Source: Methanomicrobia archaeon | GTDB taxonomy: Archaea > Halobacteriota > Bog-38 > Methanoflorentales > Methanoflorentaceae | Assembly (NCBI GenBank): GCA_015660915.1 | Contig: JACTTZ010000006.1 | Span: forward strand, 16,370 to 80,369 | Reading direction: 5' to 3' | DNA: 64,000 bases | In this document: in pieces, positions 1 to 64,000 of the stretch | Layout of the letters: each line of letters opens with the position of its first letter | How positions within the stretch are numbered: position 1 is the first letter of the stretch | Program-made: the position numbers and the translations under genes | Notes under the pieces: generated by a model | Database searches by the model: none | What the model saw: only the letters and a program-made list of their open reading frames with translations | Told to the model about the DNA's origin: nothing

Positions 1-1844
1 AAGTTGAAGCTATACAGCCGATCTCTCTTGTAAAAATTGACGGATATGGCGATTTTCCAGCCGTTGAACTATGCGAACGGTATGGCGTGCGATCGCAACA
101 TGACGATAAGACGCTAAGCCGCATTACAAACCTACTCTATAGGGAAGAGTTCTATACTGGCGTTCTTAAGCAAACGGCGCAGCAATTTGAAGGCCGGCTT
201 GTACGCGACGTAAAGCAGGATATCGTTGAGTTTCTCAAGGGCCAAAATGCCGCATCAACGATTTACGAGACTTCAGCAAAAGGACTCTGTCGATGCGGCG
301 GTAGCGTGGTCGTCGCTATTGAGCCAGGCCAATACTTTCTCAACTATGGCGACCCTCAGTGGAAAGAAAAGGCATTTGAATTGTTAGACCAGCTTAAAAT
401 TGTGCCCGAGGCGTATCGGGCACAATTCGTTCAGACGTTTCAGTGGCTCGATCAACGGCCGTGCGTGAGGCGGAGAGGTCTCGGCACGCAATTTCCATTC
501 TCCAAAGAGCACTGGATCATTGAGCCACTCTCTGATTCCGTTATCTATATGGCGCTTTATACGGTCATCAAACACCTGCGCGAGTGCGACCCCGAGCGGC
601 TCACGCCCGCTTCTTTTGACTATATTTTTCTCGGCAAGGGCGATCCGACCAATGTAAGCCAGCAGACAGGTCTGTCACCGGCGGTGCTCAGGGCGGCGCG
701 AGACGAGTTCACGTATTGGTACCCCAACGATCACCGGCATACCGCCGTCGCCCACATATCCAATCACTTGAGCTTCTTCTTGTTCCATCACGCGATACTC
801 TTTCCTAAGACGTGTTGGCCGCGGCTCGTGACCCTTAATGAGCTTCTGATTCGTGAAGGGGTGAAGATGTCGAAGAGCAAGGGCAACGTAATCCCCATAG
901 CCACCGTTCCGGAGGTCTACAGCGCGGACCTCGTGAGGCTCAGTCTGGTTTCCATCGCTGATCTCAATTCAACTGTTGATTGGATGGAACAAGAAGTCGA
1001 GATGGTCAAAAAGAGGCTTCTGCGGTTTTGGTACTCAGCGAAGAGTGACGTCGAGGCTGGGCGGCCGGAGTATGACGAGGAGCTCTCTTTTGCGAGTAAA
1101 TGGATTCTGGCAGCGACCAACGCCATGGTGTCAAGAGCTTCTGAAGCGGCTCATCAATTCTCATATAGGAAGTACGTAACGGAAGCGTTTTTTGAGCAGT
1201 TAAATCGGGTCGAAGAGTACAAATCGATGATTTTAGACAATGACGAGCGGCGTCGCGTACTCTGGGACGTCACAGACGTATGGCTTCGGGTGCTGGCGCC
1301 GGTCGTTCCGCATATTGCTGAAGAATTGTGGGAGAGAATGCAAAACGTTGGCTACATCTCCTTGGCGGCATTCCCGCTCTATGATAACCTTCACGCTGAA
1401 ACACTTGCGCAAAAGCGCTTCCTCGACGGCGTTATTGGCGACATCTCAAACATTCAAGCCGCTATAAGACGGGAAACCGAGTCAGTTTTTATCTATCTTG
1501 CAGCCGCGTGGAAGTACCAACTCTACGCAGTAGCAGAGGGGCTTGACGACCTCTCTATTAAAAAAATTATGGCTCGAGCCAAGGAAAACCCAGATCTGCG
1601 AACGCGTTTGAAAGAAATAGCTCAGATCGCGCCCGGTCTCGCAAAATCGTTCGCTCACGAACCCGCCTCTGACAGCACGCTGGGTTTTGAGGCTGAATCG
1701 GAAACTCTGCGTGCCGCTAAGGAGTACTTGACTCGAAAATTTCGGAAACGTGTGTACATATGCGTAGAAAACTCCGAGACGTACGATCCTGCGAATCGTG
1801 CGAGGCGAGCGCTTCCGGCGAAACCGGCAATCTACGTCGAATAG
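1..1844 (+). CDS. leuS: Leucyl-tRNA synthetase, archaeal type (5' truncated by window edge)
   Basis: KMSKS motif (GVKMSKSKGN), IEPLSDSVIYMA, PHIAEELW, C-terminal ALPAKPAIYVE. The frame stays open back to position 3. Confidence 0.93.
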   Translation, partial: VEAIQPISLVKIDGYGDFPAVELCERYGVRSQHDDKTLSRITNLLYREEFYTGVLKQTAQQFEGRLVRDVKQDIVEFLKGQNAASTIYETSAKGLCRCGGSVVVAIEPGQYFLNYGDPQWKEKAFELLDQLKIVPEAYRAQFVQTFQWLDQRPCVRRRGLGTQFPFSKEHWIIEPLSDSVIYMALYTVIKHLRECDPERLTPASFDYIFLGKGDPTNVSQQTGLSPAVLRAARDEFTYWYPNDHRHTAVAHISNHLSFFLFHHAILFPKTCWPRLVTLNELLIREGVKMSKSKGNVIPIATVPEVYSADLVRLSLVSIADLNSTVDWMEQEVEMVKKRLLRFWYSAKSDVEAGRPEYDEELSFASKWILAATNAMVSRASEAAHQFSYRKYVTEAFFEQLNRVEEYKSMILDNDERRRVLWDVTDVWLRVLAPVVPHIAEELWERMQNVGYISLAAFPLYDNLHAETLAQKRFLDGVIGDISNIQAAIRRETESVFIYLAAAWKYQLYAVAEGLDDLSIKKIMARAKENPDLRTRLKEIAQIAPGLAKSFAHEPASDSTLGFEAESETLRAAKEYLTRKFRKRVYICVENSETYDPANRARRALPAKPAIYVE

Positions 1845-1866
1845 GACGGATGAAGAGACGGATAAA

Positions 1867-2196
1867 TCAGGCGTCTTCGGTGCGTTTTACCGCTTCTTGA
1901 GCTTTTTTGGCCCGCTGTTTTGCCGTGTATCCGGTTGCTTTTTCCAGAAAGCAGCGGAACCGCGCATTCGTATTGATCATCAACGCGTCAGAAACGTCTT
2001 TCCTGGATTCAGTTTCGACGATTAACGTGTCACTCACGCGTATCGTCAGCTTTCGTAGTGCCCCGTAGCTTAAAACGTATTCTTCGTCGCTTACGTTGAT
2101 GTCTGCCCCAAAGCACGCTTTGAGCGCTTCTACAATGCGCTCGTGGGCCCCCTTTTTGAATCCTCGTTTGAACGGAAATTCTTGGATTGTAATCAC
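1867..2196 (-). CDS. Conserved archaeal protein (DUF5611-like)
   Basis: IQEFPFKRG...FLEKATGYTAKQRAKKA pattern; 109-aa ORF. Confidence 0.65.
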   Translation of the reverse strand: MITIQEFPFKRGFKKGAHERIVEALKACFGADINVSDEEYVLSYGALRKLTIRVSDTLIVETESRKDVSDALMINTNARFRCFLEKATGYTAKQRAKKAQEAVKRTEDA

Positions 2197-2376
2197 GACC
2201 TAAATGATGATACTCGTAAGGGTCCTTTAAAAGCGTATTGTTTATATGCCTCCCGGATCGCAGCCGGATGGTGGCACTCAGCGATCAAGAGACGGGCTGT
2301 GGAACGGTTCGACAAAGTATTTAGTTGGTAAGGGGTTATTGTTCAGGGAGTGAGCAACTGTGGACGCTGATACATT

Positions 2377-3126
2377 ATGAAAGCCGGAACGACTGATAGC
2401 GAATACGTGAACATAATTGTTGAAGAAGGGGTGAGCTCAAAAAACCCTGTCATCCTCGAAGGATTCCCTGGGATCGGACTCGTCGGTAATATTGTGGCTA
2501 CACAAATAGCATCGGAGCTCAAGATGAAGCACATAGGAACCATCGAATCTCGCCTGTTTCCGCCGATTACGGTGCTCTTTGATGGACTCGCGTACGCCCC
2601 TGTTAGAATCTATGAAGACCCTCAAAATAACTTCATCGTTGTATTATCAGATATTCTCATTCACCCGATGATTGCTTACGATATCGGGAAAACGGTTGTT
2701 AACTGGGCGCAGAGCCTGAACGCAAGGCTCAACATACCCATTGCTGGCATCGCTACGATGCGCGAGCAACGCACCGTCTATGCTGCAGCAACTGGTGCCG
2801 AGCAACTAAATCTCGTGAAAGATAAAGCTGAGACTTTGGTTACCGGAAGTATCTCAGGTATTGCGGGCAGCATCATGAATGAGAGCCACATAAGTAAGCT
2901 ACCGGCACTTTGTCTCTTGGGCGAAACCCAGGGCCCTACCCCTGATCCCCGCGCAGCGGCTCGTGTAATCGACGTGGTAAGCGACGTATTGCAGGTGGCT
3001 ATCAGCACACAGAAGCTAATTGAGGAAGCGGACCAGATCGAAACAGAGCTACACAAGCTTGCAGAACAGGTCCAAGGGGCGGAACTCGTCGAAACAAAAG
3101 GGCCAACTCAGGTCATGTACGGGTGA
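2377..3126 (+). CDS. PAC2-family proteasome assembly chaperone
   Basis: EGFPGIGLVGNI and PDPRAAA motifs. Confidence 0.88.
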   Translation: MKAGTTDSEYVNIIVEEGVSSKNPVILEGFPGIGLVGNIVATQIASELKMKHIGTIESRLFPPITVLFDGLAYAPVRIYEDPQNNFIVVLSDILIHPMIAYDIGKTVVNWAQSLNARLNIPIAGIATMREQRTVYAAATGAEQLNLVKDKAETLVTGSISGIAGSIMNESHISKLPALCLLGETQGPTPDPRAAARVIDVVSDVLQVAISTQKLIEEADQIETELHKLAEQVQGAELVETKGPTQVMYG

Positions 3127-3130
3127 GCAC

Positions 3131-3523
3131 ATGAGACATCTAGCTTTGACCGGAATTTCAAAAGAATCAATCGACGACCTTGTCACAAAGCGCGTTAGAA
3201 CTTTTGAGTTGCGAAGCGCCCACAACATCCCCATTGTTTTTGAAGCTCACGTCGGTGACGAATTGTTTGTGACAGACACGAGTCGTCACGATCTTGCGAT
3301 CGGCACGACTGGTATATTGGCCCGCGTACGCGATAAAACCATTTCAATGCACAAAGTCTCACACCGCATTGGCGACTTCTATGAAGAACGCGAACTCATG
3401 TCAGCCCGCGTTCAGCTTGAGCTGCGCGAGCACACGTGTCGGCTGCGAGCTGTTGAGGACGAAGGTCCAGGGAAGCTCTTAGCAGTGGAGACCGCTGAAG
3501 TATGCCACTATGAAGGTCGGTGA
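3131..3523 (+). CDS. DUF473-family archaeal protein
   Basis: ALTGIS...RTFELRSAHNI motif; ATG at 3131 follows a GGTGA RBS. Confidence 0.75.
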   Translation: MRHLALTGISKESIDDLVTKRVRTFELRSAHNIPIVFEAHVGDELFVTDTSRHDLAIGTTGILARVRDKTISMHKVSHRIGDFYEERELMSARVQLELREHTCRLRAVEDEGPGKLLAVETAEVCHYEGR

Positions 3524-3752
3524 AGTGATCTGGACCTAAACTGAAACAGTTCCAGGCAAGCTGAGACGCAGCGAAACGCTTTGTGATGCTTAGGGGCAAG
3601 GGCATGAGCGTCGAGATCGTGCGTACCAGTGCTTGTGGCATCACTGCTATAGGACGTTTAAACGGCGGGAGCTGCTAAAAATGCGACCGCGTTGCTTAAT
3701 CGCCATTGTTTTAAGACACTATAAGTATGAGTTGCTAGCATGTGGAATAACG

Positions 3753-3827
3753 GGGCCCGTGGCTTAGTCAGGATATAGCACCGGCCTTCTAAGCCGGTGG
3801 TCGAGGGTTCAAATCCCCCCGGGTCCG
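3753..3827 (+). tRNA. tRNA-Arg(TCT)
   Basis: Acceptor stem GGGCCCG/CGGGTCC, anticodon arm CCGGC-CTTCTAA-GCCGG, T loop GTTCAAATC; CCA not encoded. Confidence 0.95.
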
Positions 3828-4107
3828 CTTTTTCCTCTGCCGCAGCATCAAAAACGCGTCACGAAATAGTGCCCCCGCAGGTCACTGCAATTCTAAACAC
3901 GAGCTTGCGAACCCATTGCAGCACGAATGCGATAGTTCATCGTTCTAGCGTTTTCTGGTCTCAGGTGTCGCCTTCGCGCTCGTCAGCGGCTGGGAGGGCG
4001 ATCTCATTTCAGGAGCGAACAACCGCAAAGACTAAGCTCCAAGTCGATGAACGCCCGCTATAGCTATGGTGCGTGCGCAGTAAGCGTCGCGCTAATAGGG
4101 GGTAGTT

Positions 4108-5448
4108 ATGATCTTCAGTGCTGATGAAATACTCGAGACGCTCAACATGATCCTTTATGAGCATCTCGACATACGGACGGTCACCGTAGGTGTGAACTTA
4201 ATGGGCTGCGTGCGAGACGACCCCGAACGAATGGCCCAGGCTGTGCACGATAAGATTGTATCAACAGCTAGCGATCTGTGCTCAGAAGCCGATCGCGCTG
4301 AAGCACGGTATTCTTTGCCCATTGTGAACAAGCGCATCTCGGTAACTCCTATTGGCTCTTTCCTCGACGTCCACCCGCAAGCTGGTCCGCTGATTGCACT
4401 TGCGATGGACCAAGCTGCGAGTGAATTAGGCGTTGACTTTATCGGTGGCTACTCAGCTTTAGTCCAAAAGGGCTTTACCGTTGGGACTGAGGCACTTGTT
4501 GATTCGATCCCGCAGGCGCTGCACACGACCGAAAAGGTTTGTGCTTCTGTAAACATCGCTACCACCAACGCAGGTATCAACATCGACGCCGCGTTTCGAA
4601 TGGGTAGGATTATCAAGGAGCTGGCCCGTATCGATCCGACGCTCTGCACGCGTCTGGTTACGTTTGCAAACGCGCCACCGGACAATCCTTTTATGGCAGG
4701 CGCCTTTCACGGCCCAGGCGAACCCGAATCGGTCCTGAACGTGGGCATATCGGGTCCTGGCGTCATAAGAGCGGTAGTCGAGAAAATGGGAGATTGTAAC
4801 CTCACTGAGCTTGCCGAAGTCGTCAAACGGGCCGCGTTCAAGATCACGCGAGTTGGTGAACTAGTCGGAAAGGAGATAGCATCGCGAATAGATGTGGATT
4901 TTGGCATAGTTGACCTCTCGTTAGCGCCCACCCCTCAGAAGGGGGATTCAGTGGCACAGATCATCGAAGCAATGGGTGTTGAGCGTTGCGGAGCCCCTGG
5001 AACGACTGCCGCACTTGCTATGCTCATCGATGCTGTTAAGAAGGGAGGCGCGATGGCATCATCGCGGGTAGGGGGCCTTAGCGGGGCATTTATACCGGTT
5101 AGCGAAGATGCTGGCATGGCCGAGGCACTTAAAATTGGTGCTATCGGGCTGGAAAAACTCGAGGCAATGACCTCTGTGTGTTCGGTAGGCCTCGACATGG
5201 TGTGCATTCCTTTTGCTACTTCTGCAGAGTCGATTGCGGGAATTATTGCTGACGAGTGCGCGATTGGGGTCATCAACAACAAAACTACAGGCGTGCGGCT
5301 GATTCCCATCGGAAACGAAGGTGACTGGATTGAGTTCGGCGGACTGCTCGGGGCGGCGCCCGTGGTGCCGCTGAAGCCTTTCAGCTCGAAAAAGTTCATC
5401 GAGAGGGGTGGTTCGATTCCGGCGCCTCTCACGAGCCTCACGAACTAA
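4108..5448 (+). CDS. PFL-family protein (DUF711/UPF0210)
   Basis: LDIRTVT, NKRISVTP, DNPFMAGAFHG, LEAMTSVCSVGLDM. Confidence 0.9.
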   Translation: MIFSADEILETLNMILYEHLDIRTVTVGVNLMGCVRDDPERMAQAVHDKIVSTASDLCSEADRAEARYSLPIVNKRISVTPIGSFLDVHPQAGPLIALAMDQAASELGVDFIGGYSALVQKGFTVGTEALVDSIPQALHTTEKVCASVNIATTNAGINIDAAFRMGRIIKELARIDPTLCTRLVTFANAPPDNPFMAGAFHGPGEPESVLNVGISGPGVIRAVVEKMGDCNLTELAEVVKRAAFKITRVGELVGKEIASRIDVDFGIVDLSLAPTPQKGDSVAQIIEAMGVERCGAPGTTAALAMLIDAVKKGGAMASSRVGGLSGAFIPVSEDAGMAEALKIGAIGLEKLEAMTSVCSVGLDMVCIPFATSAESIAGIIADECAIGVINNKTTGVRLIPIGNEGDWIEFGGLLGAAPVVPLKPFSSKKFIERGGSIPAPLTSLTN

Positions 5449-5527
5449 CACAAATAGTGTATTCTTTCCGCCAGCCCTTTGTAGTGATAGCTGCTTGCGG
5501 CGCCTGTTCGGTCACTAATCCGTTTAA

Positions 5528-5615
5528 CGGGCCCGCTGGGATTTGAACCCAGGTCCTTGGATTTCTCCGCTAAAGCTCCGAAGTCCAAGAGGATAGTCCA
5601 CTACCCTACGAGCCC
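5528..5615 (-). tRNA. tRNA-Arg(TCG) with a 15-nt intron (5563-5577) at the canonical 37/38 position
   Basis: GGGCTCG/CGGGCCC acceptor stem; bulge-helix-bulge formed by CTTC/GGAG helix with GGA and AAA bulges; spliced loop CTTCGGA. Confidence 0.92.
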
Positions 5616-5747
5616 CAGTTAGCCAAAGGAGTTTATTAGTATTGAAAGTAACTCGGAAAAATACAAATAAGGTGCGTTTCTTAACAGTTTACCGCATCTG
5701 AGCTTCTGACAGCCAAAACAAGCGCGTAAGTGTGCTGCGACCTTTTT

Positions 5748-6725
5748 ATGACGAACATCGAGACGCAGAGAAAGCTAGTCGAAATACTACGAATCCTCGA
5801 CGAGAGCGACGAGGCGATCGGCGCACGGATGATCGCCGCAAGCTTAGGTCAGCGAGGATATCCTATAGGAGAACGCGCCGTACGCCACTATCTGGTGCTG
5901 CTCGATTACAAAGGCTTTACGATCAAAATCGGGAACGCTGGAAGAATCATCACCGAAAAAGGCCTTAAGGAGCTAAATGAAGCAATAGTGGGCGATCGCG
6001 TCGGATTCGTCATAACCAGGATCGACGAGCTCGTTTACAAGACGAGTTTTGACCTTAAGCAGAGAAACGGTGATATTATAATCAATGTCGCGACCATCGA
6101 CAAGAATGACTTCGATGTCGCAATAGAAGCAGCAGCCGAGACCGTCGACAGCGGATACACCGTCAGCCCGTACGTGCGCTTTCTGGAGGAGGGAGACAAG
6201 ATCGGTGCTGTATTCGTCCCTTACGGATCAGCGGGACTCGTGACCATGTGCAGCATGACGGTCGATGGCATACTGATCAAGCACGGGATCCCGTCTAGCA
6301 TCAAGTATGGCGGGCTGCTCGAGATCCAGAACAGGCAGCCAGTCTGCTACACCGACCTCATCTCATACCAGGGAACTTCGCTCGATCCGATTCAAATATT
6401 CACTGCGCGACAGATGACCTCTATTTTGACTGCAGCACGGAGCGGGGAAGGCAAGGTACTCGCAAATGTCAGAACCGTGCCCGCCGTCGCCGCTGAAAAA
6501 TCCATTGAACTGCTGCGCGACGCTAAGAAAGCAGGCATTGTCGGCTGGATCGAAACCCCCATTCAAGAAAGCTCGCCCGGAATCTGCGCAGAAAGTGACG
6601 TTGTCGAGATTAACAACTACGCCGGAGCAAATCCAATGGCAGCTCTCTACGAGTTGGGAATATCCGTGAAGGTACATTCAATCTCAGCGCTTATGGACGT
6701 GAAACTCCTTAATCAACGGCTGTAA
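5748..6725 (+). CDS. nrpR: NrpR nitrogen regulator (wHTH + one DUF128/NRD domain)
   Basis: EILRIL...IGARMIA...ERAVRHYL wHTH, TMCSMTVDGIL, YQGTSLDPI; directly upstream of glnA. Confidence 0.88.
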   Translation: MTNIETQRKLVEILRILDESDEAIGARMIAASLGQRGYPIGERAVRHYLVLLDYKGFTIKIGNAGRIITEKGLKELNEAIVGDRVGFVITRIDELVYKTSFDLKQRNGDIIINVATIDKNDFDVAIEAAAETVDSGYTVSPYVRFLEEGDKIGAVFVPYGSAGLVTMCSMTVDGILIKHGIPSSIKYGGLLEIQNRQPVCYTDLISYQGTSLDPIQIFTARQMTSILTAARSGEGKVLANVRTVPAVAAEKSIELLRDAKKAGIVGWIETPIQESSPGICAESDVVEINNYAGANPMAALYELGISVKVHSISALMDVKLLNQRL

Positions 6726-6805
6726 CGGCCGGCGACGTCGCCACGCGGTCGACGGTGCGGTATCGTGCCGCGATCCGCCCTGTCCGGCGAATTAGTGGCA
6801 CGTTG

Positions 6806-6819
6806 GAAATACTTATATT
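6806..6819 (+). promoter_or_regulatory. Putative BRE/TATA box of glnA
   Basis: GAAATACTTATATT about 65 bp upstream of the ATG at 6881. Confidence 0.6.
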
Positions 6820-6836
6820 GAATGACCGCCAAACGC

Positions 6837-6850
6837 GGAATGCATTTTCC
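6837..6850. promoter_or_regulatory. NrpR operator GGAA-N6-TTCC
   Basis: GGAA TGCATT TTCC matches the established NrpR consensus and lies near the expected glnA transcription start. Confidence 0.85.
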
Positions 6851-6880
6851 TACTACGAAATCATCAACAGGAGATCTTCC

Positions 6881-8212
6881 ATGGTAGAAGCGAAGGATAA
6901 AGATTACGTCTTAGCCCAAGTTGCAGAAAATGGCATCAAATTCATTCGACTCTGGTTTACAGACATCCTTGGGACTCTGAAAAGCTTTGCGATCACAGAC
7001 GACGAGCTCGAAGGGGCTCTCAATGAAGGAATGGGTTTCGATGGCTCCTCAATCGCCGGGTATCAAACGATAGAGGAATCCGATATGATTGCGAAACCGG
7101 ATCCGAGTACCTTTGCGATATTGCCTTGGCGGCCGAAGGAAAAGGGCGTTGCACGAGTCATATGCGACGTGCTCGAACCGTCTGGGAGGCCCTACGAGGG
7201 GGATCCCCGGTACGTCCTTAAAAGAAATCTGCAGCGAGCAGAGAAGAAAGGCCTCACGTTCTACATAGGGCCAGAACTTGAGTATTTCTATTTTGCGAAC
7301 AGCCAATGCGCTGATATTATTGACACCGGCGGGTACTTCGATCTCACCCCACTGGATCAGGCGACTGATCTTCGGCGCGACACGATATTTGCGCTCCAAG
7401 ACATGGGCATTCGCGTCGAATATAGCCACCACGAAGTTGGCCCTAGCCAGCACGAGATTGATCTCCGATACACTGACGCTTTGACGATGTCCGACAGCGT
7501 TATGACGCACCGCCTTGTGGTGAAGGAGATAGCGCTGCGCGCAGGCTATTACGCCACTTTCATGCCCAAGCCTATTATCGGAGAGAACGGAAGCGGGATG
7601 CATACGCACCAATCGCTGTTTAGAGGAAAGAATAACGCATTTTTCGACGCCAATGACGAGTACCATCTGTCGGAAATGGGTAAAGGATTCATTGCTGGGC
7701 AGTTAAAGCACGTCAACGAATTCTGCCTCGTCATGAGTCAATGGGTGAACTCATACAAGCGGCTGGTTCCCGGCTTTGAAGCGCCCGTTTACATTTCGTG
7801 GGCACGACGAAACAGATCGACGCTCATACGAGTTCCGATGTACAAGCCGGGGAACGAGCTCGCAACGAGAGTGGAACTGCGCTGTCCGGATCCGGCCTGT
7901 AATCCTTATCTCACCTTCGCCGTGATGCTGGCAAGCGGGTTGGACGGAATCGAAAAGGGCTACGAACTGCCTGAACCGGTTGAGAAGGATATCTACAAAA
8001 TGACGCCTCAACAGCTTGCGGCACACGGAATTGGCTCACTCCCCGAAAACTTGGGACTTGCCATAACGGAGACTGAGAATTCTGAACTCGTGCGCCGCAC
8101 ACTCGGCAATCACGTATTTGATCGCTTCATTCAACTTAAAAAGCAAGAGTGGGACGATTATCGGATACAAGTTTCGGAGTACGAGCTTCAACGGTACCTG
8201 CCAATTCTCTAA
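6881..8212 (+). CDS. glnA: Glutamine synthetase type I
   Basis: GFDGSSI, IGPELEYF, HHEVGPSQHEI, FMPKP, NGSGMHTHQSL, SYKRLVPG; ATG follows an AGGAG RBS. Confidence 0.96.
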   Translation: MVEAKDKDYVLAQVAENGIKFIRLWFTDILGTLKSFAITDDELEGALNEGMGFDGSSIAGYQTIEESDMIAKPDPSTFAILPWRPKEKGVARVICDVLEPSGRPYEGDPRYVLKRNLQRAEKKGLTFYIGPELEYFYFANSQCADIIDTGGYFDLTPLDQATDLRRDTIFALQDMGIRVEYSHHEVGPSQHEIDLRYTDALTMSDSVMTHRLVVKEIALRAGYYATFMPKPIIGENGSGMHTHQSLFRGKNNAFFDANDEYHLSEMGKGFIAGQLKHVNEFCLVMSQWVNSYKRLVPGFEAPVYISWARRNRSTLIRVPMYKPGNELATRVELRCPDPACNPYLTFAVMLASGLDGIEKGYELPEPVEKDIYKMTPQQLAAHGIGSLPENLGLAITETENSELVRRTLGNHVFDRFIQLKKQEWDDYRIQVSEYELQRYLPIL

Positions 8213-8266
8213 CGAGGTTCCGGGAAAGATAAGGTTACCACCCGGATCCGTCTTTCTTTGTACTCT

Positions 8267-8953
8267 CTATCGCACGAGATCGATCGGAACTATCTCTTCG
8301 TGAATTGCCGTCGACAGAACGACGCCTGCAGCCCCGAGGTCTTCAAGCTTGTCCAGCTCTTCAGTGTTCTTTATTCCGCCAGCGACGACAATCGGATGCC
8401 CTGAGACATCGATGACTCTCTCGATAAAATCAAAGTCCACGCCCTGCTTCGTTCCTACCAAGTTGATATTCAGCACAAGAAGTTCGCGGATCTTGTAGAG
8501 ATTCATCCTTTCGACAACCTGAAGGGGGTTCCCGGAAAGTGCGGGATCGGGGGACATCACGCTTCCGTCCTTCACGTCTAGGCTTACTGCGACCCTCATC
8601 GACTGCGCTGCTCGAATTACATCGAGGCTTCCCGTTTCGGTGCCGATGATGGCAGTATCGCTAATTCGCTCAGCCTCTCGAACATCATCAAGCCGCCGAA
8701 TCCCGATGTCAATGAGTGTGCTTGTGAGTGTGCCGAGGCGCTTGATAATAAGTGAATTGTTGCCCGTGCCGAGGATCCTATCCAGATCCGCTATGTACGT
8801 CCTCCTCGGCTTGATGATATCAATCACGTCCAACGGATCTGACGTCTTGCAGATCTTGCTATGGCGTTCAATAGGTTCGTATCGCTCTCGGTCGCCTTTA
8901 TAGCCTTTTACGACAACCCCGCCTCGAATGTCCATCGCGAAGATAATCTCCAT
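8267..8953 (-). CDS. HisA/HisF-related TIM-barrel protein
   Basis: AMDIRGGVVVKG, YIADLDRI, VAGGIK. Confidence 0.8.
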   Translation of the reverse strand: MEIIFAMDIRGGVVVKGYKGDRERYEPIERHSKICKTSDPLDVIDIIKPRRTYIADLDRILGTGNNSLIIKRLGTLTSTLIDIGIRRLDDVREAERISDTAIIGTETGSLDVIRAAQSMRVAVSLDVKDGSVMSPDPALSGNPLQVVERMNLYKIRELLVLNINLVGTKQGVDFDFIERVIDVSGHPIVVAGGIKNTEELDKLEDLGAAGVVLSTAIHEEIVPIDLVR

Positions 8954-9099
8954 ATCCTCTCCTCATTAAGCATATCTCCGCAGGGGAAAAACGTATGGGT
9001 CTGGTTCGGCTTCGCAATAGGTGCACGGACTACGCGGCGGCGGCACGCATCGAAACGTCCGCATGTCGCCGAAAGCACCGCTTGCCCGAACAAACCGGG

Positions 9100-10014
9100 T
9101 CAGAGTCGGGCCAAAAGCTCCTGTTTCTTGGACGCGAACTCCTCGTCGGTGATGACTCCTTGCTCTTTAAGATCGGCCAGATCACCTAGCAATTTGCACG
9201 GGTCTGCGGCTTGCCCTTCTCCGCTCCGTCGTGCTTGGAATGCTTCGGTGAATCCAGCACCGATAATGGCAATTGGAATCGCAAAAGTGGCAATGCCCAA
9301 AAACATAGCAAAAACTGCCAAGAATTGCCCGAGCGGCGTCGTAGGCACCAGATCGCCGTAGCCAACGGTGGTTAGGGTCTGCGCTGCCCACCACCCGGCA
9401 GCAGGAATGCTTGAAAAATCACGCGGGTCTGAGGCGTGTTCAATAATGAACATTAAACTTGAAAACGTTATCAGCAAGATGAGGTCGATCGCTAGCGCAG
9501 TAACGAGTTCGTTTTTTTTCGCTTTCAGAATATCGGTGACGAACTTGAATACGCTAGAGTACGTGAGCAACTTGAGGATAATGAGCATTATCGCCGCGTT
9601 TATGAGTACGTCCTCTCCTGGAAAGAACGGCTTGGCATAAAAAGGCACAATGACAATCAGATTTACGAGCAGGGACGTTGTAAAAAGGCATTTGAGTCTG
9701 CCCTTGATCGGATCTCTAAACCGCGGATCTACCGTGCACGACCACACACGGAGCAGCAGTTCGATGGTAAAAACCACGATTGCAAAGGCAAACACTGCGT
9801 TAAAGAGCTCGTGATACCTTTGGTAGATGTCGCTGTAGCTGGCTAGTATAATGACACCAACGAGTATCCAGATCAATGCCATCAAAAAGAAGCGTACGCG
9901 CGTAGCTGTGGAAACATCGCGATGACGCGCTGCAACGGCGCGGGCCTCGCCTACAGGCGTAGGCTGGAAGATCGTATGTACACGGCGCTTCAGTTCGTCA
10001 TTCTGCTTGGACAT
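9100..10014 (-). CDS. Voltage-gated-type K+ channel / ion transporter with C-terminal SHOCT domain
   Basis: About 6 TM segments, TLTTVGYGD filter, C-terminal LKEQGVITDEEFASKKQELL. Confidence 0.85.
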   Translation of the reverse strand: MSKQNDELKRRVHTIFQPTPVGEARAVAARHRDVSTATRVRFFLMALIWILVGVIILASYSDIYQRYHELFNAVFAFAIVVFTIELLLRVWSCTVDPRFRDPIKGRLKCLFTTSLLVNLIVIVPFYAKPFFPGEDVLINAAIMLIILKLLTYSSVFKFVTDILKAKKNELVTALAIDLILLITFSSLMFIIEHASDPRDFSSIPAAGWWAAQTLTTVGYGDLVPTTPLGQFLAVFAMFLGIATFAIPIAIIGAGFTEAFQARRSGEGQAADPCKLLGDLADLKEQGVITDEEFASKKQELLARL

Positions 10015-10281
10015 GCCCGGCTTCGAGGTTCTGAATCGAAATAGTGCACCCAATAGTGAACGTCAATTTGCCTATAAATGCGTTGTGATCTTCCACGAGC
10101 GCTGTTCAGTGATTTGAAGTCGCGGGGCACGGCAACTTGTCGACACGTTCTACGTTCTAAGTTTTGTCAGCTGCTGGAAAAGTCAACCTTAAGGTTGGCA
10201 TTCATTGACGAAAAGGGCGTCCGAGGAGGTATTGCGGAGGTGAGAGCTGCAGGGGGGCCTCCTTGTTGATTCCGACTCTAG

Positions 10282-10536
10282 ACTCCGACATGGAAGAAGA
10301 TGTATCACTACTTTGAGTATCGAAATGCTGAGTTCTTGGAGCACTACCACAAACGGAGCAATGCCGAAACGACGTTCCATATGACAAAGAGCAAGTTTGG
10401 GCACGCGGCGAGAAGCAAGACCGAAGTGGTGCAGGTTAATGAGGTGTTGCTAAAAGTGTTTTATCACAACATCTGTGTGGTGATTCAACAGATGTGGGGG
10501 TTGGGGATAGAGCCGAATTTCTTCGGCTCGAGCTAA
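10282..10536 (+). pseudogene. C-terminal remnant of the SWIM-DDE transposase
   Basis: PTWKKMYHYF...YHKRSNAETTFHM..SKFG is nearly identical to the transposases at 44-45 kb and 52-53 kb; in-frame stop at 10279. Confidence 0.88.
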
Positions 10537-10614
10537 GGTAGGTTCTTGAACAATAACTTTTTGTATTTTCATTTGGCATTAATGCAGCGCTAAAACAATA
10601 GATAAAGCAGACAA

Positions 10615-11655
10615 ATGGAAGAATCAGAACCAATGGTAGAATTAGCCGGAGAATCTAGCGAATTAGACGCGTCGGAATGGTGGAGCTCTCATTTCGACTT
10701 CAACCTTTACAACCTGGAGAGAAAAGGTGATAAGTACTATCTTAAGTCGCCTCGATTCGTAAAAAAAAGGGATAGCAAAGCAATACGGGAAGAGGATAAG
10801 AGCAAAGCAATATGGGAAGAAGCTAAAAACCTGCTTCCGGTAATTAAAGCCATTTCAAAAATACGAGGTTTGGGCGGCCAATCTATGAAGATTGGTAGCG
10901 AAGTTCGTAAAGAATGGGGAAGACCAGCTGACGTTATCGTGGAGGGGGGACGGCCACACTTATTCATTTTTGGAGAATTGCTGTCTGGCAGAGGGAGATT
11001 TTGGAAGGAAGATGGCATAATCTATTTTAGAGGGCATGAAACAGGGCGGGTTGTAAACGAACACGACCAGATTATGCAGGAATTTATGCGGGATTTCGGA
11101 AACAACATACCGGATTTCGCTCTTAACATACCGCAACTTGAATTTTTAGTGCAGCAGGCACGGCAGCTCGATAGCGACCTCAATCTACTTGAAAAATGCG
11201 TCGATGACCCATATGTATACGAGACGTTTTCCTATTTTGCAGGGGAGCCAAATTGGCTCAACCTCTGGAAGACTTATGAAATGATTAAATATTGTGTCGA
11301 TAGAAACTTGGGTCATACATTTACGCGCGAAAAATGCGCGATAATAGACAATGGTTGGGCAGAAGAGCTAGAATTAGTGAATTTTGCGAACAGCGCAAAT
11401 TACTATTTAGCGCAAGGAGACCCTCGTCACTCTCGCGCATATTATCTTAATAAAGAAAGGGAGACAGAAGAAAAGTTAAATCCTGCTCAGAAACAAAGTC
11501 ATAGAGAGCGAAAGGCGAGGCGCGAGGCCGCTAACCCACCAATGAGTCTGCCTATGGCAGAAGAGCTCATCATACGAATCTTTCGACGATGGTGTAGATG
11601 GAGAGTCACCAATATGTGTTTGGAGAGCTACCAGCACGTGATAGTCACCGTTTAA
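10615..11655 (+). CDS. Hypothetical cargo protein (possibly HEPN-like C-terminus)
   Basis: 346-aa AT-richer ORF; WLNLWKTYE..GW..F.NSAN..GDPRH..PMSL pattern. Confidence 0.6.
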   Translation: MEESEPMVELAGESSELDASEWWSSHFDFNLYNLERKGDKYYLKSPRFVKKRDSKAIREEDKSKAIWEEAKNLLPVIKAISKIRGLGGQSMKIGSEVRKEWGRPADVIVEGGRPHLFIFGELLSGRGRFWKEDGIIYFRGHETGRVVNEHDQIMQEFMRDFGNNIPDFALNIPQLEFLVQQARQLDSDLNLLEKCVDDPYVYETFSYFAGEPNWLNLWKTYEMIKYCVDRNLGHTFTREKCAIIDNGWAEELELVNFANSANYYLAQGDPRHSRAYYLNKERETEEKLNPAQKQSHRERKARREAANPPMSLPMAEELIIRIFRRWCRWRVTNMCLESYQHVIVTV

Positions 11656-11662
11656 CGCGAGT

Positions 11663-11932
11663 CTACCTCATTTCAACTTTAAGGTGCGCTCTCCGCACCA
11701 TCGCAGTCGTTTCCTCATCATCTAAAAGGTTTGGGAAATCCGCGGAATAATATTCCATATCAAAGCAGAAAAGCAACCCCATAAGCACCTCACGATCGGT
11801 GAGCGATACCGTAAGGTTGTAGTTAGTGAAACTGTATTCTGAAATTCCTTTTGCCTCTTCCCATTCTTTTCCCATCCACTCGTCTAGTTCAATACAAAGT
11901 TTCTTAGCTTCGTTATCTTTGTTTCGTGTCAA
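11663..11932 (-). CDS. Hypothetical cargo protein
   Basis: 89-aa ORF, TTG start with AGGTGA RBS. Confidence 0.55.
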   Translation of the reverse strand: MTRNKDNEAKKLCIELDEWMGKEWEEAKGISEYSFTNYNLTVSLTDREVLMGLLFCFDMEYYSADFPNLLDDEETTAMVRRAHLKVEMR

Positions 11933-12022
11933 AAAATCACCTCAAAAAAGTGTTGCAACAGTCGGGACTTTGTTGCAGAAGTAGGCGAGAGACTGGGGTT
12001 TTGCAACAAAGCCCCTGATTGA

Positions 12023-12108
12023 GGCTTTGTTGAAGAAGTGCTCGTGAAGCGCTACTTTTTCAACAGACGACTGACTTTTTCAACACGTGGCAGTTATTCA
12101 ACAAAGCC
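12023..12108 (-). mobile_element. 86-bp non-autonomous mini-element (MITE) of the same family
   Basis: TIRs GGCTTTGTTGAAGAAGT / GGCTTTGTTGAATAACT, two internal TGTTGAAAAAGT repeats, flanked by CCTGATTGA at 12014-12022 and 12109-12117. Confidence 0.92.
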
Positions 12109-12120
12109 CCTGATTGACCA

Positions 12121-12132
12121 ACTTTTATATAG
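12121..12132 (+). promoter_or_regulatory. TATA box of the heat-shock operon
   Basis: ACTTTTATATAG upstream of the HSR operator and the ATG at 12196. Confidence 0.75.
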
Positions 12133-12140
12133 CATCAAAA

Positions 12141-12155
12141 CTAACTATAAGTTAG
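12141..12155. promoter_or_regulatory. HSR1-type operator CTAAC-N5-GTTAG
   Basis: CTAAC TATAA GTTAG matches the Archaeoglobus HSR1 site and precedes the regulator-cdc48-hsp20 operon. Confidence 0.82.
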
Positions 12156-12195
12156 TGTTACGATCTATCAGACCGTGACACGCTACGAAACAGCA

Positions 12196-12849
12196 ATGGA
12201 CGAAGCAGCACTCCTTGACATTCTCGGCAATGAAAATCGCCGCAATATCTTGAAACTCCTTTCACTGCGGCCTTTTTACGTGACTGAGATTTCAGAACGA
12301 CTGCACGTGGCCCCGAAGGCGGTGATCAGTCATCTCGGCATGCTCGAGCGGGCAGGGATTATCCAGTTCTTTGTCGATGAGCGACGCCGGAAGTACTTCC
12401 ACATCGCGGATAACTTGCTGCTCGAGATTCAAATCTCGCCGTTTAGCTACGGAGTCGAATCCGCTAATGATGCACGCGACGAACCAACCGTTGCCGAGTT
12501 TCCAACTCCGATTGGCGAAATACAAATCAAAACGAACAGTTTGGCCGACGTTGCGGAGACACTCGACAGCCTAAGGAGGGCTAATCGCGAGCTGATGGGG
12601 GCGCAGCGAAGGGTCCAAGAGTTGATCAATGAGGTCATGGAGCGCGGCGCAAGAAAGATTGACGCAATATCGCGCGACTTTGTTGAATATGACATCCTTT
12701 CGTTGCTGCTTACAGGGCCCAAGACGGCCAATCAGCTGTCTGCGGGGCTCGCGATACCTGGCCAAATACTCGTAGAGCGGCTGCGTAACCTTGAAAAACG
12801 AGGGAAAATCAAAAGAATGGACGCCAGAACGTATTGGCTGGCGAGGTAA
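12196..12849 (+). CDS. ArsR-family heat-shock regulator (HSR1-like)
   Basis: LLDILGNENRRNILKLL..RPFYVTEIS..PKAVISHL; synteny with cdc48 and hsp20. Confidence 0.85.
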   Translation: MDEAALLDILGNENRRNILKLLSLRPFYVTEISERLHVAPKAVISHLGMLERAGIIQFFVDERRRKYFHIADNLLLEIQISPFSYGVESANDARDEPTVAEFPTPIGEIQIKTNSLADVAETLDSLRRANRELMGAQRRVQELINEVMERGARKIDAISRDFVEYDILSLLLTGPKTANQLSAGLAIPGQILVERLRNLEKRGKIKRMDARTYWLAR

Positions 12850-12904
12850 GGACCGCAGAAGCTCATAAGCGTATCACGCAAGCAAAATAGGAGATAATCG
12901 AAAA

Positions 12905-15145
12905 ATGACAGAAGAAGTAACGCTGAAGGTCGTCGAGGCATATCATCGCGACGCTGGGAGAGGAATCGCCCGAATTGACATGGATACCATGCGACAACTC
13001 GGGCTCGTAAGCGGTGACATCATTGAGATAACGGGCCACAACAGAGCAGCCGCAGTGGTGTGGCCCGCATATCCAGAGGACCGCGGTCTCGGCATCATCA
13101 GAATCGACGGCAACATTCGCGGCAACGCGCACGTGGGCATCGACGACAAGGTCGTCGTTCGGAAGGCGAAATCGAATCCCGCCGTGAAAATCACACTCGC
13201 GCCGACGCAGCCAGTGCGTATCGTCGGCGGCGAGGACTATCTTATGCGATTCCTTGAAGGGCGTCCGGTACAGAAAGGGGAGATGCTCCGAGTCGAGATG
13301 CTGGGCAACCCGATAACCTTTGTTATTAATGCGACACAGCCGGCAGGCATCGTGATCGCCGGAAAGAGCACGCAGATAACGCTCAAAGAAAAGCCGACGG
13401 CGGCAGCCGAACGTTCCATCTCTCACGTGACCTATGAGGATATCGGGGGCCTGAAACGAGAGCTCGGGCTGGTCCGAGAAATGATTGAGCTCCCGTTACG
13501 GCATCCTGAGCTGTTCCAGAAGCTCGGCATCGACCCGCCGAAAGGAGTCCTGCTCTACGGCCCGCCTGGAACCGGAAAGACGCTCATGGCGAAAGCCGTT
13601 GCGAACGAGACGGACGCTTATTTCATCAACATTAGCGGGCCGGAGATTATGAGCAAGTTTTACGGTGAGAGCGAACAGCACCTGCGCGAGCTCTTCAAGG
13701 AAGGGTCGGACAACGCCCCCGCAATCATCTTCATCGATGAGCTTGACGCTATAGCGCCGAAGCGAAGCGAAGTAACAGGAGAGGTCGAGCGCCGCGTCGT
13801 TGCCCAGCTGCTCGCGTTGATGGACGGCCTCGAAGCGCGCGGACAAGTCGTGGTAATCGCTGCGACCAACCGTCCGGAAGGGCTCGACCCCGCGCTGCGG
13901 AGGCCCGGTCGGTTCGACAGGGAGATTGAAATTGGCGTGCCCGATGCAGCTGGCCGCCTCCAGATATTGCAGGTCCACACGCGGGGCATGCCGATCGCTG
14001 ACGACGTGAAGCTCGAGGACCTCGCCAGTACGACGCACGGATTTGTCGGTGCTGACCTCGCCGCATTATCTAAGGAAGCTGCTATGCACGCGCTGCGGAA
14101 GATCCTTCCCGAGATTGACCTCGAACAAGAGATCCCGCAAGAGGTACTCGACAAGCTCCAGGTCACCAAGGTGGACTTCGACAACGTCCAGAAAAACATC
14201 GAGCCTTCTGCGATGCGCGAGGTGTTCGTCGAGGCTCCGAACGTGAAATGGCAAGACGTCGGCGGTCTTGAAGCGCCCAAACAAGAGCTTAGAGAGGCCG
14301 TCGAGTGGCCGATAAAATTTGCTGACGCGTTTAGCAGCATAAACACCAGACCGCCGAAGGGGGTGTTGCTCTTCGGCCCTCCCGGTACGGGAAAGACGCT
14401 CCTCGCGAAGGCGGTCGCGACGGAAAGCGAAGCCAACTTCATCAGCATAAAAGGGCCTGAGCTGCTCAGCAAGTGGGTTGGCGAATCAGAAAAAGGCGTG
14501 CGCGAGACGTTTCGTCGCGCCAAGCAGGTCTCGCCTACCATCATTCTGTTTGACGAGCTCGACGCGGTCGCCCCAACCCGAGGGGCGAGTTCTGATTCAC
14601 ACGTGACAGAACGCGTCGTGAGCCAGCTGCTGACCGAGCTTGACGGTCTGGAGGAACTAAAGGACGTCGTGGTGATCGGAGCAACGAATCGTCCAGACAT
14701 GGTAGATGTCGCGCTCATGCGGCCGGGAAGACTCGACAGGCTCGTGTATATACCTCCACCAAACAGGTCGAGTCGCGAGCAAATATTTGCTATCCATCTT
14801 CGAGGAAAACCTCTAGCGGATGACGTCGACATCGAGCAACTTGCCAGAGAGACCGAGGGCTACGTGGGTGCTGATATTGAAGCCATTTGCAGAGAGGCAG
14901 CCATGCTCGCTCTCCGAGACTTCATTAGGCCCGACATGACGCCTGAACAGGTGAAAGAGGGCGCGCCAACGATAAGGATAACGAAAGCACACCTGTACGC
15001 CGCCATCAATCGCGTCAAGCCAACGGCGTCGCGCGACATGCTCCACCAGTATGAGAAGATTGCAACGGAATTTGCAAAGTTCTCAGTTACGGAAGAAGAA
15101 CCGAAGGAGAAGGCGGCGAAGCCTGAAGACGCAGGCTACGCGTGA
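12905..15145 (+). CDS. cdc48: CDC48/VAT AAA+ ATPase
   Basis: N domain plus two AAA modules (GPPGTGKT twice; Walker B FIDE and LFDE). Confidence 0.96.
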
Positions 15146-15196
15146 GACTACAATGAGCACAATCAATAGCGTTAAGGAAGTAAAGGAGGCTTAGTT

Positions 15197-15685
15197 ATGG
15201 CAAAAAGGCGAAGGAATTTCTTCGATGACTTTTTCGGAGGAGGGTTCGAAGAGCTGATGGATCAGATGCTGCGAGACCTACAGGAAGGAAGGCAGCCGAA
15301 ACCCTTCATTTACGGGTTCTCGATGACGCAGCATCCCGGCGAAGCGCCCGAAGTGCGAGAATTTGGGAATATACAGCCCTTAGGGAGGGGCATCAAGACG
15401 GAAGAGGAGAGAAAGCCTCTGATTGACGTTATGGAAACGAAGGACGAAGTTCACGTCATCGCCGAGATGCCAGGGGTTGACCGAACGGACGTGCAGCTCG
15501 AGACGACCGAAAGCAGACTCGATATCACAGCCCAGAATGAGTCTCGAAAGTACAGTGAAAGCGTTGAGCTTCCGGTCAAGGTTGACCCGCACAGCGCGAA
15601 AGCAACCTATCGAAACGGTGTCCTTGAAGTTAAGTTAAAGCGCGTCCAACCCGAAGAAGAGAAGTCGCACATTAGCGTCGAATGA
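15197..15685 (+). CDS. hsp20: Small heat-shock protein Hsp20
   Basis: PLIDV..VIAEMPGV..AKATYRNGVLEV. Confidence 0.93.
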   Translation: MAKRRRNFFDDFFGGGFEELMDQMLRDLQEGRQPKPFIYGFSMTQHPGEAPEVREFGNIQPLGRGIKTEEERKPLIDVMETKDEVHVIAEMPGVDRTDVQLETTESRLDITAQNESRKYSESVELPVKVDPHSAKATYRNGVLEVKLKRVQPEEEKSHISVE

Positions 15686-15700
15686 AGAGGCTTGCCCTCT

Positions 15701-16351
15701 TCACATTTTCTTTTTGATCGCGTTAGGTAGGGCGCTAACGTCGCGAAGCACCAAATCAGGCCCGGCACGGGTCAGCAATTGACGCGTTGCAAAGCCGCAG
15801 AGTACTGCAGCTGTTTTTGTTCCCGCTCTTTTCCCCATAAGGATATCCTCAACCATATCGCCAACGTAGAGCACCTCTGAAGCGGCGACGTGCGCGCGTT
15901 CTATTGCCATAAGCAAGGTTTCCGGTGCTGGCTTCCCGTGCTCGAATCCAACGTCGTCGCCAAACAGTGTCGTATCGAAGTGCGACTCAATTCCCTGTTC
16001 ACTGATTTCACGGGTCACGCGTTCTCGGCTCCCGCTGGACACGAGGCCGAGCTTCAAGTTCATCTCTTTCAGTTCACGCAAGGCGCGGGTCGTTCCTTTA
16101 TAGAGCACGCAGTCCTTCTGGTGGCTCGCATAACAATTCATCCACGTCTCATCTGCGGCGGCCCAGTCGTCTTCGCGTATCCCCAGGTGCAGGTAGTAAT
16201 CGTGGTAGTTCGGTCGGCTCTGTTCTCTGAACTCCTTGAGGGTCACTTTCGGCAGGCCGAAGGCTTCCATGACGACTAGGTAGCTCTCGTATGTGGGGAT
16301 GACTGAATTATAAAGCGTCCCATCCCAATCGAACATCACCGCTTTGAGCAC
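15701..16351 (-). CDS. HAD-family hydrolase (phosphoglycolate-phosphatase-like)
   Basis: FDWDGTL, KPAPE, YVGDMVEDI. Confidence 0.88.
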   Translation of the reverse strand: MLKAVMFDWDGTLYNSVIPTYESYLVVMEAFGLPKVTLKEFREQSRPNYHDYYLHLGIREDDWAAADETWMNCYASHQKDCVLYKGTTRALRELKEMNLKLGLVSSGSRERVTREISEQGIESHFDTTLFGDDVGFEHGKPAPETLLMAIERAHVAASEVLYVGDMVEDILMGKRAGTKTAAVLCGFATRQLLTRAGPDLVLRDVSALPNAIKKKM

Positions 16352-16355
16352 GGGA

Positions 16356-17354
16356 TCACTCCTGCGCCGGCTTTTCGTTCAGGGTCGCAAAGCATTTCCA
16401 TAGCGCTTTGTTGTCGTACTGAGTAAGCCGCTGTTCGGTGAGCTCTGTAAGCGTATTGTTCGCGAGTGCGTCATTTATTCGTGCTTCTGAAAGGCGCAGT
16501 ATGTGAACGTTGTGCCGAACGCGCGCTTCAGGTGAGCGCTTGAGTTCTATAAGTGCGTCACGCGGACGGTGGCCCGCACAAAACGTGCAGTTACACGCCC
16601 ATTCGTTGAGCCTGTTAGCTCGCACAAGCCTGCCTTGTGCTGTCAAGACTGAGCCGTACGCTAGTCCGGCGATAACGGCGCTAGAGCCGTCTGCTGACGT
16701 CACGTTCGCGTACGCAAGAAGCTCGAGTACGTTCAACGCGCTTCCTCCTGAGGCGTGAAATTGCGTTTCCGCAAACTCGCGTGAGAGTTGACGGTATGCA
16801 CTGAGCACCTCAAACTGCCGTAACCGATCTTCCGTGCGGAATTTCGCCAGACGAGAAAACAGGCCAAATCCTGCAGAGAGCTTGGTCAAATCCGCGTTTA
16901 AAGCTCTTTCGAAAATATGAAGCGCATCTCGGTACGTGCCGACCTCGAAGCCCGCGTACAGCAAATCAGGCCGTTGAGCGTTCTCGCGAGCCCACAAAGC
17001 AGCTTCTAAGCTTGTTTCGATCGCCTTCAAGCGATCTGCTTCAGCGTTATTCCAGTACGGCGTTGTGAAATCGCCGTTTGCTGGCACGTTGAGGGTCATA
17101 AGTCCATCAGTCCTTTCGCTGATGAGTTTTTCCTGCAAAAGGAGCACCCTTTCTCTCGTTCGCAATTCGGGCTTTTTCGCATACGGCTGCGAGAAAAAGT
17201 TGCCGCTATGAATAAAATGGTGTGGTGTGCACGCGCGATCGTGCGCGTACGCCTTGGCAAAGGTTGTGTTATCGAAGGACAAAACGACGGGGTCGCTCAG
17301 CCCACGCAGCTTCGGGACAAAAGTACGGTAGAATTGGAAAGACTTGATCGACAT
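16356..17354 (-). CDS. Divergent tRNA-guanine-transglycosylase-like TIM-barrel protein
   Basis: C-terminal CNCTFC...HN zinc site and SADGSS motif resemble the TGT family. Confidence 0.5.
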   Translation of the reverse strand: MSIKSFQFYRTFVPKLRGLSDPVVLSFDNTTFAKAYAHDRACTPHHFIHSGNFFSQPYAKKPELRTRERVLLLQEKLISERTDGLMTLNVPANGDFTTPYWNNAEADRLKAIETSLEAALWARENAQRPDLLYAGFEVGTYRDALHIFERALNADLTKLSAGFGLFSRLAKFRTEDRLRQFEVLSAYRQLSREFAETQFHASGGSALNVLELLAYANVTSADGSSAVIAGLAYGSVLTAQGRLVRANRLNEWACNCTFCAGHRPRDALIELKRSPEARVRHNVHILRLSEARINDALANNTLTELTEQRLTQYDNKALWKCFATLNEKPAQE

Positions 17355-17446
17355 TGTGTCTTTTTTGTGAGAAATAGATCCTCAAGGTTTCGGCGCACGG
17401 GTATAGCTTATATCTAGTTGGATTCATATAAAATTGGTGACGTTTC

Positions 17447-17674
17447 ATGCCAGATGGATTTATGGATTCGGAGCGAATACGCGAGATTGTACGATCAAGC
17501 AAAGACTATCTTCAGATAATCTACCAGAACGACACGAAACTCATGTTGAAGGTACACAACGAGCCTGCTATTGAGGTCAAAGTTGAAGACGAAGGAACCA
17601 CGGTTTCTGTTGATATCGTGGAACCAGAAAGACTCGGCCAGTTGGTTCAACAGTTTCGAGACCTGATGGCGTGA
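17447..17674 (+). CDS. Hypothetical protein
   Basis: 75-aa ORF with GGTGA RBS. Confidence 0.55.
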   Translation: MPDGFMDSERIREIVRSSKDYLQIIYQNDTKLMLKVHNEPAIEVKVEDEGTTVSVDIVEPERLGQLVQQFRDLMA

Positions 17675-17695
17675 GTGCAATAAGCGAGCGAAGAA

Positions 17696-17917
17696 ATGAT
17701 TAACAATGCACTCTCAGCGCTGAAGACCTTCGGTGTTGCCGCGCGTGCGCTTGATGAGGAAGGTTTGACCATCGAAATACGCAGTCGAGGTAATCCCGCG
17801 GTTGCCATCGGGCGCAACGCACACTCACTCGTGCTGGACAAGGTCTACGGTCCAATAAAAGTGAGAAGCTTCAAAGAAGTTATCGAATTGGTTGGGAAAC
17901 TGGCGGCCGGAACATAG
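17696..17917 (+). CDS. Hypothetical protein
   Basis: 73-aa ORF, operon-like spacing. Confidence 0.55.
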   Translation: MINNALSALKTFGVAARALDEEGLTIEIRSRGNPAVAIGRNAHSLVLDKVYGPIKVRSFKEVIELVGKLAAGT

Positions 17918-17946
17918 GAGGACATGTCACGAGACTAAGCGCTTTT

Positions 17947-18219
17947 TTGGTGTATTTCCTTGGGACACTGCTCGTAATCGCAGGGGTGTTCGTGCTTCTT
18001 TCGCAGCTAGGGATCCTCAACCTCCTTCTTAGTACTTTAAATATTCCTGTTATAGTTCTGTTTGCACTCGTTCTTATCATCGTCGGAATCGTTTTGATTC
18101 GGGGCGCAACACTGATCGGCTACAGTCCCAATCACCAAAGAAAAGAGCGCAATGAGATAGACTATAAGGATGTTACCTACGAAGATACAGATTCGTGGGA
18201 TTATGGCAAGCGATACTGA
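17947..18219 (+). CDS. Small membrane protein
   Basis: Two hydrophobic segments; start codon uncertain. Confidence 0.55.
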   Translation: MVYFLGTLLVIAGVFVLLSQLGILNLLLSTLNIPVIVLFALVLIIVGIVLIRGATLIGYSPNHQRKERNEIDYKDVTYEDTDSWDYGKRY

Positions 18220-18239
18220 TCGCCCGTGTATTGCGCGTT

Positions 18240-18611
18240 TCAAGACACGTTTATGATGTTCTCGTAGTACCTGATTTTGTCATTAATGACGCGTTCAAAT
18301 TTCTTATACTCGCGTATTACGCCAATCCACATGAGCCCGTAGCACAGGGCAATCGAAAGAAGAAGCGTTCCGCCGGCTAGTATGTAGTTATTGCTTCGCA
18401 CGAGCAGGGCGTTGCCGTTCAGGTATTGTGCAGTCATTAGGACATAAACGGCGAGCAGAATACCCGCAACGCCACCCCACATCGATTTTATGTGCCATAT
18501 ATGGCGTTCGTGGCGTTTTTCCATTTTTCGAAGATCGAGCTCAAGAATTCGACTGTACACGTCGTGCTTGTTGACTTCGACATATCGATCGTGCGTGCGC
18601 TGCGTGCTCAT
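18240..18611 (-). CDS. Membrane protein, hypothetical
   Basis: Likely start MSTQR overlaps the upstream stop (ATGA) with a GGAGG RBS; two TM segments. Confidence 0.65.
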   Translation of the reverse strand: MSTQRTHDRYVEVNKHDVYSRILELDLRKMEKRHERHIWHIKSMWGGVAGILLAVYVLMTAQYLNGNALLVRSNNYILAGGTLLLSIALCYGLMWIGVIREYKKFERVINDKIRYYENIINVS

Positions 18612-19024
18612 ATCCTCCTGGTTGCGTAGTAGATGCCAACCATGAGCGCCACTGCGATAATTCCGACTATTGCTGCACCTATCAGTGTGGGATCGGCACC
18701 GCCACCTCCCGTTTGATTCGCTGAAGCCGTCGGGATTACTGTCAGCGATGGCGTCGCACTTGCCGTTGGCGATGGCGTCGCACTTGCCGTTGGCGATGGT
18801 GTCGCACTTGGCGATGGCGTCGCACTTGCCGTTGGCGATGGCGTCGCACTTGCCGTTGGCGATGGCGTCGCACTTGCCGTTGGCGATGGTGTCACACTTG
18901 CTAGAGCGGTTTGTTGTCCCTGCGAACAAAGCACTGTTGACGAAGCTATCGTCATAGAAATGAGCAAAAACAGCACTATAACGCGTGAGATGTGAATTCT
19001 AGGCCCCCCTGTGCTTAATGACAC
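18608..19024 (-). CDS. Surface/membrane protein with Thr/Pro/Ser-rich linker
   Basis: Signal peptide, (TPSPTASA)n repeats, C-terminal TM anchor. Confidence 0.7.
   Translation of the reverse strand: MSLSTGGPRIHISRVIVLFLLISMTIASSTVLCSQGQQTALASVTPSPTASATPSPTASATPSPTASATPSPSATPSPTASATPSPTASATPSLTVIPTASANQTGGGGADPTLIGAAIVGIIAVALMVGIYYATRRI
18745..18901. repeat. 24-bp coding tandem repeat (about 6 units)
   Basis: GCGATGGCGTCGCACTTGCCGTTG repeated, one unit shortened; encodes TPSPTASA on the minus strand. Confidence 0.9.
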
Positions 19025-19265
19025 CTATGGGTTTCTAACGTGAATATAAATAAGTTTTCTGCATCGGGGCACAAAAACTGCTGAATACGGCAGCGTCTAT
19101 CAAACAAAAAAAATCTCGTTAAAAGAAAGCTTCCTGAGATTTTCGAGTTGGCTGCACCAAAAGCTCAACTTGCTAAGGAGGGGCTGAATTGTGTTTATGG
19201 GTTTTCGATCGCCTTAATTTGTAGAAACATATGGTTTTAGTAGGGATCGAGAGGTTGTCGTCTCT

Positions 19266-19511
19266 GTGAGTGTACGGGCCGTTGGTTATGACCGAGAAAC
19301 ATCGACGCTAGAGATTGAGTTTTGTGATTCAAGCGTTTATCAGTATGCGCAAGTTTCCGAAGAAGTCTACAACGGTCTCATGAACTCGCCTGGATTCGAC
19401 CTCGAAAACTCCGATCTGAAGTGTTTTAACGAGCACATCAAGGGGAAATACAAGCAGAAGATCGTTCGGAGGCCGCGCCTAAATCTTTTCAAAGGCATTT
19501 TGGAAACGTAA
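19266..19511 (+). CDS. KTSC-domain protein
   Basis: VGYD..TLEIEF..VYQY.QV.EEVY.GLM..FNEHIKGKY. Confidence 0.8.
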   Translation: MSVRAVGYDRETSTLEIEFCDSSVYQYAQVSEEVYNGLMNSPGFDLENSDLKCFNEHIKGKYKQKIVRRPRLNLFKGILET

Positions 19512-19575
19512 CCCGATTGTGCTTAACTCTCGTTATCCGTTTGAAAATCTTCACTAGCTGACGATTTGTGACGCG

Positions 19576-21168
19576 CTACAAGAGTGTTTTCGTCATATAC
19601 GGGCCTTCAAGACCATAGCCCTTGATTTTATAGTAATCACGGACCCCCATTGCGCTATTTATTGCGATCCTGTGCATCCCAGCATCGGTTGCGATACGTT
19701 CAGCAGTTCGAAGCAGTTCAGTTCCAAATCCGCGATGTTGCCACTTTTTTTCGTGCCGCTCGCCTAGCATTGCCAAACTTCCGTATACGCGTAACTCTCT
19801 GACCAGCCCCGTTTCTGCGGTTATTTCGGGCCTGTGCGACTTGTACGGAAGACGTAGCCGTGCGAAACCGATAAGGGACTCCGTATCGCCAAGCAGGCCG
19901 ACGCTTGAAATAAAGTACTCAACGCCCTTGCAGGCTCGATATTTTTCAACCCGTGTTTCGACTTCTTCCACTTGGTAAACGCCTCGAAGACCAACCTCTC
20001 GGCAACGTATGCAGCTGCAGTCGCCCCCGAGTTCGAGCAAGCGCCTCTTGGCCAGCTCCCGTAAGTTGCCCTTTTTGACGCCGCTTACGATTCGGTGAGC
20101 GGGGATATCTCTCTGCACGCGCTGCAGTCTCACCCATACGGGGAGCAGCGCTTTGACTCGTGCAACCAGCTCAACGGCGTCGCGCAGATCAAAGGCGATG
20201 TAATCACCGCGCTTCCACAGCTCGTGCAAGGCCGTCCCCTCTGTGACAAGCGTCGGGTATATCTTAAGGTAGTCTGGACAAAACCGCCCGTCGGTGAACA
20301 ACTCTCGAAACATTTTAAGATCAGATTCAAAATCGGAGCCTGGCAGTCCAGGCATGATGTGGAACCCAACCTTCAACCCGCTATCGCGGCACGCCCGATT
20401 TGCTTCCACCGCATCGGCGACACTATGTCCTCGTTGGATGGTTGCCAGGATTTGATCGGAGGTACTCTGGAGGCCGAGCTCAACCTTGGTCCCTCCTAGC
20501 GACAGCATATCGTCGACGTGATGTTGTTTTGCAAAATCAGGCCGTGTTTCAAACGTCACTCCGACGTTTCTCGTTAGTGCGCGCGCATTTGCCGAGAAGA
20601 CATCGCTTAAGTGATGAGAGTCAGCGGTGAGCGCTCGAGGGAAATCGTTCATCGCTTGTATGCACCGCCGTACAAACCACTCTTGATAATCGCGGGGACG
20701 CGCGGTGAACGTGCCCCCCATGACGATCAGTTCTGCCTTGTCAGTGGGATGTCCAATCTGGCGTAACTGGTTGAGACGGGCTTTAACTTGCCTGTAAGGG
20801 TCAAAGCCGTGTTGTATCGCACGCTTTGCTGCGGGCTCAAGACCGGTATAGCTTTGGGGCACGCTAAATTCAGGCCCCCCAGGACACGGCACACATTTGC
20901 CGTGAGGACACGGATAAGGGGAAGTCATAACTGCGATGACTGCGACGCCTGAAGCTGTTCTCGTTGGCTTCCGTTGTAGCACGTCAGTCAGTTTGTATCG
21001 GATTTGGGCCTCTGCTGCCCCGTAGATTTGCGCGTTCGTCAGCAGCGAGGAAAAACGGTAGCGCCGCGCTATTTCCATTTTTGCCTGCTGCAAATTCTGA
21101 CGTGTGACCTGGCCCTTGAGGATACCGTCGATGATTTGTGCACAGCCGTCAGCGAGTTGCTGCTCCAT
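19576..21168 (-). CDS. elp3: Elp3 tRNA U34 carboxymethyltransferase (radical SAM + GNAT)
   Basis: CPHGKCVPCPGG, LKIYPTLV, CSCIRCRE, WQHRGFG. Confidence 0.94.
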   Translation of the reverse strand: MEQQLADGCAQIIDGILKGQVTRQNLQQAKMEIARRYRFSSLLTNAQIYGAAEAQIRYKLTDVLQRKPTRTASGVAVIAVMTSPYPCPHGKCVPCPGGPEFSVPQSYTGLEPAAKRAIQHGFDPYRQVKARLNQLRQIGHPTDKAELIVMGGTFTARPRDYQEWFVRRCIQAMNDFPRALTADSHHLSDVFSANARALTRNVGVTFETRPDFAKQHHVDDMLSLGGTKVELGLQSTSDQILATIQRGHSVADAVEANRACRDSGLKVGFHIMPGLPGSDFESDLKMFRELFTDGRFCPDYLKIYPTLVTEGTALHELWKRGDYIAFDLRDAVELVARVKALLPVWVRLQRVQRDIPAHRIVSGVKKGNLRELAKRRLLELGGDCSCIRCREVGLRGVYQVEEVETRVEKYRACKGVEYFISSVGLLGDTESLIGFARLRLPYKSHRPEITAETGLVRELRVYGSLAMLGERHEKKWQHRGFGTELLRTAERIATDAGMHRIAINSAMGVRDYYKIKGYGLEGPYMTKTLL

Positions 21169-21270
21169 ATAATATCACTTAGGATTAACGCGGCGCGAGT
21201 ATTAAATGCTCGGTCAGTGCAGCAGACTTCACTCGAAGCGCCGATGCAAGAAAAAAGCCGTGAGCGACAA

Positions 21271-21822
21271 TCACGCGCCGACTGAGCTCCAGAGCTCCCG
21301 GTGAGCGAATCGACTAAGCTCCATTCGGACGGTGGGCTCAGGCGACTCGTCGGGGTATCCAGTAGGAAGCATGAGTACGGGACGAATGTCCAGCGGTATT
21401 TTCAATGAGCTTGAAACGCGTTTTTCGTCGAACGCGCCTATCCAGCACGTTGCGACGCCCAACGCTTCCGCCGCGAGTTGTATATAGCAAGCAGCAATAG
21501 TGGCGTCTTGGACTGCGTAAAGCTCAGCACGTTGTCCATACGCTTTCCGCGACCGCGCTATATTGGCGCAACCGACGAGCACTACCGGGGCCATAGCGAC
21601 AAAGAATTGTCCGTAAGCCGCCTCGGCAAGCACGTGCTTCATATTGGGGTCGCGCACGACAATGAAGTCACGCGCCTGCAGGTTACCAGCAGAAGGCGCG
21701 AGCCGTGCTGCTGTGAGGAGCTTGTCCAGCAGCGCGTCGCTGATAGTCTCTCGCGCGTACCGTCTCACAGAGCGGCGCCTCTGCATGACGCCCGTTAATG
21801 TGTCGTAATCTGACGCTACCAT
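21271..21822 (-). CDS. Nitroreductase-family protein
   Basis: RRSVRRY, APSAGNLQ, TCWIGAFDE. Confidence 0.9.
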   Translation of the reverse strand: MVASDYDTLTGVMQRRRSVRRYARETISDALLDKLLTAARLAPSAGNLQARDFIVVRDPNMKHVLAEAAYGQFFVAMAPVVLVGCANIARSRKAYGQRAELYAVQDATIAACYIQLAAEALGVATCWIGAFDEKRVSSSLKIPLDIRPVLMLPTGYPDESPEPTVRMELSRFAHRELWSSVGA

Positions 21823-21877
21823 GGAAAAGGGTTATTAGACTAATGCATATTAATATACCCAAGCTTGGAGTGAGAAT

Positions 21878-22408
21878 ATGAGAATTTCGATGGATTTGGA
21901 GCTGCAAGACACGCCAGGCCAGCTCATATACGTATTAACGCCCGTGTCTGACCTCGGCGGCAACGTCATGAGCGTCGTTCACCATCACGATAAGAAAACG
22001 TTTCGCAATACGGTGCCCGTTTCTGTGATTTTTGACGTCGAAGAACACAAGCTCGAAGAGCTTCAGAAACGACTTGAAAAGAACGGCGTAACGGTCGTGC
22101 GGATAGGTAAAATGAGGCTGCGCGCCAGGACACACATCTTGCTCATTGGGCACATTATTCATACTGACTTAAGGCACACGATCGATGAAATTGATGGCAC
22201 GGGATTTGCTGAAGTTCAAGACCTTAGTCTATCAATGCCTGCCATCGACGGTCCTTCGTCAGCCGTTGTCACGATAATGGCTACCGGAAACGAGGAACTG
22301 AAAAAGGCAGTCGAAATTCTCAAAGATATCGCTCAGCGTAAGGATCTGCTAGTTATCGTACCAATAGATGAGAGCGGAATATCCGGAGGTCTGAGCAATG
22401 CAGAATAG
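21878..22408 (+). CDS. ACT-domain amino-acid-binding protein
   Basis: LELQDTPGQL, LIGHIIHTDL; coupled to hom. Confidence 0.85.
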   Translation: MRISMDLELQDTPGQLIYVLTPVSDLGGNVMSVVHHHDKKTFRNTVPVSVIFDVEEHKLEELQKRLEKNGVTVVRIGKMRLRARTHILLIGHIIHTDLRHTIDEIDGTGFAEVQDLSLSMPAIDGPSSAVVTIMATGNEELKKAVEILKDIAQRKDLLVIVPIDESGISGGLSNAE

Positions 22409-23372
22409 CACGTCTGTCTTTAAGCTCTCCATTATTGGATTTGGTGCCGTAGGACAAGGAGTCGCAAAGGTCGTGCAAAACGTGCCTCAGTTAAAAGTCG
22501 TGGCCATCGCTGATTCAAAAGGGGTTGCGCTGATGCCTGATTTAGAGGACGTGCTTGCGCGTAAACGAGCGGGCCAGCCCATCGCGAATTCGGATCTAAC
22601 GGCGCTCGACGTCATCCGAACTGTTGAACACGACGTTGTCGTGGAGGTAACCCCTACGAATATCGATGACGGGGAGCCGGGCTTGACGCACGTGCGTGAA
22701 GCGCTTAAAAACAAGCGAAATGTTGTTACCTCAAACAAAGGCCCTCTGGTCGCCGCCTTTAGCGAGTTAACGCACCTTGCTCGTACACAGGGGGTGGCGC
22801 TGCGGTACGAGGCGACCGTTGGCGGCGCGATGCCCATAATCAACCTCATACGCGACACTCTTGCGGGTGCTCGAGTGCTCGGCATACGGGGCGTGCTCAA
22901 TGGCACGTGCAATTACATCCTCACTCGAATGGCCGAGGAGGCGCTCGATTACGATCAAGTCTTGAGCGAAGCGCAAGATATGGGTATAGCCGAGGCGGAT
23001 CCAACATATGACGTGACTGGCATTGACACCGCCTGTAAGGTTGTCATATTGGCAAACGCATTTTTTGATCGTAACGCCACATTTGCTGACGTGAACGTAA
23101 CCGGCATTGATCGGATCACGCAGGATGCGCTACAACTTGCGCGGCAAAGAGGCTTTGTCGTGAAACTCATCGGCGACGTTCAGGAGCTCACGGTCTCTCC
23201 AAAGTTGATTCCGCTAAGACATCCGCTCAACGTCAGCGGTACGCTCAACGCCGCTTCAATTCTAACCGATACGGCAGGCGAGATCACCGTCGCCGGAAAA
23301 GGCGCAGGCTCGATTGAGACGGCAAGTGCAATATTGAGTGACGTTCTGAGTATAATGCGGAGCCGCGATTAA
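22398..23372 (+). CDS. hom: Homoserine dehydrogenase
   Basis: GFGAVG, VVTSNKGP, YEATVGGAMP, LNGTCNYIL, GKGAG. Confidence 0.95.
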   Translation: MQNSTSVFKLSIIGFGAVGQGVAKVVQNVPQLKVVAIADSKGVALMPDLEDVLARKRAGQPIANSDLTALDVIRTVEHDVVVEVTPTNIDDGEPGLTHVREALKNKRNVVTSNKGPLVAAFSELTHLARTQGVALRYEATVGGAMPIINLIRDTLAGARVLGIRGVLNGTCNYILTRMAEEALDYDQVLSEAQDMGIAEADPTYDVTGIDTACKVVILANAFFDRNATFADVNVTGIDRITQDALQLARQRGFVVKLIGDVQELTVSPKLIPLRHPLNVSGTLNAASILTDTAGEITVAGKGAGSIETASAILSDVLSIMRSRD

Positions 23373-23407
23373 TCGCTTCGCGATGCGTCGAGATTGCGCG
23401 CTGATGG

Positions 23408-24574
23408 TTACTTGTCACTCGGACTAGGCGAGCTGTGTTGCGCGACGGGCTGCTCTTGCCCCCTTTTTACGAGCGAAGAAATGGCGATGCCCGTCAGAGC
23501 GATTACGATAGCGCCGGCAACTGAAAACAGGAGCATTTGGAAGCCAGTGATAATCTCAATACTCCTCGAAGTCTGTATTATGAGAATGTCTGCGGGATTA
23601 AGCACTGGAACTGGCCTTCCTCCAAGTGCCAATATAAGGATACTTGCGCTCCACAGGATCAGACCGGTCGATAATATGAAGAAGGGAAATTCCACGTATC
23701 GCCATGCGTGTTTTTCGTCGCTTAGATAAGCGTCGATTATCCGGCCGATAGTCGCGATGACCCCCGCTGCAACGAACCACCACACGCTGGTGTTAATAAA
23801 GACAGCTGCAGTGAACACGCCGCCATAAGCAGCGAAGTTCAGACTCAAGGTCGTGATAATGCCCTGTGCAGCTCCGATTATACCCAGTGCGAGGGCCACC
23901 ATATAAGTCACGAACGAGATGTTGCCTCCGTAAAATGAAAACTTCACACTTTGAGCAACGCCTTCGAGAACGTCGTCGAGGCCAAGCCCTCGAAAGAGAA
24001 GATACACGCCGATGAATGCGCTTATCACAATTAGCGCACCCTCAGGGTGCCCAACAAAAGAGAGTATGGCAAATAATAATAATATGAGTCCAACTGGTAT
24101 GAAAATCGCGTTCGCAATCTTCGGATCCTCGAAGAGTTTTTTGATCGTGTAATATGTACTTTCGAGGCTTTCAGACTGACGCATGATCACGCGTTTCACG
24201 CCGTCGAGTTTTATACGGGATTGAACGATGGGGAGTATAAACTCGTCTTCTGCGCCGTCGGAGACGATGATGACGCTAGTCGCATTGACCTTGCTGAGGA
24301 CACGGTCAAGCTGCTCGGAGAGGATCTGGTCTGATTTTAATCCGACATCTTCGTTGCCTGATATGGACGCGAGCTCCGCTTCGATCCCTTGTGACTTTAA
24401 ATCATCATAAACGCGGATGCCTTCAAAAATGGCGTTTACGTCAGAATCTTCAGGGTCGCTCAGTCCGAGCTGTAATGCCGCGTTGACATTGTCAGCCCGT
24501 CCAATAATCGGGCCTTGAAGGTGGGCTTTTGATCCCAGATCGTTGTCGCGATCAACGCATAAGACTAGTTTCAT
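23408..24574 (-). CDS. DUF373-family membrane protein
   Basis: LVLCVDRDNDLG, DPEDSDVN, VSDGAEDE. Confidence 0.88.
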   Translation of the reverse strand: MKLVLCVDRDNDLGSKAHLQGPIIGRADNVNAALQLGLSDPEDSDVNAIFEGIRVYDDLKSQGIEAELASISGNEDVGLKSDQILSEQLDRVLSKVNATSVIIVSDGAEDEFILPIVQSRIKLDGVKRVIMRQSESLESTYYTIKKLFEDPKIANAIFIPVGLILLLFAILSFVGHPEGALIVISAFIGVYLLFRGLGLDDVLEGVAQSVKFSFYGGNISFVTYMVALALGIIGAAQGIITTLSLNFAAYGGVFTAAVFINTSVWWFVAAGVIATIGRIIDAYLSDEKHAWRYVEFPFFILSTGLILWSASILILALGGRPVPVLNPADILIIQTSRSIEIITGFQMLLFSVAGAIVIALTGIAISSLVKRGQEQPVAQHSSPSPSDK

Positions 24575-24598
24575 TCTTGCCTGCAGGAAGTGCGAAGC

Positions 24599-25459
24599 CT
24601 ATAGAAGACCGGAGCGCTGGAGAAGGAGAAGATCATCTGTCTCGAGTTTTTGCCCGTCCTTAAACATTGCGTAAACTTCCTCTGCTCGTTTAAGCACGTC
24701 GACCTTCTCGCGGGACTCGCGAGCCTCTTTGGTCCGCTTTTTAAGACTCGATATGATCTTGTCGTAGTCTCTTAATTCCTTTTCCATTTTGATGTACTTC
24801 TGATGCTGCTCGTCAGCGCTCTCTTGCGCGCGCACAAACTCTTTGTGGGCGATGTCCGCTTCGGCACGAACCTTATCTGCTTCCTTGAAGCATTTGAGCA
24901 TCTTTTCGTGGCACTCCTGCGCACGGTCTGCGTTATCCGTAAGCTGCTTGTGGAATTCGCTTGCTTCTTCCCGGAGTTGCCGTGCCTTTTCCAACGCTTC
25001 CTTGAGTTCAGTGTTGCTTTCAAGCTCGACCCGCTTCTTTCTGTACTCCTCCCAGAGGTGGGCGATATGATCCACAAGCTCGCGCTCTTTTTCCGTGCTT
25101 ACAACTTCTGTCTGCTGCTTAAACTCAAGATGGTCAATTTCGCGCTTGAGCTCGCTTAGCGAAAGCCCGCCTGCGACGCGAAACTTTCTCTTAATTTGGT
25201 CCGCTTTCGCGAGAAGGTTGTTCGCCGACTCATTGAGGCTGTCTCGCTTTTCCTTATTCTCTGAAACGAGTTTGTTGAACTCATCTCGCTTGTCTTTGGA
25301 CTGCTGCGCGCTGTCTATCAGTGCTCGGGTCTTCGCGTTCAACTCGTCACGTCTCGTGGCGAACTGACTTGCTTCTGCGTTAAGCCGGTTACGCTCAAGC
25401 TTCGAGACTTCGGCTTCCTTTTTTAGCAAGGCTTTCTTTTCTTGCAACTCTCTCAGCAT
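24599..25459 (-). CDS. Archaeal coiled-coil protein (COG1340-like)
   Basis: Heptad-rich; ends FKDGQKLETDDLLLLQ. Confidence 0.82.
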   Translation of the reverse strand: MLRELQEKKALLKKEAEVSKLERNRLNAEASQFATRRDELNAKTRALIDSAQQSKDKRDEFNKLVSENKEKRDSLNESANNLLAKADQIKRKFRVAGGLSLSELKREIDHLEFKQQTEVVSTEKERELVDHIAHLWEEYRKKRVELESNTELKEALEKARQLREEASEFHKQLTDNADRAQECHEKMLKCFKEADKVRAEADIAHKEFVRAQESADEQHQKYIKMEKELRDYDKIISSLKKRTKEARESREKVDVLKRAEEVYAMFKDGQKLETDDLLLLQRSGLL

Positions 25460-26141
25460 GCACTCCTCTCTTGAATATCGGCAGTATTAGGGTGAGATCC
25501 TTTTTCATGATGATGATGTCTGCAATATCGTACAGAACTGGGCTTGCGTTGAATGCTATGGAAAACCCGGCAGCTTCAAACATTGAGATGTCGTTTGCGC
25601 CATCTCCGATCACAATGCAGTCCTCGGGGCGTATCCCCTCCTTCTTGGCAATCGCCTCGAGAGCCTCTTTTTTGGAGTTTTGGCGTACGAGCGGTCCTAC
25701 AACTTCTCCTGTCAAAACTCCGTCCTTTATGATGAGCTCATTGGCGATCAGACAATCAATTTCGAGTTCTTGAGCCACCCGTCGGGCAACGATGGTAAAC
25801 CCTCCAGAAACCATTGCGATCTTGTACTCTTTCTTGAGCTCCCGTATGAGCTCTTTGGCCCCTTTCATGAGAGGGATATCTAAGGCGACTTTTTTGACCT
25901 CCGCTACCTTCAGACCTTTTAAGAGCTTTACGCGTTCTCTCAAGGCCTCTTCAAAATCCATTTCCCCCCTCATAGCGCGCTTTGTGAGCGCCACCACAAG
26001 GTCTCCGACATTGGCCGCCTTCGCCAATTCATCGATTGTTTCGCCATCGATGAGCGTGCCGTCCATATCGAAAACGATCAGTATTGCACTTCCGTTGCAA
26101 AATAATCTACCAAGCGGGGAATTGATAAGCTCCAAGCTCAT
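25395..26141 (-). CDS. serB: Phosphoserine phosphatase
   Basis: [27 protein letters not shown]; start uncertain. Confidence 0.9.
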
Positions 26142-27360
26142 GGCTGAAGCAGTATTCTACCTCCTGGTAGTTACTTTTAAACTCTACCACATCTTTTTTA
26201 ACCTTTTCGGGTGCTTCGCCGTTAAGCACGCGTGCGACGAGTCCCGCTACAACTTTCATCTCCGACTCTTTCATTCCTAGTCGTGTTAGTTCTTGCGTTC
26301 CAAATCGAATCCCTGAAGGATTTTCTGGAGCATTATGATCGTCCCACGGTAGTAGATTTTTGTTAGCAATGATGTTCGCCTTTTCGAGAGCAACCGCCAA
26401 AGCACTTGCGCGCCCCACGTCTAGTACGATCTGATGAGATTCTGTGAACCCTTTGTCAGGACACAGCACGTTGAATCCGAGGTTGTAGAGCGCCGCACCG
26501 AGCGTCTGAGCATTCTCGATCGTCTGCTGCGCGTACGCTTTCCCGAATTCAAGCATTTCAACGAGTGTGACCGCTAGACCCGCAATGTGATGGAGGTGGT
26601 GATTGCTTACGGTTCCCGGAAACACCGCATCGTCGATCGCGTCGGCCAGCGCGCGCGTCGAAAAGATTATGCCGCCTTGAGGCCCAGGAAACGTCTTGTG
26701 CGTTGAACCGGTCATCACGTCAACTCCCTCGTCGAGAGGGTCCTGAAACTGCTCGCCTGCAATGAGGCCGAGCACGTGCGCGGAATCGTACACGATTGCG
26801 GCGCCGACTTCACGTGCGGCATCGCACGCTTCTTTGATTGGGTGGGGGAAGAGAAACAAGCTCGCCCCAAAGAGTATAATTTTGGGCTTCTTTTCATAAA
26901 TCGTAGCGATCATCGCGTCGCTGTCGATATTCATCTCTTCGTAGTCAAAGGGATGTTTGACAATTCTAAGGTGGCGGATGCCCGCAACGGACTTCGTCCC
27001 GTGGCTTATGTGGCCACCGTGTGAGGTGTCAAGCGCCATTAACGCATCATTCAGATTTGAAAGGGCAAAAAACGCAGCGATATTCGCGTTTACGCCGGAG
27101 ACGGGTTGGACGTTGACGTGCTCAGCCTTGAAGAGTTTGAGCGAAAGGTCGATGGCGTGCTGCTCCACCTCGTCGATATACTTGACGCCTTGGTAGTACC
27201 GCTGGCCGACCTTGCCTTCGGCGTATCGGTGGCCAAAATCAGATGCCAAAAGTTGGCGCACGGCAGGACTGGTAATATTTTCACTCGCGATTAAAGGGAG
27301 GGACTCGCTGAACCACTTATGATGTGCCCTCACCGATCGCGTTATGTCCTCGACGTGCAT
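26107..27360 (-). CDS. glyA: Serine hydroxymethyltransferase
   Basis: [28 protein letters not shown]. Confidence 0.95.
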
Positions 27361-27523
27361 GGCATCTAGACATTATGCGTGCCTATAATAAACCTTTCTC
27401 AGCTAGGCAACCCACAGCAAGATCGAATTCGATTTTAAAGACGCCAAAAGACGTTACTATTTATATCCCGCATTTGATATGTACGCTGCAGAGGTCAGTG
27501 TCGAAAGCTCCAAGGTGTTCGCG

Positions 27524-29164
27524 ATGAAACCTTTCCGCAAATCTCTGCTCATCTTTCTTGCGGCCGCCACACTGCTCGTCGTCGTTTATAGCTTGGTCTT
27601 CCTCTTCTTGATGGCCAGTGCTGAAGGCAGGTCTTATACAATAGTCGACGCCGTCTACTGGGTAATCGCGACGATGACCACGCAAGGTCTAGGAGACATC
27701 GTCTTTGTGAGCAGTGCTGGCAGGATGTTTGCAGTGCTTGTGATGCTTACCGGAATCATCCTCTTCTTTGCAATCCTGATCCCTCTCGTCGTCACGCCCG
27801 TGCTACAGAGCGTTCGGGGATCGGTGCCGACGAAGTCGAAGGCCCAGGATCACGTTTTGATCGTAGGCTATAATACTATGGCAGAAGCGATTATCGAAGA
27901 TTTTGAAGAGCGGGGGTTACCGTATCTCGTTGTTCACGACGACAGGGAAGTGGTTGAGGCCCTGGTCGAACGAAAGATCCCGTGCATATTGGGGGATCCC
28001 GCCGATGAAGTGACTCTGCGAAACGCTCAGATAGAGCGCGCACATAAGGTCGTTCTAAATCAGAGCGATGAGAAGAATGCCATTGTCGCGCTGGCGGCAA
28101 AGAAGCTTACACGAGCGGATATCATTGGTCTTGTTGACGACATGTCGAATGCCGTATACTTGCTCTATGCGGGTGCTGACAAAGTCGTATCGCCTAAACA
28201 GCTCCTTGGCATCGATATTGGCCACAAGGCCGCAATGCCGATTACGCACCGGCTTGTTGGCACAACTCCCTTGATCGGCTCTTTGCGGATTTTTGAGCTT
28301 CCAATTCTTGGAGAGAGCGGTATCAACGGGTTATCGATCGAAGAAGCCAAGATACGTGAGCGAACCGGTGCCACAGTTATAGGCATGTGGAAGCGCTCAA
28401 AACTCACCTTCAATCCAGCGGCCTCTGAAATCATCACGGACACCACAGTGCTTTTGCTCATCGGCACAAAAAAGCAACTCGATGCGGCAAAGGAACTCTC
28501 AATGTGTCGGCTTGATGGCACGTACTGCGCGATCAGGGGGCACTATATCGTCGCAGGGTACGGCGACGTCGGAAAACGGGCATCCAAGGTGCTGCGGTCA
28601 AACGGTATTGAACACATCATCATCGATAAGCACCAAGGTGACGTGGTTGGAAGCTCCGCCGATATGACAATCCTTAGGCAAGCAGGGATTACCGAAGCAT
28701 CTACACTTCTCGTCACGGTCAATAATGACCTGGATGCAATCTATACAACATTAGTCGCACGAAAACTTAACCCTCAGATTGACATTATCTGCCGCGCAGT
28801 GCGCCCGCGAGCAGTTGAAAAGTTGTATCAAGCGGGAGCAGACTATGTAGTGTCCCAGTCCGTTGTAGCTGGCCAAGTCTTGCTGAAATTTGTCGATCCC
28901 CGACCGCGTGGCACGCAACTACGGGAGGTCCTGCTCTCAGAGGACATGAAGGTTGTTGAATATCCTCCTGGTCCGTCACTCGTAGGCAGAAGCCTCGAGG
29001 ACCTTAAGATACGATCACGCACAGGGTGCACCGTTATCGCTGTCACTGCCAGTGGAGCAACCATACCAAACCCCGATCCGCATCAAGTTATCCCCGAAGA
29101 CTCTTTTCTCACCGTCATCGGTACGCGAGAACAGATACGTGAATTCAAGCGTGTCTTCGGATAG
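27524..29164 (+). CDS. 2-TM channel with two RCK (TrkA-N/TrkA-C) repeats
   Basis: YWVIATMTTQGLGDI pore region; IVGY and VAGYGDVG Rossmann folds; TrkA-C repeats. Confidence 0.85.
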   Translation: MKPFRKSLLIFLAAATLLVVVYSLVFLFLMASAEGRSYTIVDAVYWVIATMTTQGLGDIVFVSSAGRMFAVLVMLTGIILFFAILIPLVVTPVLQSVRGSVPTKSKAQDHVLIVGYNTMAEAIIEDFEERGLPYLVVHDDREVVEALVERKIPCILGDPADEVTLRNAQIERAHKVVLNQSDEKNAIVALAAKKLTRADIIGLVDDMSNAVYLLYAGADKVVSPKQLLGIDIGHKAAMPITHRLVGTTPLIGSLRIFELPILGESGINGLSIEEAKIRERTGATVIGMWKRSKLTFNPAASEIITDTTVLLLIGTKKQLDAAKELSMCRLDGTYCAIRGHYIVAGYGDVGKRASKVLRSNGIEHIIIDKHQGDVVGSSADMTILRQAGITEASTLLVTVNNDLDAIYTTLVARKLNPQIDIICRAVRPRAVEKLYQAGADYVVSQSVVAGQVLLKFVDPRPRGTQLREVLLSEDMKVVEYPPGPSLVGRSLEDLKIRSRTGCTVIAVTASGATIPNPDPHQVIPEDSFLTVIGTREQIREFKRVFG

Positions 29165-29296
29165 CTCTTTTGTGGACTCTATCGCAACGATCTCAGCACC
29201 GTTGCTAAACAAAGCCGCTAGCTTCATGCAGACTCAGATCTATGGTCTGCTAACGTGAGGAAACGGGTCAACCTGAACAGTCCACCTACTTGCACG

Positions 29297-29479
29297 CTAG
29301 TGGCGTCGTAGCCACGCAGCGACGAAGGATATGACGAACAGTATGACGAATATTACCACCACAAGCAAAACAGCACTCCACGCGATCCCAGCTATGCCAG
29401 ACAGCCCGAGCAAGCCAGCAACAACTGCAATTATCAGAAAAATAATTGCCCAGTAGATCAAAGAGCCACGCCAAGCCAT
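29297..29479 (-). CDS. DUF1328-like small membrane protein
   Basis: WAIIFLIIAVVAGLLGLSGIAG; GGAGG RBS. Confidence 0.75.
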   Translation of the reverse strand: MAWRGSLIYWAIIFLIIAVVAGLLGLSGIAGIAWSAVLLVVVIFVILFVISFVAAWLRRH

Positions 29480-29587
29480 TGTTCCACCTCCACTGTTAAA
29501 TCTTCGAAATCGTATATAAGCATTTTCTTATCGCTCTTTTGTCAAACGACCGCGCTAGAAGCGAAGAATAGAAGATTCGCCAGCGGA

Positions 29588-30607
29588 TTACGGTACAAGC
29601 GGTACGCCATAACTGAACTCTTCAAACTCGAGGACATACTCCCACAACATCTGATCGATGCAAGTCGCTGTGAATGACGCGCTGTTTTGAGAGAGCGAGA
29701 ACTCTTTGATTTCTGCTACCACCTCGCGATCGCATCTCCAGCAGTTATGCGGTCCCCGCCGTGTACCCCCTCCAACGGGATCACAGATGACCGTGGCAGT
29801 CTCGTGCGTCCCTTTCAGGACTTCCACTGCGGACCATAACCACGGGGGCCTATAAAGGCCCTTTTTCCAAAGCGCCTCAACCAGAGTGCCCTTTTGTACG
29901 TTGCATACGTTCAACGAGATGGTGTCTGCGTGCGGGGCAGCGTCGCGAACGGATCGAAGGGCATCTTCCAAGGCTTCCCGTTCTGTCAGAAAAGGCGGCT
30001 TGAGCAGCAGATAAGCCTTAACCGTGAAGCCGTTAGCGTGCGCGGCTTCAGATGCCCTGACAAAATCGCGAAACGAAAACCCTTTGTTAATGTAGTTGTT
30101 TCGGATGCAGTCATTTGACGTTTCAAGGCCGATAGCAACTTCAACGTGTTCGTTGATTCGAAAGATATCATCACAGATCTCAGGCGTGACGAATTCTGGC
30201 CGACTCTCAACGATAACCTTTGGCGTGCCCTTCAACTCAGACAGGATCGCGTCTCGCACGTCGATCGGCACCTCGCTTTGATCAAGAAAACTGCCTGAAG
30301 TAAAGATTTTTACGATCTTAAACGCCTTGCCGTAATGGGCTATTACTTCGTGGAATTGCTTTTGAATATCGGAGGCTTGCGCGTCAGGATTCGAGTCGAT
30401 AATATAGCCGCACATAGTGCAGCCTTCGCGACGGGCCCAAGAGCACCCTTTGGTCGTAAGAACCACCGTAAGGGAAGGCACGACGTCGCCGTTAAGCAGA
30501 TCCCAGCCGGTCCAGGCAAATCGCGCATTGCCACGTGTGCGGCGGCCGTTCGTCTCTCGTCCAGACGTTCGCGGCACGCGCTTCCGAGCTCTATACTGTT
30601 TTTTCAT
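29588..30607 (-). CDS. Archaeosine biosynthesis radical SAM protein RaSEA
   Basis: GCSWARREGCTMCGY, KIFTSGSF, YLLLKPPF, RGPHNC; start overlaps the arcS stop. Confidence 0.88.
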   Translation of the reverse strand: MKKQYRARKRVPRTSGRETNGRRTRGNARFAWTGWDLLNGDVVPSLTVVLTTKGCSWARREGCTMCGYIIDSNPDAQASDIQKQFHEVIAHYGKAFKIVKIFTSGSFLDQSEVPIDVRDAILSELKGTPKVIVESRPEFVTPEICDDIFRINEHVEVAIGLETSNDCIRNNYINKGFSFRDFVRASEAAHANGFTVKAYLLLKPPFLTEREALEDALRSVRDAAPHADTISLNVCNVQKGTLVEALWKKGLYRPPWLWSAVEVLKGTHETATVICDPVGGGTRRGPHNCWRCDREVVAEIKEFSLSQNSASFTATCIDQMLWEYVLEFEEFSYGVPLVP

Positions 30608-32289
30608 CGCGACCCCATGTGCCGCACAACAACAGCGCCACCTCTTTTTGACGCTTGCATCTCCCAACCGCTCATCAGAGCTCTTCCGACTGCAATAACG
30701 CGATCGTTCACGACGATAACCTCATCGAAAGGCCGTATGCCCGGGTCGGCACTGAGCACACCGATCGCAAAAACCGTTCCTTTTGGTTGAAAGTCATCGA
30801 TCTGCACGCAATAGCTACCTTCACGTGCGCGCAGATACCGTCCAGCGCCTTCGATCGTTAGGGCAAGGGTCTGGTACGTGCCAGTGATAGTCGCAATGCG
30901 CCGTCCGCGGTCCGAGGCATAGTAGGTCGGAAAAAGCCCGCGGATTTTTGGAATCTCTGGGAAGATAGCCTCTGACGCGTGCGGGCCAAATTGAAAGTCA
31001 GCGAGATCCCGTATGTAATCAAACCGCAAATCGCGCCGCGCCGGAGAACACGCATCAATAAGCTCGTGAGCGACCGCGCTTAAGCGCTGGAGGGACGCAG
31101 AACTGAGGATGTTCTCATCGTTGACGGTATGAACGACCTCGATTCCCAATGAAGCAGCGGCAGCATCACAGATCTGTCGATAGGGACCACTCACGTGTGC
31201 AACGACGCTTTCAAAGGCATTGGTCGAAAGGTAGTGAGTGAGGCGCTCGGTCACCCACTCTCTCTCGTCGCACGTCCACGTGCCGGTGACCGGTATGTCG
31301 TAATTGCTTGCAGGGTACATAATCTCGAGGCTGCGTGGAACAACGCCGATGGGCGATGTGATTATGGCCTCGTTAAGATACTGGCGCAGCTTGTCGAGAC
31401 GTGCGAGGATAATCCTGTGAGACCGCGAGCGAGAGTACGGTTTTCGCGCAGAACACGGAAGCAGAAGGAGGATGCCATCTCTTCTCCGAAGGCGCTCGAT
31501 GACGCGCTCACTAAACCGGCGTACGTCAGGCCTGTTCAGAGATTCTTGGGAACACGCGAGCAGCGTGGCCTTCCGCACGATCGGCGACCGCCGCTCAAAG
31601 TAACTGTACTCGTTGTCGAGCAATCGCAAAAGCGCCGTTAGTCCGGGGGCTGCTCTGCATCTCCCCTCCACAAGCTCCCGCAGAGTTCCGCGTTCGACAT
31701 TCTCGGCTATCTTATTGAGCTCCGCTTTGAGGGCTTTTTTGTTGTGGTCAGATGCTAACGTCACCCTGTGCTCGAACGAGAGTTCCGACATGGTGGCGCC
31801 ATTGCAGGCGTTGCAGAAACAGGGCCGGCGCGAAACCTCGTCAAAACGCCGTTCGCCGTCGGCATCGAGAAAGTACCCTTCGCGTGCCTTAACCTCTGCC
31901 ATCACGGTATCAACAAGATCAACGCCCGCGTACACCAGCAAGCTCACGTTCGTTGGCGTTGCCAACGCCGGCACGTAAAGCGCTGAATCAGGATTTGCTA
32001 ATGCTCTAGCTTCCAAGAGCGCCTTGGTCAGCCCTCGTGGATCATCGCGGAATCGCGCTGCGCCTGCGAGGACGACGACATCTGCATCGACTTGTTCGGC
32101 GCTCGTTCCTTCTTGAGCAGCGATGACCGTTACGTCGATTTCAGCTTTGTGAATCGTCAGTTCCTTTAGGAACTGAAGTTCTTCCTTAGACTCGAAGCTA
32201 TGAGGCGTAAGGAGCTCTTCGCCTCGCCAGCTGAGCTTTCCTAAGCGGGCAGCACCGTCCCGGTGTGTTACCTCGAACAAGCGCGTCAT
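30604..32289 (-). CDS. arcS: Archaeosine synthase ArcS
   Basis: TGT-like N-terminus, LPCSARKPYSRSRSH, YDIPVTG.W, C-terminal PUA domain. Confidence 0.9.
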   Translation of the reverse strand: MTRLFEVTHRDGAARLGKLSWRGEELLTPHSFESKEELQFLKELTIHKAEIDVTVIAAQEGTSAEQVDADVVVLAGAARFRDDPRGLTKALLEARALANPDSALYVPALATPTNVSLLVYAGVDLVDTVMAEVKAREGYFLDADGERRFDEVSRRPCFCNACNGATMSELSFEHRVTLASDHNKKALKAELNKIAENVERGTLRELVEGRCRAAPGLTALLRLLDNEYSYFERRSPIVRKATLLACSQESLNRPDVRRFSERVIERLRRRDGILLLLPCSARKPYSRSRSHRIILARLDKLRQYLNEAIITSPIGVVPRSLEIMYPASNYDIPVTGTWTCDEREWVTERLTHYLSTNAFESVVAHVSGPYRQICDAAAASLGIEVVHTVNDENILSSASLQRLSAVAHELIDACSPARRDLRFDYIRDLADFQFGPHASEAIFPEIPKIRGLFPTYYASDRGRRIATITGTYQTLALTIEGAGRYLRAREGSYCVQIDDFQPKGTVFAIGVLSADPGIRPFDEVIVVNDRVIAVGRALMSGWEMQASKRGGAVVVRHMGSR

Positions 32290-32295
32290 GTTCCC

Positions 32296-33732
32296 TCACA
32301 AGGGTAAGAGCGTTGCGTAAGAGCTTAGCTCGACAAGGTCCTCGCGATTCCACCTATCATCATACGCGAAGGTTGCTTCAAGGTTTTTGGATCTGATTAG
32401 CTCTATCAGATTTCTTACAGCAGATTTGGTCGAGGCGTGATCTGGAGCGGGGACTTCAGACTGGCCGATAGGATACGTTTCTGCGAGCTCTTGCGGATAA
32501 GGACCAAAAGGGGCCTTCATTAGTAGGGTCGTATCAAATTCCTGTTCCATGTCTCGGGTCTTCTTCCTGTTTGTCGTAATGAGCACTCGGCCGGTCAGTT
32601 CAAGGTTGTTAAGCTTTTTTGAGAAGCGCGCTACGTCCGGCCGTTCGGCAGACTCCGTGCTCGTGTAGAGAAAAGAACACTTTAGCGGTTCGATGGCTTC
32701 AAAGGACGCGCAGCTTTTTTGGATCGTTCGCAGGGCTTGCAAAAGCGCGGGATACCGGCACCGCCTTTCAACCAGCTCCCAGAGTTGCCCGTCAACTATC
32801 GCTTGCTTTATCGTTTTAAGCTCAGCAAATGACACCCAAAGGTTATGCTCGGCAAGTTCCCGTTCCGTTAGCTTGGGGTCTCCAGCTGCGCATACTGGAC
32901 ATGAACACGGCAAATAAGCTAAGTCGCTGAGTTGGTGAGTGCCGCTTGCCGTCAGATAGCGCCCGGCTCTCGCGTAGAGTGCGTAGGCGGCTGAGTCGAA
33001 CAGGTCGCAGCCTAACGCTACTGCGAGAGCGAACATCATGGGATGTCCAGCGCCAAACAGATGAACGGGCTTGTTCAACGCCAATCCTGCCTTGCAAGCC
33101 ATAATAACGTTGCTCAGATCAGAATACCGATAGGATTCCATAAGCGGAACGACCGCACCGATAGGGTAGACGTCGGCATCAAGCGTGCTGAGCAGCCGCG
33201 CGTGCTGTTCTCTCAAGTCGAGGTGCGTCGACCCTTGGATAGGCGCTGCTAAGAGCATTTCGGCTCCACAGCACGTCATAGCCTCCCGAATCCGCTCCAG
33301 CGTCACGTTGAGTTCTCTGAGTGCCCGTTCAAACGGAACGTCAGGGGGGGTAGGTATATCAATTGGAGTTCCGATGTCTGATCCTATGTCGCGCTGGAAA
33401 GCCACTATCTCTTCTGAGCGAACTTCTATGCTCCCATAGGTGGAGAGTTGAAATGATCCCGAATCAGTCATAATCGGCCCGTCAAATCCGAGCAACTGGT
33501 GGATACCTCCCGAGAGCGCCGCTTCCTTTAAACGGGTATTCCGGTAGACGATATACGCGTTTGTTATGAGCGCTACGGCCCCAAACTGACGCATCTCATC
33601 AGGTGCAACGAGCGCCGCGTTCGGGTTTACAACCGGCAGCAGGGCCGGCGTTTCGATCGGTCCATGCGGCGTCGTTAGCTTGCCAATACGCCCGAATACG
33701 TCTTTGTGCGTTATTTCAAATCGATCAGGCAT
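32296..33732 (-). CDS. tgtA: tRNA-guanine(15) transglycosylase ArcTGT
   Basis: MTDSGSFQL, HLFGAGHP, DLFDSAAY, CSCPVC...HN. Confidence 0.93.
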   Translation of the reverse strand: MPDRFEITHKDVFGRIGKLTTPHGPIETPALLPVVNPNAALVAPDEMRQFGAVALITNAYIVYRNTRLKEAALSGGIHQLLGFDGPIMTDSGSFQLSTYGSIEVRSEEIVAFQRDIGSDIGTPIDIPTPPDVPFERALRELNVTLERIREAMTCCGAEMLLAAPIQGSTHLDLREQHARLLSTLDADVYPIGAVVPLMESYRYSDLSNVIMACKAGLALNKPVHLFGAGHPMMFALAVALGCDLFDSAAYALYARAGRYLTASGTHQLSDLAYLPCSCPVCAAGDPKLTERELAEHNLWVSFAELKTIKQAIVDGQLWELVERRCRYPALLQALRTIQKSCASFEAIEPLKCSFLYTSTESAERPDVARFSKKLNNLELTGRVLITTNRKKTRDMEQEFDTTLLMKAPFGPYPQELAETYPIGQSEVPAPDHASTKSAVRNLIELIRSKNLEATFAYDDRWNREDLVELSSYATLLPL

Positions 33733-34303
33733 CGCCACCTCGTGGCATGACGATGATCTCCCTGATGCGGGCATCGAAAAAGTTGTTCATGTGTGCTGGA
33801 CGTATCACTACGGCAGTGTCAGAACCACTGCCCGTGCCACCGACGGCGATAACGTCTTCAATAGGTATTGCGCCGGCATCAGCTGCCATGATCGTGATCT
33901 CCACGCACACTTTGAGTCCGTGTCCGAGGAGGGAGCGGAGAGCTTCTGCGATGGTCTCAACGCGTGAAATGCCGCCGAACTTCCGAGAAATACTCCTTTC
34001 AACTCCTGAAAGCACGTGAGATTGGGTCAATACCGTGACTCCTTGCCTTTCGAGCATCGTTCGTTTTTCCGCGTCAAAACGCTGTGTGCCCTCTTGACTA
34101 AAGCCCGTATGGTGCGTGACAACGATCAGCTCTGCTTTGTTTTCGAGCGCAGCTGCAAATTTCACCGCGGTGGCACCTGTCGTGCTAGCTACGATAACGC
34201 GCTCGAGGCCGCTCCGGGCGATGTAGGCCGTGACGGCGTCGATGACATCGTCCGTGTTTTGAGGGCCGGGCCTCTCCAGATAAATAATTTGTTCTTTTCG
34301 CAT
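33725..34303 (-). CDS. Pyruvate-kinase C-terminal-like protein (COG1751)
   Basis: PGPQNT, VASTTG, GLKVCVEITIMAADAG. Confidence 0.85.
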   Translation of the reverse strand: MRKEQIIYLERPGPQNTDDVIDAVTAYIARSGLERVIVASTTGATAVKFAAALENKAELIVVTHHTGFSQEGTQRFDAEKRTMLERQGVTVLTQSHVLSGVERSISRKFGGISRVETIAEALRSLLGHGLKVCVEITIMAADAGAIPIEDVIAVGGTGSGSDTAVVIRPAHMNNFFDARIREIIVMPRGGDA

Positions 34304-34343
34304 TGCGCATCCATCTCTTAAGCCCACAAAGAGAAGCTCAGCG

Positions 34344-34913
34344 TCAGGACCCGCGGGTTTTCACCACATCTTTGAGGATTCCGAGCGTCTCTCTCGAGAA
34401 CATATCGGCAATATCTCGTCCGATTGTCAGGCTTTCGTCTGGTTCGATGCCGAATGAGGTTAGGCTTGTGATAGCGACACCTTTAGGCGTGCCGCTTGTT
34501 GTGACGTTAATCCCAAGATGCATCTTCTCGCTGGCTATGCTTGCCGTCGCAATGCTCACGGTGAGCTTTTCGTCTGCAATGTAGAGATCATCACCAGATC
34601 TCGTCGTCTCAATGCCGTACATGTTGAGTACGGCTTGCGCGGAAATAACGAGTAATCGCTGTAATAGGTAGGATATGAACATGTTTCCAGGACTATCAAA
34701 GCGTTCAACAATGAGGTGGAGCACATCGTCGCCGGTTATTTTCATTTTTCCGCGAATATCCTCGCAGTCTTTCATGCGTTCTTCCGAGACGTCCATGCCA
34801 CCCCGAAAAACGACAATGCAATCGCCGAGTATGCCGTAGTGTTTGTAACCCCACAATGGTTCTATTTGCGATCCATCGTAAAATACGGGATCTTCTATGA
34901 CCTCAACGAGCAT
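34344..34913 (-). CDS. DUF366-family protein
   Basis: YDGSQI, GDDLY..KLTVSIAT, HLGINV. Confidence 0.82.
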   Translation of the reverse strand: MLVEVIEDPVFYDGSQIEPLWGYKHYGILGDCIVVFRGGMDVSEERMKDCEDIRGKMKITGDDVLHLIVERFDSPGNMFISYLLQRLLVISAQAVLNMYGIETTRSGDDLYIADEKLTVSIATASIASEKMHLGINVTTSGTPKGVAITSLTSFGIEPDESLTIGRDIADMFSRETLGILKDVVKTRGS

Positions 34914-34994
34914 ACCTCATAGTCTTTTTCTGCACTTAAATAGTAATGGTTGCAAGGTTAACAGATATAAGACTTCGAAACAAACCTAGTTGTA

Positions 34995-35732
34995 GTGAAG
35001 ATTATTGGCTTTTCGTCTCTGAATAAGACGCTACTGGCATACCCCTCGATGGAGCTGCTGCCGCTCGCACATAATCTGTCGCTTGGGGTAGGACGGCGAA
35101 CCTGTATCGGCAGGTGGCAGGCTGGCGTCTATCATCCGTGCGATAGCGTAGAAATCCCGGCGTGCGGGAGCTGCCGGGAGTTTAACGCCTGCGCAATCTG
35201 CACCGGGACGTGCTTGAAGGACGAAAAAACGTGTTTAGAGGAGCATGCGGTATACATCGCCATGTTCAGGCCCGACATTTTCAAGATCGGTGTAACGAAA
35301 GCCAGCCGCCTAACTGACCGGCTGCGAGAGCAAGGTGCCGACGTCGCTGCAGTAGCGGACTATATCTCAGATGGCGAACTAGCTCGAAGGCGCGAGCGTG
35401 AACTGCAGAAGCGTTACGGGATCAACGGGACCGTCCGCCATTCGCAAAAAATGCACGTTGACACTGAACTCGATTGGACAGCGTGGGAAGCAATGAAAGC
35501 TAAGATGGACGTTCACGATGAGATTAAGCTCCGCTATTTTGATTTGCCGCTCTGGATGCGGCCCTTGCCGGTGAAAGATATGCTCCTGGGCCGCGTCATT
35601 GGCGTAAAGGGGCGGCTCGTCGTCTTAGAAAAAGATGGGACTCTTTACGGCTTTGACCTCAATCACATCCTAGGCGCTGAGATATTTCCGATTAGAAGCT
35701 CAAAGAGGCAAATAGCGCTAAACACGTCCTGA
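34995..35732 (+). CDS. DUF2797-family protein
   Basis: Cys-rich N-terminus, H.VY, KIGVT, RLREQGA. Confidence 0.78.
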   Translation: MKIIGFSSLNKTLLAYPSMELLPLAHNLSLGVGRRTCIGRWQAGVYHPCDSVEIPACGSCREFNACAICTGTCLKDEKTCLEEHAVYIAMFRPDIFKIGVTKASRLTDRLREQGADVAAVADYISDGELARRRERELQKRYGINGTVRHSQKMHVDTELDWTAWEAMKAKMDVHDEIKLRYFDLPLWMRPLPVKDMLLGRVIGVKGRLVVLEKDGTLYGFDLNHILGAEIFPIRSSKRQIALNTS

Positions 35733-36041
35733 AGTCACTCTTTCAGATTCAATTGCTCGTAGTTTTTCGCTGTATCACAACCTCGTGCTGTTTTAATCAT
35801 CGGGACATGCTGTTTTTGACAAGTTGATGGGCTGCTCGTAGAGGTGGTCACAGAAAAGCTGTGATTAAGCCGCCTGCCATTTTTACCCGCTCAGGGACGA
35901 AAGCAATAGCCTCGCCTGAGGACGTTCTCTCCAACGTCGCTGCAAAGGTCAGCAGCTAAGTCAAATTCACGCTAATGAATTCTAGAGCTGTAGGTGTACC
36001 GCTGAATTGTCTCTCTACCGATCGATAATGACGATTCCAGC

Positions 36042-36605
36042 TTATTCTGGCTGGAAGTCATCCAGTGAATACTGGAGCAAAGAGGGGGGGTACGTTATGT
36101 GGGCGCCCTCAACTTTTGCAAATGGGGTAAGTTCGTGAGTCGCCGAACGAGAAGCGTTCAAAATATGCACAACCGTCCATCCAAGCGCCAAAAGATAGTC
36201 TGCGATAATCCGACGATGGCAACGCGTCCAAAGGACTTCAGCGCACATTAAGGCGACGGTTTTTTGTGTGGCAAGGGAGGTGACTTCAGTCAAGGCGTCA
36301 GAAAAAGCGTCAGTTAGCGCATAATCCGCATAGTTCTTGAAACTTTTCACCCTCCACGCAGTGTTTGGCGAATCTGTCGACGTCTGCGGTCTGAAACCCC
36401 CAAGTGCTTCTCCCATCCAGCAATATTGAATATTTGACCGCGGTAGCTCATATTCAAGCACTTCCTTGTTGAAGTGAGGATTAGCGAGTGAGTGCGGATG
36501 GCTGCGCACGTCGATTACCGTTCGAACGGCATAATGCGATAAAACCGAAATGAATTCCTGTTGCGATCGATTCGAATGCCCCACGGAGTAGATCACCATC
36601 ATCAA
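36042..36605 (-). CDS. DUF488-family protein
   Basis: SVGHSNR, IDVRSHP, LMCAE..RCHR. Confidence 0.85.
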   Translation of the reverse strand: MMMVIYSVGHSNRSQQEFISVLSHYAVRTVIDVRSHPHSLANPHFNKEVLEYELPRSNIQYCWMGEALGGFRPQTSTDSPNTAWRVKSFKNYADYALTDAFSDALTEVTSLATQKTVALMCAEVLWTRCHRRIIADYLLALGWTVVHILNASRSATHELTPFAKVEGAHITYPPSLLQYSLDDFQPE

Positions 36606-36873
36606 GCTCCGCCTGTACTACTAGTTGTGCGATAAAGATTCTTTGCATTTGCTCTTAAGGAGCCTGCATTCATTGACAGGATAGACTGCAGATCACGCGT
36701 AAATCAGTCGCACAACCAGCTTGGAAGCTCGCAAATCTTATATCAGTGGCGCGCTCATCAGTTGTACGAAATATCAACGGCTTCTAAACCCACGGAATAA
36801 GTAGTGAAAGCCTCTCTGCGGCGGCCACGCTTGTCTGCGGCAGAAGTCGTGAGGTGCGAAATGGGAGTTGCGT

Positions 36874-37098
36874 ATGAAGGTGCCAAACACCGAATTTAAC
36901 AGGAAGAATTGCATTTGTGATAAAGGCGATTGTCTGACGTACACTGAGAACGCGCTAACTGATACGCTTTTTTGTGCTATCGGTAAAAGTCCGAAAAATC
37001 CACGACGCGTCAGATGTCCATGTGGCGTGTGTCCCGTATTGGCAATGTTTGACCTCGGCGATGCCTACTACTGTATAGAAGGCGCAGCTAAAGAGTAG
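36874..37098 (+). CDS. DUF2769-like Cys-rich small protein
   Basis: CIC..C..Y, LFCAIGKS, CPCGVCPV, YYC. Confidence 0.72.
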   Translation: MKVPNTEFNRKNCICDKGDCLTYTENALTDTLFCAIGKSPKNPRRVRCPCGVCPVLAMFDLGDAYYCIEGAAKE

Positions 37099-37118
37099 CG
37101 AAGCTTTTTTAACGCCAA

Positions 37119-37592
37119 ATGTCGCCGGATACAGCGCGGAGCGATCAGCCCTTGATCGACTCCAAAAAGAGATCTGTCGAAGAGAGAAATCGGGCAATTG
37201 TGCTGCGTAACTTTCGAGCATTCGATTCAGGCGATTTGCGGACGCTCGAAGAGACAACTGCGCCGAGTTTTGTCGATCATAACCCTCTGGAGGGTCAGTT
37301 GCCGGGTGTCAAGGGCACGACGCAAGCCAGTGCGATCTATCGTACGGCCTTTCCTGATGCAAAAATCTTCGTCGAGGACACGATCGCAGAGGCTGATAAG
37401 GTGGTCATCCGATGGTCAGGATACGCGACACACAAGGGGCCTTTCTTAGATGTCGCTGCCACTAACAAACGGGTGACTCTGCAAGGAATCACCATTTTCC
37501 GCGTCGTGAAGGGGAGAGTCGCGGAGCAGTGGGGCGAGCTTAACTTGTTAAGTATCCTGCGACAGCTTGGTGCCTTTAGTCTTGACCGGTGA
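37119..37592 (+). CDS. SnoaL-like ester cyclase
   Basis: AFPD, IAEADKVVIRW, THKGPF, EQW. Confidence 0.85.
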   Translation: MSPDTARSDQPLIDSKKRSVEERNRAIVLRNFRAFDSGDLRTLEETTAPSFVDHNPLEGQLPGVKGTTQASAIYRTAFPDAKIFVEDTIAEADKVVIRWSGYATHKGPFLDVAATNKRVTLQGITIFRVVKGRVAEQWGELNLLSILRQLGAFSLDR

Positions 37593-37764
37593 TTGCAGGA
37601 GTAACGCGCGATAGAAGCGGTAATCCTGACTGCAATAGAGAGAACAGCTATATCACCTCCACCACTAACTTCGGTAACACACTTCGTGGAGGGAGTTTAG
37701 ATGACAGTCGAAGAAAACAAACGATTAATGAAAACGTTAGATGTCGCGTGTTGCTTCTAAATAG

Positions 37765-38421
37765 CTACCGTTGAATTTGGGCTAAGCGAACTCCCATGTC
37801 AAAAGCTTTTTGACAATCTTTTGGAAATTCTTCTGTTCGTCTCTTTGCTTTCTCTTGGACATCAAATAATGTTGACTCATACTTAGAATAATCATCAAAT
37901 TGATAGGTATCGGTAACAAACAGCGATTCCGATTCCCCGAAGATCCTCTTCATTACCATTTCAACAATATTGAGAGACTGATCATAGCCCATCAGTTTCA
38001 TCCGGTCTTCTTTCGCACCCATCGTGTAAATTAAACCCGTCTTGATCCTCCTCTTAAAAAGCGTTGAGTGGTTTGGATCATACACCAAGTACGGGAATAT
38101 CAGCCGTTCCATGAAGGATCTCATCTCGCCGGTCGCTGTTCCTAGGTAGATGGGAGAGCCCAAGATAATGGCATGAGCTTCCTCAGCTTTTTTGAGAATT
38201 GGTGTCAAATCATCGTTTACGGCGCACCTGCCATAGCTCTCGCCATTTTTCAATTTGCAGGCAAAACAACTAATGCAGCCTTTAAAATTGAGTTTATAAA
38301 GATGAACGAGTTCGGTCTCTGCTCCCTGTGAAGCTGCTCCTTCAAGCGCATTATTCAATAAGGTTGCGGTATTGCATTTAGTTCTCGGACTTCCGTTTAT
38401 TGCTAAAACTTTCACAGACAT
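37765..38421 (-). CDS. Iron-sulfur flavoprotein / flavodoxin family
   Basis: INGSPR..NT, GCISCFACK..C, GSPIY. Confidence 0.88.
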   Translation of the reverse strand: MSVKVLAINGSPRTKCNTATLLNNALEGAASQGAETELVHLYKLNFKGCISCFACKLKNGESYGRCAVNDDLTPILKKAEEAHAIILGSPIYLGTATGEMRSFMERLIFPYLVYDPNHSTLFKRRIKTGLIYTMGAKEDRMKLMGYDQSLNIVEMVMKRIFGESESLFVTDTYQFDDYSKYESTLFDVQEKAKRRTEEFPKDCQKAFDMGVRLAQIQR

Positions 38422-38623
38422 TGCGTCTCCCTCATAATGATTTAGCGTTTTGTTTATACGAGCGTGTGTGTCTGAACATTGACTTAAACTCACACGCCGT
38501 GCTTTTTGCAGATGTTACGCCGCCTCAAAAGGGTGTTTGAAAGCCACTATCCCAAAAAGCTTGATCGTTAATCTGAAGGACGTAACAAAAATACTAAGTA
38601 GGGGGTGACTGCACCTAGCAAGG

Positions 38624-39100
38624 ATGAAAACCATCGACATCGTCAAGCTGCTCATATCTCTCGCCGTGCCTTTGTTGACCGGTTTCGGATCTACGGTGTT
38701 CACGATCAACTCAATCCCCACATGGTATGCTTCGCTGAACAAGCCTTGGTTCAGCCCTCCAAACGTGGTATTCGCTCCGGTCTGGACGACCTTATACATA
38801 CTGATGGGCGTGGCGTTGTTCCTCATATGGCGTTCACCGCGAAATCGTACGAGGGATACAGGGATCGCCCTTTTTGCAGCACAGCTTGCAGTGAACGTTA
38901 TCTGGACGTTCGCGTTTTTTGGACTGCAAAATACACTCTACGGCTTGCTTAGCATTATCCCGCTTTGGATTTTGATTGCTGCTACTATCTACCAGTTCTA
39001 CAAAGTTGAAAGGTGGGCCTCATACCTTTTGGTGCCTTACATTGCGTGGGTGAGCATCGCCACTGCCCTGAATGCGGCGGTCTACCTGCTGAACCGCTGA
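38624..39100 (+). CDS. tspO: TspO/MBR-family protein
   Basis: WYASLNKPWFSPP, VWTTLY, PYIAWVSIATALN. Confidence 0.9.
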   Translation: MKTIDIVKLLISLAVPLLTGFGSTVFTINSIPTWYASLNKPWFSPPNVVFAPVWTTLYILMGVALFLIWRSPRNRTRDTGIALFAAQLAVNVIWTFAFFGLQNTLYGLLSIIPLWILIAATIYQFYKVERWASYLLVPYIAWVSIATALNAAVYLLNR

Positions 39101-39112
39101 AGAAACCCTTGA

Positions 39113-39173
39113 GCCAGATTAAAGAAGAAAAAGATGCTATTTTTTTAATAGACTCCGTCTCAGCGAGGCGGAG
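39113..39173. repeat. Dispersed ~60-bp repeat ending in a GC hairpin, copy 1
   Basis: GCCAGATTAAAGAAGAAAAAG...CTCCGTCTCAGCGAGGCGGAG; second copy at 57549-57611. Confidence 0.8.
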
Positions 39174-39367
39174 GTCATTTAGGTTCACGCCAGTTTTGGT
39201 CTTTGAACAGCTATTGTTCCCCTAAGACGCAACTTAGCGTTTTGAACAAGTGAGTCACTCGGCTACGCATTCAGCGCGTCATTTCAAATTGCGGCACATT
39301 TTGTCTTGATCTCAGTTGTTAAGACAGTTGCAACACTACACCCTAGCGTCGATATGCATCGACCTGC

Positions 39368-39438
39368 GCCGATATGGCGGAACGGCTACGCAGCCGCCTG
39401 CAGAGCGGCTCATCCCGGTTCGATTCCGGGTGTCGGCT
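39368..39438 (+). tRNA. tRNA-Cys(GCA)
   Basis: GCCGATA/TGTCGGC acceptor stem, GCCGC-CTGCAGA-GCGGC anticodon arm (G37), U73 discriminator. Confidence 0.94.
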
Positions 39439-39570
39439 TCGTGATTTCGCGACTGTTTATCCCAGGGGCAGCAACTCAAACTCTCGAAGTGGTACAATGA
39501 CAGAGGGCGAGTCAATCGGGGATATGTTGTTCCGGAAGTGCAGTTAACCACTCGTTATTGGGGGGGCTTG

Positions 39571-40566
39571 ATGAAAGACACGGGAAGCGACTTCTGGGGA
39601 GGGAAAAGATGCTTGGTAACTGGGGGATATGGCTTTGGCGGTTCCCATTTGTGTCAGCAACTATTAGAAAAAGGAGCCAGAGTTTATGTGCTGGATCGCG
39701 AGACTCCAACTAATTCGTATTTGGTACTAACGGGACTGGCCAGTAGCATTCATTATATTTGCGGGGACGTGAGAGACCTAGAACTTCTTAAAATCAGTCT
39801 CGAACGCTTTGAGATTGATACGGTCTTTCATCTTGCCGCTCAACCGGTCGTGCCAATCAGCAATGTCCATCCGTATGAGGTACTTTCTGTAAACGTCATG
39901 GGAACATACTCTGTTTTGGAAGCAGTCAGAAATTCTACATGTGCTAAAAATCTAGTCTTTGCTTCCAGCGGAGCATTTTATGGTACGACCACCCAGCATG
40001 AGCCAATTAGCGAAGATTCCCCCCCTCTTGTAGCTGCAAATATTTATACTCCGTCTAAAGTTGCTGGTGACATCGCTGTCCGGTGCTATGCAAAAACCTA
40101 CGGAATGAAGGCAGCAGTATGTCGCTTCATTAACACCTACGGACCGGGAAATACTAATTTTAGCACAATCGTTCCTACGGCCATTGCCAATATTATTACC
40201 GATCGTCCTTTTGATTTTGGAGCACGAGATGATGGTACCTCAACCTTCGATTATCTTAACATTCGGGATATGACTAGAGGTTATTTGGCAGTGGCAGAAA
40301 ATATGGACGTCGCCTCCGGCGAAGCTTTCAATTTCGGCGGGGGGTACCCTATATCAGTCAGGGATCTAGTTCAATTGATTAGCCGTCTCTACGATGGGCA
40401 AGAGAGAGAACCAGCGTTTCACGGTCCGAAAAAAGCCACTCCAACATTCAAACGTTTGGACACTAACAAAGCCCGTAGGGTATTAGGATGGCAAACATCT
40501 ATTTCGCTGGAAGATGGATTAAAGGAAACCATCGATTGGTACAAGCGTTTTTGGACAGAGCTATGA
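39571..40566 (+). CDS. NDP-sugar dehydratase/epimerase (extended SDR)
   Basis: TGGYGFGG, FHLAAQ, YTPSK. Confidence 0.88.
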   Translation: MKDTGSDFWGGKRCLVTGGYGFGGSHLCQQLLEKGARVYVLDRETPTNSYLVLTGLASSIHYICGDVRDLELLKISLERFEIDTVFHLAAQPVVPISNVHPYEVLSVNVMGTYSVLEAVRNSTCAKNLVFASSGAFYGTTTQHEPISEDSPPLVAANIYTPSKVAGDIAVRCYAKTYGMKAAVCRFINTYGPGNTNFSTIVPTAIANIITDRPFDFGARDDGTSTFDYLNIRDMTRGYLAVAENMDVASGEAFNFGGGYPISVRDLVQLISRLYDGQEREPAFHGPKKATPTFKRLDTNKARRVLGWQTSISLEDGLKETIDWYKRFWTEL

Positions 40567-40704
40567 ATTAGTAATCGGCAAATCACCATTGATCTGCTGG
40601 ACAATCAACATTTGAGGAGTAAGTATACCCTTCCCGCAGCGCATAACATTAGCGTCGTATTTTGTGCGTGTTTAGCTTCATTGACGCTTTTGGAGGACTA
40701 ACTA

Positions 40705-41901
40705 ATGAAATACGATTTTGACCGCGTATATGACAGAAGCAATACCAATTGCATCAAATGGGATACCGTCAAAGCGATATTTGGTCGCGATGACGTCATT
40801 CCGATGTGGGTTGCCGATATGGATTTTCCAGTTGCCCAACCGATTGTTGAGGCGCTGAAGAAGCGCGCGGAGCACGAGTTTTATGGGTATACTCAGCCGG
40901 GTCCCAGTGTCACCGAAGCTGTTGTTGACCGTATGCAGCGGAAGTTCAAATGGAGAATCCAGCCGGAATGGGTAGTTTTTACCCCTGGTGTTATTCCCGC
41001 GCTTCATGCGGCGGTCAGAGCTCTTGCCCGTCCGGGCGACGAAATCATCCTGCAACCACCGGTATACTATCCCTTTTTCTCGGCAGTGACGTCCAGCGGA
41101 TGTCACATCGTGAATAACGAACTAAAACTGATAGACGGCTGCTATGAGATGGATTATGCAGGCCTTGAAGGCAATTTCCAGCCCAGAGCTGGTATGGGTC
41201 CCTCCCCTAGCCGAACAAAGGCTATCCTCTTGAGCAACCCACACAACCCAGTAGGGCGTTTGTGGAACAAGGAGGAACTGAGCCGGCTGGGGGAGATTGT
41301 CATCAGCCACGGAGCCAAAGTTATCTCCGATGAAATCCATTGCGAACTACTCTTCAATGGATGCGTACACACTCCTTTTGCCTCAATTTCACCGGAGTTT
41401 GAACAGAACTGTGTGGTCTGCATGGCACCTAGCAAGACCTTTAATCTCGCCGGGCTCAAGGCGTCTTCCATTATCATCCCCAACGAGAGACTTAGGAATG
41501 ATTTCGTAAACGCTAAAACTGGTATACAGCCAGGGCCGAACATTTTTGGTTTGACGGCGCTTGAAGCCGCTTACCGTTTCGGGGACGAGTGGCTGGAACA
41601 GCTTCTTCCTTATCTGCAGGGCAACCTTAACTTTGCGACTGAATACTTTGAGAAGAACATACCGAAAATCAAAGTCATCAAGCCGCATGGGACTTATCTT
41701 GTCTGGCTTGACTGCCGGGAACTGGGAATGGACAGCATGGCATTAAGGAGCTTTATGCGGGGGAAGGCCAGAGTAGGTTTTGATGACGGCTTTGTCTTCG
41801 GTGCTGGCGGAGCAGGATTCCAGAGAATGAACATTGCTTGCCCTCGGGCTGTTCTGGAGGAAGCATTGAGCAGAATCGAAGCAGCGGTGGGCAGTCTGTA
41901 A
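40705..41901 (+). CDS. MalY/PatB-family PLP C-S lyase (cystathionine beta-lyase-like)
   Basis: PMWVADMDF, NPHNPVG, SDEIH, PSKTFNLAG, RMNIAC. Confidence 0.9.
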   Translation: MKYDFDRVYDRSNTNCIKWDTVKAIFGRDDVIPMWVADMDFPVAQPIVEALKKRAEHEFYGYTQPGPSVTEAVVDRMQRKFKWRIQPEWVVFTPGVIPALHAAVRALARPGDEIILQPPVYYPFFSAVTSSGCHIVNNELKLIDGCYEMDYAGLEGNFQPRAGMGPSPSRTKAILLSNPHNPVGRLWNKEELSRLGEIVISHGAKVISDEIHCELLFNGCVHTPFASISPEFEQNCVVCMAPSKTFNLAGLKASSIIIPNERLRNDFVNAKTGIQPGPNIFGLTALEAAYRFGDEWLEQLLPYLQGNLNFATEYFEKNIPKIKVIKPHGTYLVWLDCRELGMDSMALRSFMRGKARVGFDDGFVFGAGGAGFQRMNIACPRAVLEEALSRIEAAVGSL

Positions 41902-41934
41902 TCTCCGGCTGCTGGCGGCTGGTCAAAGGCATTA

Positions 41935-42942
41935 ATGGGGGCACAAACGGTGGACGAGAGCGCGGAGACGAAAGCTTTTCTTATTGCAGAGGGAGGTGTG
42001 GATATTGATGAGCGTATACTTGGGCGCATTACAACCCCTGCTTCGGGCCCGGGTGCCGGCCTCACGTCGTTCTTTTTGCTATTTAACGGTCACCGTGTGC
42101 GCTTGGGCATAAAACACGGTTCTCGGCTTAAGGCATCGCTTGAAGGGAATGAAGTAGTTATCCGCGACCACGAAAAAGAGATCGTTCGCGGATCTCTCGA
42201 AGATGCCATCGCTCATTGCCCCGGACAAGCGTACATCACCGTAAGCGAGGTATGCATATTCGACTGCCAGTACTGCCCAGTGCCGCTTCTTAGAGGTTCG
42301 GTAAAGAGCCAGAGTGATGTTGAGATGGCGATTTCGCGAATTCTTGCCGATCCAACCCTCGCAAGCAAGCTAAAGGCTATCGCATTAACCTCCGGTGTCG
42401 AAAAGTCAGCGCAACACGAAGCCGAGCGGATCGCAGCTATCGTTCACACCCTGAGAGAGAAATACGATCTGCCGATCGGCGTATCCGTTTATCCAACACC
42501 AAATTCAACTAAGTTGTTGAAAGATGCCGGAGCTGACGAAATTAAGTACAACGTCGAAACAATGGATCGTCAACTCTTTGAGCAGATGTGCCCTGGGCTC
42601 TCACTCGACTTCATTTTGAAGGCTCTAAAAGACGCAGTAGAGATTTTCGGCCGAAACAAAGTGTTTTCCAATATCCTCGTTGGCTTGGGAGAGGATGATC
42701 TCTCAATTATCAACGGCATGTGCGAACTGATCAAAATAGGTGTGATACCTATACTAAGAGCCGTTGTTGAGCATCCTTTGCGAGCAGAGACGGGCATGCG
42801 ACGACCTGATGCAGAGCGCCTTTTGCGACTAGCGCGAAAAGAGCGTAAACTCCTCGACAAGTATGGCCTGCGAGCTGACATAGCAAAGACGATGTGCGCC
42901 CCGTGCACAGGCTGTGATCTGATGCCTCACCGGGACGTTTAA
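41935..42942 (+). CDS. Radical SAM protein (archaeal biotin-synthase-related)
   Basis: CIFDCQYC, AHCPGQA, C-terminal CAPCTGCD. Confidence 0.82.
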   Translation: MGAQTVDESAETKAFLIAEGGVDIDERILGRITTPASGPGAGLTSFFLLFNGHRVRLGIKHGSRLKASLEGNEVVIRDHEKEIVRGSLEDAIAHCPGQAYITVSEVCIFDCQYCPVPLLRGSVKSQSDVEMAISRILADPTLASKLKAIALTSGVEKSAQHEAERIAAIVHTLREKYDLPIGVSVYPTPNSTKLLKDAGADEIKYNVETMDRQLFEQMCPGLSLDFILKALKDAVEIFGRNKVFSNILVGLGEDDLSIINGMCELIKIGVIPILRAVVEHPLRAETGMRRPDAERLLRLARKERKLLDKYGLRADIAKTMCAPCTGCDLMPHRDV

Positions 42943-43395
42943 CACCGGCTGGTGTGCATATTTTTTGCGTCGTTTCGCAGTGACAAATCCCGCATAAGCG
43001 GCTGACAAGATTCGACTTTTTTCCGCTGAGGCTTTTTTTTGATGATTTGCGATTGTGGTTGTTATCCACTGACGCCAGAGAATCGGTCTGTCTAGGTCTT
43101 ACGCAGTACTAACGTCGCGCGGCCCCTAAAGAAGCCCTTGAAAAGATGCTTGGGACGGGTGTATAGCGCCGCAATAACTCTTAGGCTTTGTTGCATAACC
43201 CCCGTCTGTTGCAAAAGTAAAGGTTGTGTTGCAAAAGTCTACGCGGGTTGGGGTTCTGTTAAACCAAACGTTGTTAATCCTAGGTTGTTGAGAAAAGGTT
43301 GGCGGAAAATTGTTTTTCTGTAACAATTGCACGTTACATAGGATTATGTTATCGCAATATGGGATAACTTGCATTGTATTTGTAGAGGGAGTAAT

Positions 43396-44184
43396 ATGAC
43401 GCTAAGTATCATTATTAGAAGCCCAGATGGCATTGTACTCGCCACTGAAAGCAGAAGTTTGACGGAAGTGACTTTGCCAAACGGTTCGAAATGCCCAATT
43501 AGCTTTGATGAAACCAAGAAACTCCTAACGTTTGACGAACCCCACAACTTTGTAGCTGCTGTCACGACCGGGCTTGGAGGAATAGGGAATAGGTCTGTTT
43601 ATAATTTCGTACCAGATTTTGAAGCAACAATCGCTTCAGAAGGTCGTATGCCGGTTGACGAGTTCTCCGAAAAAATGTCCAACTTCTTCATGAAGGAATG
43701 GGAGAGGCGGCCACCAGAAATGAAAGACTGGAAAGGCCCGTCGATATCTTTTCTCGCGGCGGGTTTCAACGAAGGGGATGCATATCCTCACACTTACAAA
43801 ATAGATATTCCTTCTGAACCGAAACCCGTTGAATTGCCCCAGATAGACATAACTTGGGGAGGTGAAGGAGAGCTAGTCAACAGACTGATAAAAGGTTATG
43901 ACCCCAACCTTCCAAAACGATTGTCAGACGCTTGGTCGTTAACTGAAGAACAAGTGAAAGCTATGCCAGAAATCGCGCAACCGCTTTCTCTACAGTTCCC
44001 GTTGCCAGTGATGGGATTGCAAGGCTACATTGACTTAGCGGTATTGCTTCTCCGCACCACGATAGAAACTCAGCGACTAGCACTCTACGTAAGGGGGTGT
44101 GGCGGCCCTATCGACATGGCTACAATAACGCGAGGAGACGGGCTTTGCTTCGTTCGACTTAATGACGAAGACGAGATTTGCTAA
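43396..44184 (+). CDS. Proteasome-beta-like Ntn hydrolase (cargo)
   Basis: M-T-LSIIIRSPDGIVLATESR start, K at 'ETKKL', FLAAGF, GGPIDMATIT. Confidence 0.7.
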   Translation: MTLSIIIRSPDGIVLATESRSLTEVTLPNGSKCPISFDETKKLLTFDEPHNFVAAVTTGLGGIGNRSVYNFVPDFEATIASEGRMPVDEFSEKMSNFFMKEWERRPPEMKDWKGPSISFLAAGFNEGDAYPHTYKIDIPSEPKPVELPQIDITWGGEGELVNRLIKGYDPNLPKRLSDAWSLTEEQVKAMPEIAQPLSLQFPLPVMGLQGYIDLAVLLLRTTIETQRLALYVRGCGGPIDMATITRGDGLCFVRLNDEDEIC

Positions 44185-44369
44185 CTGCGGAGACTAAAAA
44201 ATTGTCCTGAGGTACCGTGTTTCGGCCCTTCAGTTTGCGAGCGAACGCGCTTTATATATTCCTCAATTGCTTTGTAGTCGCTTTCCGTAATTTCTTCGCC
44301 GTCTAAGAAGTATTTGTCAACGCTCTTTTTCTCAAGCACGTGGGTGCTATTTTCTATCTTACTTTCCAT
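44181..44369 (-). CDS. Small hypothetical protein divergent from the transposase
   Basis: 62-aa ORF. Confidence 0.45.
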   Translation of the reverse strand: MESKIENSTHVLEKKSVDKYFLDGEEITESDYKAIEEYIKRVRSQTEGPKHGTSGQFFSLRS

Positions 44370-44383
44370 TCTAAATTAACCGA

Positions 44384-45678
44384 TTGCTAGGTAAACGTTT
44401 AATCGGACGTACGACGATTATCAGTTCTTTGTCGCGTATTTCTAGCTGCCAATCTAATGAATCATCACTCGTCAGGTTCAAAGCTCGGAAGGAAAGGGGT
44501 TTGAGCATAGCAAAGACCTGCAAAATCACCAAGAGCGGCAACAGTTGGATAGTTCCCTCTCAGTCAAACGGAACCACATACGACGTAGAATTCTCAGAAT
44601 TTGACCATAAACAGTCTTGCACTTGCCCTGATTACCAATACCGGAAAATCAAGTGCAAGCATATCTTCGCGGTTGTGTTAATCGTCACTGAAGAGATTGA
44701 CAGCTACGGAACGGTCACGCAGACTGTTACAAAGCGGGTAAGCTACGCGCAGAATTGGCAAGCCTACGACCAAGCGCAAATACACCAGAAAGAGCTTTTT
44801 ATGGGCTTGCTCCGAGACTTAACAAGTTCTATTCCGCAGCCGGAGTACACGTTTGGAAGGCCGAAGTTGCCATTAGCCGATATGGTGTTTGCGTCTGCTT
44901 TGAAGGTCTTCTCAACCTTTTCGCTAAGGCGGTTTACCACTGACATGCAAATAGCAAAGGAGAGAGGTTTGATTGAGAGAGTGCCCTACTACACGACTGT
45001 TGCGCGGTATATGGAGAATTCAGAGCTAACACCCATCATCAAAGACCTTATCGCCATGACAAGCCTCGCTTTAGCCTCAGTTGAAAACGACTTCACTATT
45101 GACAGCTCAGGATTCGGAACTTCGAGGTTTGTCAAGTGGTTCGACCACAAATACGGCAAAGACAAAGACGTTAGGACGTGGGTAAAAGCGCACGTAGCTT
45201 GCGGGGTTAAGACAAACATCGTTACTGCTGTCGAGTTGACAATGGGTAACGAGCATGATTCAAAGTTTCTGCCGGAACTGGTGACTCAGACAGCTCAGAA
45301 CTTTACGTCAAAGAAGTGTCCGGAGATAAGGCGTATTCTTCGAGAGCCAATTTAGAATTGATAAACGAGCTGGGCGCTGTGCCTTACATCCCATTTAAAA
45401 AGGGAACCACAGGCCGAGCGAAGAACGCGCCAACGTGGAAGAAGATGTATCACTACTTCGAATTCAGAAACGAGGAATTCCTAGAGCACTACCACAAGCG
45501 GAGCAATGCAGAGACGACGTTTCATATGATAAAGAGCAAGTCTGGGGATTCAGTACGCAGTAAGACGGAAGTGGCTCAGGCTAATGAAGTCTTACTGAAA
45601 GTGCTGTGCCACAACATCTGCGTGGTAATACAGGAGATGTTTGAGTTGGGCATTGAACCCAACTTTTTTTCTTCTTAA
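44384..45678 (+). pseudogene. SWIM-DDE transposase with a 1-nt frameshift near 45305
   Basis: CTCPDY..CKHI SWIM, IDSSGF, GDKAY, YHKRSNAE. Reads CTTTACGTC where the intact copy has CTTTAACGTC. Start uncertain. Confidence 0.88.
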
Positions 45679-45756
45679 GGGTGGGTGTTTGGTTCGGCAG
45701 CCAGAGCTTTTTGTAAGAGCACTGTTAATAACCACTCTTCTGGAAGGCGATAACCT

Positions 45757-46038
45757 ATGAATCAGAGCGAGCTGTTTAAAGAAGTTCTTGAGAATATTAG
45801 GAAAGAGATTAAATCCCAAAATGATGAGATAATAAAAATCGCAGAGCGTGTTGGAGATAAAGAGAGAAAGAAGATAGGAGACCGTATTAGCATCGACAGC
45901 GACATCGCTGACGGCTTCAAGAACATCGTTTCCAACATCGACCGGCTAGAACAGATGATAAGCGCGGTAAACCAGAGAGTTTTTGAGGTAAACCAGAGAG
46001 TTACTGAATTGGCGAAGCATACTTACCCCTATGTATGA
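45757..46038 (+). CDS. Small coiled-coil cargo protein
   Basis: 93-aa heptad-rich ORF. Confidence 0.6.
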   Translation: MNQSELFKEVLENIRKEIKSQNDEIIKIAERVGDKERKKIGDRISIDSDIADGFKNIVSNIDRLEQMISAVNQRVFEVNQRVTELAKHTYPYV

Positions 46039-46102
46039 GTGTGTTACACGTTTGTGGTTGTGACGGTAAGAACCTAACCAGAAATTTGGGGGGGGTGAGG
46101 AA

Positions 46103-46264
46103 TTGGTCAATGAAGATGAATTTAAGGTATTAGAAAACCGTGTGGAAGAGCTTGAAAGACTTTTTGAAGAACTCCATCAGCAAATGACACCCGATAAGAT
46201 AGGAAAATTGGTTGAGAAATACGTGAAAGAATATGCTAAGCTTCCAGAAGGAGCTAGGAGTTAA
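46103..46264 (+). CDS. 53-aa coiled-coil cargo protein (below the ORF-track cutoff)
   Basis: GGTGAGG RBS, TTG start; MVNEDEFKVLENRVEELERLFEELHQQ...GARS. Confidence 0.55.
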   Translation: MVNEDEFKVLENRVEELERLFEELHQQMTPDKIGKLVEKYVKEYAKLPEGARS

Positions 46265-46402
46265 CGAGTCGTATACGCTTATTATTTTCTGCTTTACTCC
46301 TTAACTTAACGAATCTTTGTTACCAACCGATTCACCTCAGCCACTTTTCACCGATTCAGCAACCGCAGATTCAGCACTAGTTTCGAGTGGGTTCACTGGA
46401 GA

Positions 46403-46490
46403 TTCAACAAAGCCGCAACAAAAGATGTTTGAGTTGGGGATTGAGCCGAGTTTCTTTGGTCTTACGCCCGCTTTGAATGCCGACTTGTAA
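46403..46490 (+). pseudogene. Orphan TIR plus the last 21 codons of another transposase copy
   Basis: TTCAACAAAGCC at 46403-46414, then MFELGIEPSFFGLTPALNADL*. Confidence 0.75.
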
Positions 46491-46554
46491 GCAAGACTAC
46501 CGAAAGATATTTTTCTTTTCACATATTATATTATAAAACAGGGACGTGGCGACG

Positions 46555-46845
46555 ATGGCAGGTATAATCAATAGTCGTGGCAATTCTTTTACTGGTGGTG
46601 ACGATTATTTTCAAGGTGGCAATGCATCTGTAAATGGCAACTATTTTTCGGCAAGAGACGATGTTATTCTTGTGGATTCCTCCGCCTTAACAGCCTGCGC
46701 CTTACCTACCTTTATAAGAAGCGGAGAAACTCTACCTCCAGAAATACTCCCGGATGTAAGTAAAGAGAAGCCACTACTCTTCGAAATAGATATCATACGT
46801 GTTGTTTCGGCTGAGCCGTTAATAGACCAAATAAAACGACGTTGA
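46555..46845 (+). CDS. Hypothetical cargo protein
   Basis: Low-complexity ~96-aa ORF immediately upstream of the next gene. Confidence 0.5.
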   Translation: MAGIINSRGNSFTGGDDYFQGGNASVNGNYFSARDDVILVDSSALTACALPTFIRSGETLPPEILPDVSKEKPLLFEIDIIRVVSAEPLIDQIKRR

Positions 46846-46865
46846 AGGCGTTTAGATGGGTAATA

Positions 46866-47630
46866 ATGGTTAATATTGACCCTTGCGACGCCTGCGACGC
46901 AAAAGACAAGTGTTCAGCAGTTTTTGATGAAATTGACAATACTAAGGAAATTGAACAGGGCGACATACTCCTTTTGCCTTATATTTATCCTATAGGACGT
47001 ATCGAATTTGCAGAAGATAAGCCCGAGGGTAAGCTCAAAGCATGGATACAAAAATGGAATGCTGTGGTGCTAAGTCACTCTAGCACTTTGGCACAAAACA
47101 AGTTAGACCTCGTGCTTCTCTGTCCTATATGGGGGGTAAGCAGTTTCTATGCAAATCGCGTCGAGCGGCTTAAACTAGATGATGAATATGCCAAAAAAAT
47201 TTTTAAAGACGGTAAATTTGATAGAGAAAACTTCAAAAATAAAACAGATAGTCTACTTAGTGAAGCGACTATAGGTACTCAATATGGTTACAGTATTCTA
47301 AAAAAGACACCTCCGTGCGACAAATATCAAAAAGGCTTAGCTCCGATGCTTGTTGATTTTACTAATGCTTATTCACTTCCTGTAGATTTAATAAAGCGTT
47401 ACGTAGAAAAATCTCAAGACAAGCCTAAGAGGCTTAGGTTGACATGCGAGTATAGAATTGATTTGGTAAGCAGGTTCAACTATTTCTTGCAAAGGACTGT
47501 GGCGCCAAGAGATGAACTTAGTTTTCCAGATATGAAGCAAAATGACATTGATTATCCACGAATAGATACGATGCTCGATAAAGTGGCTGAGGCTTCAGAA
47601 AAAAAAGAAAAGAAAACGGGTGAAAGCTGA
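46866..47630 (+). CDS. Hypothetical cargo protein, possible PemK/MazF-like fold
   Basis: QGDI...AVVLSHS..L...VLLCPI...LVDF...RL.L...YR..L..RF..F..R pattern. Confidence 0.55.
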   Translation: MVNIDPCDACDAKDKCSAVFDEIDNTKEIEQGDILLLPYIYPIGRIEFAEDKPEGKLKAWIQKWNAVVLSHSSTLAQNKLDLVLLCPIWGVSSFYANRVERLKLDDEYAKKIFKDGKFDRENFKNKTDSLLSEATIGTQYGYSILKKTPPCDKYQKGLAPMLVDFTNAYSLPVDLIKRYVEKSQDKPKRLRLTCEYRIDLVSRFNYFLQRTVAPRDELSFPDMKQNDIDYPRIDTMLDKVAEASEKKEKKTGES

Positions 47631-47652
47631 CCGTCTAATCAAAACAATGACG

Positions 47653-48174
47653 TCAAACAGGTGGATATCTTTTGACGACGCTTTGATGATTGACTAGATA
47701 AATAGGCTCTCCCTGTACGTCATTATGGTCAACTTTTGCAATTGCTTGAGCAACGGTTTGCACAGATAACTTGATGCCTTCTACTTCGTATTCATTCCAC
47801 GGTTCTTTCACAGGTGTAAACTCCAAGGCGTTTTCTTTAAGTAACAATTCAATCTGAGACGGTTCTGACGGAAGTCGAGCATTGGACGGGTTCCCTCTTA
47901 ATCCAGAAGGTGAAAATGAAGCCATTATAGGTATAGTAGTTGCAGTATAATTGCCGTCTATCTTAAAGAATTTTAGCGGCTTAACAAGAAGCTTTATTAC
48001 TGTTTCATCATTGAGACAGTAAACGCTGCACTCTTCCTTTATCCGTTCAAAATCTAAATAACCATATTCTTTAATTTTGTCTTTAACGGTATCAATACTA
48101 GTCATCGGGGTCACCCGTTCAGCGATGTATAAATGTCTATCATTTGAGAAAGTTGTTTTGGTTGCACTACTCAT
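47653..48174 (-). CDS. Hypothetical cargo protein with an internally duplicated domain
   Basis: LDFERIKEECSVYCL and LEFTPVKEPWNEYEV repeats; alternative start at 48105. Confidence 0.6.
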   Translation of the reverse strand: MSSATKTTFSNDRHLYIAERVTPMTSIDTVKDKIKEYGYLDFERIKEECSVYCLNDETVIKLLVKPLKFFKIDGNYTATTIPIMASFSPSGLRGNPSNARLPSEPSQIELLLKENALEFTPVKEPWNEYEVEGIKLSVQTVAQAIAKVDHNDVQGEPIYLVNHQSVVKRYPPV

Positions 48175-48380
48175 GTTTTTTCACCTGTAAAGGCTCCACT
48201 CTTGGGGAAAAAGGCGCGTGTTGCAAAACACCCTTCTGTTGCAAAAGTCGGGGTTGTGTTGCATAAGTGCCTGAGAAATGCGGCGAAATGTGAGTTTTGC
48301 AACAAAGCCTAACTCTTAGGCTTTGTAAAATAAGTGCCGTTTGTTAAAAAAGTCAAGTTTCTGTTAAAAAAGTCAGTGTT

Positions 48381-48695
48381 CTATTTTCGCACCGCTGCGT
48401 TGAGGCCCGACTCGACTTGGTCAATGGTCGTATTGCACAATAACACCACTTTCCTAGTGCTTGTATGCCCTGAAATGAGTTGCACCTCGTCCACAGGCTT
48501 GTCGAACAAAATCGCAAGGTATCTCATGAGCTGTTCGTTTGCTTTTCCTTTTTGTGCTGGCTCAGTGAGTTTGATACGGACGGCATGCCGCCATGCGTTG
48601 AATCCTTCGATGCCTGAATTTCGTGAACTTGGCGCTACTTCTATGCGAATCGTCACGCCTTCTGGTACGGCCCTCAGTGCGCCTTCAAGCTGCAT
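48381..48695 (-). CDS. DUF167 (YggU/UPF0235) protein
   Basis: IEVAPSS, PAQKGKAN, ISGHTSTRK. Confidence 0.85.
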   Translation of the reverse strand: MQLEGALRAVPEGVTIRIEVAPSSRNSGIEGFNAWRHAVRIKLTEPAQKGKANEQLMRYLAILFDKPVDEVQLISGHTSTRKVVLLCNTTIDQVESGLNAAVRK

Positions 48696-49077
48696 AAACG
48701 GGATGAAAAGATAGAAATTTTGGTCTTTGCCCCGACGCACTAACTCCGAAGGTTCATTCTCTTGAAATCTTCGCTGTCCCCTTCAGTTACCCTCGTGCCG
48801 GGGCATGATGCGACCTTTGCCATTACGGGGTTGTTTTGCTATCATCGAAGGGCGTTCGCCAAGAACTCAAACAAAGACCTATACGTAACGGGATACTTTG
48901 GCTCCTATATGCACTGATAATCATCCAAACACGCACGTGACACGTTATACCAGTCCTCTTAAGAGCGTTATTTTGTATATTGGGGATGCTATATATCGTT
49001 TTTGTTTGAGTCACACAGCTAAGGTCATTTCAATGCACTTTTATATTTAATATGCTTAGCCTCAATGTCTGATATTT

Positions 49078-49524
49078 ATGGCTTACTGGCTCTATGTTAC
49101 GAATTTTGACAACTGGAACGTCACGAAAGAGACAAATATTTTAGGAGTTTCCGAAAAGTTCGGAAAGATCCTTTCTCGTGTAAAGAAAGGTGATAAGTGC
49201 TTAATTTATCTAAAGACCGAAACAGTGAGCAGAGAGCGTTATCCTCCACAGGTGGCTGGGGCATATCAGATTGTGTCAGAAGTATTCAAAGACAGCAAAG
49301 TGATGTTCCACGCACCCTACGCTACTTCCAATGAGACATACGGTCTAAGAGTAAGGCTAGAACCTTTGCGGCTATTCGAGCTTCCCATTGAGTTTAAGCC
49401 GCTCGTTTTGAGATTGGCATTTATTACAAACAAGGCAAAATGGTTTTTGAATCTTAGAGGACGAGCAATGGTCGCGATTCCGAAAAGTGATTACGACTTG
49501 ATCCTTTCTGCTGCTCATCATTAA
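49078..49524 (+). CDS. EVE-domain protein
   Basis: MAYWL..NW..VKKGDKCLIY, LAFITNK.KW, M..I.K.DY.LI. Confidence 0.85.
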   Translation: MAYWLYVTNFDNWNVTKETNILGVSEKFGKILSRVKKGDKCLIYLKTETVSRERYPPQVAGAYQIVSEVFKDSKVMFHAPYATSNETYGLRVRLEPLRLFELPIEFKPLVLRLAFITNKAKWFLNLRGRAMVAIPKSDYDLILSAAHH

Positions 49525-49605
49525 ACGGATTATTCAAGGTCAGTTTCGGCTAGGATTCGTAAAATCCATATAGTAAGAACTCATATTACCAGATGGACTG
49601 ATTTT

Positions 49606-52086
49606 ATGAATGATTATTCATCTGAAGATGATGTCAAATATAAGTTTGCGGTTTCCTTTCTCGAAAAAAAAGGCTATTCAACAGATTTTATGGATTTTAA
49701 CAAATCTATAAAAGTTCAAGAAGGCCGCAAAGAAAAGACGATTTTTGCTGATATTGTCGTTTACATCGATAAGAAGAAACAATCTCCTATCATTCTTGTT
49801 GAGACAAAATCTCCAAATGAAATTTTGAATAAAGCCGCAGTTGAGCAGGCAATATCATATGCGCGGTTATTGCCAAGAATTGCACCCTTCGCCCTTTTAA
49901 CAAATTCCAGCCAGACGCGCATTTACCAAGTTGTTGACAAAAACAGAATTGAAGAACTACCAACCAAAGCAGATTCGCGTAAGGATATTGTAACGTCAGT
50001 TATCAGCAAAGCCACTCAGGACTCGCTTAGGCAAGATGCAATTCACGAGCTGTTTGTAATTGATGATGTAAAGACCTTCAGAAATGTGCTAAAACAATGC
50101 CACAACGAAATTCGGAATAATGAAGGCTATGATCCAATTCAAGCTTTTGATGAAATGAGTAAAATTCTCTTCTGCAAGATGTATGAAGAGAAATATGATA
50201 ATGACAACCGATTTACCTTGCGGGTTTTTGACAGGACAATCAATACCTACCGCTTCAATATCATCCAGAAGATATACGAAGAAACAATTAAGCACCCTAA
50301 ATATGCTTCGCTTTTCCCGGAAAATGATAAAATAAAACTCAAAGATCGAACCATAAGGAGGATAGTCAAATTATTTGAACACTATGACCTATCACTTACA
50401 GCGTTTGACATAAAAGGAGAAGCATTTGAATACTTTTTGAGCGACACATTCACAGGTGGATTGGGGGAATATTTCACACCGAGAAACGTTGTTGAATTTA
50501 TTGTAGATGCTATAGACCCTAAAATAGCGGAAAAGATTGTAGACCCTTTTTGCGGAACAGGTGGATTTCTGATTTACGCATTTGATGTCGTGCACCAGAA
50601 AATCCGACTTCAAGATTTTTCTGAAGATGAAAGACAGAAGTGGCAAGAAGCACTGTCAAGTAGATCTTTATTTGGAACCGATTGGAAAGAAAGGACAATT
50701 CAAGCCTGTAAGATGAATATGATTGTTCACGGAGATGGACATACGGGGATATTCTTGCACGATGGTCTAACGAATATCAAAGAGACGGTTCAAGAGAATT
50801 CCTTTGACGTATGTTTAACAAATCCCCCGTTTGGAGCCGTTGAGAATAACAAAGAGGTCTTGGATAATTATCACTTTGGCAAAGGAAGGGAGTCACAGGA
50901 AAGGGAGATCTTGGCCCTCGAAAGAGCGATTCAATTAATAAAACCAGAGCGTAAGTGTGGAATGGTAGTGATTGAAGGAATTTTGAACAATGACAAATAC
51001 AAACCCGTTAGAGACTATGTAAAACAAAAGGTATGGATAGATGGAATTGTAAGCCTACCATCAGACACGTTTTCTGGTTATGGTTCAAAAGCGGCTACCT
51101 CTTTGTTTTTCTTCACTAAAAAAACAGAGCCTGATGAAGGAGAGCAAAAAAGCATCTTCATGGCAATTTGTAACAATTCAGGCTATTCAGCATCAGGACT
51201 AGAGATTCCCGGAAACCAATTGCCAGACATCTTGGTTCAATATAAAAAATTCTTAAAGAATCCGGCAGACGCAACGATTTCTGGTAGTAATGTCGCAGTT
51301 GTCTCAACGGATGATTTGCGAGACCGTTTTGACCCGCAACACTATATTTCGCAAGTGGAGAGCAAAATATCTACCAGCGCCGAGGTCATAAAGACTCAAG
51401 AGCAACTGAAACAGCATTTCAAGAATGTCCAAGCGGATAGTGACTCACTTGTCGACTCCCAATTAACCAAAATAGCAGATATTGGTGAATGGGATATTGT
51501 TAAAATAACAAAGCTTGTCGATGAATATAAAGCTCCTGAAAAATTAGAGCCTAATACTGATTACGCTCTGGTGGGAGTTAGAGGACACGCGCTAGGCGCT
51601 TTTATTAAAGATACTAAAAAAGGAAGTGAAATCAAAGCCAAAAAACTATACAAAACTAAGCCGGGATGTTTGATCTATAACAGGCTGTTTGCGCATCGTG
51701 GGTCGTTCGCAATTCTGGACGACTCTTTTGAGAACTGTTATGTTTCTGGAGAATTCCCACAATTTATAGCTAAGGAGCAAACAAAATACGAACCCGCTAA
51801 CCTAATTAAATATTTGTTTTATTATTGTATAAATCCGGTTTTTGTGGATAATGTCAGACGATATTCTTCCGGCTCGACCAAAGGAAGCCGGTTTAGGTTA
51901 AAAGAAGATTCGTTTTTGGATTTCAAAATTAAAATACCAGCAAGCTCACAGAATTTGAATGCGTTAGTAAATAAACTAGATGACCTTTTTTCGACAACTA
52001 AGAAAATTAAAGAAACACAAATGATGCTTGACTCGGAGATGGAACAACTAAAAGAAAGAATCGTTATGACTCTCCCCCAATCTTAA
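49606..52086 (+). CDS. Single-chain restriction-modification enzyme (HsdR-N-like nuclease + N6-adenine MTase + TRD)
   Basis: ADIVV..LVETK nuclease motif, GEYFTPR, DPFCGTGGFL, TNPPFG, HsdS-like C-terminus. Confidence 0.88.
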   Translation: MNDYSSEDDVKYKFAVSFLEKKGYSTDFMDFNKSIKVQEGRKEKTIFADIVVYIDKKKQSPIILVETKSPNEILNKAAVEQAISYARLLPRIAPFALLTNSSQTRIYQVVDKNRIEELPTKADSRKDIVTSVISKATQDSLRQDAIHELFVIDDVKTFRNVLKQCHNEIRNNEGYDPIQAFDEMSKILFCKMYEEKYDNDNRFTLRVFDRTINTYRFNIIQKIYEETIKHPKYASLFPENDKIKLKDRTIRRIVKLFEHYDLSLTAFDIKGEAFEYFLSDTFTGGLGEYFTPRNVVEFIVDAIDPKIAEKIVDPFCGTGGFLIYAFDVVHQKIRLQDFSEDERQKWQEALSSRSLFGTDWKERTIQACKMNMIVHGDGHTGIFLHDGLTNIKETVQENSFDVCLTNPPFGAVENNKEVLDNYHFGKGRESQEREILALERAIQLIKPERKCGMVVIEGILNNDKYKPVRDYVKQKVWIDGIVSLPSDTFSGYGSKAATSLFFFTKKTEPDEGEQKSIFMAICNNSGYSASGLEIPGNQLPDILVQYKKFLKNPADATISGSNVAVVSTDDLRDRFDPQHYISQVESKISTSAEVIKTQEQLKQHFKNVQADSDSLVDSQLTKIADIGEWDIVKITKLVDEYKAPEKLEPNTDYALVGVRGHALGAFIKDTKKGSEIKAKKLYKTKPGCLIYNRLFAHRGSFAILDDSFENCYVSGEFPQFIAKEQTKYEPANLIKYLFYYCINPVFVDNVRRYSSGSTKGSRFRLKEDSFLDFKIKIPASSQNLNALVNKLDDLFSTTKKIKETQMMLDSEMEQLKERIVMTLPQS

Positions 52087-52210
52087 TTTTTTTGATTGTT
52101 ACTTCGATATAATCTCCTTTCTGTAATCCCTCGTCTTCCCACGCTTTTTTATCGATTACAATACGTCTTTGCTTGTCATTCTTAACTTGCACAATAAATG
52201 GTTTTGACAT
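52064..52210 (-). CDS. 48-aa AbrB/MazE-type DNA-binding protein (not in ORF track)
   Basis: MSKPFIVQVKNDKQRRIVIDKKAWEDEGLQKGDYIEVTIKK; GGTGA RBS; divergent from the transposase. Confidence 0.7.
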   Translation of the reverse strand: MSKPFIVQVKNDKQRRIVIDKKAWEDEGLQKGDYIEVTIKKIKIGGES

Positions 52211-52270
52211 ATTCACCATATATGTCTTCTTCACCACAAACTATTTATTCTTTCCGACCTATTATTATTG

Positions 52271-52284
52271 TGGTGAATTCACCA
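52271..52284. promoter_or_regulatory. Palindromic operator candidate TGGTGAATTCACCA
   Basis: Perfect 14-bp palindrome just upstream of the transposase ATG; further TTCACCA half-sites at 52212 and 52230. Confidence 0.55.
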
Positions 52285-52298
52285 TAGACGTGACAATC

Positions 52299-53537
52299 AT
52301 GCAAGCTCAAGAATTGTTGGAAGCTCGGAAGGAACGAGGCACGGAAATAGCACATAACAACCACATCAAAAAGAGCGAGAAGGGGTGGCTAGTCCATTCT
52401 CAAACGAGCGATGCATCTTACATCGTTCAGTTCTCAGAGTTTGACCACACACATTCATGCGATTGTCCTGATTACCAATACCGGAAAATCAAGTGCAAAC
52501 ACATCTTCGCGGTTGAACTCATTGTTACCGAAGAGATCGACGAGCTAGGTAAGGTCACACAGACTGTCACAAAGAAGGTCAGCTACACACAGGATTGGCA
52601 AGCCTACGACCACGCTCAGATACACCAAAAGGAACTGTTCATGCAACTGCTTCAAGACGTATGCCGCCGTGTGCCACAGCCTGAATACACATTCGGAAGA
52701 CCGAAGCTGCCGCTATCTGATATGGTGTTCCTATCAGCCCTCAAGGTGTTTAGCACCTTCTCATTAAGACGGTTCTTGACAGATGCAGAGATAGCAAAAG
52801 AACGCGGCTACATCGAGAACGTGCCGACGTATGTTTCTGTTGCTCACTATATGGAGAATCCAGACGTAACGCCTATTATCAAGGAGCTTATCACGGTAAC
52901 GAGTCTTCCGCTAACGTCTGTCGAAACAGATTTCACGATAGACAGCTCAGGATTTGGAACCTCAAGGTTTGTTAAGTGGTTCGACCACAAATACGGTAAG
53001 GAAGTTGATACAAGGGCGTGGGTTAAAGCTCACCTCATATGCGGAGTGAAGACGAACATTGTGACGGCGGTTGAACTGACGATGACAAACGAACACGATA
53101 CGAAATTCCTACCTGAACTGGTGTTTCAGACGGCTCAGAACTTTAACGTCAAGGAAGTTTCGGGGGACAAGGCGTATTCGTCAAGGAAGAACTTACAGCT
53201 CATTGGCGACTTGGGAGCTACGCCCTATATTCCTTTTAGAAAGGGAACGACAGGACTCTCTAAGGGCTCAACGATGTGGAAGAAGATGTACCACTACTTC
53301 GAATTCAAAAACGAAGAATTTTTAGAGCATTACCACAAGCGGAGCAACGCAGAAACCACTTTTCATATGATAAAGAGTAAGTTCGGGGATTCGGTGCGGA
53401 GTAAGACAGAGGTTGCTCAGGTCAATGAAGTGCTGTTGAAAGTGTTGTGTCACAACATCTGCGTTGTGATTCAAGAGATGTTCGAGCTCGGACTCGATAT
53501 TAGTTCGTTGTTTCCTATAGGAAATAAGCTAACTTAG
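52299..53537 (+). CDS. Transposase: N-terminal SWIM zinc finger + IS4/IS5-type DDE domain
   Basis: CDCPDY..CKHI; D (IDSSG), D (GDKAY), E in the YREK-type motif Y-HK-R-SNA-E-TTFHMI-K. Confidence 0.92.
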   Translation: MQAQELLEARKERGTEIAHNNHIKKSEKGWLVHSQTSDASYIVQFSEFDHTHSCDCPDYQYRKIKCKHIFAVELIVTEEIDELGKVTQTVTKKVSYTQDWQAYDHAQIHQKELFMQLLQDVCRRVPQPEYTFGRPKLPLSDMVFLSALKVFSTFSLRRFLTDAEIAKERGYIENVPTYVSVAHYMENPDVTPIIKELITVTSLPLTSVETDFTIDSSGFGTSRFVKWFDHKYGKEVDTRAWVKAHLICGVKTNIVTAVELTMTNEHDTKFLPELVFQTAQNFNVKEVSGDKAYSSRKNLQLIGDLGATPYIPFRKGTTGLSKGSTMWKKMYHYFEFKNEEFLEHYHKRSNAETTFHMIKSKFGDSVRSKTEVAQVNEVLLKVLCHNICVVIQEMFELGLDISSLFPIGNKLT

Positions 53538-53662
53538 GTTAACGTCAACCGCGGTTAACGTTATGCTCTTCGAGAGCCGTTCTTAGCTTCATTTGAGTGT
53601 TTCCATTGGAAACTGTTAAGTGCACTTAACGTTAAGCGCGCTTGACCTTAACCGCGGTTAAG
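53528..53662. repeat. Five 16-bp palindromic units (2+3 in tandem)
   Basis: GCTAACTTAGGTTAAC, GTCAACCGCGGTTAAC; GTTAAGTGCACTTAAC, GTTAAGCGCGCTTGAC, CTTAACCGCGGTTAAG. Confidence 0.8.
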
Positions 53663-53786
53663 ATGTCAATGAATAGCATGGTTAGTTTTGGGTTCTCTTT
53701 TTTTGAAAATCTCTTGTTAAAAAAGTAAGACGTTTGTTAAAAAAGTGGGTTCAATTTCTGACTTTATTTACAAAGCCTAACTCTTA

Positions 53787-53801
53787 GAAAATATTATATA
53801 T
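53787..53801 (+). promoter_or_regulatory. BRE/TATA box of the downstream HTH gene
   Basis: GAAAAT-ATTATATA about 27 bp before the ATG at 53827. Confidence 0.7.
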
Positions 53802-53826
53802 TATTAACGGCGTTAATTTGGTTGAT

Positions 53827-54108
53827 ATGAATGCACATGGCGTTGCTGCTGCAATTACCGTAAACGATAGGCCAAACAACCTCGAAGACGTGGCCAAAAA
53901 ACTACGCGTATATCCACCCAGCGTAAAACTAGTGTTCAAGGCGCTTGAACAAAACGGCACAATGACCCTAACCGATATCAAACAGGAAACGTATTTGCCC
54001 TATCGAACAGTGAGATACGCGATCAAAAGGCTAAAAGAAGGCGGTTTGGTAACTCGCATCTTCTACATCCAGGATGCAAGACAAAGTCTCTACCGTTTAG
54101 CGGAATAA
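53827..54108 (+). CDS. Small winged-helix transcriptional regulator
   Basis: PPSVKLVFKAL..ETYLPYRTVRYAIKRL..DARQSLY. Confidence 0.85.
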   Translation: MNAHGVAAAITVNDRPNNLEDVAKKLRVYPPSVKLVFKALEQNGTMTLTDIKQETYLPYRTVRYAIKRLKEGGLVTRIFYIQDARQSLYRLAE

Positions 54109-54191
54109 CTGTTTATGTGCTCGTTCGATCTTGCTAACCCCGTACCAGATCTGCGCAGCGGTTTCAGAACGACGATTAGAGTCGGACCACC

Positions 54192-54551
54192 TTAGAAGCA
54201 ACAGCCCGAATCCAGCGGCTCTTCCGCGGCACGCTTATCAAGAACTAATTTGATTTTATTGCACACGTCACAGAGGTGCGTTGAAAGCGCATCAGGATCG
54301 TCTTTGTATTCTTCAAGGTAATCGTCGATCACCTCGAGCACCTCGGTATCTTGTCCTACAGTCCCCCGTTTGCTTTTAACGTATTGATTAACAGCAGCGG
54401 GCGTAACGCCGAGTATTCGCGCGATTTGCGCCTGGCTTATTCCCTCGTCCTTCATTCGTACCGCCATCTCCGCTCGTATCGCCGGAAGGACGTACTGCAC
54501 GATTATCTCACATCGCGGCCTAATCTTTGACGCCCTATCTGTTTCGCTCAT
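54192..54551 (-). CDS. HTH transcriptional regulator (COG2522-like)
   Basis: PRCE..VLPAIR..SQAQIA.ILGVT.AAVNQY..KRG, C..C. Confidence 0.85.
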   Translation of the reverse strand: MSETDRASKIRPRCEIIVQYVLPAIRAEMAVRMKDEGISQAQIARILGVTPAAVNQYVKSKRGTVGQDTEVLEVIDDYLEEYKDDPDALSTHLCDVCNKIKLVLDKRAAEEPLDSGCCF

Positions 54552-54554
54552 GTG

Positions 54555-55727
54555 CTACAACAGTTCATATTTCTCGGCGATCTCCTTAAAGGCATCTGCG
54601 ACATACGACGTTTGGTCCCACGTTAAGCCGTATGTGTTGAGCTTCCACGTGCGGGTCGCGCCTGCAAACTCGCCGACGATGCCGCGCTGTTTCAGCTCGT
54701 CGCTGAAGAAGAACCCTCGTCGCTTGTGGTCCCTGGCGATCTTATCAAAGCTGCCAGAGGTATCCACTTTCGTCAGGGTGTGCTTGCGCGGGTACTCGCT
54801 CAAACATTTGTTGCCCTTAATGCTGAGGAGGGCTTCGATTACTGAGTTCGACTTAGTTACATAATTCTGCCAATCACTGACACGCCGCTCGATAGTCGGA
54901 AATGAGGCCATCATGGCAAGGATGTTAGCCCCCATGAGCGTACAACCGAGCATTTCGACCTCCTTAATACCGAACTTGCGCCCCGTGACGTCGCCGATCA
55001 TCTGCGTCGTGCGAAGAACCGGATCCGCATACTCGGCAGTGGTCGCCAATACACCGCTTGGCGCTGGAGAGGCCATCGACTTGTGCCCGCTCCCTACGAC
55101 GAAATCGACGCCGAGCGCCTTACCATCGACCGGCTTGATGCCAACGGTATACGCGCCGTTGTAGAGGATAGGAATGTCGTACTGGTGGGCTGCCTTCGCC
55201 GCCCCTGCGATATCGTGCTCATTTGCAAACGAGTAGTCGAAGTGGTCGAGCATGACGAGTGCGGGCGCCTTGCCCTGTTCGCGCGTTACCTCCTCTATCT
55301 TCTGCGCAACGGCGTCGCCGGTTATGACGTTATGCTTGTTTAGAGGGACCTCTTTCACGATTGCCTTTGCATTCTCAACCGCCAAAAACTCGGTATAGTG
55401 TGCCAGGGCGGAAACCAAAACAGTGTCCCCCTTTTCGGCGAGTGAGAGGCAGACGGCTTGAAAGGCACGTCGCGCCCCCGGCGTGACACGCGCTTCGTCC
55501 ATGTTGAGGAACTTGGCGAGATCGCTGTGAAATTCCGCGATAGGTGGCTTCGTGATCTTATCGAGCCGAAAAGGCTTGCGGCATTGATCGCACGTTGAAT
55601 AGCCGTCGCCGTAAGCGATAAGCGCCTTCATCGCATCGGCAGTGAGTCGGCCTGCCGCTTGGATGGGTTGAATATTAATGTAGTTCTCTTCGACCTCGCG
55701 GACGGGAATATTATTTGCGATCTTCAT
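54555..55727 (-). CDS. pscS: O-phosphoseryl-tRNA:Cys-tRNA synthase (SepCysS)
   Basis: INIQPIQAAG, DGYSTCDQC, GSGHKSMA, EMLGCT. Confidence 0.93.
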   Translation of the reverse strand: MKIANNIPVREVEENYINIQPIQAAGRLTADAMKALIAYGDGYSTCDQCRKPFRLDKITKPPIAEFHSDLAKFLNMDEARVTPGARRAFQAVCLSLAEKGDTVLVSALAHYTEFLAVENAKAIVKEVPLNKHNVITGDAVAQKIEEVTREQGKAPALVMLDHFDYSFANEHDIAGAAKAAHQYDIPILYNGAYTVGIKPVDGKALGVDFVVGSGHKSMASPAPSGVLATTAEYADPVLRTTQMIGDVTGRKFGIKEVEMLGCTLMGANILAMMASFPTIERRVSDWQNYVTKSNSVIEALLSIKGNKCLSEYPRKHTLTKVDTSGSFDKIARDHKRRGFFFSDELKQRGIVGEFAGATRTWKLNTYGLTWDQTSYVADAFKEIAEKYELL

Positions 55728-55902
55728 GCTCGAAAACTCCTTCCAGTCTCGACAGGGCTTCTTTTGCATGAAGAACCATGTCAAGCGCCTGAGCTCGTTG
55801 TTTCTCGCTCAACTTGTGCAGGGGTGCTGTCTCTCTGAGCAGCACCCTCAGATCGGTGAGCGCGAACAACGCTTCAAAAAGGGTATCCACTTGTTCACTC
55901 AT
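55711..55902 (-). CDS. Small helical protein upstream of pscS (SepCysE N-domain-like, 'SepCysSn')
   Basis: LFEALF.L..LR..LR.T.P.H.L pattern; overlaps the pscS start. Confidence 0.65.
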   Translation of the reverse strand: MSEQVDTLFEALFALTDLRVLLRETAPLHKLSEKQRAQALDMVLHAKEALSRLEGVFEHEDRK

Positions 55903-56136
55903 GCTTTAATCTCAAAATTGGTCTTGCCTTCACGTTGTCGTAGCTCATGACACGACTATAATCAACGTCCTGTACGATATGCAAGCTATTGAACGTTCAT
56001 AAAAGGACAAAATATGCCGGCAACTGCACGCTCATCATTCGAGTCATACATAAAGTCATGTACGAACAGATCGTGCACGGTTAAGGTGACACGTGTCGAT
56101 TGATCGAATGCAATCAAAAAAAGGGGGGGATGTCGA

Positions 56137-56649
56137 ATTCGACTTCTTCTAATCCACTCGGATAAGATCAGCTACAAGGTAACCCAACGAACGAAGGTGG
56201 CTGAGGACATAGAATCGACCGCGGATAGCATGGAAGACTGTCTCGTTGTCTTCTCAAGTGTGGAGAAGCTTGACGAGCTCAATGCACCAGGAGTGGCCGA
56301 AGCGGCAAAGAACAGCATCGTCGACGTGCTGGGCAAGCTAAAGGAAGACCGTATCATGCTCTTCCCATTTGCGCACCTCACGAGCACGTTAAGCTCCCCT
56401 CAAGTGGCGTTACAGATACTTCTGTCGCTTGAAGAGGCATTAAAAACAGAGGGCTTCACCGTCAAAAGGGCGCCTTTTGGGTGGAACAAGGAGTTCGACA
56501 TCAAGAGTAAGGGACATCCGCTGGCCGTTCTTTCAAAGGTCATCTGCCCGTACGGCAAGATGGAGTGCGATTTCCTGTGCCCGTATTGCACGAATCCGAT
56601 AAAGATTCAGGACCTCGGCTGCGAGCGTAAGCCGCTCCCGATGGCTTAG
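56137..56649 (+). CDS. Free-standing archaeal ThrRS editing-domain homolog with C-terminal Cys cluster; apparent ATT start
   Basis: (I)RLLLIHSD, PFAHL, RAPFGW.K.F.I..KGHPL, CPY..C..CPYC. Confidence 0.8.
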   Translation: MRLLLIHSDKISYKVTQRTKVAEDIESTADSMEDCLVVFSSVEKLDELNAPGVAEAAKNSIVDVLGKLKEDRIMLFPFAHLTSTLSSPQVALQILLSLEEALKTEGFTVKRAPFGWNKEFDIKSKGHPLAVLSKVICPYGKMECDFLCPYCTNPIKIQDLGCERKPLPMA

Positions 56650-56773
56650 CTCTTTGAGCGGATTACATTGGCTAAGTTAGAGCTACGGGCACATGAAAGA
56701 CTAAACAAAGAAAGGCCAAGCGCGGGCGATAGTGCGTTTAAGCGCGACAAGTGCACGCAAAACGAGGAGTGGT

Positions 56774-57226
56774 ATGTATAGCGAGAAAGTCATGCTTCAT
56801 TTTATGAACCCGCACAATATGGGGGAGATCGAGAACCCGAGTGGGGTCGGCGTTGTCGGCAACCCCGTGTGTGGGGACCTCATGCAGATTCAGATCAAGG
56901 TGGAAGACGGTGTTCTTACGGACGTCAAGTTCAAGACGTTCGGCTGTGGGGCAGCCATCGCAACGAGCAGCATGGTCACCGATCTGGCGATCGGAAAGAC
57001 GATCGAAGAGGCGCTCAAGATCACGCGAGAAGACGTCGCCGAGAACCTCGAAGGGTTGCCTCCGGTGAAGATGCACTGCTCCAATCTGGCCGCCGACGCC
57101 CTCCACGCCGCGATAGAGGATTATCTGAAGAAAGAGGGGCGCGGCGAGTGGCTCAATGGAAAGAAAAAGGCCACAAAGAAAAGGACTGGAACAAAAAAGG
57201 GTGCGCGTCGGCGGCGGGCCGCCTAA
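56774..57226 (+). CDS. iscU: Fe-S scaffold IscU/NifU
   Basis: GNPVCGD, FGCGAAIA, LPPVKMHCS. Confidence 0.93.
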   Translation: MYSEKVMLHFMNPHNMGEIENPSGVGVVGNPVCGDLMQIQIKVEDGVLTDVKFKTFGCGAAIATSSMVTDLAIGKTIEEALKITREDVAENLEGLPPVKMHCSNLAADALHAAIEDYLKKEGRGEWLNGKKKATKKRTGTKKGARRRRAA

Positions 57227-57548
57227 CGTCCGCGCAAAAGACTCTTTTTAAGTTGCGCTGAACTCCTAGGAATGCTGACCACTCAAATGAGAAAAATCAC
57301 AAGAATTAAGCTTGCGTCAAGCGCGCGCATTGCTATACCCCCTTTGGATCAATACCTAAACAAACAGCTTGCGTGGTCTGCTGTTGAAAACGGCAATCGT
57401 GCCCCTTTTGGAGAATCACCTAAGCACTATTTCGCTCCATTGGGCAAAAAACAGACTACAATTATCCGACCATACGACTGCCCGTACGTTTTCAATCCTC
57501 GCAGGTCTACCGATGCGCATCTACCAGACCGTACGTGAAGGAGCTAAG

Positions 57549-57611
57549 GCCAGATTAAAGAAGAAAAAGCTGATATTTTTCTAATAAACTCTCCGCCTCG
57601 CTGAGACGGAG
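57549..57611. repeat. Dispersed ~60-bp repeat, copy 2 (hairpin inverted)
   Basis: Same leader as 39113; the hairpin is the exact reverse complement of copy 1. Confidence 0.8.
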
Positions 57612-58042
57612 ATCTCACTACTTTGCTAACAAACGATAGCGTTTTAATGTTTGGGGTGCAGGTGGCAGGCTCATCCCGACGTCCCCCTAAATTCTTCGAG
57701 AAGGCCAATGGGAGATAACTGCATTTTTTGAGAGCATCGGAAGGTATGATATTACTGCACTCGCTGCAGACCAAAACGCCAACGAAATTCTCTTACAATA
57801 CAAAGCGGCTAGTCAGTCGAGAGCTGACTCTCCGGGATTGCCTACCCCTCCCCCTGGATGCATAACGCTGGCTTCAGTCACAGTCTCCAGAAGGGAGGGC
57901 AGCGGGTGCTAGTAAAACCGCTAATCGACTCTCGAAACGCCTGTGTGAGTAGGCGTCTGTGTCAGTAGAACGTCTTCCCGATAAGCAGTTGTTTTCCAGG
58001 CTAGCATTGGAGCCACAAAGGATTTCCGGGAAAAGAGATCCT

Positions 58043-58369
58043 TCAGACATCATATCCTGTGGCCGAATTGTACTGCTCTCTTATGCGCTTCGCAGTATCG
58101 CCGGGCACTCTCTCCTCCAGCAGGTTTAGAAACATCCCGGCAGCCTCTGGGGAGATGCACAGCAGGCACTCCGAGCCGTCCAGGATGCGGTCGGCCAGAT
58201 ACTTGAGGTCGTCTGTTGAGAGCCTCTTCAGCCGGTCCTGTAAATCCTCATCGTCGGCTGCAAAATGCATGGAGACCGGTGGCAGGATGGAGCGGTAATG
58301 GGTGGGTATACTCGCCTCCGGGGCAAGCTTCCTTAAGATCTCCTCATCCTTCTCATTGAGCTTTCTCAC
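58043..58369 (-). CDS. Hypothetical protein
   Basis: 108-aa ORF with plausible composition. Confidence 0.6.
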   Translation of the reverse strand: MRKLNEKDEEILRKLAPEASIPTHYRSILPPVSMHFAADDEDLQDRLKRLSTDDLKYLADRILDGSECLLCISPEAAGMFLNLLEERVPGDTAKRIREQYNSATGYDV

Positions 58370-58709
58370 GTACGTCCACCAGAAAGGGAGTTACCATTCT
58401 CGTAGTAATATCTTGCGACGCCCTATGGGCCGATCGCAGTTCCTTTGCTGCCTACGCCAAGATTTCGATGCATAAAAACTGGATAACGTCTACCTGCGGC
58501 TTAACATATTGCGAACCGCTTATCCCTCCAATGCTTCATATACGCATCATAAACGTGTTTAGGCAGCGGACGCTTGCAATGCGCCCACTCAACTCGATCT
58601 GGAGCTGCTGTCGGAGCCTGCATTAGGCTCCTTTTATGAACAAGCAATAACTGGAGCCGTGGATGTTTTATCTCAGCTAGTAATTACGTTTTAGGCGAGT
58701 TGCTTCACC

Positions 58710-58952
58710 TCATTTCATAAATGTAAGCCGATGTTCAACAAACGTGCGTGTCGACGTAACCCCTTGAATGAGCCGTATGTCATCAACCGCTTGGTTCAAT
58801 TCGGAAATTTCGTTCACTTCGATGATGATGATATAATCAACCTCTCCAAAAACATGCACAACTCTTGTAACGCCACTAATCTTCGCTAGTTCCTGCCACA
58901 CTTCGTATTCTGCGCCACGAACAACATTCATCATTGTGAAACCAATTATCAT
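58710..58952 (-). CDS. Stand-alone Lrp/AsnC ligand-binding domain
   Basis: VFGEVDYI, IRLIQGVTSTRT. Confidence 0.85.
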   Translation of the reverse strand: MIIGFTMMNVVRGAEYEVWQELAKISGVTRVVHVFGEVDYIIIIEVNEISELNQAVDDIRLIQGVTSTRTFVEHRLTFMK

Positions 58953-59299
58953 TGACTAACCCCCCTTTGTAATCATCGCCAACACCAACATATCTTTTTC
59001 AGTTTTTTTCACACAACAAAGAGCCGGTAACTAAGCCGTTTAAGATGATTCTTTCAAATCTATTTGAATTCTACGTCTATCTAACGTTGCCTATATTCAT
59101 CAAAACATGCTCCGGCTATAGGTGTTTGTAGCCTTCTAATCGATATGCTCGCGCTGCGCGTTAGTCGATGTAATCAATTTCAGATAGCGGTGTTTTCGCC
59201 TACATCAGGCAAAGAACAGTAGTTTAAAAATGAAGAACTAGGCACCTGTTAGGGTAATAAAGGACTTTAGACCATCTTGATCCAAGGAGAACGAATCCT

Positions 59300-59764
59300 A
59301 TGGACAAAATGATTCTGATCGAGTTTCCATTCAGAAAGACAGGAATCCCCGCAACCCTCCTTATCCAAGAAGAACCAGAAATGTGCGAGATGCTGTGGGA
59401 TCTTTTAGGCCAACCGATGAAGATGATATGCCACCACACATTGTCCACAGGAGACTTTTTCCACGGTTGTGGCCGGCCTCCGAAACATCCAATTGCCACA
59501 GGTTCGCAGGCCACTCCCCTCGGAAAGAAACGGCTTCTTCTAAGCCAACTGAAGCCAGGCTCCGTCGTGTACATGGGAGGACACGACATTGCGATTGCCT
59601 ACGGACCCGATATGACCGAGCCTTTAGTGGCGAGAGGGCCGGTCGTGGCACGAGTCCCTAAAGAGTTTCTCGGAGAGCTCTATGAGGCAGGGAGGGAGAT
59701 CTGGAACGCCCAATTCATCACGCACCAACTGCAGACGATCACTCTAAAGAGACAGGATGTGTAA
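59300..59764 (+). CDS. DUF3830-like (cyclophilin-like fold) protein
   Basis: A.L...P..C..LWD.L, H...G, IAYGP. Confidence 0.6.
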   Translation: MDKMILIEFPFRKTGIPATLLIQEEPEMCEMLWDLLGQPMKMICHHTLSTGDFFHGCGRPPKHPIATGSQATPLGKKRLLLSQLKPGSVVYMGGHDIAIAYGPDMTEPLVARGPVVARVPKEFLGELYEAGREIWNAQFITHQLQTITLKRQDV

Positions 59765-59767
59765 GTT

Positions 59768-60328
59768 GTGGCTAAACACTGGCGAGAAGTGAAAAACGAA
59801 ATCGAGGAGGAAATAGACCGAATATGGTGGCAGGAACCTGAGGAGGTCAAGATGAGCAGACTTGGGATATTTCCAAGTGGGGCCGGGACAGACGGTCAGG
59901 TGTTGGGGAACCTTTTGTTCCTTGTCTCGGACACTCAGGCCTTGGGATGGTGGACGATCGAGCCTGCGATCCGATCCGCGATCGCAGATCCTCTCTTTAC
60001 TCTTGAGCACTGCAAGAGAATGTGGAAGTACTTGACGGTGCACATGGCTAAGCTCTTGGGCGGTACCGACCCTCCTAAATGCCCTGCTCCATGGTTAAAT
60101 TTGCCCAAGCTTGTCGAGCTTTGTAATGACATTGTGGACTCCTTGGATACTGTTGAAACAAAGGAGGAGTTTGCCGACCTCATCTGGAGCTGGGAAAATT
60201 ACGTGAACAGACTGAACAAGTGGTTCTCCCTCGTGTTCCCCTGGCACCTCGGGCTTGGTTTCCCAAGGAGAGGACAAGAAGAGATAAACGAGATGGTTCG
60301 TCTGTCTCGTATCTGGGAAAAACAGTGA
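59768..60328 (+). CDS. Cucumopine-synthase C-terminal helical-bundle-like protein
   Basis: RIW..EPEE..G..PSGAG..GQ, YVNRLN.W..FPW.LG. Confidence 0.55.
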   Translation: MAKHWREVKNEIEEEIDRIWWQEPEEVKMSRLGIFPSGAGTDGQVLGNLLFLVSDTQALGWWTIEPAIRSAIADPLFTLEHCKRMWKYLTVHMAKLLGGTDPPKCPAPWLNLPKLVELCNDIVDSLDTVETKEEFADLIWSWENYVNRLNKWFSLVFPWHLGLGFPRRGQEEINEMVRLSRIWEKQ

Positions 60329-60997
60329 CTATTCCCCCTCTTTGGGAGCAAGCATTACAATATACACGTCTTTCCTCAGAGGCGGGTTTCGAGCCGACGA
60401 TTGGTGCTTCGAATGCTTGGGCGCATGGCGAAGGATAATGGTTAAGTGTTGAGTACCACCTGTTCCACTATTATGCTAGCTGCAGCACGTTACCCGGGCC
60501 TTTTTTCTGATTTTGCGCCGCGCAAACACGAGCTACCTCTATCCAGTTGTGCGATTACCCCGTCAGTTCTCAGCACTCGTGGGAATGTCTTCACGAATCT
60601 ATCAAACGATATGCGAGGGGGCACTTGCCTTCCTTGTTGTTGTCGGATCGGGGGACCCAGCTATAGAGAAAAATGCTGAGAAATCAGAAAAAGCCTGCTC
60701 AAGCCCTGAATTGCCCGCCTTGACATAGCGGGCACATATTGTTGCACCACTTACACGATATCAATACCTGCTATTGCCCTCAGTGACACGTTACATAACA
60801 TCGCCTCAGCGAGGCGGGGTCACTGTGATATCGCGCCTCATTGTGCTGTTGATGTCGCTGCGAATGAACATAGCTCACAAAGCCACGTTCGGGTAGGAAA
60901 GGCCCGCAGATAGTTCACAAAGGCGGAAACATAGAAACTCATCGAGAGCGTTTTTCCGCAAACGTGGTGTGGTTGTCTCTCTTCTGAAACAAGCAGC

Positions 60998-61225
60998 TTA
61001 ATAGGAGGTGTCTTGCACCACGTTAAAAACGCCAGGACTCGCACCCCTGAGCTTCTTGTGTAGTTGGGCCCTGGCCCTCCTTTGTGCTTTGCTTTCTAGA
61101 ATGCGGTTTCGTTCTTTTTCTGAGTAGGTTGCGAGTGGCCTGTGATAATCCTGATAGTCCCTCGATCTTGTTCCCCTGCTCATTTGTTTGACCTTTAGCC
61201 TTATGGGCAAGTGTTCGCTAGCCAC
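60998..61225 (-). CDS. Small basic hypothetical protein
   Basis: 75-aa ORF, GGGAG RBS. Confidence 0.4.
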   Translation of the reverse strand: MASEHLPIRLKVKQMSRGTRSRDYQDYHRPLATYSEKERNRILESKAQRRARAQLHKKLRGASPGVFNVVQDTSY

Positions 61226-61524
61226 TTTTACTCCCTACATGAATAAAATATGCTCCGTCTCTGTTCTGAAGATCTGCGGCTAGCAATTTCCTTTCGATCA
61301 AACCTGATTGACTAAGTACTTTTCATGACGTTCTTCTTCCCGAAGAGAGCTTATTTTTTGGTTGGCTAGTTTTTCAAGGATCTCCCTAAAATAACCAGCG
61401 GCATCTAAGCATTGTGTCCGCCCAGTGCTGCATATAGGCGTCATACACGTGATCAGGCAGCGGATGTCGATAATTGCTCATTCAAGGGACTCGCGTGACG
61501 CTTAGCCCGGGGCCGCCTCGCCGA

Positions 61525-61989
61525 TCAAGGATGCTCGAAGATAGCGCCAGTCGTGTCCGAGCCCGTCATATCAGCCCCCGTAAGGTCGGCGCCGATACAG
61601 GTCGCCTCACTGAGGTCAGCCTTGACAAGCTTAGCGCCCCGCAACGCAGCGTTGGTGAGGTTCGCCTTGGTGAGGTTAGCGCCAGAAAGGTCGGCCTCGT
61701 TGACTTCAGCCTCGGTAAGATCCGCCTTGATAAGGGTTACTCGCGTAAGGTCAGCCTCTTCAAGGTCAGCCTCTTCAAGGTCAGCCTCGGTCAGGTCAGC
61801 CGCGTGAAGGCTAGCTTGGGTGAGGTCAGCTCCGGTAAGGTCGGCTTTGATAAGATCCGCTTCGGTGAGGTCGGCTCCGGTAAGGTAAGCCCCACTGAGA
61901 TCTGGCCGTATCTCCGGATGCGCCGCTCTCCATTGGTTCCAGACCGGTACTCCCTGCAGGAGCATTTGGACATGGGATTGGTTTGCCAT
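61525..61989 (-). CDS. Pentapeptide-repeat protein
   Basis: WNQWR start, (A-D/N-L-x-x)n repeats. Confidence 0.92.
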   Translation of the reverse strand: MANQSHVQMLLQGVPVWNQWRAAHPEIRPDLSGAYLTGADLTEADLIKADLTGADLTQASLHAADLTEADLEEADLEEADLTRVTLIKADLTEAEVNEADLSGANLTKANLTNAALRGAKLVKADLSEATCIGADLTGADMTGSDTTGAIFEHP

Positions 61990-62425
61990 GGTAAGTCTTG
62001 CCTCTGCTCGATTGTGCAAGAGAGTGCGCATTTGTGAGATATAGCTCTGTCCTTCAGGTTATTACCCGTGACTCAACAACACTGCGCGTAATTATGCTTC
62101 CAATTGCGCGGGCAGTAAAAGCAAACAACAAAAAACGACAAACTAATAATGCGGACTTTTCTTGCAAGATTCGCGTAATAGCGATGTAAGCGCAGATTGC
62201 CGGAAGTGCGACCCCTAACTAAAAAAAGAGTCGTGACGCTCACAAAAAGGGGGACGTATAAGGGGTTTGCTATTTTATTAATGAAATAAAAAAATATCGC
62301 AGTTCCAGTGTGATTCTCTTCAGGCAGGCCCAAGCTATGATAGCCAGCGTGTTTCTCCTTCGTGATCTGTTTTTTCCTTGCCTATGCCTTATTACCTTCC
62401 GTGCGCTACTTAGTTTGATGATACT

Positions 62426-63118
62426 ATGACCGACGAAAAGAAAGAGAACAGAATCGCCAGGGAAGAACGACGCAAGCATCCCTTCGAGGGAATCGTTACG
62501 CCCGAGGTGCTCGAACGGGGGCACCACTGGATCACCGTCCAGCTGAGGAACGTCTCAACGGAGCCCCTCGTCGACGTAAGGGCGACGCTGTATACCTATA
62601 ACACGCACAATCTCGACGTTTTGCCAAGCGGCTCTTTTCATTTCGTGAAAGAGTTGCGCCCTCACGACATGGCAGCGCTCAATTTTCACGTTTTTGCGAA
62701 CCACACTGGATGGGTCTATCTGCATGTCACGGCGTACCGCGACGGTGCTTACGTGAGCTGGTACTCTCCCTATTATGAGGTTCGACTCATTGAAGATCCC
62801 GCCGAGATCCGGACCTTTTTCGTGAATCGGCCCTACTGGGCGTATGAAGAAACAATCGAGACGGAGACGGTAGTCCACGCCCACCGCGACGTGTCAAATC
62901 TACGGCTCGAAATCGCCGCAACTCCCCCGTCAAAATCCCACACGCTCATGGACGTGATCGATATCGACTTCACCGCAGAAGGCGACACGAAGCGATTCGT
63001 AAGCGAGCTCTACGCGAGTGAAGAAGGCGTGTACCACCTCACAGCGCGCCTTTTTCACGAACAGAAGCTCATTAGTAGCAAGCTGGCATCCTGCTACGTG
63101 ACGCCCCTTGAAGAGTGA
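62426..63118 (+). CDS. Hypothetical beta-rich protein
   Basis: 230-aa ORF. Confidence 0.6.
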   Translation: MTDEKKENRIAREERRKHPFEGIVTPEVLERGHHWITVQLRNVSTEPLVDVRATLYTYNTHNLDVLPSGSFHFVKELRPHDMAALNFHVFANHTGWVYLHVTAYRDGAYVSWYSPYYEVRLIEDPAEIRTFFVNRPYWAYEETIETETVVHAHRDVSNLRLEIAATPPSKSHTLMDVIDIDFTAEGDTKRFVSELYASEEGVYHLTARLFHEQKLISSKLASCYVTPLEE

Positions 63119-63385
63119 ATCTGCGTCTCGTCGGTGGGGCTGCAGTTTGTGTAGGGTCGCGCCCAGCGGATGTTAGAGGGGGACGCGTGAAAAGTCTGTC
63201 TGTTAACCAGCAGCACGATTGCTAGATCGGAGATGGCAGGCGCCCCCACCATTGCACCCTTCATCCCTCAAAGTTTGGCTGGTCATACTTGGTGCGGGGC
63301 TGTGATGGGAGTCGTGATTGCCGAGTTTGCGTTCAGGGCGATTCGGCGATTGAGAGCTAGCCGCGCGTGGCTCACCACTGAGTTT

Positions 63386-63649
63386 TCACAGGCGGCTCGT
63401 ATCCTCTTCAGCTTCGAGCATTTCCATCAAGGGCTTCTTTAGGACGAGCACCCGCCTTCCAACTCTTGTGGCCCGCAGTTCGCCGTCCCGCACCATCCGG
63501 TAAGCGGTCGTCCGGCTCACGCCGATAAGGCGTGCAGCGTGCTCAACGGACAAGGTCAGTGCCTCGTCTTTATGGTGTTCTTTGGTCTTGTTCACAGCTA
63601 CGAAAAAGGCGCTGAGCCAAATATATATTTCGCCCTTCCACGGGGTCAC
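63386..63649 (-). CDS. Excisionase-family (HTH_17) DNA-binding protein
   Basis: LSVEHAARLIGVSRTTAYRMVRDGELRATRVGRR. Confidence 0.8.
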   Translation of the reverse strand: MTPWKGEIYIWLSAFFVAVNKTKEHHKDEALTLSVEHAARLIGVSRTTAYRMVRDGELRATRVGRRVLVLKKPLMEMLEAEEDTSRL

Positions 63650-63758
63650 TTCTCCCGATGCAACTTATGCAGTTCAGCTGTTACGAAAGGAGATTCTATA
63701 GTGTTAGGCTCGGCAAAGCTACTTAATCATTCAAGAAGAATTCTAAGCGGTGATATCA

Positions 63759-64000
63759 TTGGCTGAAAAGGAACGCACCTTTGTCGCACCGAATGCATTT
63801 TTCTATCACGATGCGAAAAACTACACGATCGACGTGGAACTACCCGGCGCAGACAAGAAGGACATTAAAGTTGAAGCGGGGGAGAACGGGTTTTGTCTCT
63901 CGGCACCTCGAGAAGATATCGAATACGCCGGCTGCTGGGCACTCTCTCATTCCATCAATCCGGAAGGGGCAACGGCCACGTTCAAAAATGGCCTTCTGAG
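63759..64000 (+). CDS. Hsp20/alpha-crystallin protein (3' truncated; different frame from the ORF-track call)
   Basis: GGTGA RBS, TTG start; MAEKERTF...DVELPGADKKDI...ATATFKNGLL. Confidence 0.82.
   Translation, partial: MAEKERTFVAPNAFFYHDAKNYTIDVELPGADKKDIKVEAGENGFCLSAPREDIEYAGCWALSHSINPEGATATFKNGLL

Follow-up and report, generated by a model that had tools for sequence, protein, structure and literature searches.

The window, a 64,000-nucleotide stretch analysed as a whole, belongs to the 2.04-Mb draft assembly of an archaeal genome (27 contigs). NrpR, glutamine synthetase, and Cdc48 are encoded in the window, which also harbors (i) a truncated transposon, element A, (ii) an 86-bp mini-element, M1, directly beside it, and (iii) two long elements, B and C, lying head to tail (Table 1). 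M1 has 86 bp and, together with two perfect 9-bp copies of CCTGATTGA, spans 12014-12117. It is bounded by an inverted pair of GGCTTTGTTGAA tips, and its left arm, read on the minus strand, consists of 23 nt, namely the tip GGCTT, the core TGTTGAATAACT, and 6 nt.

Table 1. Mobile elements, their parts, and neighboring landmarks in the window
Feature	Position	Strand	Details
Element A remnant	10285..12013	(+)	left part missing; transposase C-end fragment 10285-10523 (last ~80 codons); 12-mers at 11951 and 11971; tip 12004-12013; last 12-mer 42 bp from the tip at 12013
M1	12023..12108	(-)	86-bp MITE; "left" end at 12108; tips GGCTTTGT at 12023 (+) and 12108 (-), 12-mers, and duplication; parts: tip plus core 23 nt, 12-mer, 8 nt, 12-mer, 31 nt with inverted core and tip
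M1, left copy of 9-bp duplication	12014..12022		CCTGATTGA; also the flank of element A's right tip
M1, right tip core	12028..12039	(+)	TGTTGAAGAAGT; inverted relative to the other three sites
M1, second subterminal 12-mer	12054..12065	(-)	TGTTGAAAAAGT; 42 bp from the tip at 12023
M1, first subterminal 12-mer	12074..12085	(-)	TGTTGAAAAAGT
M1, left tip core	12092..12103	(-)	TGTTGAATAACT
M1, right copy of 9-bp duplication	12109..12117		CCTGATTGA
TATA-box-like landmark	12124..12131	(+)	TTTATATA; 6 nt beyond the duplication, ~65 nt before the ATG at 12196 of an ArsR-type ORF
Element B	43184..48309	(+)	5126 bp; flanked by TAACTCTTA; left core 43189; 12-mers TGTTGCAAAAGT at 43207, 43227, 48237, and 48257; right tip 48309, last 12-mer 52 bp away
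Element C	48319..53777	(+)	5459 bp; flanked by TAACTCTTA; adjoins B via a 9-bp spacer; left core 48324; 12-mers TGTTAAAAAAGT at 48342, 48362, 53715, and 53735; right tip 53777, last 12-mer 42 bp away
Transposase ORF of element C	52173..53537	(+)	DDE_Tnp_1 + SWIM; NF033579
Abutting ends	12006-12030, 48302-48326		also at L146, L158, L169, L175, L182, L191, L204, L206, L222, L230, L234, L238

The patterns that define these elements are far more frequent in the window than chance predicts. The tip pattern has 9 matches versus 0.51 expected, a number that none of 100 shuffles reaches, and the 12-mer pattern has 16 matches versus 2.36 expected, the largest count among 100 shuffles being 6. Fourteen of the 16 matches to the 12-mer lie inside the elements.

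M1 is non-coding and has terminal inverted repeats and a duplication like that of the long elements, which are traits of type I MITEs. The copy number is low, with one copy each of two mini types in its own genome and three minis in the related genome G002, and does not show the multi-copy habit of MITEs. A reading of M1 as an RNA gene was rejected: no Rfam family reaches its gathering score, the matches found there are just sub-threshold chance matches to miRNAs, and the DNA fold amounts to the terminal repeat alone (z -2.55).

Element A retains two ORFs without Pfam or NCBIfam matches, and its truncation is also present in the related genome G008. In element B, the transposase frame is broken (44384-45678). 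The 52 bp at its right end reflect a 10-bp difference from the relative in G008 (L026), which has a third 12-mer there. The stretch 48205-48309 of this end forms a near-complete, left-end-like module with a core, two 12-mers, and 41 nt to the tip. Within B, at 46405-46457, a tip-like CAACAAAGCC precedes a repeated copy of the transposase gene's final ~13 codons, which points to a nested remnant or an earlier rearrangement. The gene to the left of B (42200-43123) has a second copy, 85% identical, on another contig of this genome (G000:C18:95038-95956). A third complete element of the genome, on contig C4, measures 3540 bp and is flanked by GACGTGAGT.

The cargo of element C (48381-52086) comprises a DUF167 gene on the minus strand, a gene for an EVE-domain protein, and one for an 826-aa fusion in which an HSDR_N-like part, an N6-adenine methyltransferase, and a specificity domain are joined. 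This cargo is a restriction-modification-like passenger, in which no nuclease partner was seen.

The window also holds repeats of other kinds. Region 18699-18924 is a tandem array in which a 24-nt unit (GCGATGGCGTCGCACTTGCCGTTG-like) recurs at least seven times, one of the steps being 18 nt. A 43-nt direct repeat, 91% identical between 39113-39173 and 57549-57611, is followed in each copy by one arm of a perfect 21-nt inverted repeat, CTCCGTCTCAGCGAGGCGGAG.

The Transposase and the Element Ends

The transposase of these elements couples an IS5-type DDE enzyme (PF01609, E 8e-23) with an additional N-terminal SWIM zinc finger. It scores 142.6 bits against the NCBIfam IS5 model NF033579, just above the cut-off of 140. 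In element C, the gene is intact, and the protein probably starts at the ATG at 52299. The C4 gene is intact and encodes 407 aa; recoding was considered for it and discarded, the in-frame TAG codons lying upstream of the real start.

Several features link the elements to the IS903 group. Their tips begin GGCTTTGTTG, as do the terminal repeats of that group, and a 9-bp duplication flanks all five complete elements of the own genome. Together with the loci collected elsewhere, 60 distinct exact 9-bp duplications are on record. By tblastn, the transposase is ~26% identical over residues 131-447 to transposases of the plasmid-borne ISSpu20/ISAba12 family (E 5e-15). The SWIM-bearing transposase of ~410 aa, the larger size (smallest long forms 1664-1676 bp), and ends built of 12-mer arrays led to filing the family as a distant relative of IS903 rather than in the IS903 group proper, whose elements are ~1.05 kb long and have one transposase of ~300 aa and simple ends. 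Judged from sequence, the long elements are distant, enlarged, cargo-carrying relatives of that group. Searches of the open literature by sequence and by keyword led to IS903B, the ISAba12 group, and MITEAba12, but to no account of the archaeal family or its 12-mer arrays. The parent family, with its same-direction 12-mer arrays, 20-bp size ladder, SWIM transposase, and cargo, is apparently undescribed.

The ends are organized around an oriented 12-mer, TGTnnnAnAAGT, which copies the inner part of the terminal repeat. A left end carries the tip core and two more copies, all in one direction, at offsets 5, 23, and 43. A right end has a pair of copies with that same orientation, which ends 31 nt short of the tip, and then the tip core in inverted form. 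The original prediction had placed a core and, at +18 and +38, two 12-mers at the left ends of B and C, with the same spacing in M1 on the minus strand, and these coordinates hold, the core of M1 lying at 12103. Its account of the right ends, with direct 12-mers 20 bp apart and the last one 42 bp from the tip in A, C, and M1 and 52 bp in B, is likewise correct.

This layout is not confined to the window. A scan of one genome per species (185,579 species) for the left-end pattern only, i.e., the tip and two 12-mers in an element of any size, returned 108 stretches with 109 left ends. As named in their records, the hosts are archaea from Methanoperedens, Methanosarcinales, Thermoplasmatales, Hadarchaeota, Nitrososphaerota, and the Bathy-, Woese-, Aenigm-, Micr-, and Nanoarchaeota, and some bacteria (Dehalococcoidia and Acidobacteria). 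Both ends are present in 18 long elements; 10 of these carry, counted from the right tip, one 12-mer at exactly -63 and another at exactly -43, pointing in the left-end direction, and three more have a single 12-mer at -43; the remainder are shifted by a base or decayed. A third 12-mer occurs at 3 of the 109 left ends, which are probably the three 106-bp minis described below.

Tip cores and 12-mers co-vary. They match at 3.05 of 4 free positions on average, compared with 1.86 when permuted (maximum 2.14 in 2000 permutations), and at least 10 types exist at positions 4-6. This co-variation suggests that both are recognized by a single DNA-binding surface. The transposase of IS903 binds the inner part of its terminal repeat, and the 12-mers are putative transposase-binding sites.

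Sizes and Origin of the Mini-Elements

The sizes of the minis form a ladder: 66, 86, and 106 bp fit 23+12n+8(n-1)+31 for n = 1, 2, and 3. A scan of metagenome contigs that required a tip, one 12-mer, and a right tip and allowed 63-93 bp found 82 minis, 39 of 66 bp and 36 of 86 bp, while the other seven are singles at 65, 68, 71, 74, 84, 85, and 92 bp. A duplication with at most one mismatch accompanies 30 of the 66-bp and 22 of the 86-bp minis. Because metagenome copies include the same locus from several samples, sequence clusters are given as well, which number 35 for 66 bp and 27 for 86 bp. The pattern asked for one 12-mer only, yet each of the 28 distinct 86-mers has a second one at +20. 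Variable sizes and breakpoints unrelated to the repeats would have told against the original prediction; instead, 75 of the 82 minis measure exactly 66 or 86 bp. Its view of 86 bp as the minimal unit has to be dropped, as the 66-bp class with one 12-mer is equally common.

The scan anchored on left ends found a partner for 32 of the 109. Short forms measure 86 bp (11 cases), 106 bp with three 12-mers (three cases), 148 bp (two cases, non-collapsed and both in one Blastocatellia genome), 610, 696, and 848 bp; uncertain ones, lacking a duplication, possibly 108 and 213 bp; and 13 long forms 1664-5247 bp. All such counts refer to minis with an intact left tip and at least one 12-mer or, in the tip-only scans, with exact 8-base tips, minis otherwise built being invisible.

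The own genome was searched blind to internal structure, for tip pairs with at most one mismatch and a 9-bp duplication at most 8 kb apart. Of eight candidates, three lack family cores, and the five real ones are B, C, and the C4 element (5126, 5459, and 3540 bp) together with a pair of minis, one of 86 bp and the other of 84 bp. The latter is of the C type, lies on contig C18, and is flanked by the duplication GATTTTGGG. Across 24 genomes of the own family, minis of 85, 86, 86, 86, and 87 bp and a decayed 86-bp copy were found, and family minis in these genomes are solely 84-87 bp long. Tip-only scans of the same 24 genomes gave one 64-bp match without 12-mers between 40 and 70 bp and none between 102 and 163 bp. 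A tip-only scan of the phylum (401 genomes, 71-101 bp) gave 13 places, of which five, all of 85-87 bp, have family 12-mers; the eight without 12-mers are in line with the control pattern's five.

A mini can be described as a long element minus everything between its left and right 12-mer pairs, in register. The original prediction had made this case by joining the ends of element C, and the arithmetic is exact: 55 bases (48319-48373) plus 31 (53747-53777) give 86 bp, the size of M1. The description extends family-wide, to minis of 66, 86, and 106 bp with multiple origins. Element C itself is not the source of M1. The four sites of M1 carry TGTTGA, while those of A and B carry TGTTGC and those of C carry TGT(T)AA, so that M1 does not derive from any of the three. 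A search of the genome for further 86-bp units and a long parent, as suggested by the original prediction, gave a second mini (84 bp, C type) and no long element of the TGTTGA type. A left end of that type, from an element of more than 373 bp, is present in the related genome G021, and a decayed 86-bp copy of M1's type in G002.

The preferred reading, to which a probability of about 70% is assigned, is that M1 is a type I MITE, a non-coding derivative of an archaeal, SWIM-bearing relative of IS903/ISAba12 that arose by homology-guided deletion between the 12-mer arrays and has been moved in trans. The left and right 12-mer pairs would act as direct repeats with a 20-bp period, and a deletion guided by their homology would remove transposase and cargo, leaving tip-23-[12-mer array]-31-tip. 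Joining in register would give 86 bp, and a shift by one period would give 66 or 106 bp. The product would keep every site that the transposase needs and could be moved in trans with 9-bp duplications. Three routes can be envisaged: (i) strand annealing during gap repair after excision, which would be independent of the distance between the arrays, (ii) replication slippage, and (iii) recombination with release of a circle. All three fit equally well. The identity between the arrays is 12-13 nt uninterrupted, twice, with 26 of 32 positions identical in C. A deletion of the homology type, in register, is strongly implied, and deletions would form preferentially through pairing of the two arrays.

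The size ladder could also be the work of selection only: deletions with random ends would occur, only products that hold a 12-mer at distances of 23 and 31 nt from the left and right tips, respectively, would be mobilised, and amplification would leave 66, 86, and 106 bp. Near-perfect duplications mark 52 of the 75 minis of 66 and 86 bp as transposed copies, and the 31-nt and 23-nt spacings are also conserved in the long elements, which argues for a functional geometry. Long elements, however, work with kilobases between the two modules, and filler should therefore be tolerated; yet minis with both modules and filler are rare (148 bp twice in one genome, 610, 696, and 848 bp) against more than 90 collapsed ones. 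Random ends that fall in register within 12-mers are, moreover, a tiny share of possible deletions, and the collapse recurred at least six times. As the sole cause, selection is thus rather unlikely. Selection for a working geometry surely contributes and, given that all duplication-bearing copies have transposed, could sharpen the size classes without any deletion bias, but it cannot alone explain the rarity of filler-bearing minis, as long elements tolerate kilobases at that position.

Evidence for recurrence comes from a tree built on the first 55 and last 31 bases of 15 minis and 17 long elements. Three rows were omitted, namely the 148-bp element and, because their right arms are out of register, B and the 84-bp mini. 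The alignments are very short, with 74-86 columns, protein-binding positions among them. In the tree, minis and long elements are intermingled, with at least 11 changes between the two labels, six of them forced by starred branches. Placing the minis in one clade costs 87 log-likelihood units and is rejected (AU p 1.4e-5); without the 12 specificity columns, resolution is poor, with one starred branch only, and AU p is 0.003. The mini L070 (G002) is 84% identical to the long element L019 (G022), and the mini L067 (G017) 83% identical to element C, each over 86 positions, and both are closer to their long partners than to any other mini. These two pairs show the identity beyond the terminal repeats that ties a MITE to its parent; for M1 itself, the only such counterpart is the left end of the same type in G021. 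The minis do not form one clade, and the collapse has therefore occurred several times. One ancestral 86-bp mini that spread horizontally, with its four sites co-evolving with each transposase lineage, would account for the minis that cluster together (L057/L096/L114, L034/L063, L079/L121). The rejection of mini monophyly under both column sets tells against such a single origin, the nearest neighbor of several minis is a long element from their own host group, and four sites in a non-coding passenger would need concerted change. A single old origin is thus very improbable.

The direction of change may in principle be the reverse, the mini being primitive and a gene block having entered its 12-mer array and duplicated the array to yield the long elements. 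The right 86-97 bp of B (48205-48309) resemble a near-complete mini minus a clean tip, as this scenario would have it. Such a right end, however, occurs in B alone among the long elements inspected by eye, the bacterial IS903/ISAba12 elements are autonomous and have the same tip, and duplication of an array upon insertion is without known mechanism. The probability of this scenario is accordingly slight.

No pair of full and collapsed alleles was found in situ at the orthologous sites of B and C, which relatives do not conserve. Of 17 same-genus genomes, 16 retain the left flank of B, and similarity ends ~60 bp before the insertion; downstream of C, the region is not conserved, and family ends are absent there. 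The 12-mer spacers of minis, compared with the left and right spacers of the nearest long elements to locate the crossover, gave ties or too few matches to place it.

Insertion Sites

M1 adjoins the right tip of element A, and the spacer between them is exactly the 9 bp that flank the other side of M1. In G017 (L031), a C-type 86-bp mini occupies the same 9 bp in the opposite orientation, and in G008 (L026), an A-like long end lies at the site of M1. These arrangements point to the M1 site as an insertion hot spot. Upstream of the ArsR-type gene, these same 9 bp are thus occupied by elements that differ among three related genomes and a metagenome contig. The contig, L232, matches the window at 85% on the left side.

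At L232:4849-4934, a hybrid 86-bp mini with a perfect duplication sits at the site orthologous to that of M1 and in the same orientation. Its left 55 nt resemble the left end of element C (50/55) and its right 31 nt those of M1 (25/31, the last 20 identical), which indicates that arms can be exchanged across the 12-mer region; it is the sole hint of the cargo exchange that the original prediction considered. The cores at the two tips agree with each other in 56 of 77 minis and in 15 of 18 long elements; as a clear excess of hybrids among minis is absent, the claim is limited to the existence of hybrids such as L232.

Abutting ends of different elements were collected from 3.6 Mb of scanned sequence. 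The spacer is 9 bp in 16 distinct cases and 0 bp in one, and no spacers of 1-8 or 10-40 bp were found in these 3.6 Mb. Wherever both sides are visible, the spacer equals the outer duplication, i.e., the same 9 bp have been re-used.

The 60 sites with exact duplications share sequence preferences on either side. T stands at position -4 in 36 of the 60 and at -3 in as many, and A stands at each of +9 to +12 in 29-36 of them, in partial agreement with the IS903 target motif WTTYA-N9-TRAAW given in Table 1 of PMC2577343. T is found at +17 in 48 of the 60. A TTTAWA/TWTAAA hexamer starts 6 or 8 nt outside the duplication in 23 right and 15 left flanks, and it lies within offsets 4-15 on at least one side of 34 of the 60 sites, compared with 5 of 120 flanks at control offsets 34-45. 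Within the window, the hexamer is seen at the insertion sites 12109-12131, as TTTATATA (12124-12131), and 53778-53805. TTTAWA was also considered as a pseudo-end for the transposase and set aside: the flank does not change with the 12-mer type of the element, in a list judged by eye.

The hexamer resembles an archaeal BRE/TATA element, and promoter-proximal targeting is possible. A target set in part by a landmark outside the duplication, and regenerated by that duplication, would explain both the hot spot and the tandem arrays. The newer element would then be the one on the TATA side, so that M1 would have followed A and C followed B. A bolder and rather doubtful extension holds that the same-direction arrays are a built-in joint that makes these transposons modular: lineages would keep shedding minis of 66, 86, and 106 bp, elements would stack head to tail at promoter-proximal hot spots, and neighbors would fuse or swap arms and cargo, maybe catalysed by array-bound transposase rather than by host recombination.

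Relation to Known Systems

The likeness to IS903 lies in the tip, the 9-bp duplication, and the IS5-type DDE transposase. The differences from the IS903 group are (i) a transposase only ~26% identical, with an extra N-terminal part that holds the SWIM finger, and (ii) subterminal 12-mer arrays and cargo genes, neither of which is known from IS903. The IRL/IRR of IS903B start GGCTTTGTTGAATAAATC (PMC10569121), and the left tip of M1 has the first 15 bases of that sequence in common. The elements of the ISAba12 group measure ~1.03-1.05 kb and make 9-bp duplications (PMC6382973), while the smallest long forms here measure ~1.66 kb.

The same paper describes MITEAba12, which has the tip GGCTTTGTTGCA and 9-bp duplications, is moved by co-resident IS5-family elements, and has a very narrow size range, 90% being 113 bp. 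The first 12 bases of that tip are as in elements B and C4. In that text, the identity between MITEAba12 and the insertion sequences is in terminal repeats only, and the authors could not deduce its origin (PMC6382973). The length of 113 bp contrasts with 66, 86, and 106 bp here, where the whole mini is accounted for by the two ends of a long element. MITEAba12 is the nearest described cousin of M1.

MITE origins are usually argued from terminal repeats alone. In the present family, the ends of the parents account for the mini from its first base to its last, and one size rule holds across many archaeal phyla and a few bacteria. MITE birth thereby becomes directly testable through junctions inside the 12-mers. 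The family itself is a widespread, apparently undescribed IS903-like branch with a SWIM finger, methyltransferase/EVE cargo, and asymmetric ends. If confirmed, the insertion preference would be a rare case of archaeal promoter-proximal targeting, with a fixed distance from TATA-like hexamers and re-use of the 9 bp leading to tandem arrays.

Ds derivatives of Ac and the deletions in P elements have their classic origin in deletions bounded by short direct repeats. The present type I MITEs differ in that the role of the direct repeats falls to 12-mers that belong to the element itself, form arrays, resemble binding sites, and have one orientation at the two ends. Product sizes therefore come in steps of 20 bp, and such products have arisen again and again in many phyla. 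Tn7 and Mu have several transposase sites in each end, and more than one copy of the recognition motif per end is present in the IR/DR structure of Sleeping Beauty (PMC5224488). In Sleeping Beauty, Tn7, and Mu, the extra sites are mirrored between the ends, whereas the right ends of the elements described here have subterminal sites with the orientation of those at the left ends.

What the first reader, a model, noticed from the sequence alone, without database searches (positions are those of the whole stretch)
43175..53786. Tandem stack of two 5-kb cargo transposons separated by one shared TSD
Seen: TAACTCTTA - element B (43184-48309) - TAACTCTTA - element C (48319-53777) - TAACTCTTA. Each element has its own TIR pair, a diverged transposase copy and different cargo. 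Established: GGCTTTGTTG ends with 9-bp TSDs are typical of IS903-group elements, which are about 1 kb and carry no cargo. Inference: repeated insertion at one fixed site builds an integron-like cassette array using a DDE enzyme. The predicted empty site is CGCCGCAA-TAACTCTTA-GAAAATATTATATA.
Basis: partly seen in the sequence, partly recalled or inferred. Interest (0 to 1): 0.88.

Follow-up and report, generated by a model that had tools for sequence, protein, structure and literature searches.

The report
Promoter-docking cargo transposons stack up
Two gene-carrying jumping elements lie head to tail because their enzyme inserts into the same nine bases directly in front of an archaeal gene's promoter, a targeting habit I found no description of for this transposon family.

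Summary
TAACTCTTA occurs three times (43175, 48310, 53778) and brackets element B (43184-48309) and element C (48319-53777). Contigs from four other public runs bridge all three junctions without a difference.

Both elements are IS903-like members of the IS5 family: GGCTTTGT ends, 9-bp duplication, and a Tn5-like DDE transposase with an extra N-terminal SWIM zinc finger. Both carry passenger genes. C has an intact transposase; B's is frameshifted.

The site is not one fixed att site. A second stack lies in the same window (12014-12117). In 95 related loci, all 12 real end-to-end junctions have a spacer of exactly 9 bp.

The common factor is the flank. One side of nearly every insertion reads RAAAnnTTTATATA, the methanogen promoter box, starting 7 bases after the duplication. 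This held in 8 of 17 first sites (p about 2e-13) and in 6 of 10 hold-out sites from other genera (p about 5e-8).

Best reading: the transposase docks on the 9 bp just upstream of a promoter. The promoter survives, so the same 9 bp is hit again and the newest element lies nearest the promoter. Cargo is rich in defence genes.

The "integron-like" reading is partly supported. No empty TAACTCTTA allele was found; other sites do have clean empty alleles.

The parts
43124..43174 (+). Distal flank: 3' remnant of a gene (..KMLGTGV*). Synteny with the paralogous radical SAM locus ends at about 43123.
43175..43183 (.). 9-bp target duplication, copy 1 (TAACTCTTA)
43184..48309 (+). Element B, 5126 bp. It is distal to the promoter and probably the older of the two.
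43184..43238 (+). B left end: terminal repeat GGCTTTGTTGCATAACCC plus two TGTTGCAAAAGT subterminal repeats (43207, 43227), 20 bp apart
43256..43310 (+). Module of three roughly 14-bp GTTGTTAA repeats ('X') inside B. The same module lies in host DNA next to hot-spot 9-mers elsewhere. Unexplained.
43369..44184 (+). B cargo ORF, 271 aa, no family hit. A homologue is carried by the element on contig C4.
44384..45678 (+). B transposase gene (SWIM + DDE_Tnp_1), split into 44384-45355 and 45316-45678 by a 1-nt deletion
45757..48174 (.). B cargo ORFs 45757-46038, 46546-46845, 46842-47630 (+) and 47653-48174 (-). No Pfam, NCBIfam or PADLOC family above threshold.
48219..48309 (+). B right end: three subterminal repeats (48219, 48237, 48257) in the same direction as at the left end, then terminal repeat 48292-48309
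48310..48318 (.). 9-bp duplication, copy 2, shared by B and C
48319..53777 (+). Element C, 5459 bp. It is next to the promoter, has an intact transposase, and is probably the newer of the two.
48381..48740 (-). C cargo: DUF167/YggU-like protein. The DNA is 80.6% identical to chromosomal contig C9:181540-182161.
49078..49524 (+). C cargo: EVE-domain protein. An EVE ORF recurs in 7 of 37 distinct elements.
49606..52086 (+). C cargo: 826-aa fusion of an HSDR_N nuclease-like N-terminus, an N6 DNA methylase and a specificity domain (restriction-modification type)
52299..53537 (+). C transposase, about 412 aa (the open frame starts at 52173). SWIM CxC..CxH, D215/D290/E352 and Y-2-R-3-E-6-K are invariant in 46 relatives.
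53530..53660 (.). Inverted repeat inside C with TTAACG/CGTTAA-like words that resemble the operator of the flanking HTH gene
   Evidence: I1, I4
53715..53777 (+). C right end: two TGTTAAAAAAGT repeats (53715, 53735) and terminal repeat 53761-53777
53778..53786 (.). 9-bp duplication, copy 3
53787..53817 (+). Promoter-like flank GAAAATATTATATATTA, followed by the palindrome TTAACGGCGTTAA (53804-53816)
53818..54108 (+). 96-aa winged-helix-type regulator gene that the promoter would drive (no family hit in NCBIfam)
10285..12013 (+). Second stack, older unit: an element truncated on its left. It keeps a transposase C-terminal fragment (10300-10536), two cargo ORFs, and a right end with repeats at 11951 and 11971 and a terminus at 12013.
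12014..12022 (.). Second stack: shared 9-mer CCTGATTGA, copy 1
12023..12108 (-). Second stack: 86-bp mini-element (both termini plus two ACTTTTTCAACA repeats, no ORF)
12109..12117 (.). Second stack: CCTGATTGA, copy 2
12118..12849 (+). Promoter-like flank CCAACTTTTATATAG, a palindrome, and a 224-aa HTH (ArsR-like by eye) gene at 12175-12849

Best explanation
B and C belong to a large, mostly archaeal branch of the IS5 family with IS903-type ends and a 9-bp duplication. Their roughly 410-aa transposase joins an N-terminal SWIM zinc finger to a Tn5-like DDE core. The elements carry 1-9 kb of passenger genes, many of them restriction-modification, toxin-antitoxin or other defence types.

The transposase does not choose a fixed sequence. 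It inserts into the 9 bp that lie immediately upstream of an archaeal core promoter, read as 9-mer, then RAAA, two bases, then TTTATATA. The cut lies outside the promoter, so the promoter survives and remains a target at the same nucleotide. A second element therefore lands in the promoter-side copy of the duplication and copies it again. The result is older element - 9-mer - newer element - 9-mer - promoter.

In this window C (intact, promoter-side) arrived after B (frameshifted, distal). Old units decay to truncated copies or to 84-86-bp end-only units.

Shown: the anatomy, the family-wide 9-bp junctions, the one-sided motif at a fixed offset, and empty versus filled alleles. Inferred: cut-and-paste chemistry (by homology), the order of arrival, and how the promoter is recognised (direct reading by the transposase, or through bound TBP/TFB).
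For: Family identity.
- Pfam gives DDE_Tnp_1 plus SWIM. NCBIfam gives IS5 family at 142.6 bits against a 140 cut-off. The best fold match is Tn5 transposase 1muh_A (E 2.7e-4, TM 0.42).
- An IS903-type plasmid copy shares the terminus GGCTTTGTTGAATAA and the 9-bp duplication.

Stacking is general.
- There is a second stack in this window.
- A search for right end, 0-30 bp, left end gave 15 hits in 95 related loci (859,618 bp). Twelve are element junctions and all 12 have a spacer of exactly 9; 0.003 are expected by chance. The other 3 are one coding palindrome with spacer 0.
- 8 of 46 element or array rows are two-unit arrays, and 13 of 46 have a further family end beyond the outer 9-mer.

Target motif.
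- Logo of 14 independent sites: +2 to +4 AAA (10, 11 and 14 of 14); +7 to +14 TTTATATA (10, 11, 13, 9, 12, 13, 9 and 12 of 14).
- This matches the methanogen TATA box TTTATATA/TWTATATA (PMC2699501, passages).
- 8 of 17 distinct sites score at least 7 of 8 and 12 of 17 at least 6 of 8. The nulls are 0.0075 and 0.057, giving p = 2e-13 and 6e-12. After dropping the three sites that prompted the idea, p = 4e-8.
- Hold-out: 16 regions from 15 genomes of other genera gave 10 new sites. 6 of 10 score at least 7 and 8 of 10 at least 6, against same-locus non-coding nulls of 0.025 and 0.143, giving p = 4.6e-8 and 5.9e-6. 3 of 10 are again stacked across 9 bp.
- A forward ORF starts 23-116 nt after the 9-mer at 8 of 14 sites, and 221 nt after it at the contig C4 site.

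Empty alleles.
- Contig C4 element: 8 of 8 alignable relatives carry a single 9-mer.
- L077 site: empty in this genome.
- ArsR-type promoter: 5 of 12 species filled, by different subtypes at the same nucleotide, and 7 empty.
- HTH promoters with the TTAACGSCGTTAA operator: 5 of 12 filled.

Order of arrival.
- Orthologous loci L095 (B-type alone), L090 (B-type 86-bp unit distal, a different element promoter-side) and this window (B distal, C promoter-side) imply two independent additions on the promoter side.
- In 3 of 3 three-copy arrays with one variant 9-mer, the variant is the distal copy (L078, L090, L104).
Against: - The promoter motif is not sufficient. A matrix built from 10 outside sites ranks this genome's four occupied sites only 52nd, 176th, 285th and 1008th among 4.09 million positions, so many equal or better sites are empty. 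Yet a few promoters (the two HTH types and the ArsR type) are hit again and again. Something more must matter: the resident element, the upstream repeat modules, or selection.
- 5 of 17 first sites and 2 of 10 hold-out sites lack a good box. These include the one clear bacterial (Planctomycetota) copy.
- In L089 the promoter-side 9-mer is the variant copy. In L080 an array has the repeat module on both sides and no promoter.
- That the motif is an active promoter rests on consensus and downstream ORFs only; no transcript data were seen.
- No empty allele of this very site was found.
Confidence: 0.7

Rival explanations
1. Homing to a relative's end. The incoming transposase recognises the conserved terminus (GGCTTTGT) of a resident family member and cuts the 9 bp next to it, so stacks grow wherever a first element happens to sit. 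The promoter only matters for the first insertion, or not at all.
For: - Stacks are far more common than independent hits on hundreds of promoter-like sites would give.
- The terminal 8 bases are shared by all subtypes, while the subterminal repeats differ.
- Array L080 has no promoter on either side.
- Targeting of an element's own inverted repeats is known for IS30 (recalled, not checked here).
Against: - At least 20 single or first insertions at unrelated 9-mers show the promoter box with no resident end, so the promoter rule exists on its own and already predicts stacking.
- Additions at the orthologous locus were on the promoter side in 2 of 2 cases, and the variant 9-mers are distal in 3 of 3 arrays. 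Pure end-homing predicts either side.
Confidence: 0.17
2. One reading: a single fixed att-like site (radical SAM gene to HTH gene) at which a DDE enzyme builds an integron-like cassette array.
For: - The same 9 bp was used at least twice here.
- The orthologous site in three related contigs is also occupied, by other elements.
Against: - Family members use at least 27 different 9-mers with no shared sequence.
- A second stack in the same window has a different 9-mer and different flanking genes.
- There is no integrase or attC, and the units are autonomous transposons.
Confidence: 0.05
3. No targeting at all. Insertions are random or merely AT-biased, and selection keeps only the harmless ones upstream of promoters. 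Stacks would arise by recombination between alleles that carry different elements.
For: - Insertions in intergenic DNA are expected to survive better.
- Interiors of elements at orthologous sites differ more than their flanks: the transposase gene is 81% identical and the flanks 90%, so recombination among elements does occur.
Against: - Selection cannot set the offset to the nucleotide. The box starts at +7 to +9 in nearly all cases, whereas the null for non-coding positions is 0.7-2.5%.
- Every junction has exactly 9 bp.
- Nine or ten shared bases are too few for allelic recombination to build tandems.
Confidence: 0.04
4. Assembly artefact: B and C are alternative alleles from two strains that were joined in the bin.
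For: The genome is a metagenome bin of 27 contigs.
Against: - The shared sequence at the junction is only 10 bases.
- Contigs of 4 of 4 other runs span each junction with 0 differences and even depth.
- The same architecture recurs in 12 other contigs and 3 hold-out genomes.
Confidence: 0.01

Closest known systems
IS903 (IS5 family, IS903 group)
   Same: - The terminal repeat is nearly identical: GGCTTTGTTGAATAA is shared with several subtypes here.
- The duplication is 9 bp.
- The DDE_Tnp_1 core is homologous (24.5% identity).
- IS903's preferred flank TRAAW (PMC2577343, Table 1 passage) resembles the RAAA seen here at +1 to +4.
   Different: - IS903 is 1057 bp with only a transposase. These elements are 2.3-11.6 kb with cargo.
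- These elements have an extra SWIM N-terminus and 2-3 subterminal 12-bp repeats that point the same way at both ends.
- The target motif is one-sided and extends into a TATA box, in place of a palindrome.
- They form arrays and are found mostly in archaea.
Tn7 and Tn7-like elements at attTn7
   Same: Insertion occurs at a fixed distance from a host landmark that survives. Repeated insertions therefore form tandem arrays that re-duplicate the same short target, with the newest element nearest the landmark (recalled; tandem Tn7-like islands appear in the PMC11014353 search listing only).
   Different: Tn7 uses TnsA/B/C plus a separate selector (TnsD, TnsE or CRISPR) and makes a 5-bp duplication at one gene end. 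Here a single DDE_Tnp_1 protein makes a 9-bp duplication, and the landmark is a class of sequences (core promoters).
Casposons in tandem at one target
   Same: Archaeal transposons with terminal repeats are found in tandem and separated by copies of the target duplication (PMC6563490, passages).
   Different: Casposons use a Cas1 integrase and insert at the 3' end of ef-2 or tRNA genes.
Yeast Ty3/Ty1 and other promoter-tethered elements
   Same: These elements choose the region just upstream of a TBP-dependent promoter as a safe harbour (recalled).
   Different: They are retroelements tethered to Pol III factors by protein contacts. For the present family a protein tether is only a possibility.
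Integrons
   Same: Arrays of cargo units are added at one end next to a fixed point.
   Different: Integrons use a tyrosine recombinase, attI/attC sites, cassettes without their own enzyme, and a common promoter reading into the cassettes. None of these is present here.

Membership tests
IS5 family, IS903 group | DDE_Tnp_1 transposase with D, D, E and Y-2-R-3-E-6-K | tested here: met
   - Pfam PF01609 at E 8e-23.
- NCBIfam NF033579 at 142.6 bits against a 140 cut-off.
- D215, D290, E352, Y345, R348 and K359 are invariant in 46 sequences.
- The fold matches Tn5 transposase.
IS5 family, IS903 group | Terminal inverted repeats starting GGCTTTGTTG | tested here: met
   for these elements; the plasmid IS903-type copy has GGCTTTGTTGAATAAATC. 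The name IS903 for that copy is recalled; the record says only 'IS5 family transposase'.
IS5 family, IS903 group | 9-bp target duplication | tested here: met
   (59 element calls validated by their target duplications), empty alleles with a single 9-mer, and the plasmid copy.
IS5 family, IS903 group | Compact element of about 1 kb that encodes only the transposase | tested here: not met
   Elements are 2326-11562 bp. 144 cargo ORFs were found in 37 distinct elements; only one element (2326 bp) had none of 80 aa or more.
IS5 family, IS903 group | Palindromic target preference WTTYA-N9-TRAAW | tested here: not met
   Only the promoter-side flank is conserved (RAAAnnTTTATATA); the other flank shows no pattern. 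Motif taken from the PMC2577343 Table 1 passage.
Tn7-like transposons | TnsA/TnsB/TnsC core plus a target selector; 5-bp duplication | tested here: not met
   Ten ORFs of B and C were scanned. The only transposition protein is DDE_Tnp_1 plus SWIM. The duplication is 9 bp.
Integron | IntI tyrosine recombinase, attI and attC sites | tested here: not met
   No integrase family was found in the ORFs of B or C, nor in the two flanking genes scanned (the radical SAM gene and the 96-aa HTH gene). Units are bounded by inverted repeats and duplications.
Casposon | Cas1 integrase and family B polymerase | tested here: not met
   Neither family appears.
Non-autonomous mini-element (MITE) | Both termini and a target duplication, with no coding capacity | tested here: met
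   Window 12023-12108 (86 bp); contig C18:156875-156958 (84 bp); seven further distinct units of 85-100 bp in related loci.
Transporter IS (an IS-type element with passenger genes inside one pair of ends; definition recalled) | An IS-family transposase plus unrelated genes between a single pair of inverted repeats, flanked by one duplication | tested here: met

The most novel reading that the evidence does not exclude
The SWIM-bearing transposase may read the archaeal basal transcription apparatus itself, meaning TBP/TFB bound at BRE/TATA. That would make it a prokaryotic counterpart of Ty3-type tethering. By docking again and again at a few promoters it would assemble defence islands unit by unit. 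This would be the first DDE transposon known to use a core promoter complex as its landing mark.
Probability: 0.3. Interest if true: 0.92.

Novelty: new variant of a known kind. Interest (0 to 1): 0.8.

Why it matters
- It gives a simple, testable rule for where a very large transposon family lands: at least 6562 related proteins were found, and the landing spot is the nine bases in front of an archaeal core promoter.
- It explains an odd structure, stacks that share one duplication, without invoking a site-specific recombinase.
- It shows how defence genes (methylases, a restriction enzyme, AbiE, Thoeris TIR, PIN, OLD-like ATPases) can gather into small islands in archaea.
- It offers a possible natural tool for promoter-proximal insertion in methanogens.
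- It gives a handle on whether TBP/TFB-bound DNA can serve as a transposition target.

Tried and rejected
- Tyrosine-recombinase or Tn7-like reading. The direct subterminal repeats first suggested arm sites or TnsB sites. Rejected: the only mobility protein is DDE_Tnp_1 plus SWIM.
- Empty allele of this site. Hits in G014 and G005 looked like empty sites but are orthologues of a paralogous radical SAM locus on contig C18. G017b and G002b are empty, but their upstream DNA has diverged. G005 and G004 carry the nearest HTH genes (73% identity) and are empty, with unrelated 9-mers. No joint that skips B, C or both appeared in the contigs of 4 runs; contigs can hide rare variants.
- In-frame TAG stops reported in three transposase copies suggested recoding. 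Rejected: they lie upstream of the true start, and the copies are open over residues 40-442.
- A stable-RNA gene behind the contig C4 promoter: no Rfam family and no tRNA.
- PADLOC on B's cargo and on the truncated element's cargo: nothing above noise.
- Complex prediction with TFB core, TBP and transposase residues 1-100: no verdict (score 0.02). It counts neither for nor against binding.
- A 9-mer consensus: only a weak CC at positions 1-2.
- Literature. (listings), together with passages of PMC13343696 and PMC6563490, gave no description of promoter-targeted IS5/IS903-like cargo transposons or of their shared-duplication stacks. Subscription journals and ISfinder were not searchable, and supplements were closed, so tables of archaeal IS elements could not be checked.

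Full report
**1. The observation**

TAACTCTTA occurs three times in the window, at 43175, 48310 and 53778. Chance expectation is 0.32, and 0 of 100 shuffles reached three. The three copies bracket two units.

- B spans 43184-48309. Its ends are GGCTTTGTTGCATAACCC and, in reverse complement, GGCTTTGTTGCAAAACTC.
- C spans 48319-53777. Its ends are GGCTTTGTAAAATAAGT and GGCTTTGTAAATAAAGT.
- Each end also carries two or three 12-bp subterminal repeats, 20 bp apart: TGTTGCAAAAGT in B and TGTTAAAAAAGT in C. They point the same way at both ends, so the two ends of an element are not equivalent.

The junction is real. B's right end plus the 9-mer and the 9-mer plus C's left end share only 10 bases. 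Contigs of four other public runs (4 of 4 laid) cross all three junctions with no difference and even depth.

**2. What the units are**

The transposase carries Pfam DDE_Tnp_1 and SWIM. It reaches the NCBIfam IS5-family model just above its cut-off, 142.6 against 140 bits.

In an alignment of 46 relatives the following are invariant:
- the SWIM CxC..CxH residues;
- D215, D290 and E352;
- the Y-2-R-3-E-6-K signature.

An AlphaFold model (mean pLDDT 79) is most like Tn5 transposase (1muh_A, E 2.7e-4).

A 1057-bp IS5-family element on an E. coli plasmid has ends GGCTTTGTTGAATAAATC and a 9-bp duplication. Its transposase is 24.5% identical to residues 89-386. By size and ends this is IS903; that name is recalled, since the record says only 'IS5 family transposase'.

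State of the copies:
- C's gene is intact; the real protein is about 412 aa, encoded at 52299-53537.
- The copy on contig C4 is intact.
- B's copy has a 1-nt deletion.

The family is very large: at least 6562 proteins at E of 1e-10 or better. The few source names given are 'IS5 family transposase' or 'transposase', from Halobacteriota, Nanoarchaeota and Aenigmarchaeota.

**3. Cargo**

C carries three passenger genes:
- a DUF167 gene;
- an EVE-domain gene;
- an 826-aa fusion of a nuclease-like N-terminus, an N6 methylase and a specificity domain.

B's five cargo ORFs match no family.

Across 37 distinct elements I found 144 cargo ORFs in 97 clusters. I scanned 73 cluster representatives of the 97; the 24 left out were short singletons. 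They matched 34 Pfam families, including:
- DNA methylases;
- MvaI/BcnI endonuclease;
- AbiEii/AbiEi;
- ThsB TIR;
- PIN;
- AAA_15, AAA_21 and DUF2813;
- Peptidase_M78 with an HTH.

Element sizes run from 2.3 to 11.6 kb. There are also end-only units of 84-100 bp.

**4. Stacking is a family habit, not a property of this locus**

The same window holds a second stack. A left-truncated element ends at 12013. It is followed by CCTGATTGA, an 86-bp unit (12023-12108), and CCTGATTGA again.

I then searched 95 related loci (859,618 bp) for a right end, 0-30 bases, then a left end. This gave 15 hits. Three are one coding palindrome with spacer 0. The other 12 are element junctions, and all 12 have exactly 9 bases between the ends; 0.003 would be expected by chance.

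The stacked partners are usually different subtypes and can lie in either orientation. Of 46 element or array rows, 8 are two-unit arrays, and 13 have yet another family end beyond the outer 9-mer.

**5. The site is not fixed; the flank is**

The 9-mers differ from site to site. On one side, however, nearly every insertion is followed by RAAAnnTTTATATA.

The logo of 14 independent sites gives:
- +1 G in 8 of 14;
- +2 to +4 AAA in 10, 11 and 14 of 14;
- +7 to +14 TTTATATA in 10, 11, 13, 9, 12, 13, 9 and 12 of 14.

The other flank and the 9-mer itself are nearly free; there is only a weak CC at positions 1-2.

TTTATATA/TWTATATA is the TATA box of methanogens (PMC2699501, passages). That the A-run lies where the BRE sits is recalled, not checked. 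A forward ORF begins 23-116 nt after the 9-mer at 8 of 14 sites, and 221 nt after it at the contig C4 site. At 3 of the 5 sites without one, the visible flank is under 170 nt.

Statistics for the first set:
- Of 17 distinct sites, 8 score at least 7 of 8 against the box at offsets +6 to +10, and 12 score at least 6.
- Random non-coding positions of this genome reach those scores with probability 0.0075 and 0.057.
- This gives p = 2e-13 and 6e-12.
- Without the three sites that suggested the idea, p = 4e-8.

**6. Hold-out test**

I searched 400 other genomes of the phylum and fetched 16 regions from 15 genomes of other genera.
- Elements with perfect 9-bp duplications were found in 11 regions and none in 5.
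- One (L214) repeated a site already used and was dropped.
- Of the 10 new sites, 6 score at least 7 and 8 score at least 6. L208 scores 5 and L206 scores 3.
- Nulls taken from non-coding positions of the same loci are 0.025 and 0.143, giving p = 4.6e-8 and 5.9e-6.
- Three of the ten abut another family end across exactly 9 bp. In each, the promoter box is on the other side.

**7. Empty and filled alleles**

| Site | Result |
|---|---|
| Contig C4 element (3540 bp, 9-mer GACGTGAGT) | 8 of 8 alignable relatives have the two flanks joined by a single 9-mer; a ninth locus did not align |
| L077 site | Empty in this genome, with the same 9-mer |
| ArsR-type promoter (this window's second stack) | 5 of 12 species filled, by different subtypes at the same nucleotide; 7 empty |
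| HTH promoters with the TTAACGSCGTTAA operator | 5 of 12 loci filled, always 17 nt from the operator |

For the TAACTCTTA site itself no empty allele was found. The three orthologous contigs are all occupied.

**8. Order of arrival**

The orthologous loci (flanks 87-94% identical) hold the following:
- L095 and L098: a B-type element alone;
- L090: a B-type 86-bp unit distal, plus a different 4.7-kb element on the promoter side;
- this window: B distal, plus C on the promoter side.

This implies two independent additions, both on the promoter side. In the three three-copy arrays that contain one variant 9-mer (L078, L090, L104), the variant is the distal copy each time. L089 is a counter-example among two-copy cases. 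Here the promoter-side unit C is intact and the distal unit B is broken. In the second stack the distal unit is truncated.

**9. Mechanism**

The best reading is that the transposase makes 9-bp staggered cuts in the bases that end just before the RAAA of a core promoter. The promoter is left whole, so it remains a target at the same nucleotide. That alone produces stacks with a shared duplication.

IS903 is reported to prefer WTTYA-N9-TRAAW (PMC2577343, Table 1 passage). The RAAA seen here looks like one retained half-site, extended by recognition of the TATA box. The added SWIM N-terminus is the obvious candidate for that extra recognition; this is inference.

Whether recognition is direct or goes through bound TBP/TFB is open. 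The single complex prediction gave no verdict.

**10. What does not fit**

- The box is not sufficient. The four occupied sites of this genome rank only 52nd to 1008th among all positions scored with an outside matrix, yet a few promoters are hit repeatedly. Help from resident ends, or from the repeat modules beside the hot spots, remains possible (rival 1).
- A module of three roughly 14-bp GTTGTTAA repeats lies inside B-type elements (43256-43310). It also lies in host DNA directly distal to hot-spot 9-mers, including empty ones.
- GGTGAAA-type repeats take the same place at the ArsR-type promoter.
- I have no explanation for these repeat modules.

**11. Comparison and novelty**

The elements belong to the IS5/IS903 kind by enzyme, ends and duplication. 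They fail its size criterion and its palindromic-target criterion.

Functionally they behave like Tn7 at attTn7, or like tandem casposons (PMC6563490, passages). The choice of landmark recalls Ty3 (recalled).

My searches (passages) found no description of this targeting or of these stacks. ISfinder, subscription journals and supplements were out of reach.

I rate it a new variant of a known kind. The finding is of high interest because the rule is simple, general and directly testable.

Noticed in passing
window 10285-12117: A second shared-duplication stack. A left-truncated element ends at 12013. It is followed by CCTGATTGA, an 86-bp end-only unit and CCTGATTGA, directly upstream of the promoter of an HTH gene (12175-12849).
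   Followed up: yes
window 43256-43310; G000 C18:156800-156863; L080, L092, L104, L058: A module of three roughly 14-bp GTTGTTAA repeats occurs inside B-type elements next to the left end. It also occurs in host DNA immediately distal to hot-spot 9-mers, including empty sites. GGTGAAA-type repeats occupy the same place at the ArsR-type promoter in relatives. Their role is unknown; they could be a regulator site, a landing aid or an old end.
   Followed up: partly
L090:7159-7244 versus L095:1917-6341: An 86-bp unit sits between the same non-identical 9-mer pair (TAATCCTTG / TAATCGTTG) as a full 4.4-kb element at the orthologous site, but in the opposite orientation. It was therefore remodelled in place and not freshly inserted. 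The end-only units have a full left end plus a minimal right terminus.
   Followed up: partly
window 41952-43123 and 54555-57228: The surroundings are a patchwork of paralogues of genes on contig C18: the radical SAM gene at 84%, another gene at 77%, and a 465-bp stretch at 95%. Only the last 50 bp of a gene remain left of the stack. The stack therefore lies in a rearranged, variable region.
   Followed up: partly
window 48381-49002: C's DUF167 cargo gene and the DNA beyond it are 80.6% identical to a chromosomal stretch (C9:181540-182161). This suggests the cargo was picked up from a related genome.
   Followed up: no
window 53530-53660: Near its right end, element C carries inverted repeats built of TTAACG/CGTTAA words. 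They resemble the operator-like palindrome TTAACGGCGTTAA (53804-53816) of the flanking HTH gene.
   Followed up: no
L057:4258-4300 (G002): A 21-bp tandem duplication that comprises the last 13 bases of an element end plus most of the 9-mer, next to the HTH promoter.
   Followed up: no
L062, L063, L110: Contigs whose record titles name bacterial bins (Acidobacteriota lineages) hold transposases 73-80% identical to C. The elements sit at archaeal-type TATA flanks. Either the contigs are mis-binned or the elements were recently transferred.
   Followed up: no
L068, L135: The distant copies without a TATA flank have other targets: a Planctomycetota record, and a 44%-identity metagenome contig with 9-mer GGTCTGACC and a 100-bp mini-unit nearby. 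The targeting rule may track the host's promoter type.
   Followed up: no

What the first reader, a model, noticed from the sequence alone, without database searches (positions are those of the whole stretch)
53778..53801. Transposon family appears to insert at a fixed distance from archaeal TATA boxes
Seen: the two loci have unrelated 9-bp target duplications (CCTGATTGA ending at 12117; TAACTCTTA ending at 53786). In both, TTATATA starts exactly 8 nt after the TSD (12125-12131 and 53794-53800), and each TATA box precedes a transcription-regulator gene. Each site was hit at least twice at the same base. Established: promoter-anchored insertion is known for yeast Ty3 (TFIIIB) and bacterial ISLre2/TnGBS elements (upstream of sigmaA promoters). 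Inference: this transposase is positioned by TBP/TFB or by the TATA/BRE DNA, inserting just upstream of BRE and leaving the promoter intact. I know of no archaeal description of this. Only two sites are available here.
Basis: partly seen in the sequence, partly recalled or inferred. Interest (0 to 1): 0.93.

Follow-up and report, generated by a model that had tools for sequence, protein, structure and literature searches.

The report
Transposons that dock beside archaeal promoters
A family of archaeal jumping genes inserts at one fixed spot, six bases upstream of the TATA box of a gene's promoter, leaving the promoter intact; this kind of promoter-anchored insertion is known from bacteria and yeast.

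Summary
The elements are IS5-family, IS903-like transposons and 84-86 bp MITEs. They have GGCTTTGT ends, 9-bp target duplications and a SWIM plus DDE transposase. I collected ends from this genome, 40 relatives, GTDB genomes and peat metagenomes (146 credible ends, 50 flank classes). Among 16 complete, duplication-verified independent sites, 11 have a TATA-box 8-mer starting 7-9 nt beyond the duplication on one flank. The opposite flank of the same sites reaches the stricter 6-bit mark in 1 of 16. An A-rich, BRE-like tract fills the six bases in between. Three promoters were hit repeatedly by different subfamilies at the same base, although the duplicated 9-mer differs between lineages. Nine relatives hold one of these sites empty, with the 9-mer present once. 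Relatives at 36-57% identity from other archaeal lineages follow the same rule. A GC-rich, probably bacterial clade does not. Element orientation is not fixed, and the downstream genes are not only regulators. Whether TBP/TFB or the bare DNA is read remains open: co-folding gave no verdict and no RNA data were listed. Five literature searches found no archaeal description.

The parts
10283..12013 (+). Truncated element, right part only. It holds the 3' fragment of a transposase gene (about 10291-10512), a cargo ORF (10615-11655) and a right end closing in ACAAAGCC at 12013.
   Evidence: tblastn found the fragment. blastn to the other copies starts at about 10283. The end is listed.
12014..12022 (.). 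Target duplication CCTGATTGA, the copy distal to the promoter.
12023..12108 (-). 86-bp MITE. It consists of a 23-nt left end, two subterminal 12-mers (12054 and 12074, minus strand) and a 31-nt right end. Its left end faces the promoter.
12109..12117 (.). Target duplication CCTGATTGA, the copy next to the promoter.
   Evidence: The same 9-mer occurs once in empty sites of relatives.
12118..12131 (+). Core promoter of the ArsR-like gene: a 6-nt BRE-like tract (12118-12123) and the TATA box TTTATATA (12124-12131).
   Evidence: It scores 12.4 bits with a PWM built from this genome's tRNA promoters. It is conserved at the same place in 15 orthologous loci of relatives, both filled and empty.
12175..12849 (+). 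ArsR-type winged-helix regulator gene downstream of hot spot 2.
   Evidence: Pfam HTH_5 at 1.1e-14 and HTH_Cmi2_C at 1.9e-13. Single copy in the genome.
43175..43183 (.). Target duplication TAACTCTTA, first of three copies.
43184..48309 (+). Element A, 5126 bp. Subterminal 12-mers lie at 43207, 43227, 48237 and 48257, all on the + strand. The transposase gene is frameshifted (44384-45355 plus 45316-45678). The cargo ORFs have no Pfam match. A solo end of another subfamily is nested at 46414.
48310..48318 (.). Target duplication TAACTCTTA, second copy, between the two tandem elements.
48319..53777 (+). Element B, 5459 bp. Subterminal 12-mers lie at 48342, 48362, 53715 and 53735, all on the + strand. 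Cargo: an EVE-domain gene (49078-49524) and an N6-methylase/HSDR_N gene (49606-52086). The transposase gene is intact.
52299..53537 (+). Transposase of 412 aa, counted from the start that relatives share (the open frame begins at 52173). It has an N-terminal SWIM zinc finger and a DDE_Tnp_1 domain. D215, D290 and E352 are invariant.
   Evidence: Pfam. NCBIfam IS5_2 at 142.6 bits against a cut-off of 140. Alignment A1 of 33 sequences. The best fold match is Tn5 transposase.
53778..53786 (.). Target duplication TAACTCTTA, third copy, next to the promoter.
53787..53800 (+). Core promoter of the small winged-helix gene: a BRE-like tract gaaaat (53787-53792) and the TATA box ATTATATA (53793-53800). 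A palindrome follows directly.
   Evidence: 9.8 bits. The same promoter carries insertions at the same base in 25 ends, with 9 different duplications and 14 end types.
53827..54108 (+). Small winged-helix regulator gene downstream of hot spot 1. Its ATG lies 26 nt after the TATA box.
   Evidence: Pfam HTH_27, MarR_2 and TrmB-type matches. Single copy in the genome.

Best explanation
These are IS903-like (IS5-family) DDE transposons, some carrying cargo genes, together with their MITEs. They choose targets by the archaeal core promoter.

The transpososome makes its 9-bp staggered cut so that the promoter-side cut lies 6 bp upstream of the 8-bp TATA box, at the upstream edge of the BRE. The promoter fires away from the element and stays whole. 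The promoter-side copy of the duplication keeps the same distance to the box, so the same base can be hit again. Later arrivals would then land between older elements and the promoter, building tandem arrays.

Shown: the fixed geometry, its recurrence at independent sites and in distant archaeal clades, and the repeated hits.

Inferred: the transposase reads the promoter as the TBP/TFB-bound, sharply bent complex, by contact with TFB/TBP or by the DNA shape they impose. It adds a direct preference of its own for an RAA tract next to the duplication.
For: Geometry:
- 11 of 16 complete sites have a TATA 8-mer of at least 4 bits at offsets 7-9 on one flank, and 9 of 16 reach 6 bits. The other flank of the same sites reaches 6 bits in 1 of 16.
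- Chance gives 0.0055 genome-wide and 0.026 in low-GC windows, per flank.
- Over 14 archaeal sites, A stands at +4 and at +12 in 13 each, and T at +8, +9 and +11 in 11-12 each.

Independent reuse of the same base:
- Hot spot 1 has 25 ends, 9 different duplications and 14 end types.
- Hot spot 2 has 10 ends, 5 duplications and 7 end types.
- Hot spot 3 has 3 ends, 2 duplications and 2 end types.
- Because the duplicated 9-mer differs while the distance to the box is constant, the determinant lies on the promoter side.

Empty sites:
- Nine relatives carry hot spot 3 with the 9-mer once and no element.
- Empty forms of hot spots 1 and 2 also exist.

Breadth:
- The same offset is seen for relatives at 36-57% identity. 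These come from contigs labelled Methanosarcinales, Woesearchaeota and Aenigmatarchaeota, and from unlabelled metagenome contigs (L094, L106, L109).
- Three more ends in other families of the phylum show it by eye.
- A GC-rich clade (SH-aLRT 99) shows no TATA at any of its ends.

Targets look like working promoters rather than one DNA word:
- The box variants at insertion sites (for example the TAAGTA type) also occur upstream of this genome's tRNA genes.
- The A-rich tract always lies between the duplication and the box, which gives the promoter a direction pointing away from the element.
- For 12 of the 15 TATA-side flank classes examined, an ORF of at least 45 codons in that direction begins within about 260 nt. 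In several of these it is only a short or doubtful ORF. The other 3 show none, and one of those flanks is only 122 nt long.
- A conserved tRNA-like gene follows hot spot 3.

The target is read by something the subfamilies share. Their subterminal 12-mers have diverged, yet they use the same target rule and even the same base.

Precedent within the family: H-NS-bound DNA captures IS903 and other IS5-family elements in bacteria (PMC11335895, passages read).
Against: - No experiment or transcript map shows that these boxes are bound by TBP/TFB or used as promoters.
- A at +4 is more constant at insertion sites (13 of 14) than at the matching position of the 13 tRNA promoters used as calibrator. 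IS903 itself prefers TRAAW next to its duplication (PMC2577343, table 1). Part of the signal is therefore probably direct DNA reading by the transposase.
- The genome holds 105 boxes as good as that of hot spot 1 with A at -3, and 1956 at 6 bits or more, but only four sites are occupied. Across genomes, three promoters take most hits. Promoter occupancy alone does not explain the choice.
- The PWM rests on 13 tRNA promoters picked with a recalled consensus, and the thresholds were chosen after seeing the data.
- Many ends come from related populations and are not independent.
- Three of the 14 archaeal complete sites fall below threshold, although they look TATA-like by eye.
Confidence: 0.5

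Rival explanations
1. The transposase reads the DNA directly. The transposase, or a conserved domain such as its N-terminal SWIM region, recognises the composite word (RAAA, two to three bases, TTTATATA) or its bendability on one side of the cut, and needs no host factor. Promoters are hit because they carry this word.
For: - IS903, which shares the end sequence and the 9-bp duplication, has a published flank preference of TRAAW next to the duplication.
- Insertion sites keep A at +4 in 13 of 14 cases, more than generic tRNA promoters do.
- The spacing is rigid to the base.
- The GC-rich clade lacks the pattern and forms one separate branch, so a change in the protein could explain the difference as well as a change of host.
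Against: - The IS903 motif is symmetric, but here only one flank carries the signal.
- The box varies as promoters vary (TTGATATA, CTTATACG, CTTTTAAA, TATAAGTA).
- The SWIM region is also present in the GC-rich clade that shows no TATA: matches there start at query residues 49-52.
- Thousands of TATA-like words inside genes of this genome are unoccupied, though the copy number is low.
Confidence: 0.35
2. Homing to old element ends. Degenerate ends left beside the hot spots still bind transposase and draw new copies to the same place, and the TATA box is a bystander.
For: In many relatives, the far side of hot spots 1 and 2 carries fossil ends with repeated subterminal-like words, directly followed by the 9-mer and the promoter. 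This may add to hot-spot strength.
Against: - Sites without any fossil end show the same offset. These are hot spot 1 in this genome, hot spot 3 (which has nine clean empty sites), the C18 MITE, and loci L047, L103, L037, L042 and L077.
- Close relatives carry hot spot 2 empty and without a fossil end (L141, L142, L144).
Confidence: 0.07
3. Chance, or survival after random insertion. Insertions land anywhere, and only those in harmless intergenic places survive.
For: Intergenic, AT-rich DNA is where insertions are tolerated and where TATA-like words are common: 0.026 per three offsets in low-GC windows.
Against: - Selection cannot give a single-base peak, because positions a few bases further upstream would be equally harmless.
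- The opposite flanks of the same insertions, in the same intergenic regions, reach 6 bits in 1 of 16 against 9 of 16.
- Different subfamilies hit the very same base.
Confidence: 0.03

Closest known systems
IS903 (IS5 family, IS903 group) of enterobacteria
   Same: - DDE_Tnp_1 transposase, about 24.5% identical over residues 89-386.
- 9-bp target duplication.
- The first 15 end bases of an IS5-family element on an E. coli plasmid are identical to the end of the window's MITE.
- A flank preference with AA next to the duplication.

The name IS903 for that plasmid element is my recollection. The record says only 'IS5 family transposase'.
   Different: - IS903 is a 1.05-kb single-gene IS with a symmetric target motif and no promoter link.
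- The elements here are 2.3-10 kb with cargo.
- They have two direct subterminal 12-mers at each end.
- Their transposase is about 406-412 aa with an N-terminal SWIM finger.
- Their target signal is one-sided and reaches 14 nt beyond the duplication.
TnGBS / ISLre2 / ISKra4 (Mutator-like transposases) of bacteria
   Same: Insertion at a fixed distance upstream of a core promoter element, 15-17 bp upstream of the -35 box of sigma-A promoters. The promoter is left intact (PMC3942029, passages read).
   Different: - The transposase superfamily is unrelated.
- The promoter type is bacterial.
- Most members insert in one orientation. Here both orientations occur: 35 right ends and 14 left ends face the box. 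This resembles the few symmetric-end members described in that paper.
Yeast Ty3 integration at TFIIIB (TBP, Brf1, Bdp1)
   Same: Integration within a narrow window set by a TBP plus TFIIB-family factor bound to DNA. TFB is the archaeal homologue of TFIIB/Brf1. For PMC8632968 I saw only the search listing and the start of the abstract. The rest is recalled.
   Different: Ty3 is an LTR retrotransposon with an integrase, and it inserts at the transcription start. Binding of the archaeal transposase to TBP/TFB is not shown.
IS1202-group elements (ISAjo2) at dif sites, and H-NS capture of IS5-family elements
   Same: Bacterial insertion sequences placed a fixed few bases from a protein-binding site (5 bp from the XerC site; PMC10132070, abstract in the listing), or drawn to DNA bound by a bending or bridging host protein (PMC11335895).
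   Different: The anchor is different (recombinase site or nucleoid protein), and H-NS capture has no single-base spacing.

Membership tests
IS5 family, IS903 group | DDE_Tnp_1 catalytic domain with an intact DDE triad | tested here: met
   Pfam PF01609 at 8.2e-23. NCBIfam transpos_IS5_2 at 142.6 bits against a cut-off of 140. D215, D290 and E352 are invariant in 33 sequences. The fold is nearest to Tn5 transposase.
IS5 family, IS903 group | 9-bp target duplication | tested here: met
   42 end pairs with exact 9-bp duplications. An IS5-family element on an E. coli plasmid also has 9 bp.
IS5 family, IS903 group | Terminal inverted repeat of the GGCTTTGT type | tested here: met
   The first 15 bases are identical between the MITE end at 12108 and the plasmid element's ends.
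IS5 family, IS903 group | Simple one-gene IS of about 1 kb with a transposase of about 300-320 aa | tested here: not met
   The elements are 2.3-10.5 kb with cargo genes and subterminal direct repeats. The transposase is about 406-412 aa with a SWIM finger.
IS5 family, IS903 group | Symmetric target motif WTTYA-N9-TRAAW | tested here: not met
   Only one flank carries the A-rich tract and the box. The motif is taken from PMC2577343, table 1.
Promoter-anchored bacterial transposons (TnGBS/ISLre2/ISKra4) | Mutator-like (p-MULT) transposase | tested here: not met
   The transposase is IS5-type.
Promoter-anchored bacterial transposons (TnGBS/ISLre2/ISKra4) | Insertion at a fixed distance upstream of a core promoter element | tested here: met
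   There is a peak at offset 7 from the duplication to the TATA 8-mer. The anchor is an archaeal BRE/TATA rather than a -35 box.
Promoter-anchored bacterial transposons (TnGBS/ISLre2/ISKra4) | Single orientation relative to the promoter | tested here: not met
   TATA-facing ends number 35 right, 14 left and 6 undetermined. Both kinds occur at the same hot spots.
Factor-tethered integration (Ty3-TFIIIB type) | Physical contact of the integrase or transposase with TBP or a TFIIB-family factor | not testable with these tools
   This needs pull-down, reconstitution or a structure.
Tn7-like attachment-site transposons | 5-bp duplication, TnsABC(D) genes and one conserved attachment site | tested here: not met
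   The duplication is 9 bp, there is a single IS5-type transposase, and many unrelated sites are used. Only the tandem stacking resembles Tn7.

The most novel reading that the evidence does not exclude
The transposase is tethered by the archaeal pre-initiation factors themselves: TFB bound to BRE, with TBP. This would be a prokaryotic DNA-transposon counterpart of Ty3 and TFIIIB. It would also explain the hot spots. These would be promoters of autoregulated repressors, where a repressor bound just downstream of the box keeps RNA polymerase off and leaves a long-lived TBP/TFB platform.
Probability: 0.4. Interest if true: 0.92.

Novelty: new variant of a known kind. Interest (0 to 1): 0.82.

Why it matters
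Promoter-anchored transposition is known from bacteria (upstream of sigma-A promoters) and from yeast retrotransposons (TFIIIB). An archaeal case would show a third, independent invention, in an IS family (IS5/IS903) that is otherwise known for weak, symmetric target preferences.

- It gives a directly testable system for how a simple DDE transposase reads a TBP/TFB-type promoter.
- It offers free promoter markers in uncultured archaea, because each insertion points to a BRE/TATA.
- It explains how cargo-carrying elements, here with a restriction-modification-like gene and an EVE gene, can pile up in arrays without breaking genes.
- It suggests a natural safe-harbour insertion tool for methanogen genetics.

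Tried and rejected
Co-folding. I co-folded the transposase (alignment A1) with this genome's TBP and the TFB core. The first request found the machine busy and the same request was re-sent. The result was no verdict: score 0.00, controls not run. I draw nothing from it.

RNA evidence for the promoters. No RNA holder was listed for window 53500-54400.

Pyrrolysine or read-through idea. TAG stops were reported inside two transposase matches. I dropped the idea because the stops fall in the non-coding stretch upstream of the shared start. The C4 copy shows no stops with another query and has a 410-aa open frame.

Idea that the small winged-helix gene is itself element cargo. I rejected it because the gene and its promoter occur without any element in relatives (L127-L132).

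Idea that the target resembles the element's own end. The resemblance holds only for one subfamily, and 14 end types use the same base.

Tn7-like reading of the tandem arrays. I rejected it (see Membership tests).

Rfam on the hot-spot-3 flank gave only a sub-threshold tRNA match of 25.6 bits against a gathering score of 29.

Tree. I left out L045, L049, L096 and L103 because of stops inside the match. L037, L039, L047 and L077 went in with X at one stop each. The backbone is unresolved and the root sits on a very long outgroup branch, so no direction of gain or loss is claimed.

Supplementary tables of PMC3942029, which list insertion sites of archaeal ISH6 elements, could not be seen.

Literature. 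Searches found no archaeal fixed-distance TATA targeting. Subscription journals are not in the library.

Full report
WHAT IS IN THE WINDOW

At locus B the 9-mer TAACTCTTA occurs three times (43175, 48310, 53778) and brackets two tandem elements, A (43184-48309) and B (48319-53777). At locus A, CCTGATTGA occurs twice (12014, 12109). It brackets an 86-bp MITE (12023-12108) that follows the right end of a truncated element (about 10283-12013). Beyond the promoter-side copy of each duplication come 6 nt and then an 8-bp TATA box (12124-12131 and 53793-53800). An ArsR-type gene follows one box and a small winged-helix gene the other. The end word GGCTTTGT occurs 13 times in the window against 2.04 expected.

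THE ELEMENTS

Element B encodes an intact transposase with an N-terminal SWIM zinc finger and a DDE_Tnp_1 domain. NCBIfam places it just above the cut-off of an IS5-family model. D215, D290 and E352 are invariant in 33 relatives, and the predicted fold is nearest to Tn5 transposase.

Each end has the terminal word, then two 12-mers spaced 8 nt apart. These 12-mers point the same way at both ends; they are direct repeats, not inverted ones. The MITEs are a 23-nt left end, the two 12-mers and a 31-nt right end.

Subfamilies differ in the middle of the 12-mer and in the inner part of the terminal repeat. Element B carries an EVE-domain gene and an N6-methylase/HSDR_N gene. Element A has a frameshifted transposase gene and unknown cargo.

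The genome (2.04 Mb, 27 contigs) holds a fourth transposase copy on contig C4 (45595-49134, duplication GACGTGAGT) and an 84-bp MITE on C18.

An IS5-family element on an E. coli plasmid shares the first 15 end bases with the window's MITE and also makes a 9-bp duplication. I recall that element as IS903; the record does not name it. The family is therefore an archaeal, enlarged relative of the IS903 group.

IS THE TATA ADJACENCY REAL?

Data gathered:
- I collected relatives from 40 related genomes, GTDB genomes (16 loci) and metagenome contigs (79 loci).
- 42 end pairs have exact 9-bp duplications.
- A profile of the inner 30 nt of the ends found 159 matches. Of these, 146 are credible ends with enough flank: 42 face another element (tandem arrays) and 104 face host DNA. 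The 104 fall into 50 flank classes.

Scoring:
- I built a TATA PWM from this genome's tRNA promoters. It uses 13 of 36 upstream regions, picked with a recalled consensus.
- 19 of the 50 classes have an 8-mer of at least 6 bits within 32 nt. It starts at offset 7 in 9 classes, at 8 in 1 and at 9 in 2.
- Chance for three adjacent offsets is 0.0055 genome-wide and 0.026 in low-GC windows.

Per-site test on 16 complete, duplication-verified sites, read by coordinates:
- One flank reaches 4 bits at offsets 7-9 in 11 sites and 6 bits in 9 sites.
- The opposite flank of the same sites reaches 6 bits in 1 site.
- The binomial tails against the conservative null are 3e-7 and 2e-8.
- The five misses are L033, L094 and L121, which look TATA-like by eye but score low, and L038 and L105, which are GC-rich and show nothing.

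Across the 14 archaeal sites, A stands at +4 and at +12 in 13 each, and T at +8, +9 and +11 in 11-12 each. Positions +1 to +5 read roughly GAAAA, which is BRE-like. The duplication itself shows only a weak C preference at its first two bases.

REPEATED, INDEPENDENT HITS

- The promoter of the small winged-helix gene (hot spot 1) carries 25 ends with 9 different duplications and 14 end types.
- The ArsR-type gene's promoter (hot spot 2) carries 10 ends, 5 duplications and 7 end types.
- The C4 promoter (hot spot 3) carries 3 ends, 2 duplications and 2 end types.
- The duplicated 9-mer changes with the lineage while the distance to the box does not, so the determinant lies on the promoter side.
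- Nine relatives hold hot spot 3 empty, with the 9-mer once, between two diverging promoters. The element sits at offset 7 from one box and 10-11 nt from the other.
- Hot spots 1 and 2 also occur empty. In many relatives the far side carries a decayed element end next to the 9-mer. This fits a history in which newcomers land between older elements and the promoter.

BREADTH

The same offset appears in the following places:
- for relatives at 36-57% identity on contigs labelled Methanosarcinales, Woesearchaeota and Aenigmatarchaeota, and on unlabelled metagenome contigs (L094, L106, L109);
- by eye, at three further ends in other families of the phylum.

A GC-rich clade (L038 and L039, labelled Planctomycetota, plus L100/L102, L105 and L099) forms one branch with SH-aLRT 99. 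It shows no TATA at any end examined. The tree's backbone is unresolved, so I claim no direction of change.

WHAT DOES NOT GENERALISE

- Downstream genes include regulators (winged-helix, ArsR-type, TetR-like). They also include membrane proteins, a TrpC-like ORF, a small coiled-coil ORF and a conserved tRNA-like gene. For three of the 15 TATA-side classes examined (L103, L047 and L042) I found no ORF of at least 45 codons within about 260 nt, and the L047 flank is only 122 nt long.
- Orientation is biased but not fixed: 35 right ends, 14 left ends and 6 undetermined ends face the box. Both kinds occur at the same hot spots, and both MITEs of this genome face the box with their left end.

MECHANISM

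The fixed single-base geometry, the one-sidedness and the reuse by diverged subfamilies show targeting rather than survival of random insertions. What reads the promoter is not settled.

For the TBP/TFB-bound complex:
- The targets vary the way working promoters of this organism vary.
- They have promoter polarity.
- The rule is shared by subfamilies with different end-binding words.
- The rule is absent from the probably bacterial clade.
- IS5-family elements are known to be captured by a DNA-bending host protein.

For direct DNA reading:
- IS903 has a published TRAAW preference next to its duplication.
- The A at +4 is unusually constant.
- The spacing is rigid.

My odds are about 0.5 for the factor-bound promoter, with an added direct RAA preference, and 0.35 for pure DNA reading. 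Why three promoters take most hits, when the genome offers 105 comparably good boxes, is unexplained. Fossil ends, tolerance of the locus, or long-lived TBP/TFB platforms at autoregulated repressor genes are possible reasons. The last of these is speculation.

COMPARISON AND NOVELTY

The closest mechanism is that of TnGBS/ISLre2/ISKra4, which insert 15-17 bp upstream of bacterial -35 boxes, and of Ty3 at TFIIIB. By descent the closest relative is IS903. Five searches of the held library found no archaeal description. The nearest statement is a remark that ISH6 duplicates an AT-rich motif and might therefore land in promoters. I rate this a new variant of a known kind, with high interest.

LIMITS

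- The PWM is small and was seeded with a recalled consensus.
- Thresholds were chosen after seeing the data.
- Many ends are kin and not independent.
- Some ends rest on the end word alone.
- No transcript or binding data exist for these promoters.

Noticed in passing
window 49078-52086: Element B carries an EVE-domain gene and an 826-aa N6-adenine methylase with an HSDR_N-type N-terminus. This looks like a single-chain restriction-modification or defence cargo riding on an IS5-family transposon.
   Followed up: partly
window 46345-46414: A solo end of another subfamily lies nested inside element A. It has the terminal word plus repeated GCTGAATC-like words. A short duplicate of the stretch after the transposase gene follows at about 46423-46456. 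It looks like the remnant of a nested insertion or of recombination between stacked elements.
   Followed up: partly
L146-L153, L157, L158 (upstream of the ArsR-type gene); L050, L052-L054, L062 (far side of hot spot 1): Decayed element ends with repeated TTCACCA- or TTAACA-like words sit directly against the 9-mer and the promoter. They are conserved across the genus and into a second genus. They may be fossils of old insertions, or they may have been co-opted as upstream regulatory repeats.
   Followed up: partly
L002 758-779 / L031 3482-3503: A 21-bp unit, made of the last 12 bases of an element end plus the 9-bp duplication, is repeated in tandem next to hot spot 1. It looks like a footprint of an aberrant second event or of a deletion.
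   Followed up: no
L032, L033: Contigs binned as Korobacteraceae and Acidiferrales (bacteria) carry copies 80% and 73% identical to the window's transposase. At their ends L032 has an archaeal-type TATA flank and L033 a weak, below-threshold TATA-like one. Misbinned archaeal contigs seem more likely than transfer.
   Followed up: no
G000 contig C4 about 45385-45468 (L022 443-526, minus strand): A stretch conserved across the phylum (72-88% identity in distant genomes) gives a sub-threshold tRNA match and lies about 100 nt downstream of the hot-spot-3 TATA box. ARAGORN did not call it. It may be an intron-bearing or unusual tRNA gene.
   Followed up: partly
window 53804-53816 and 53520-53670: The palindrome TTAACGGCGTTAA lies directly downstream of the hot-spot-1 box. 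Similar TTAAC-rich palindromes lie inside element B, just after the transposase gene. The small winged-helix protein may bind both.
   Followed up: no
G017:C1 1403176-1411106 (L130, L137, L139): One complete relative has two paralogues of the small winged-helix gene about 7.6 kb apart. One has an element end against its promoter and the other is empty.
   Followed up: no
G000 contigs C26, C18, C27: The genome encodes three TBP paralogues and one TFB. If targeting uses TBP, paralogue choice could contribute to hot-spot selection.
   Followed up: no
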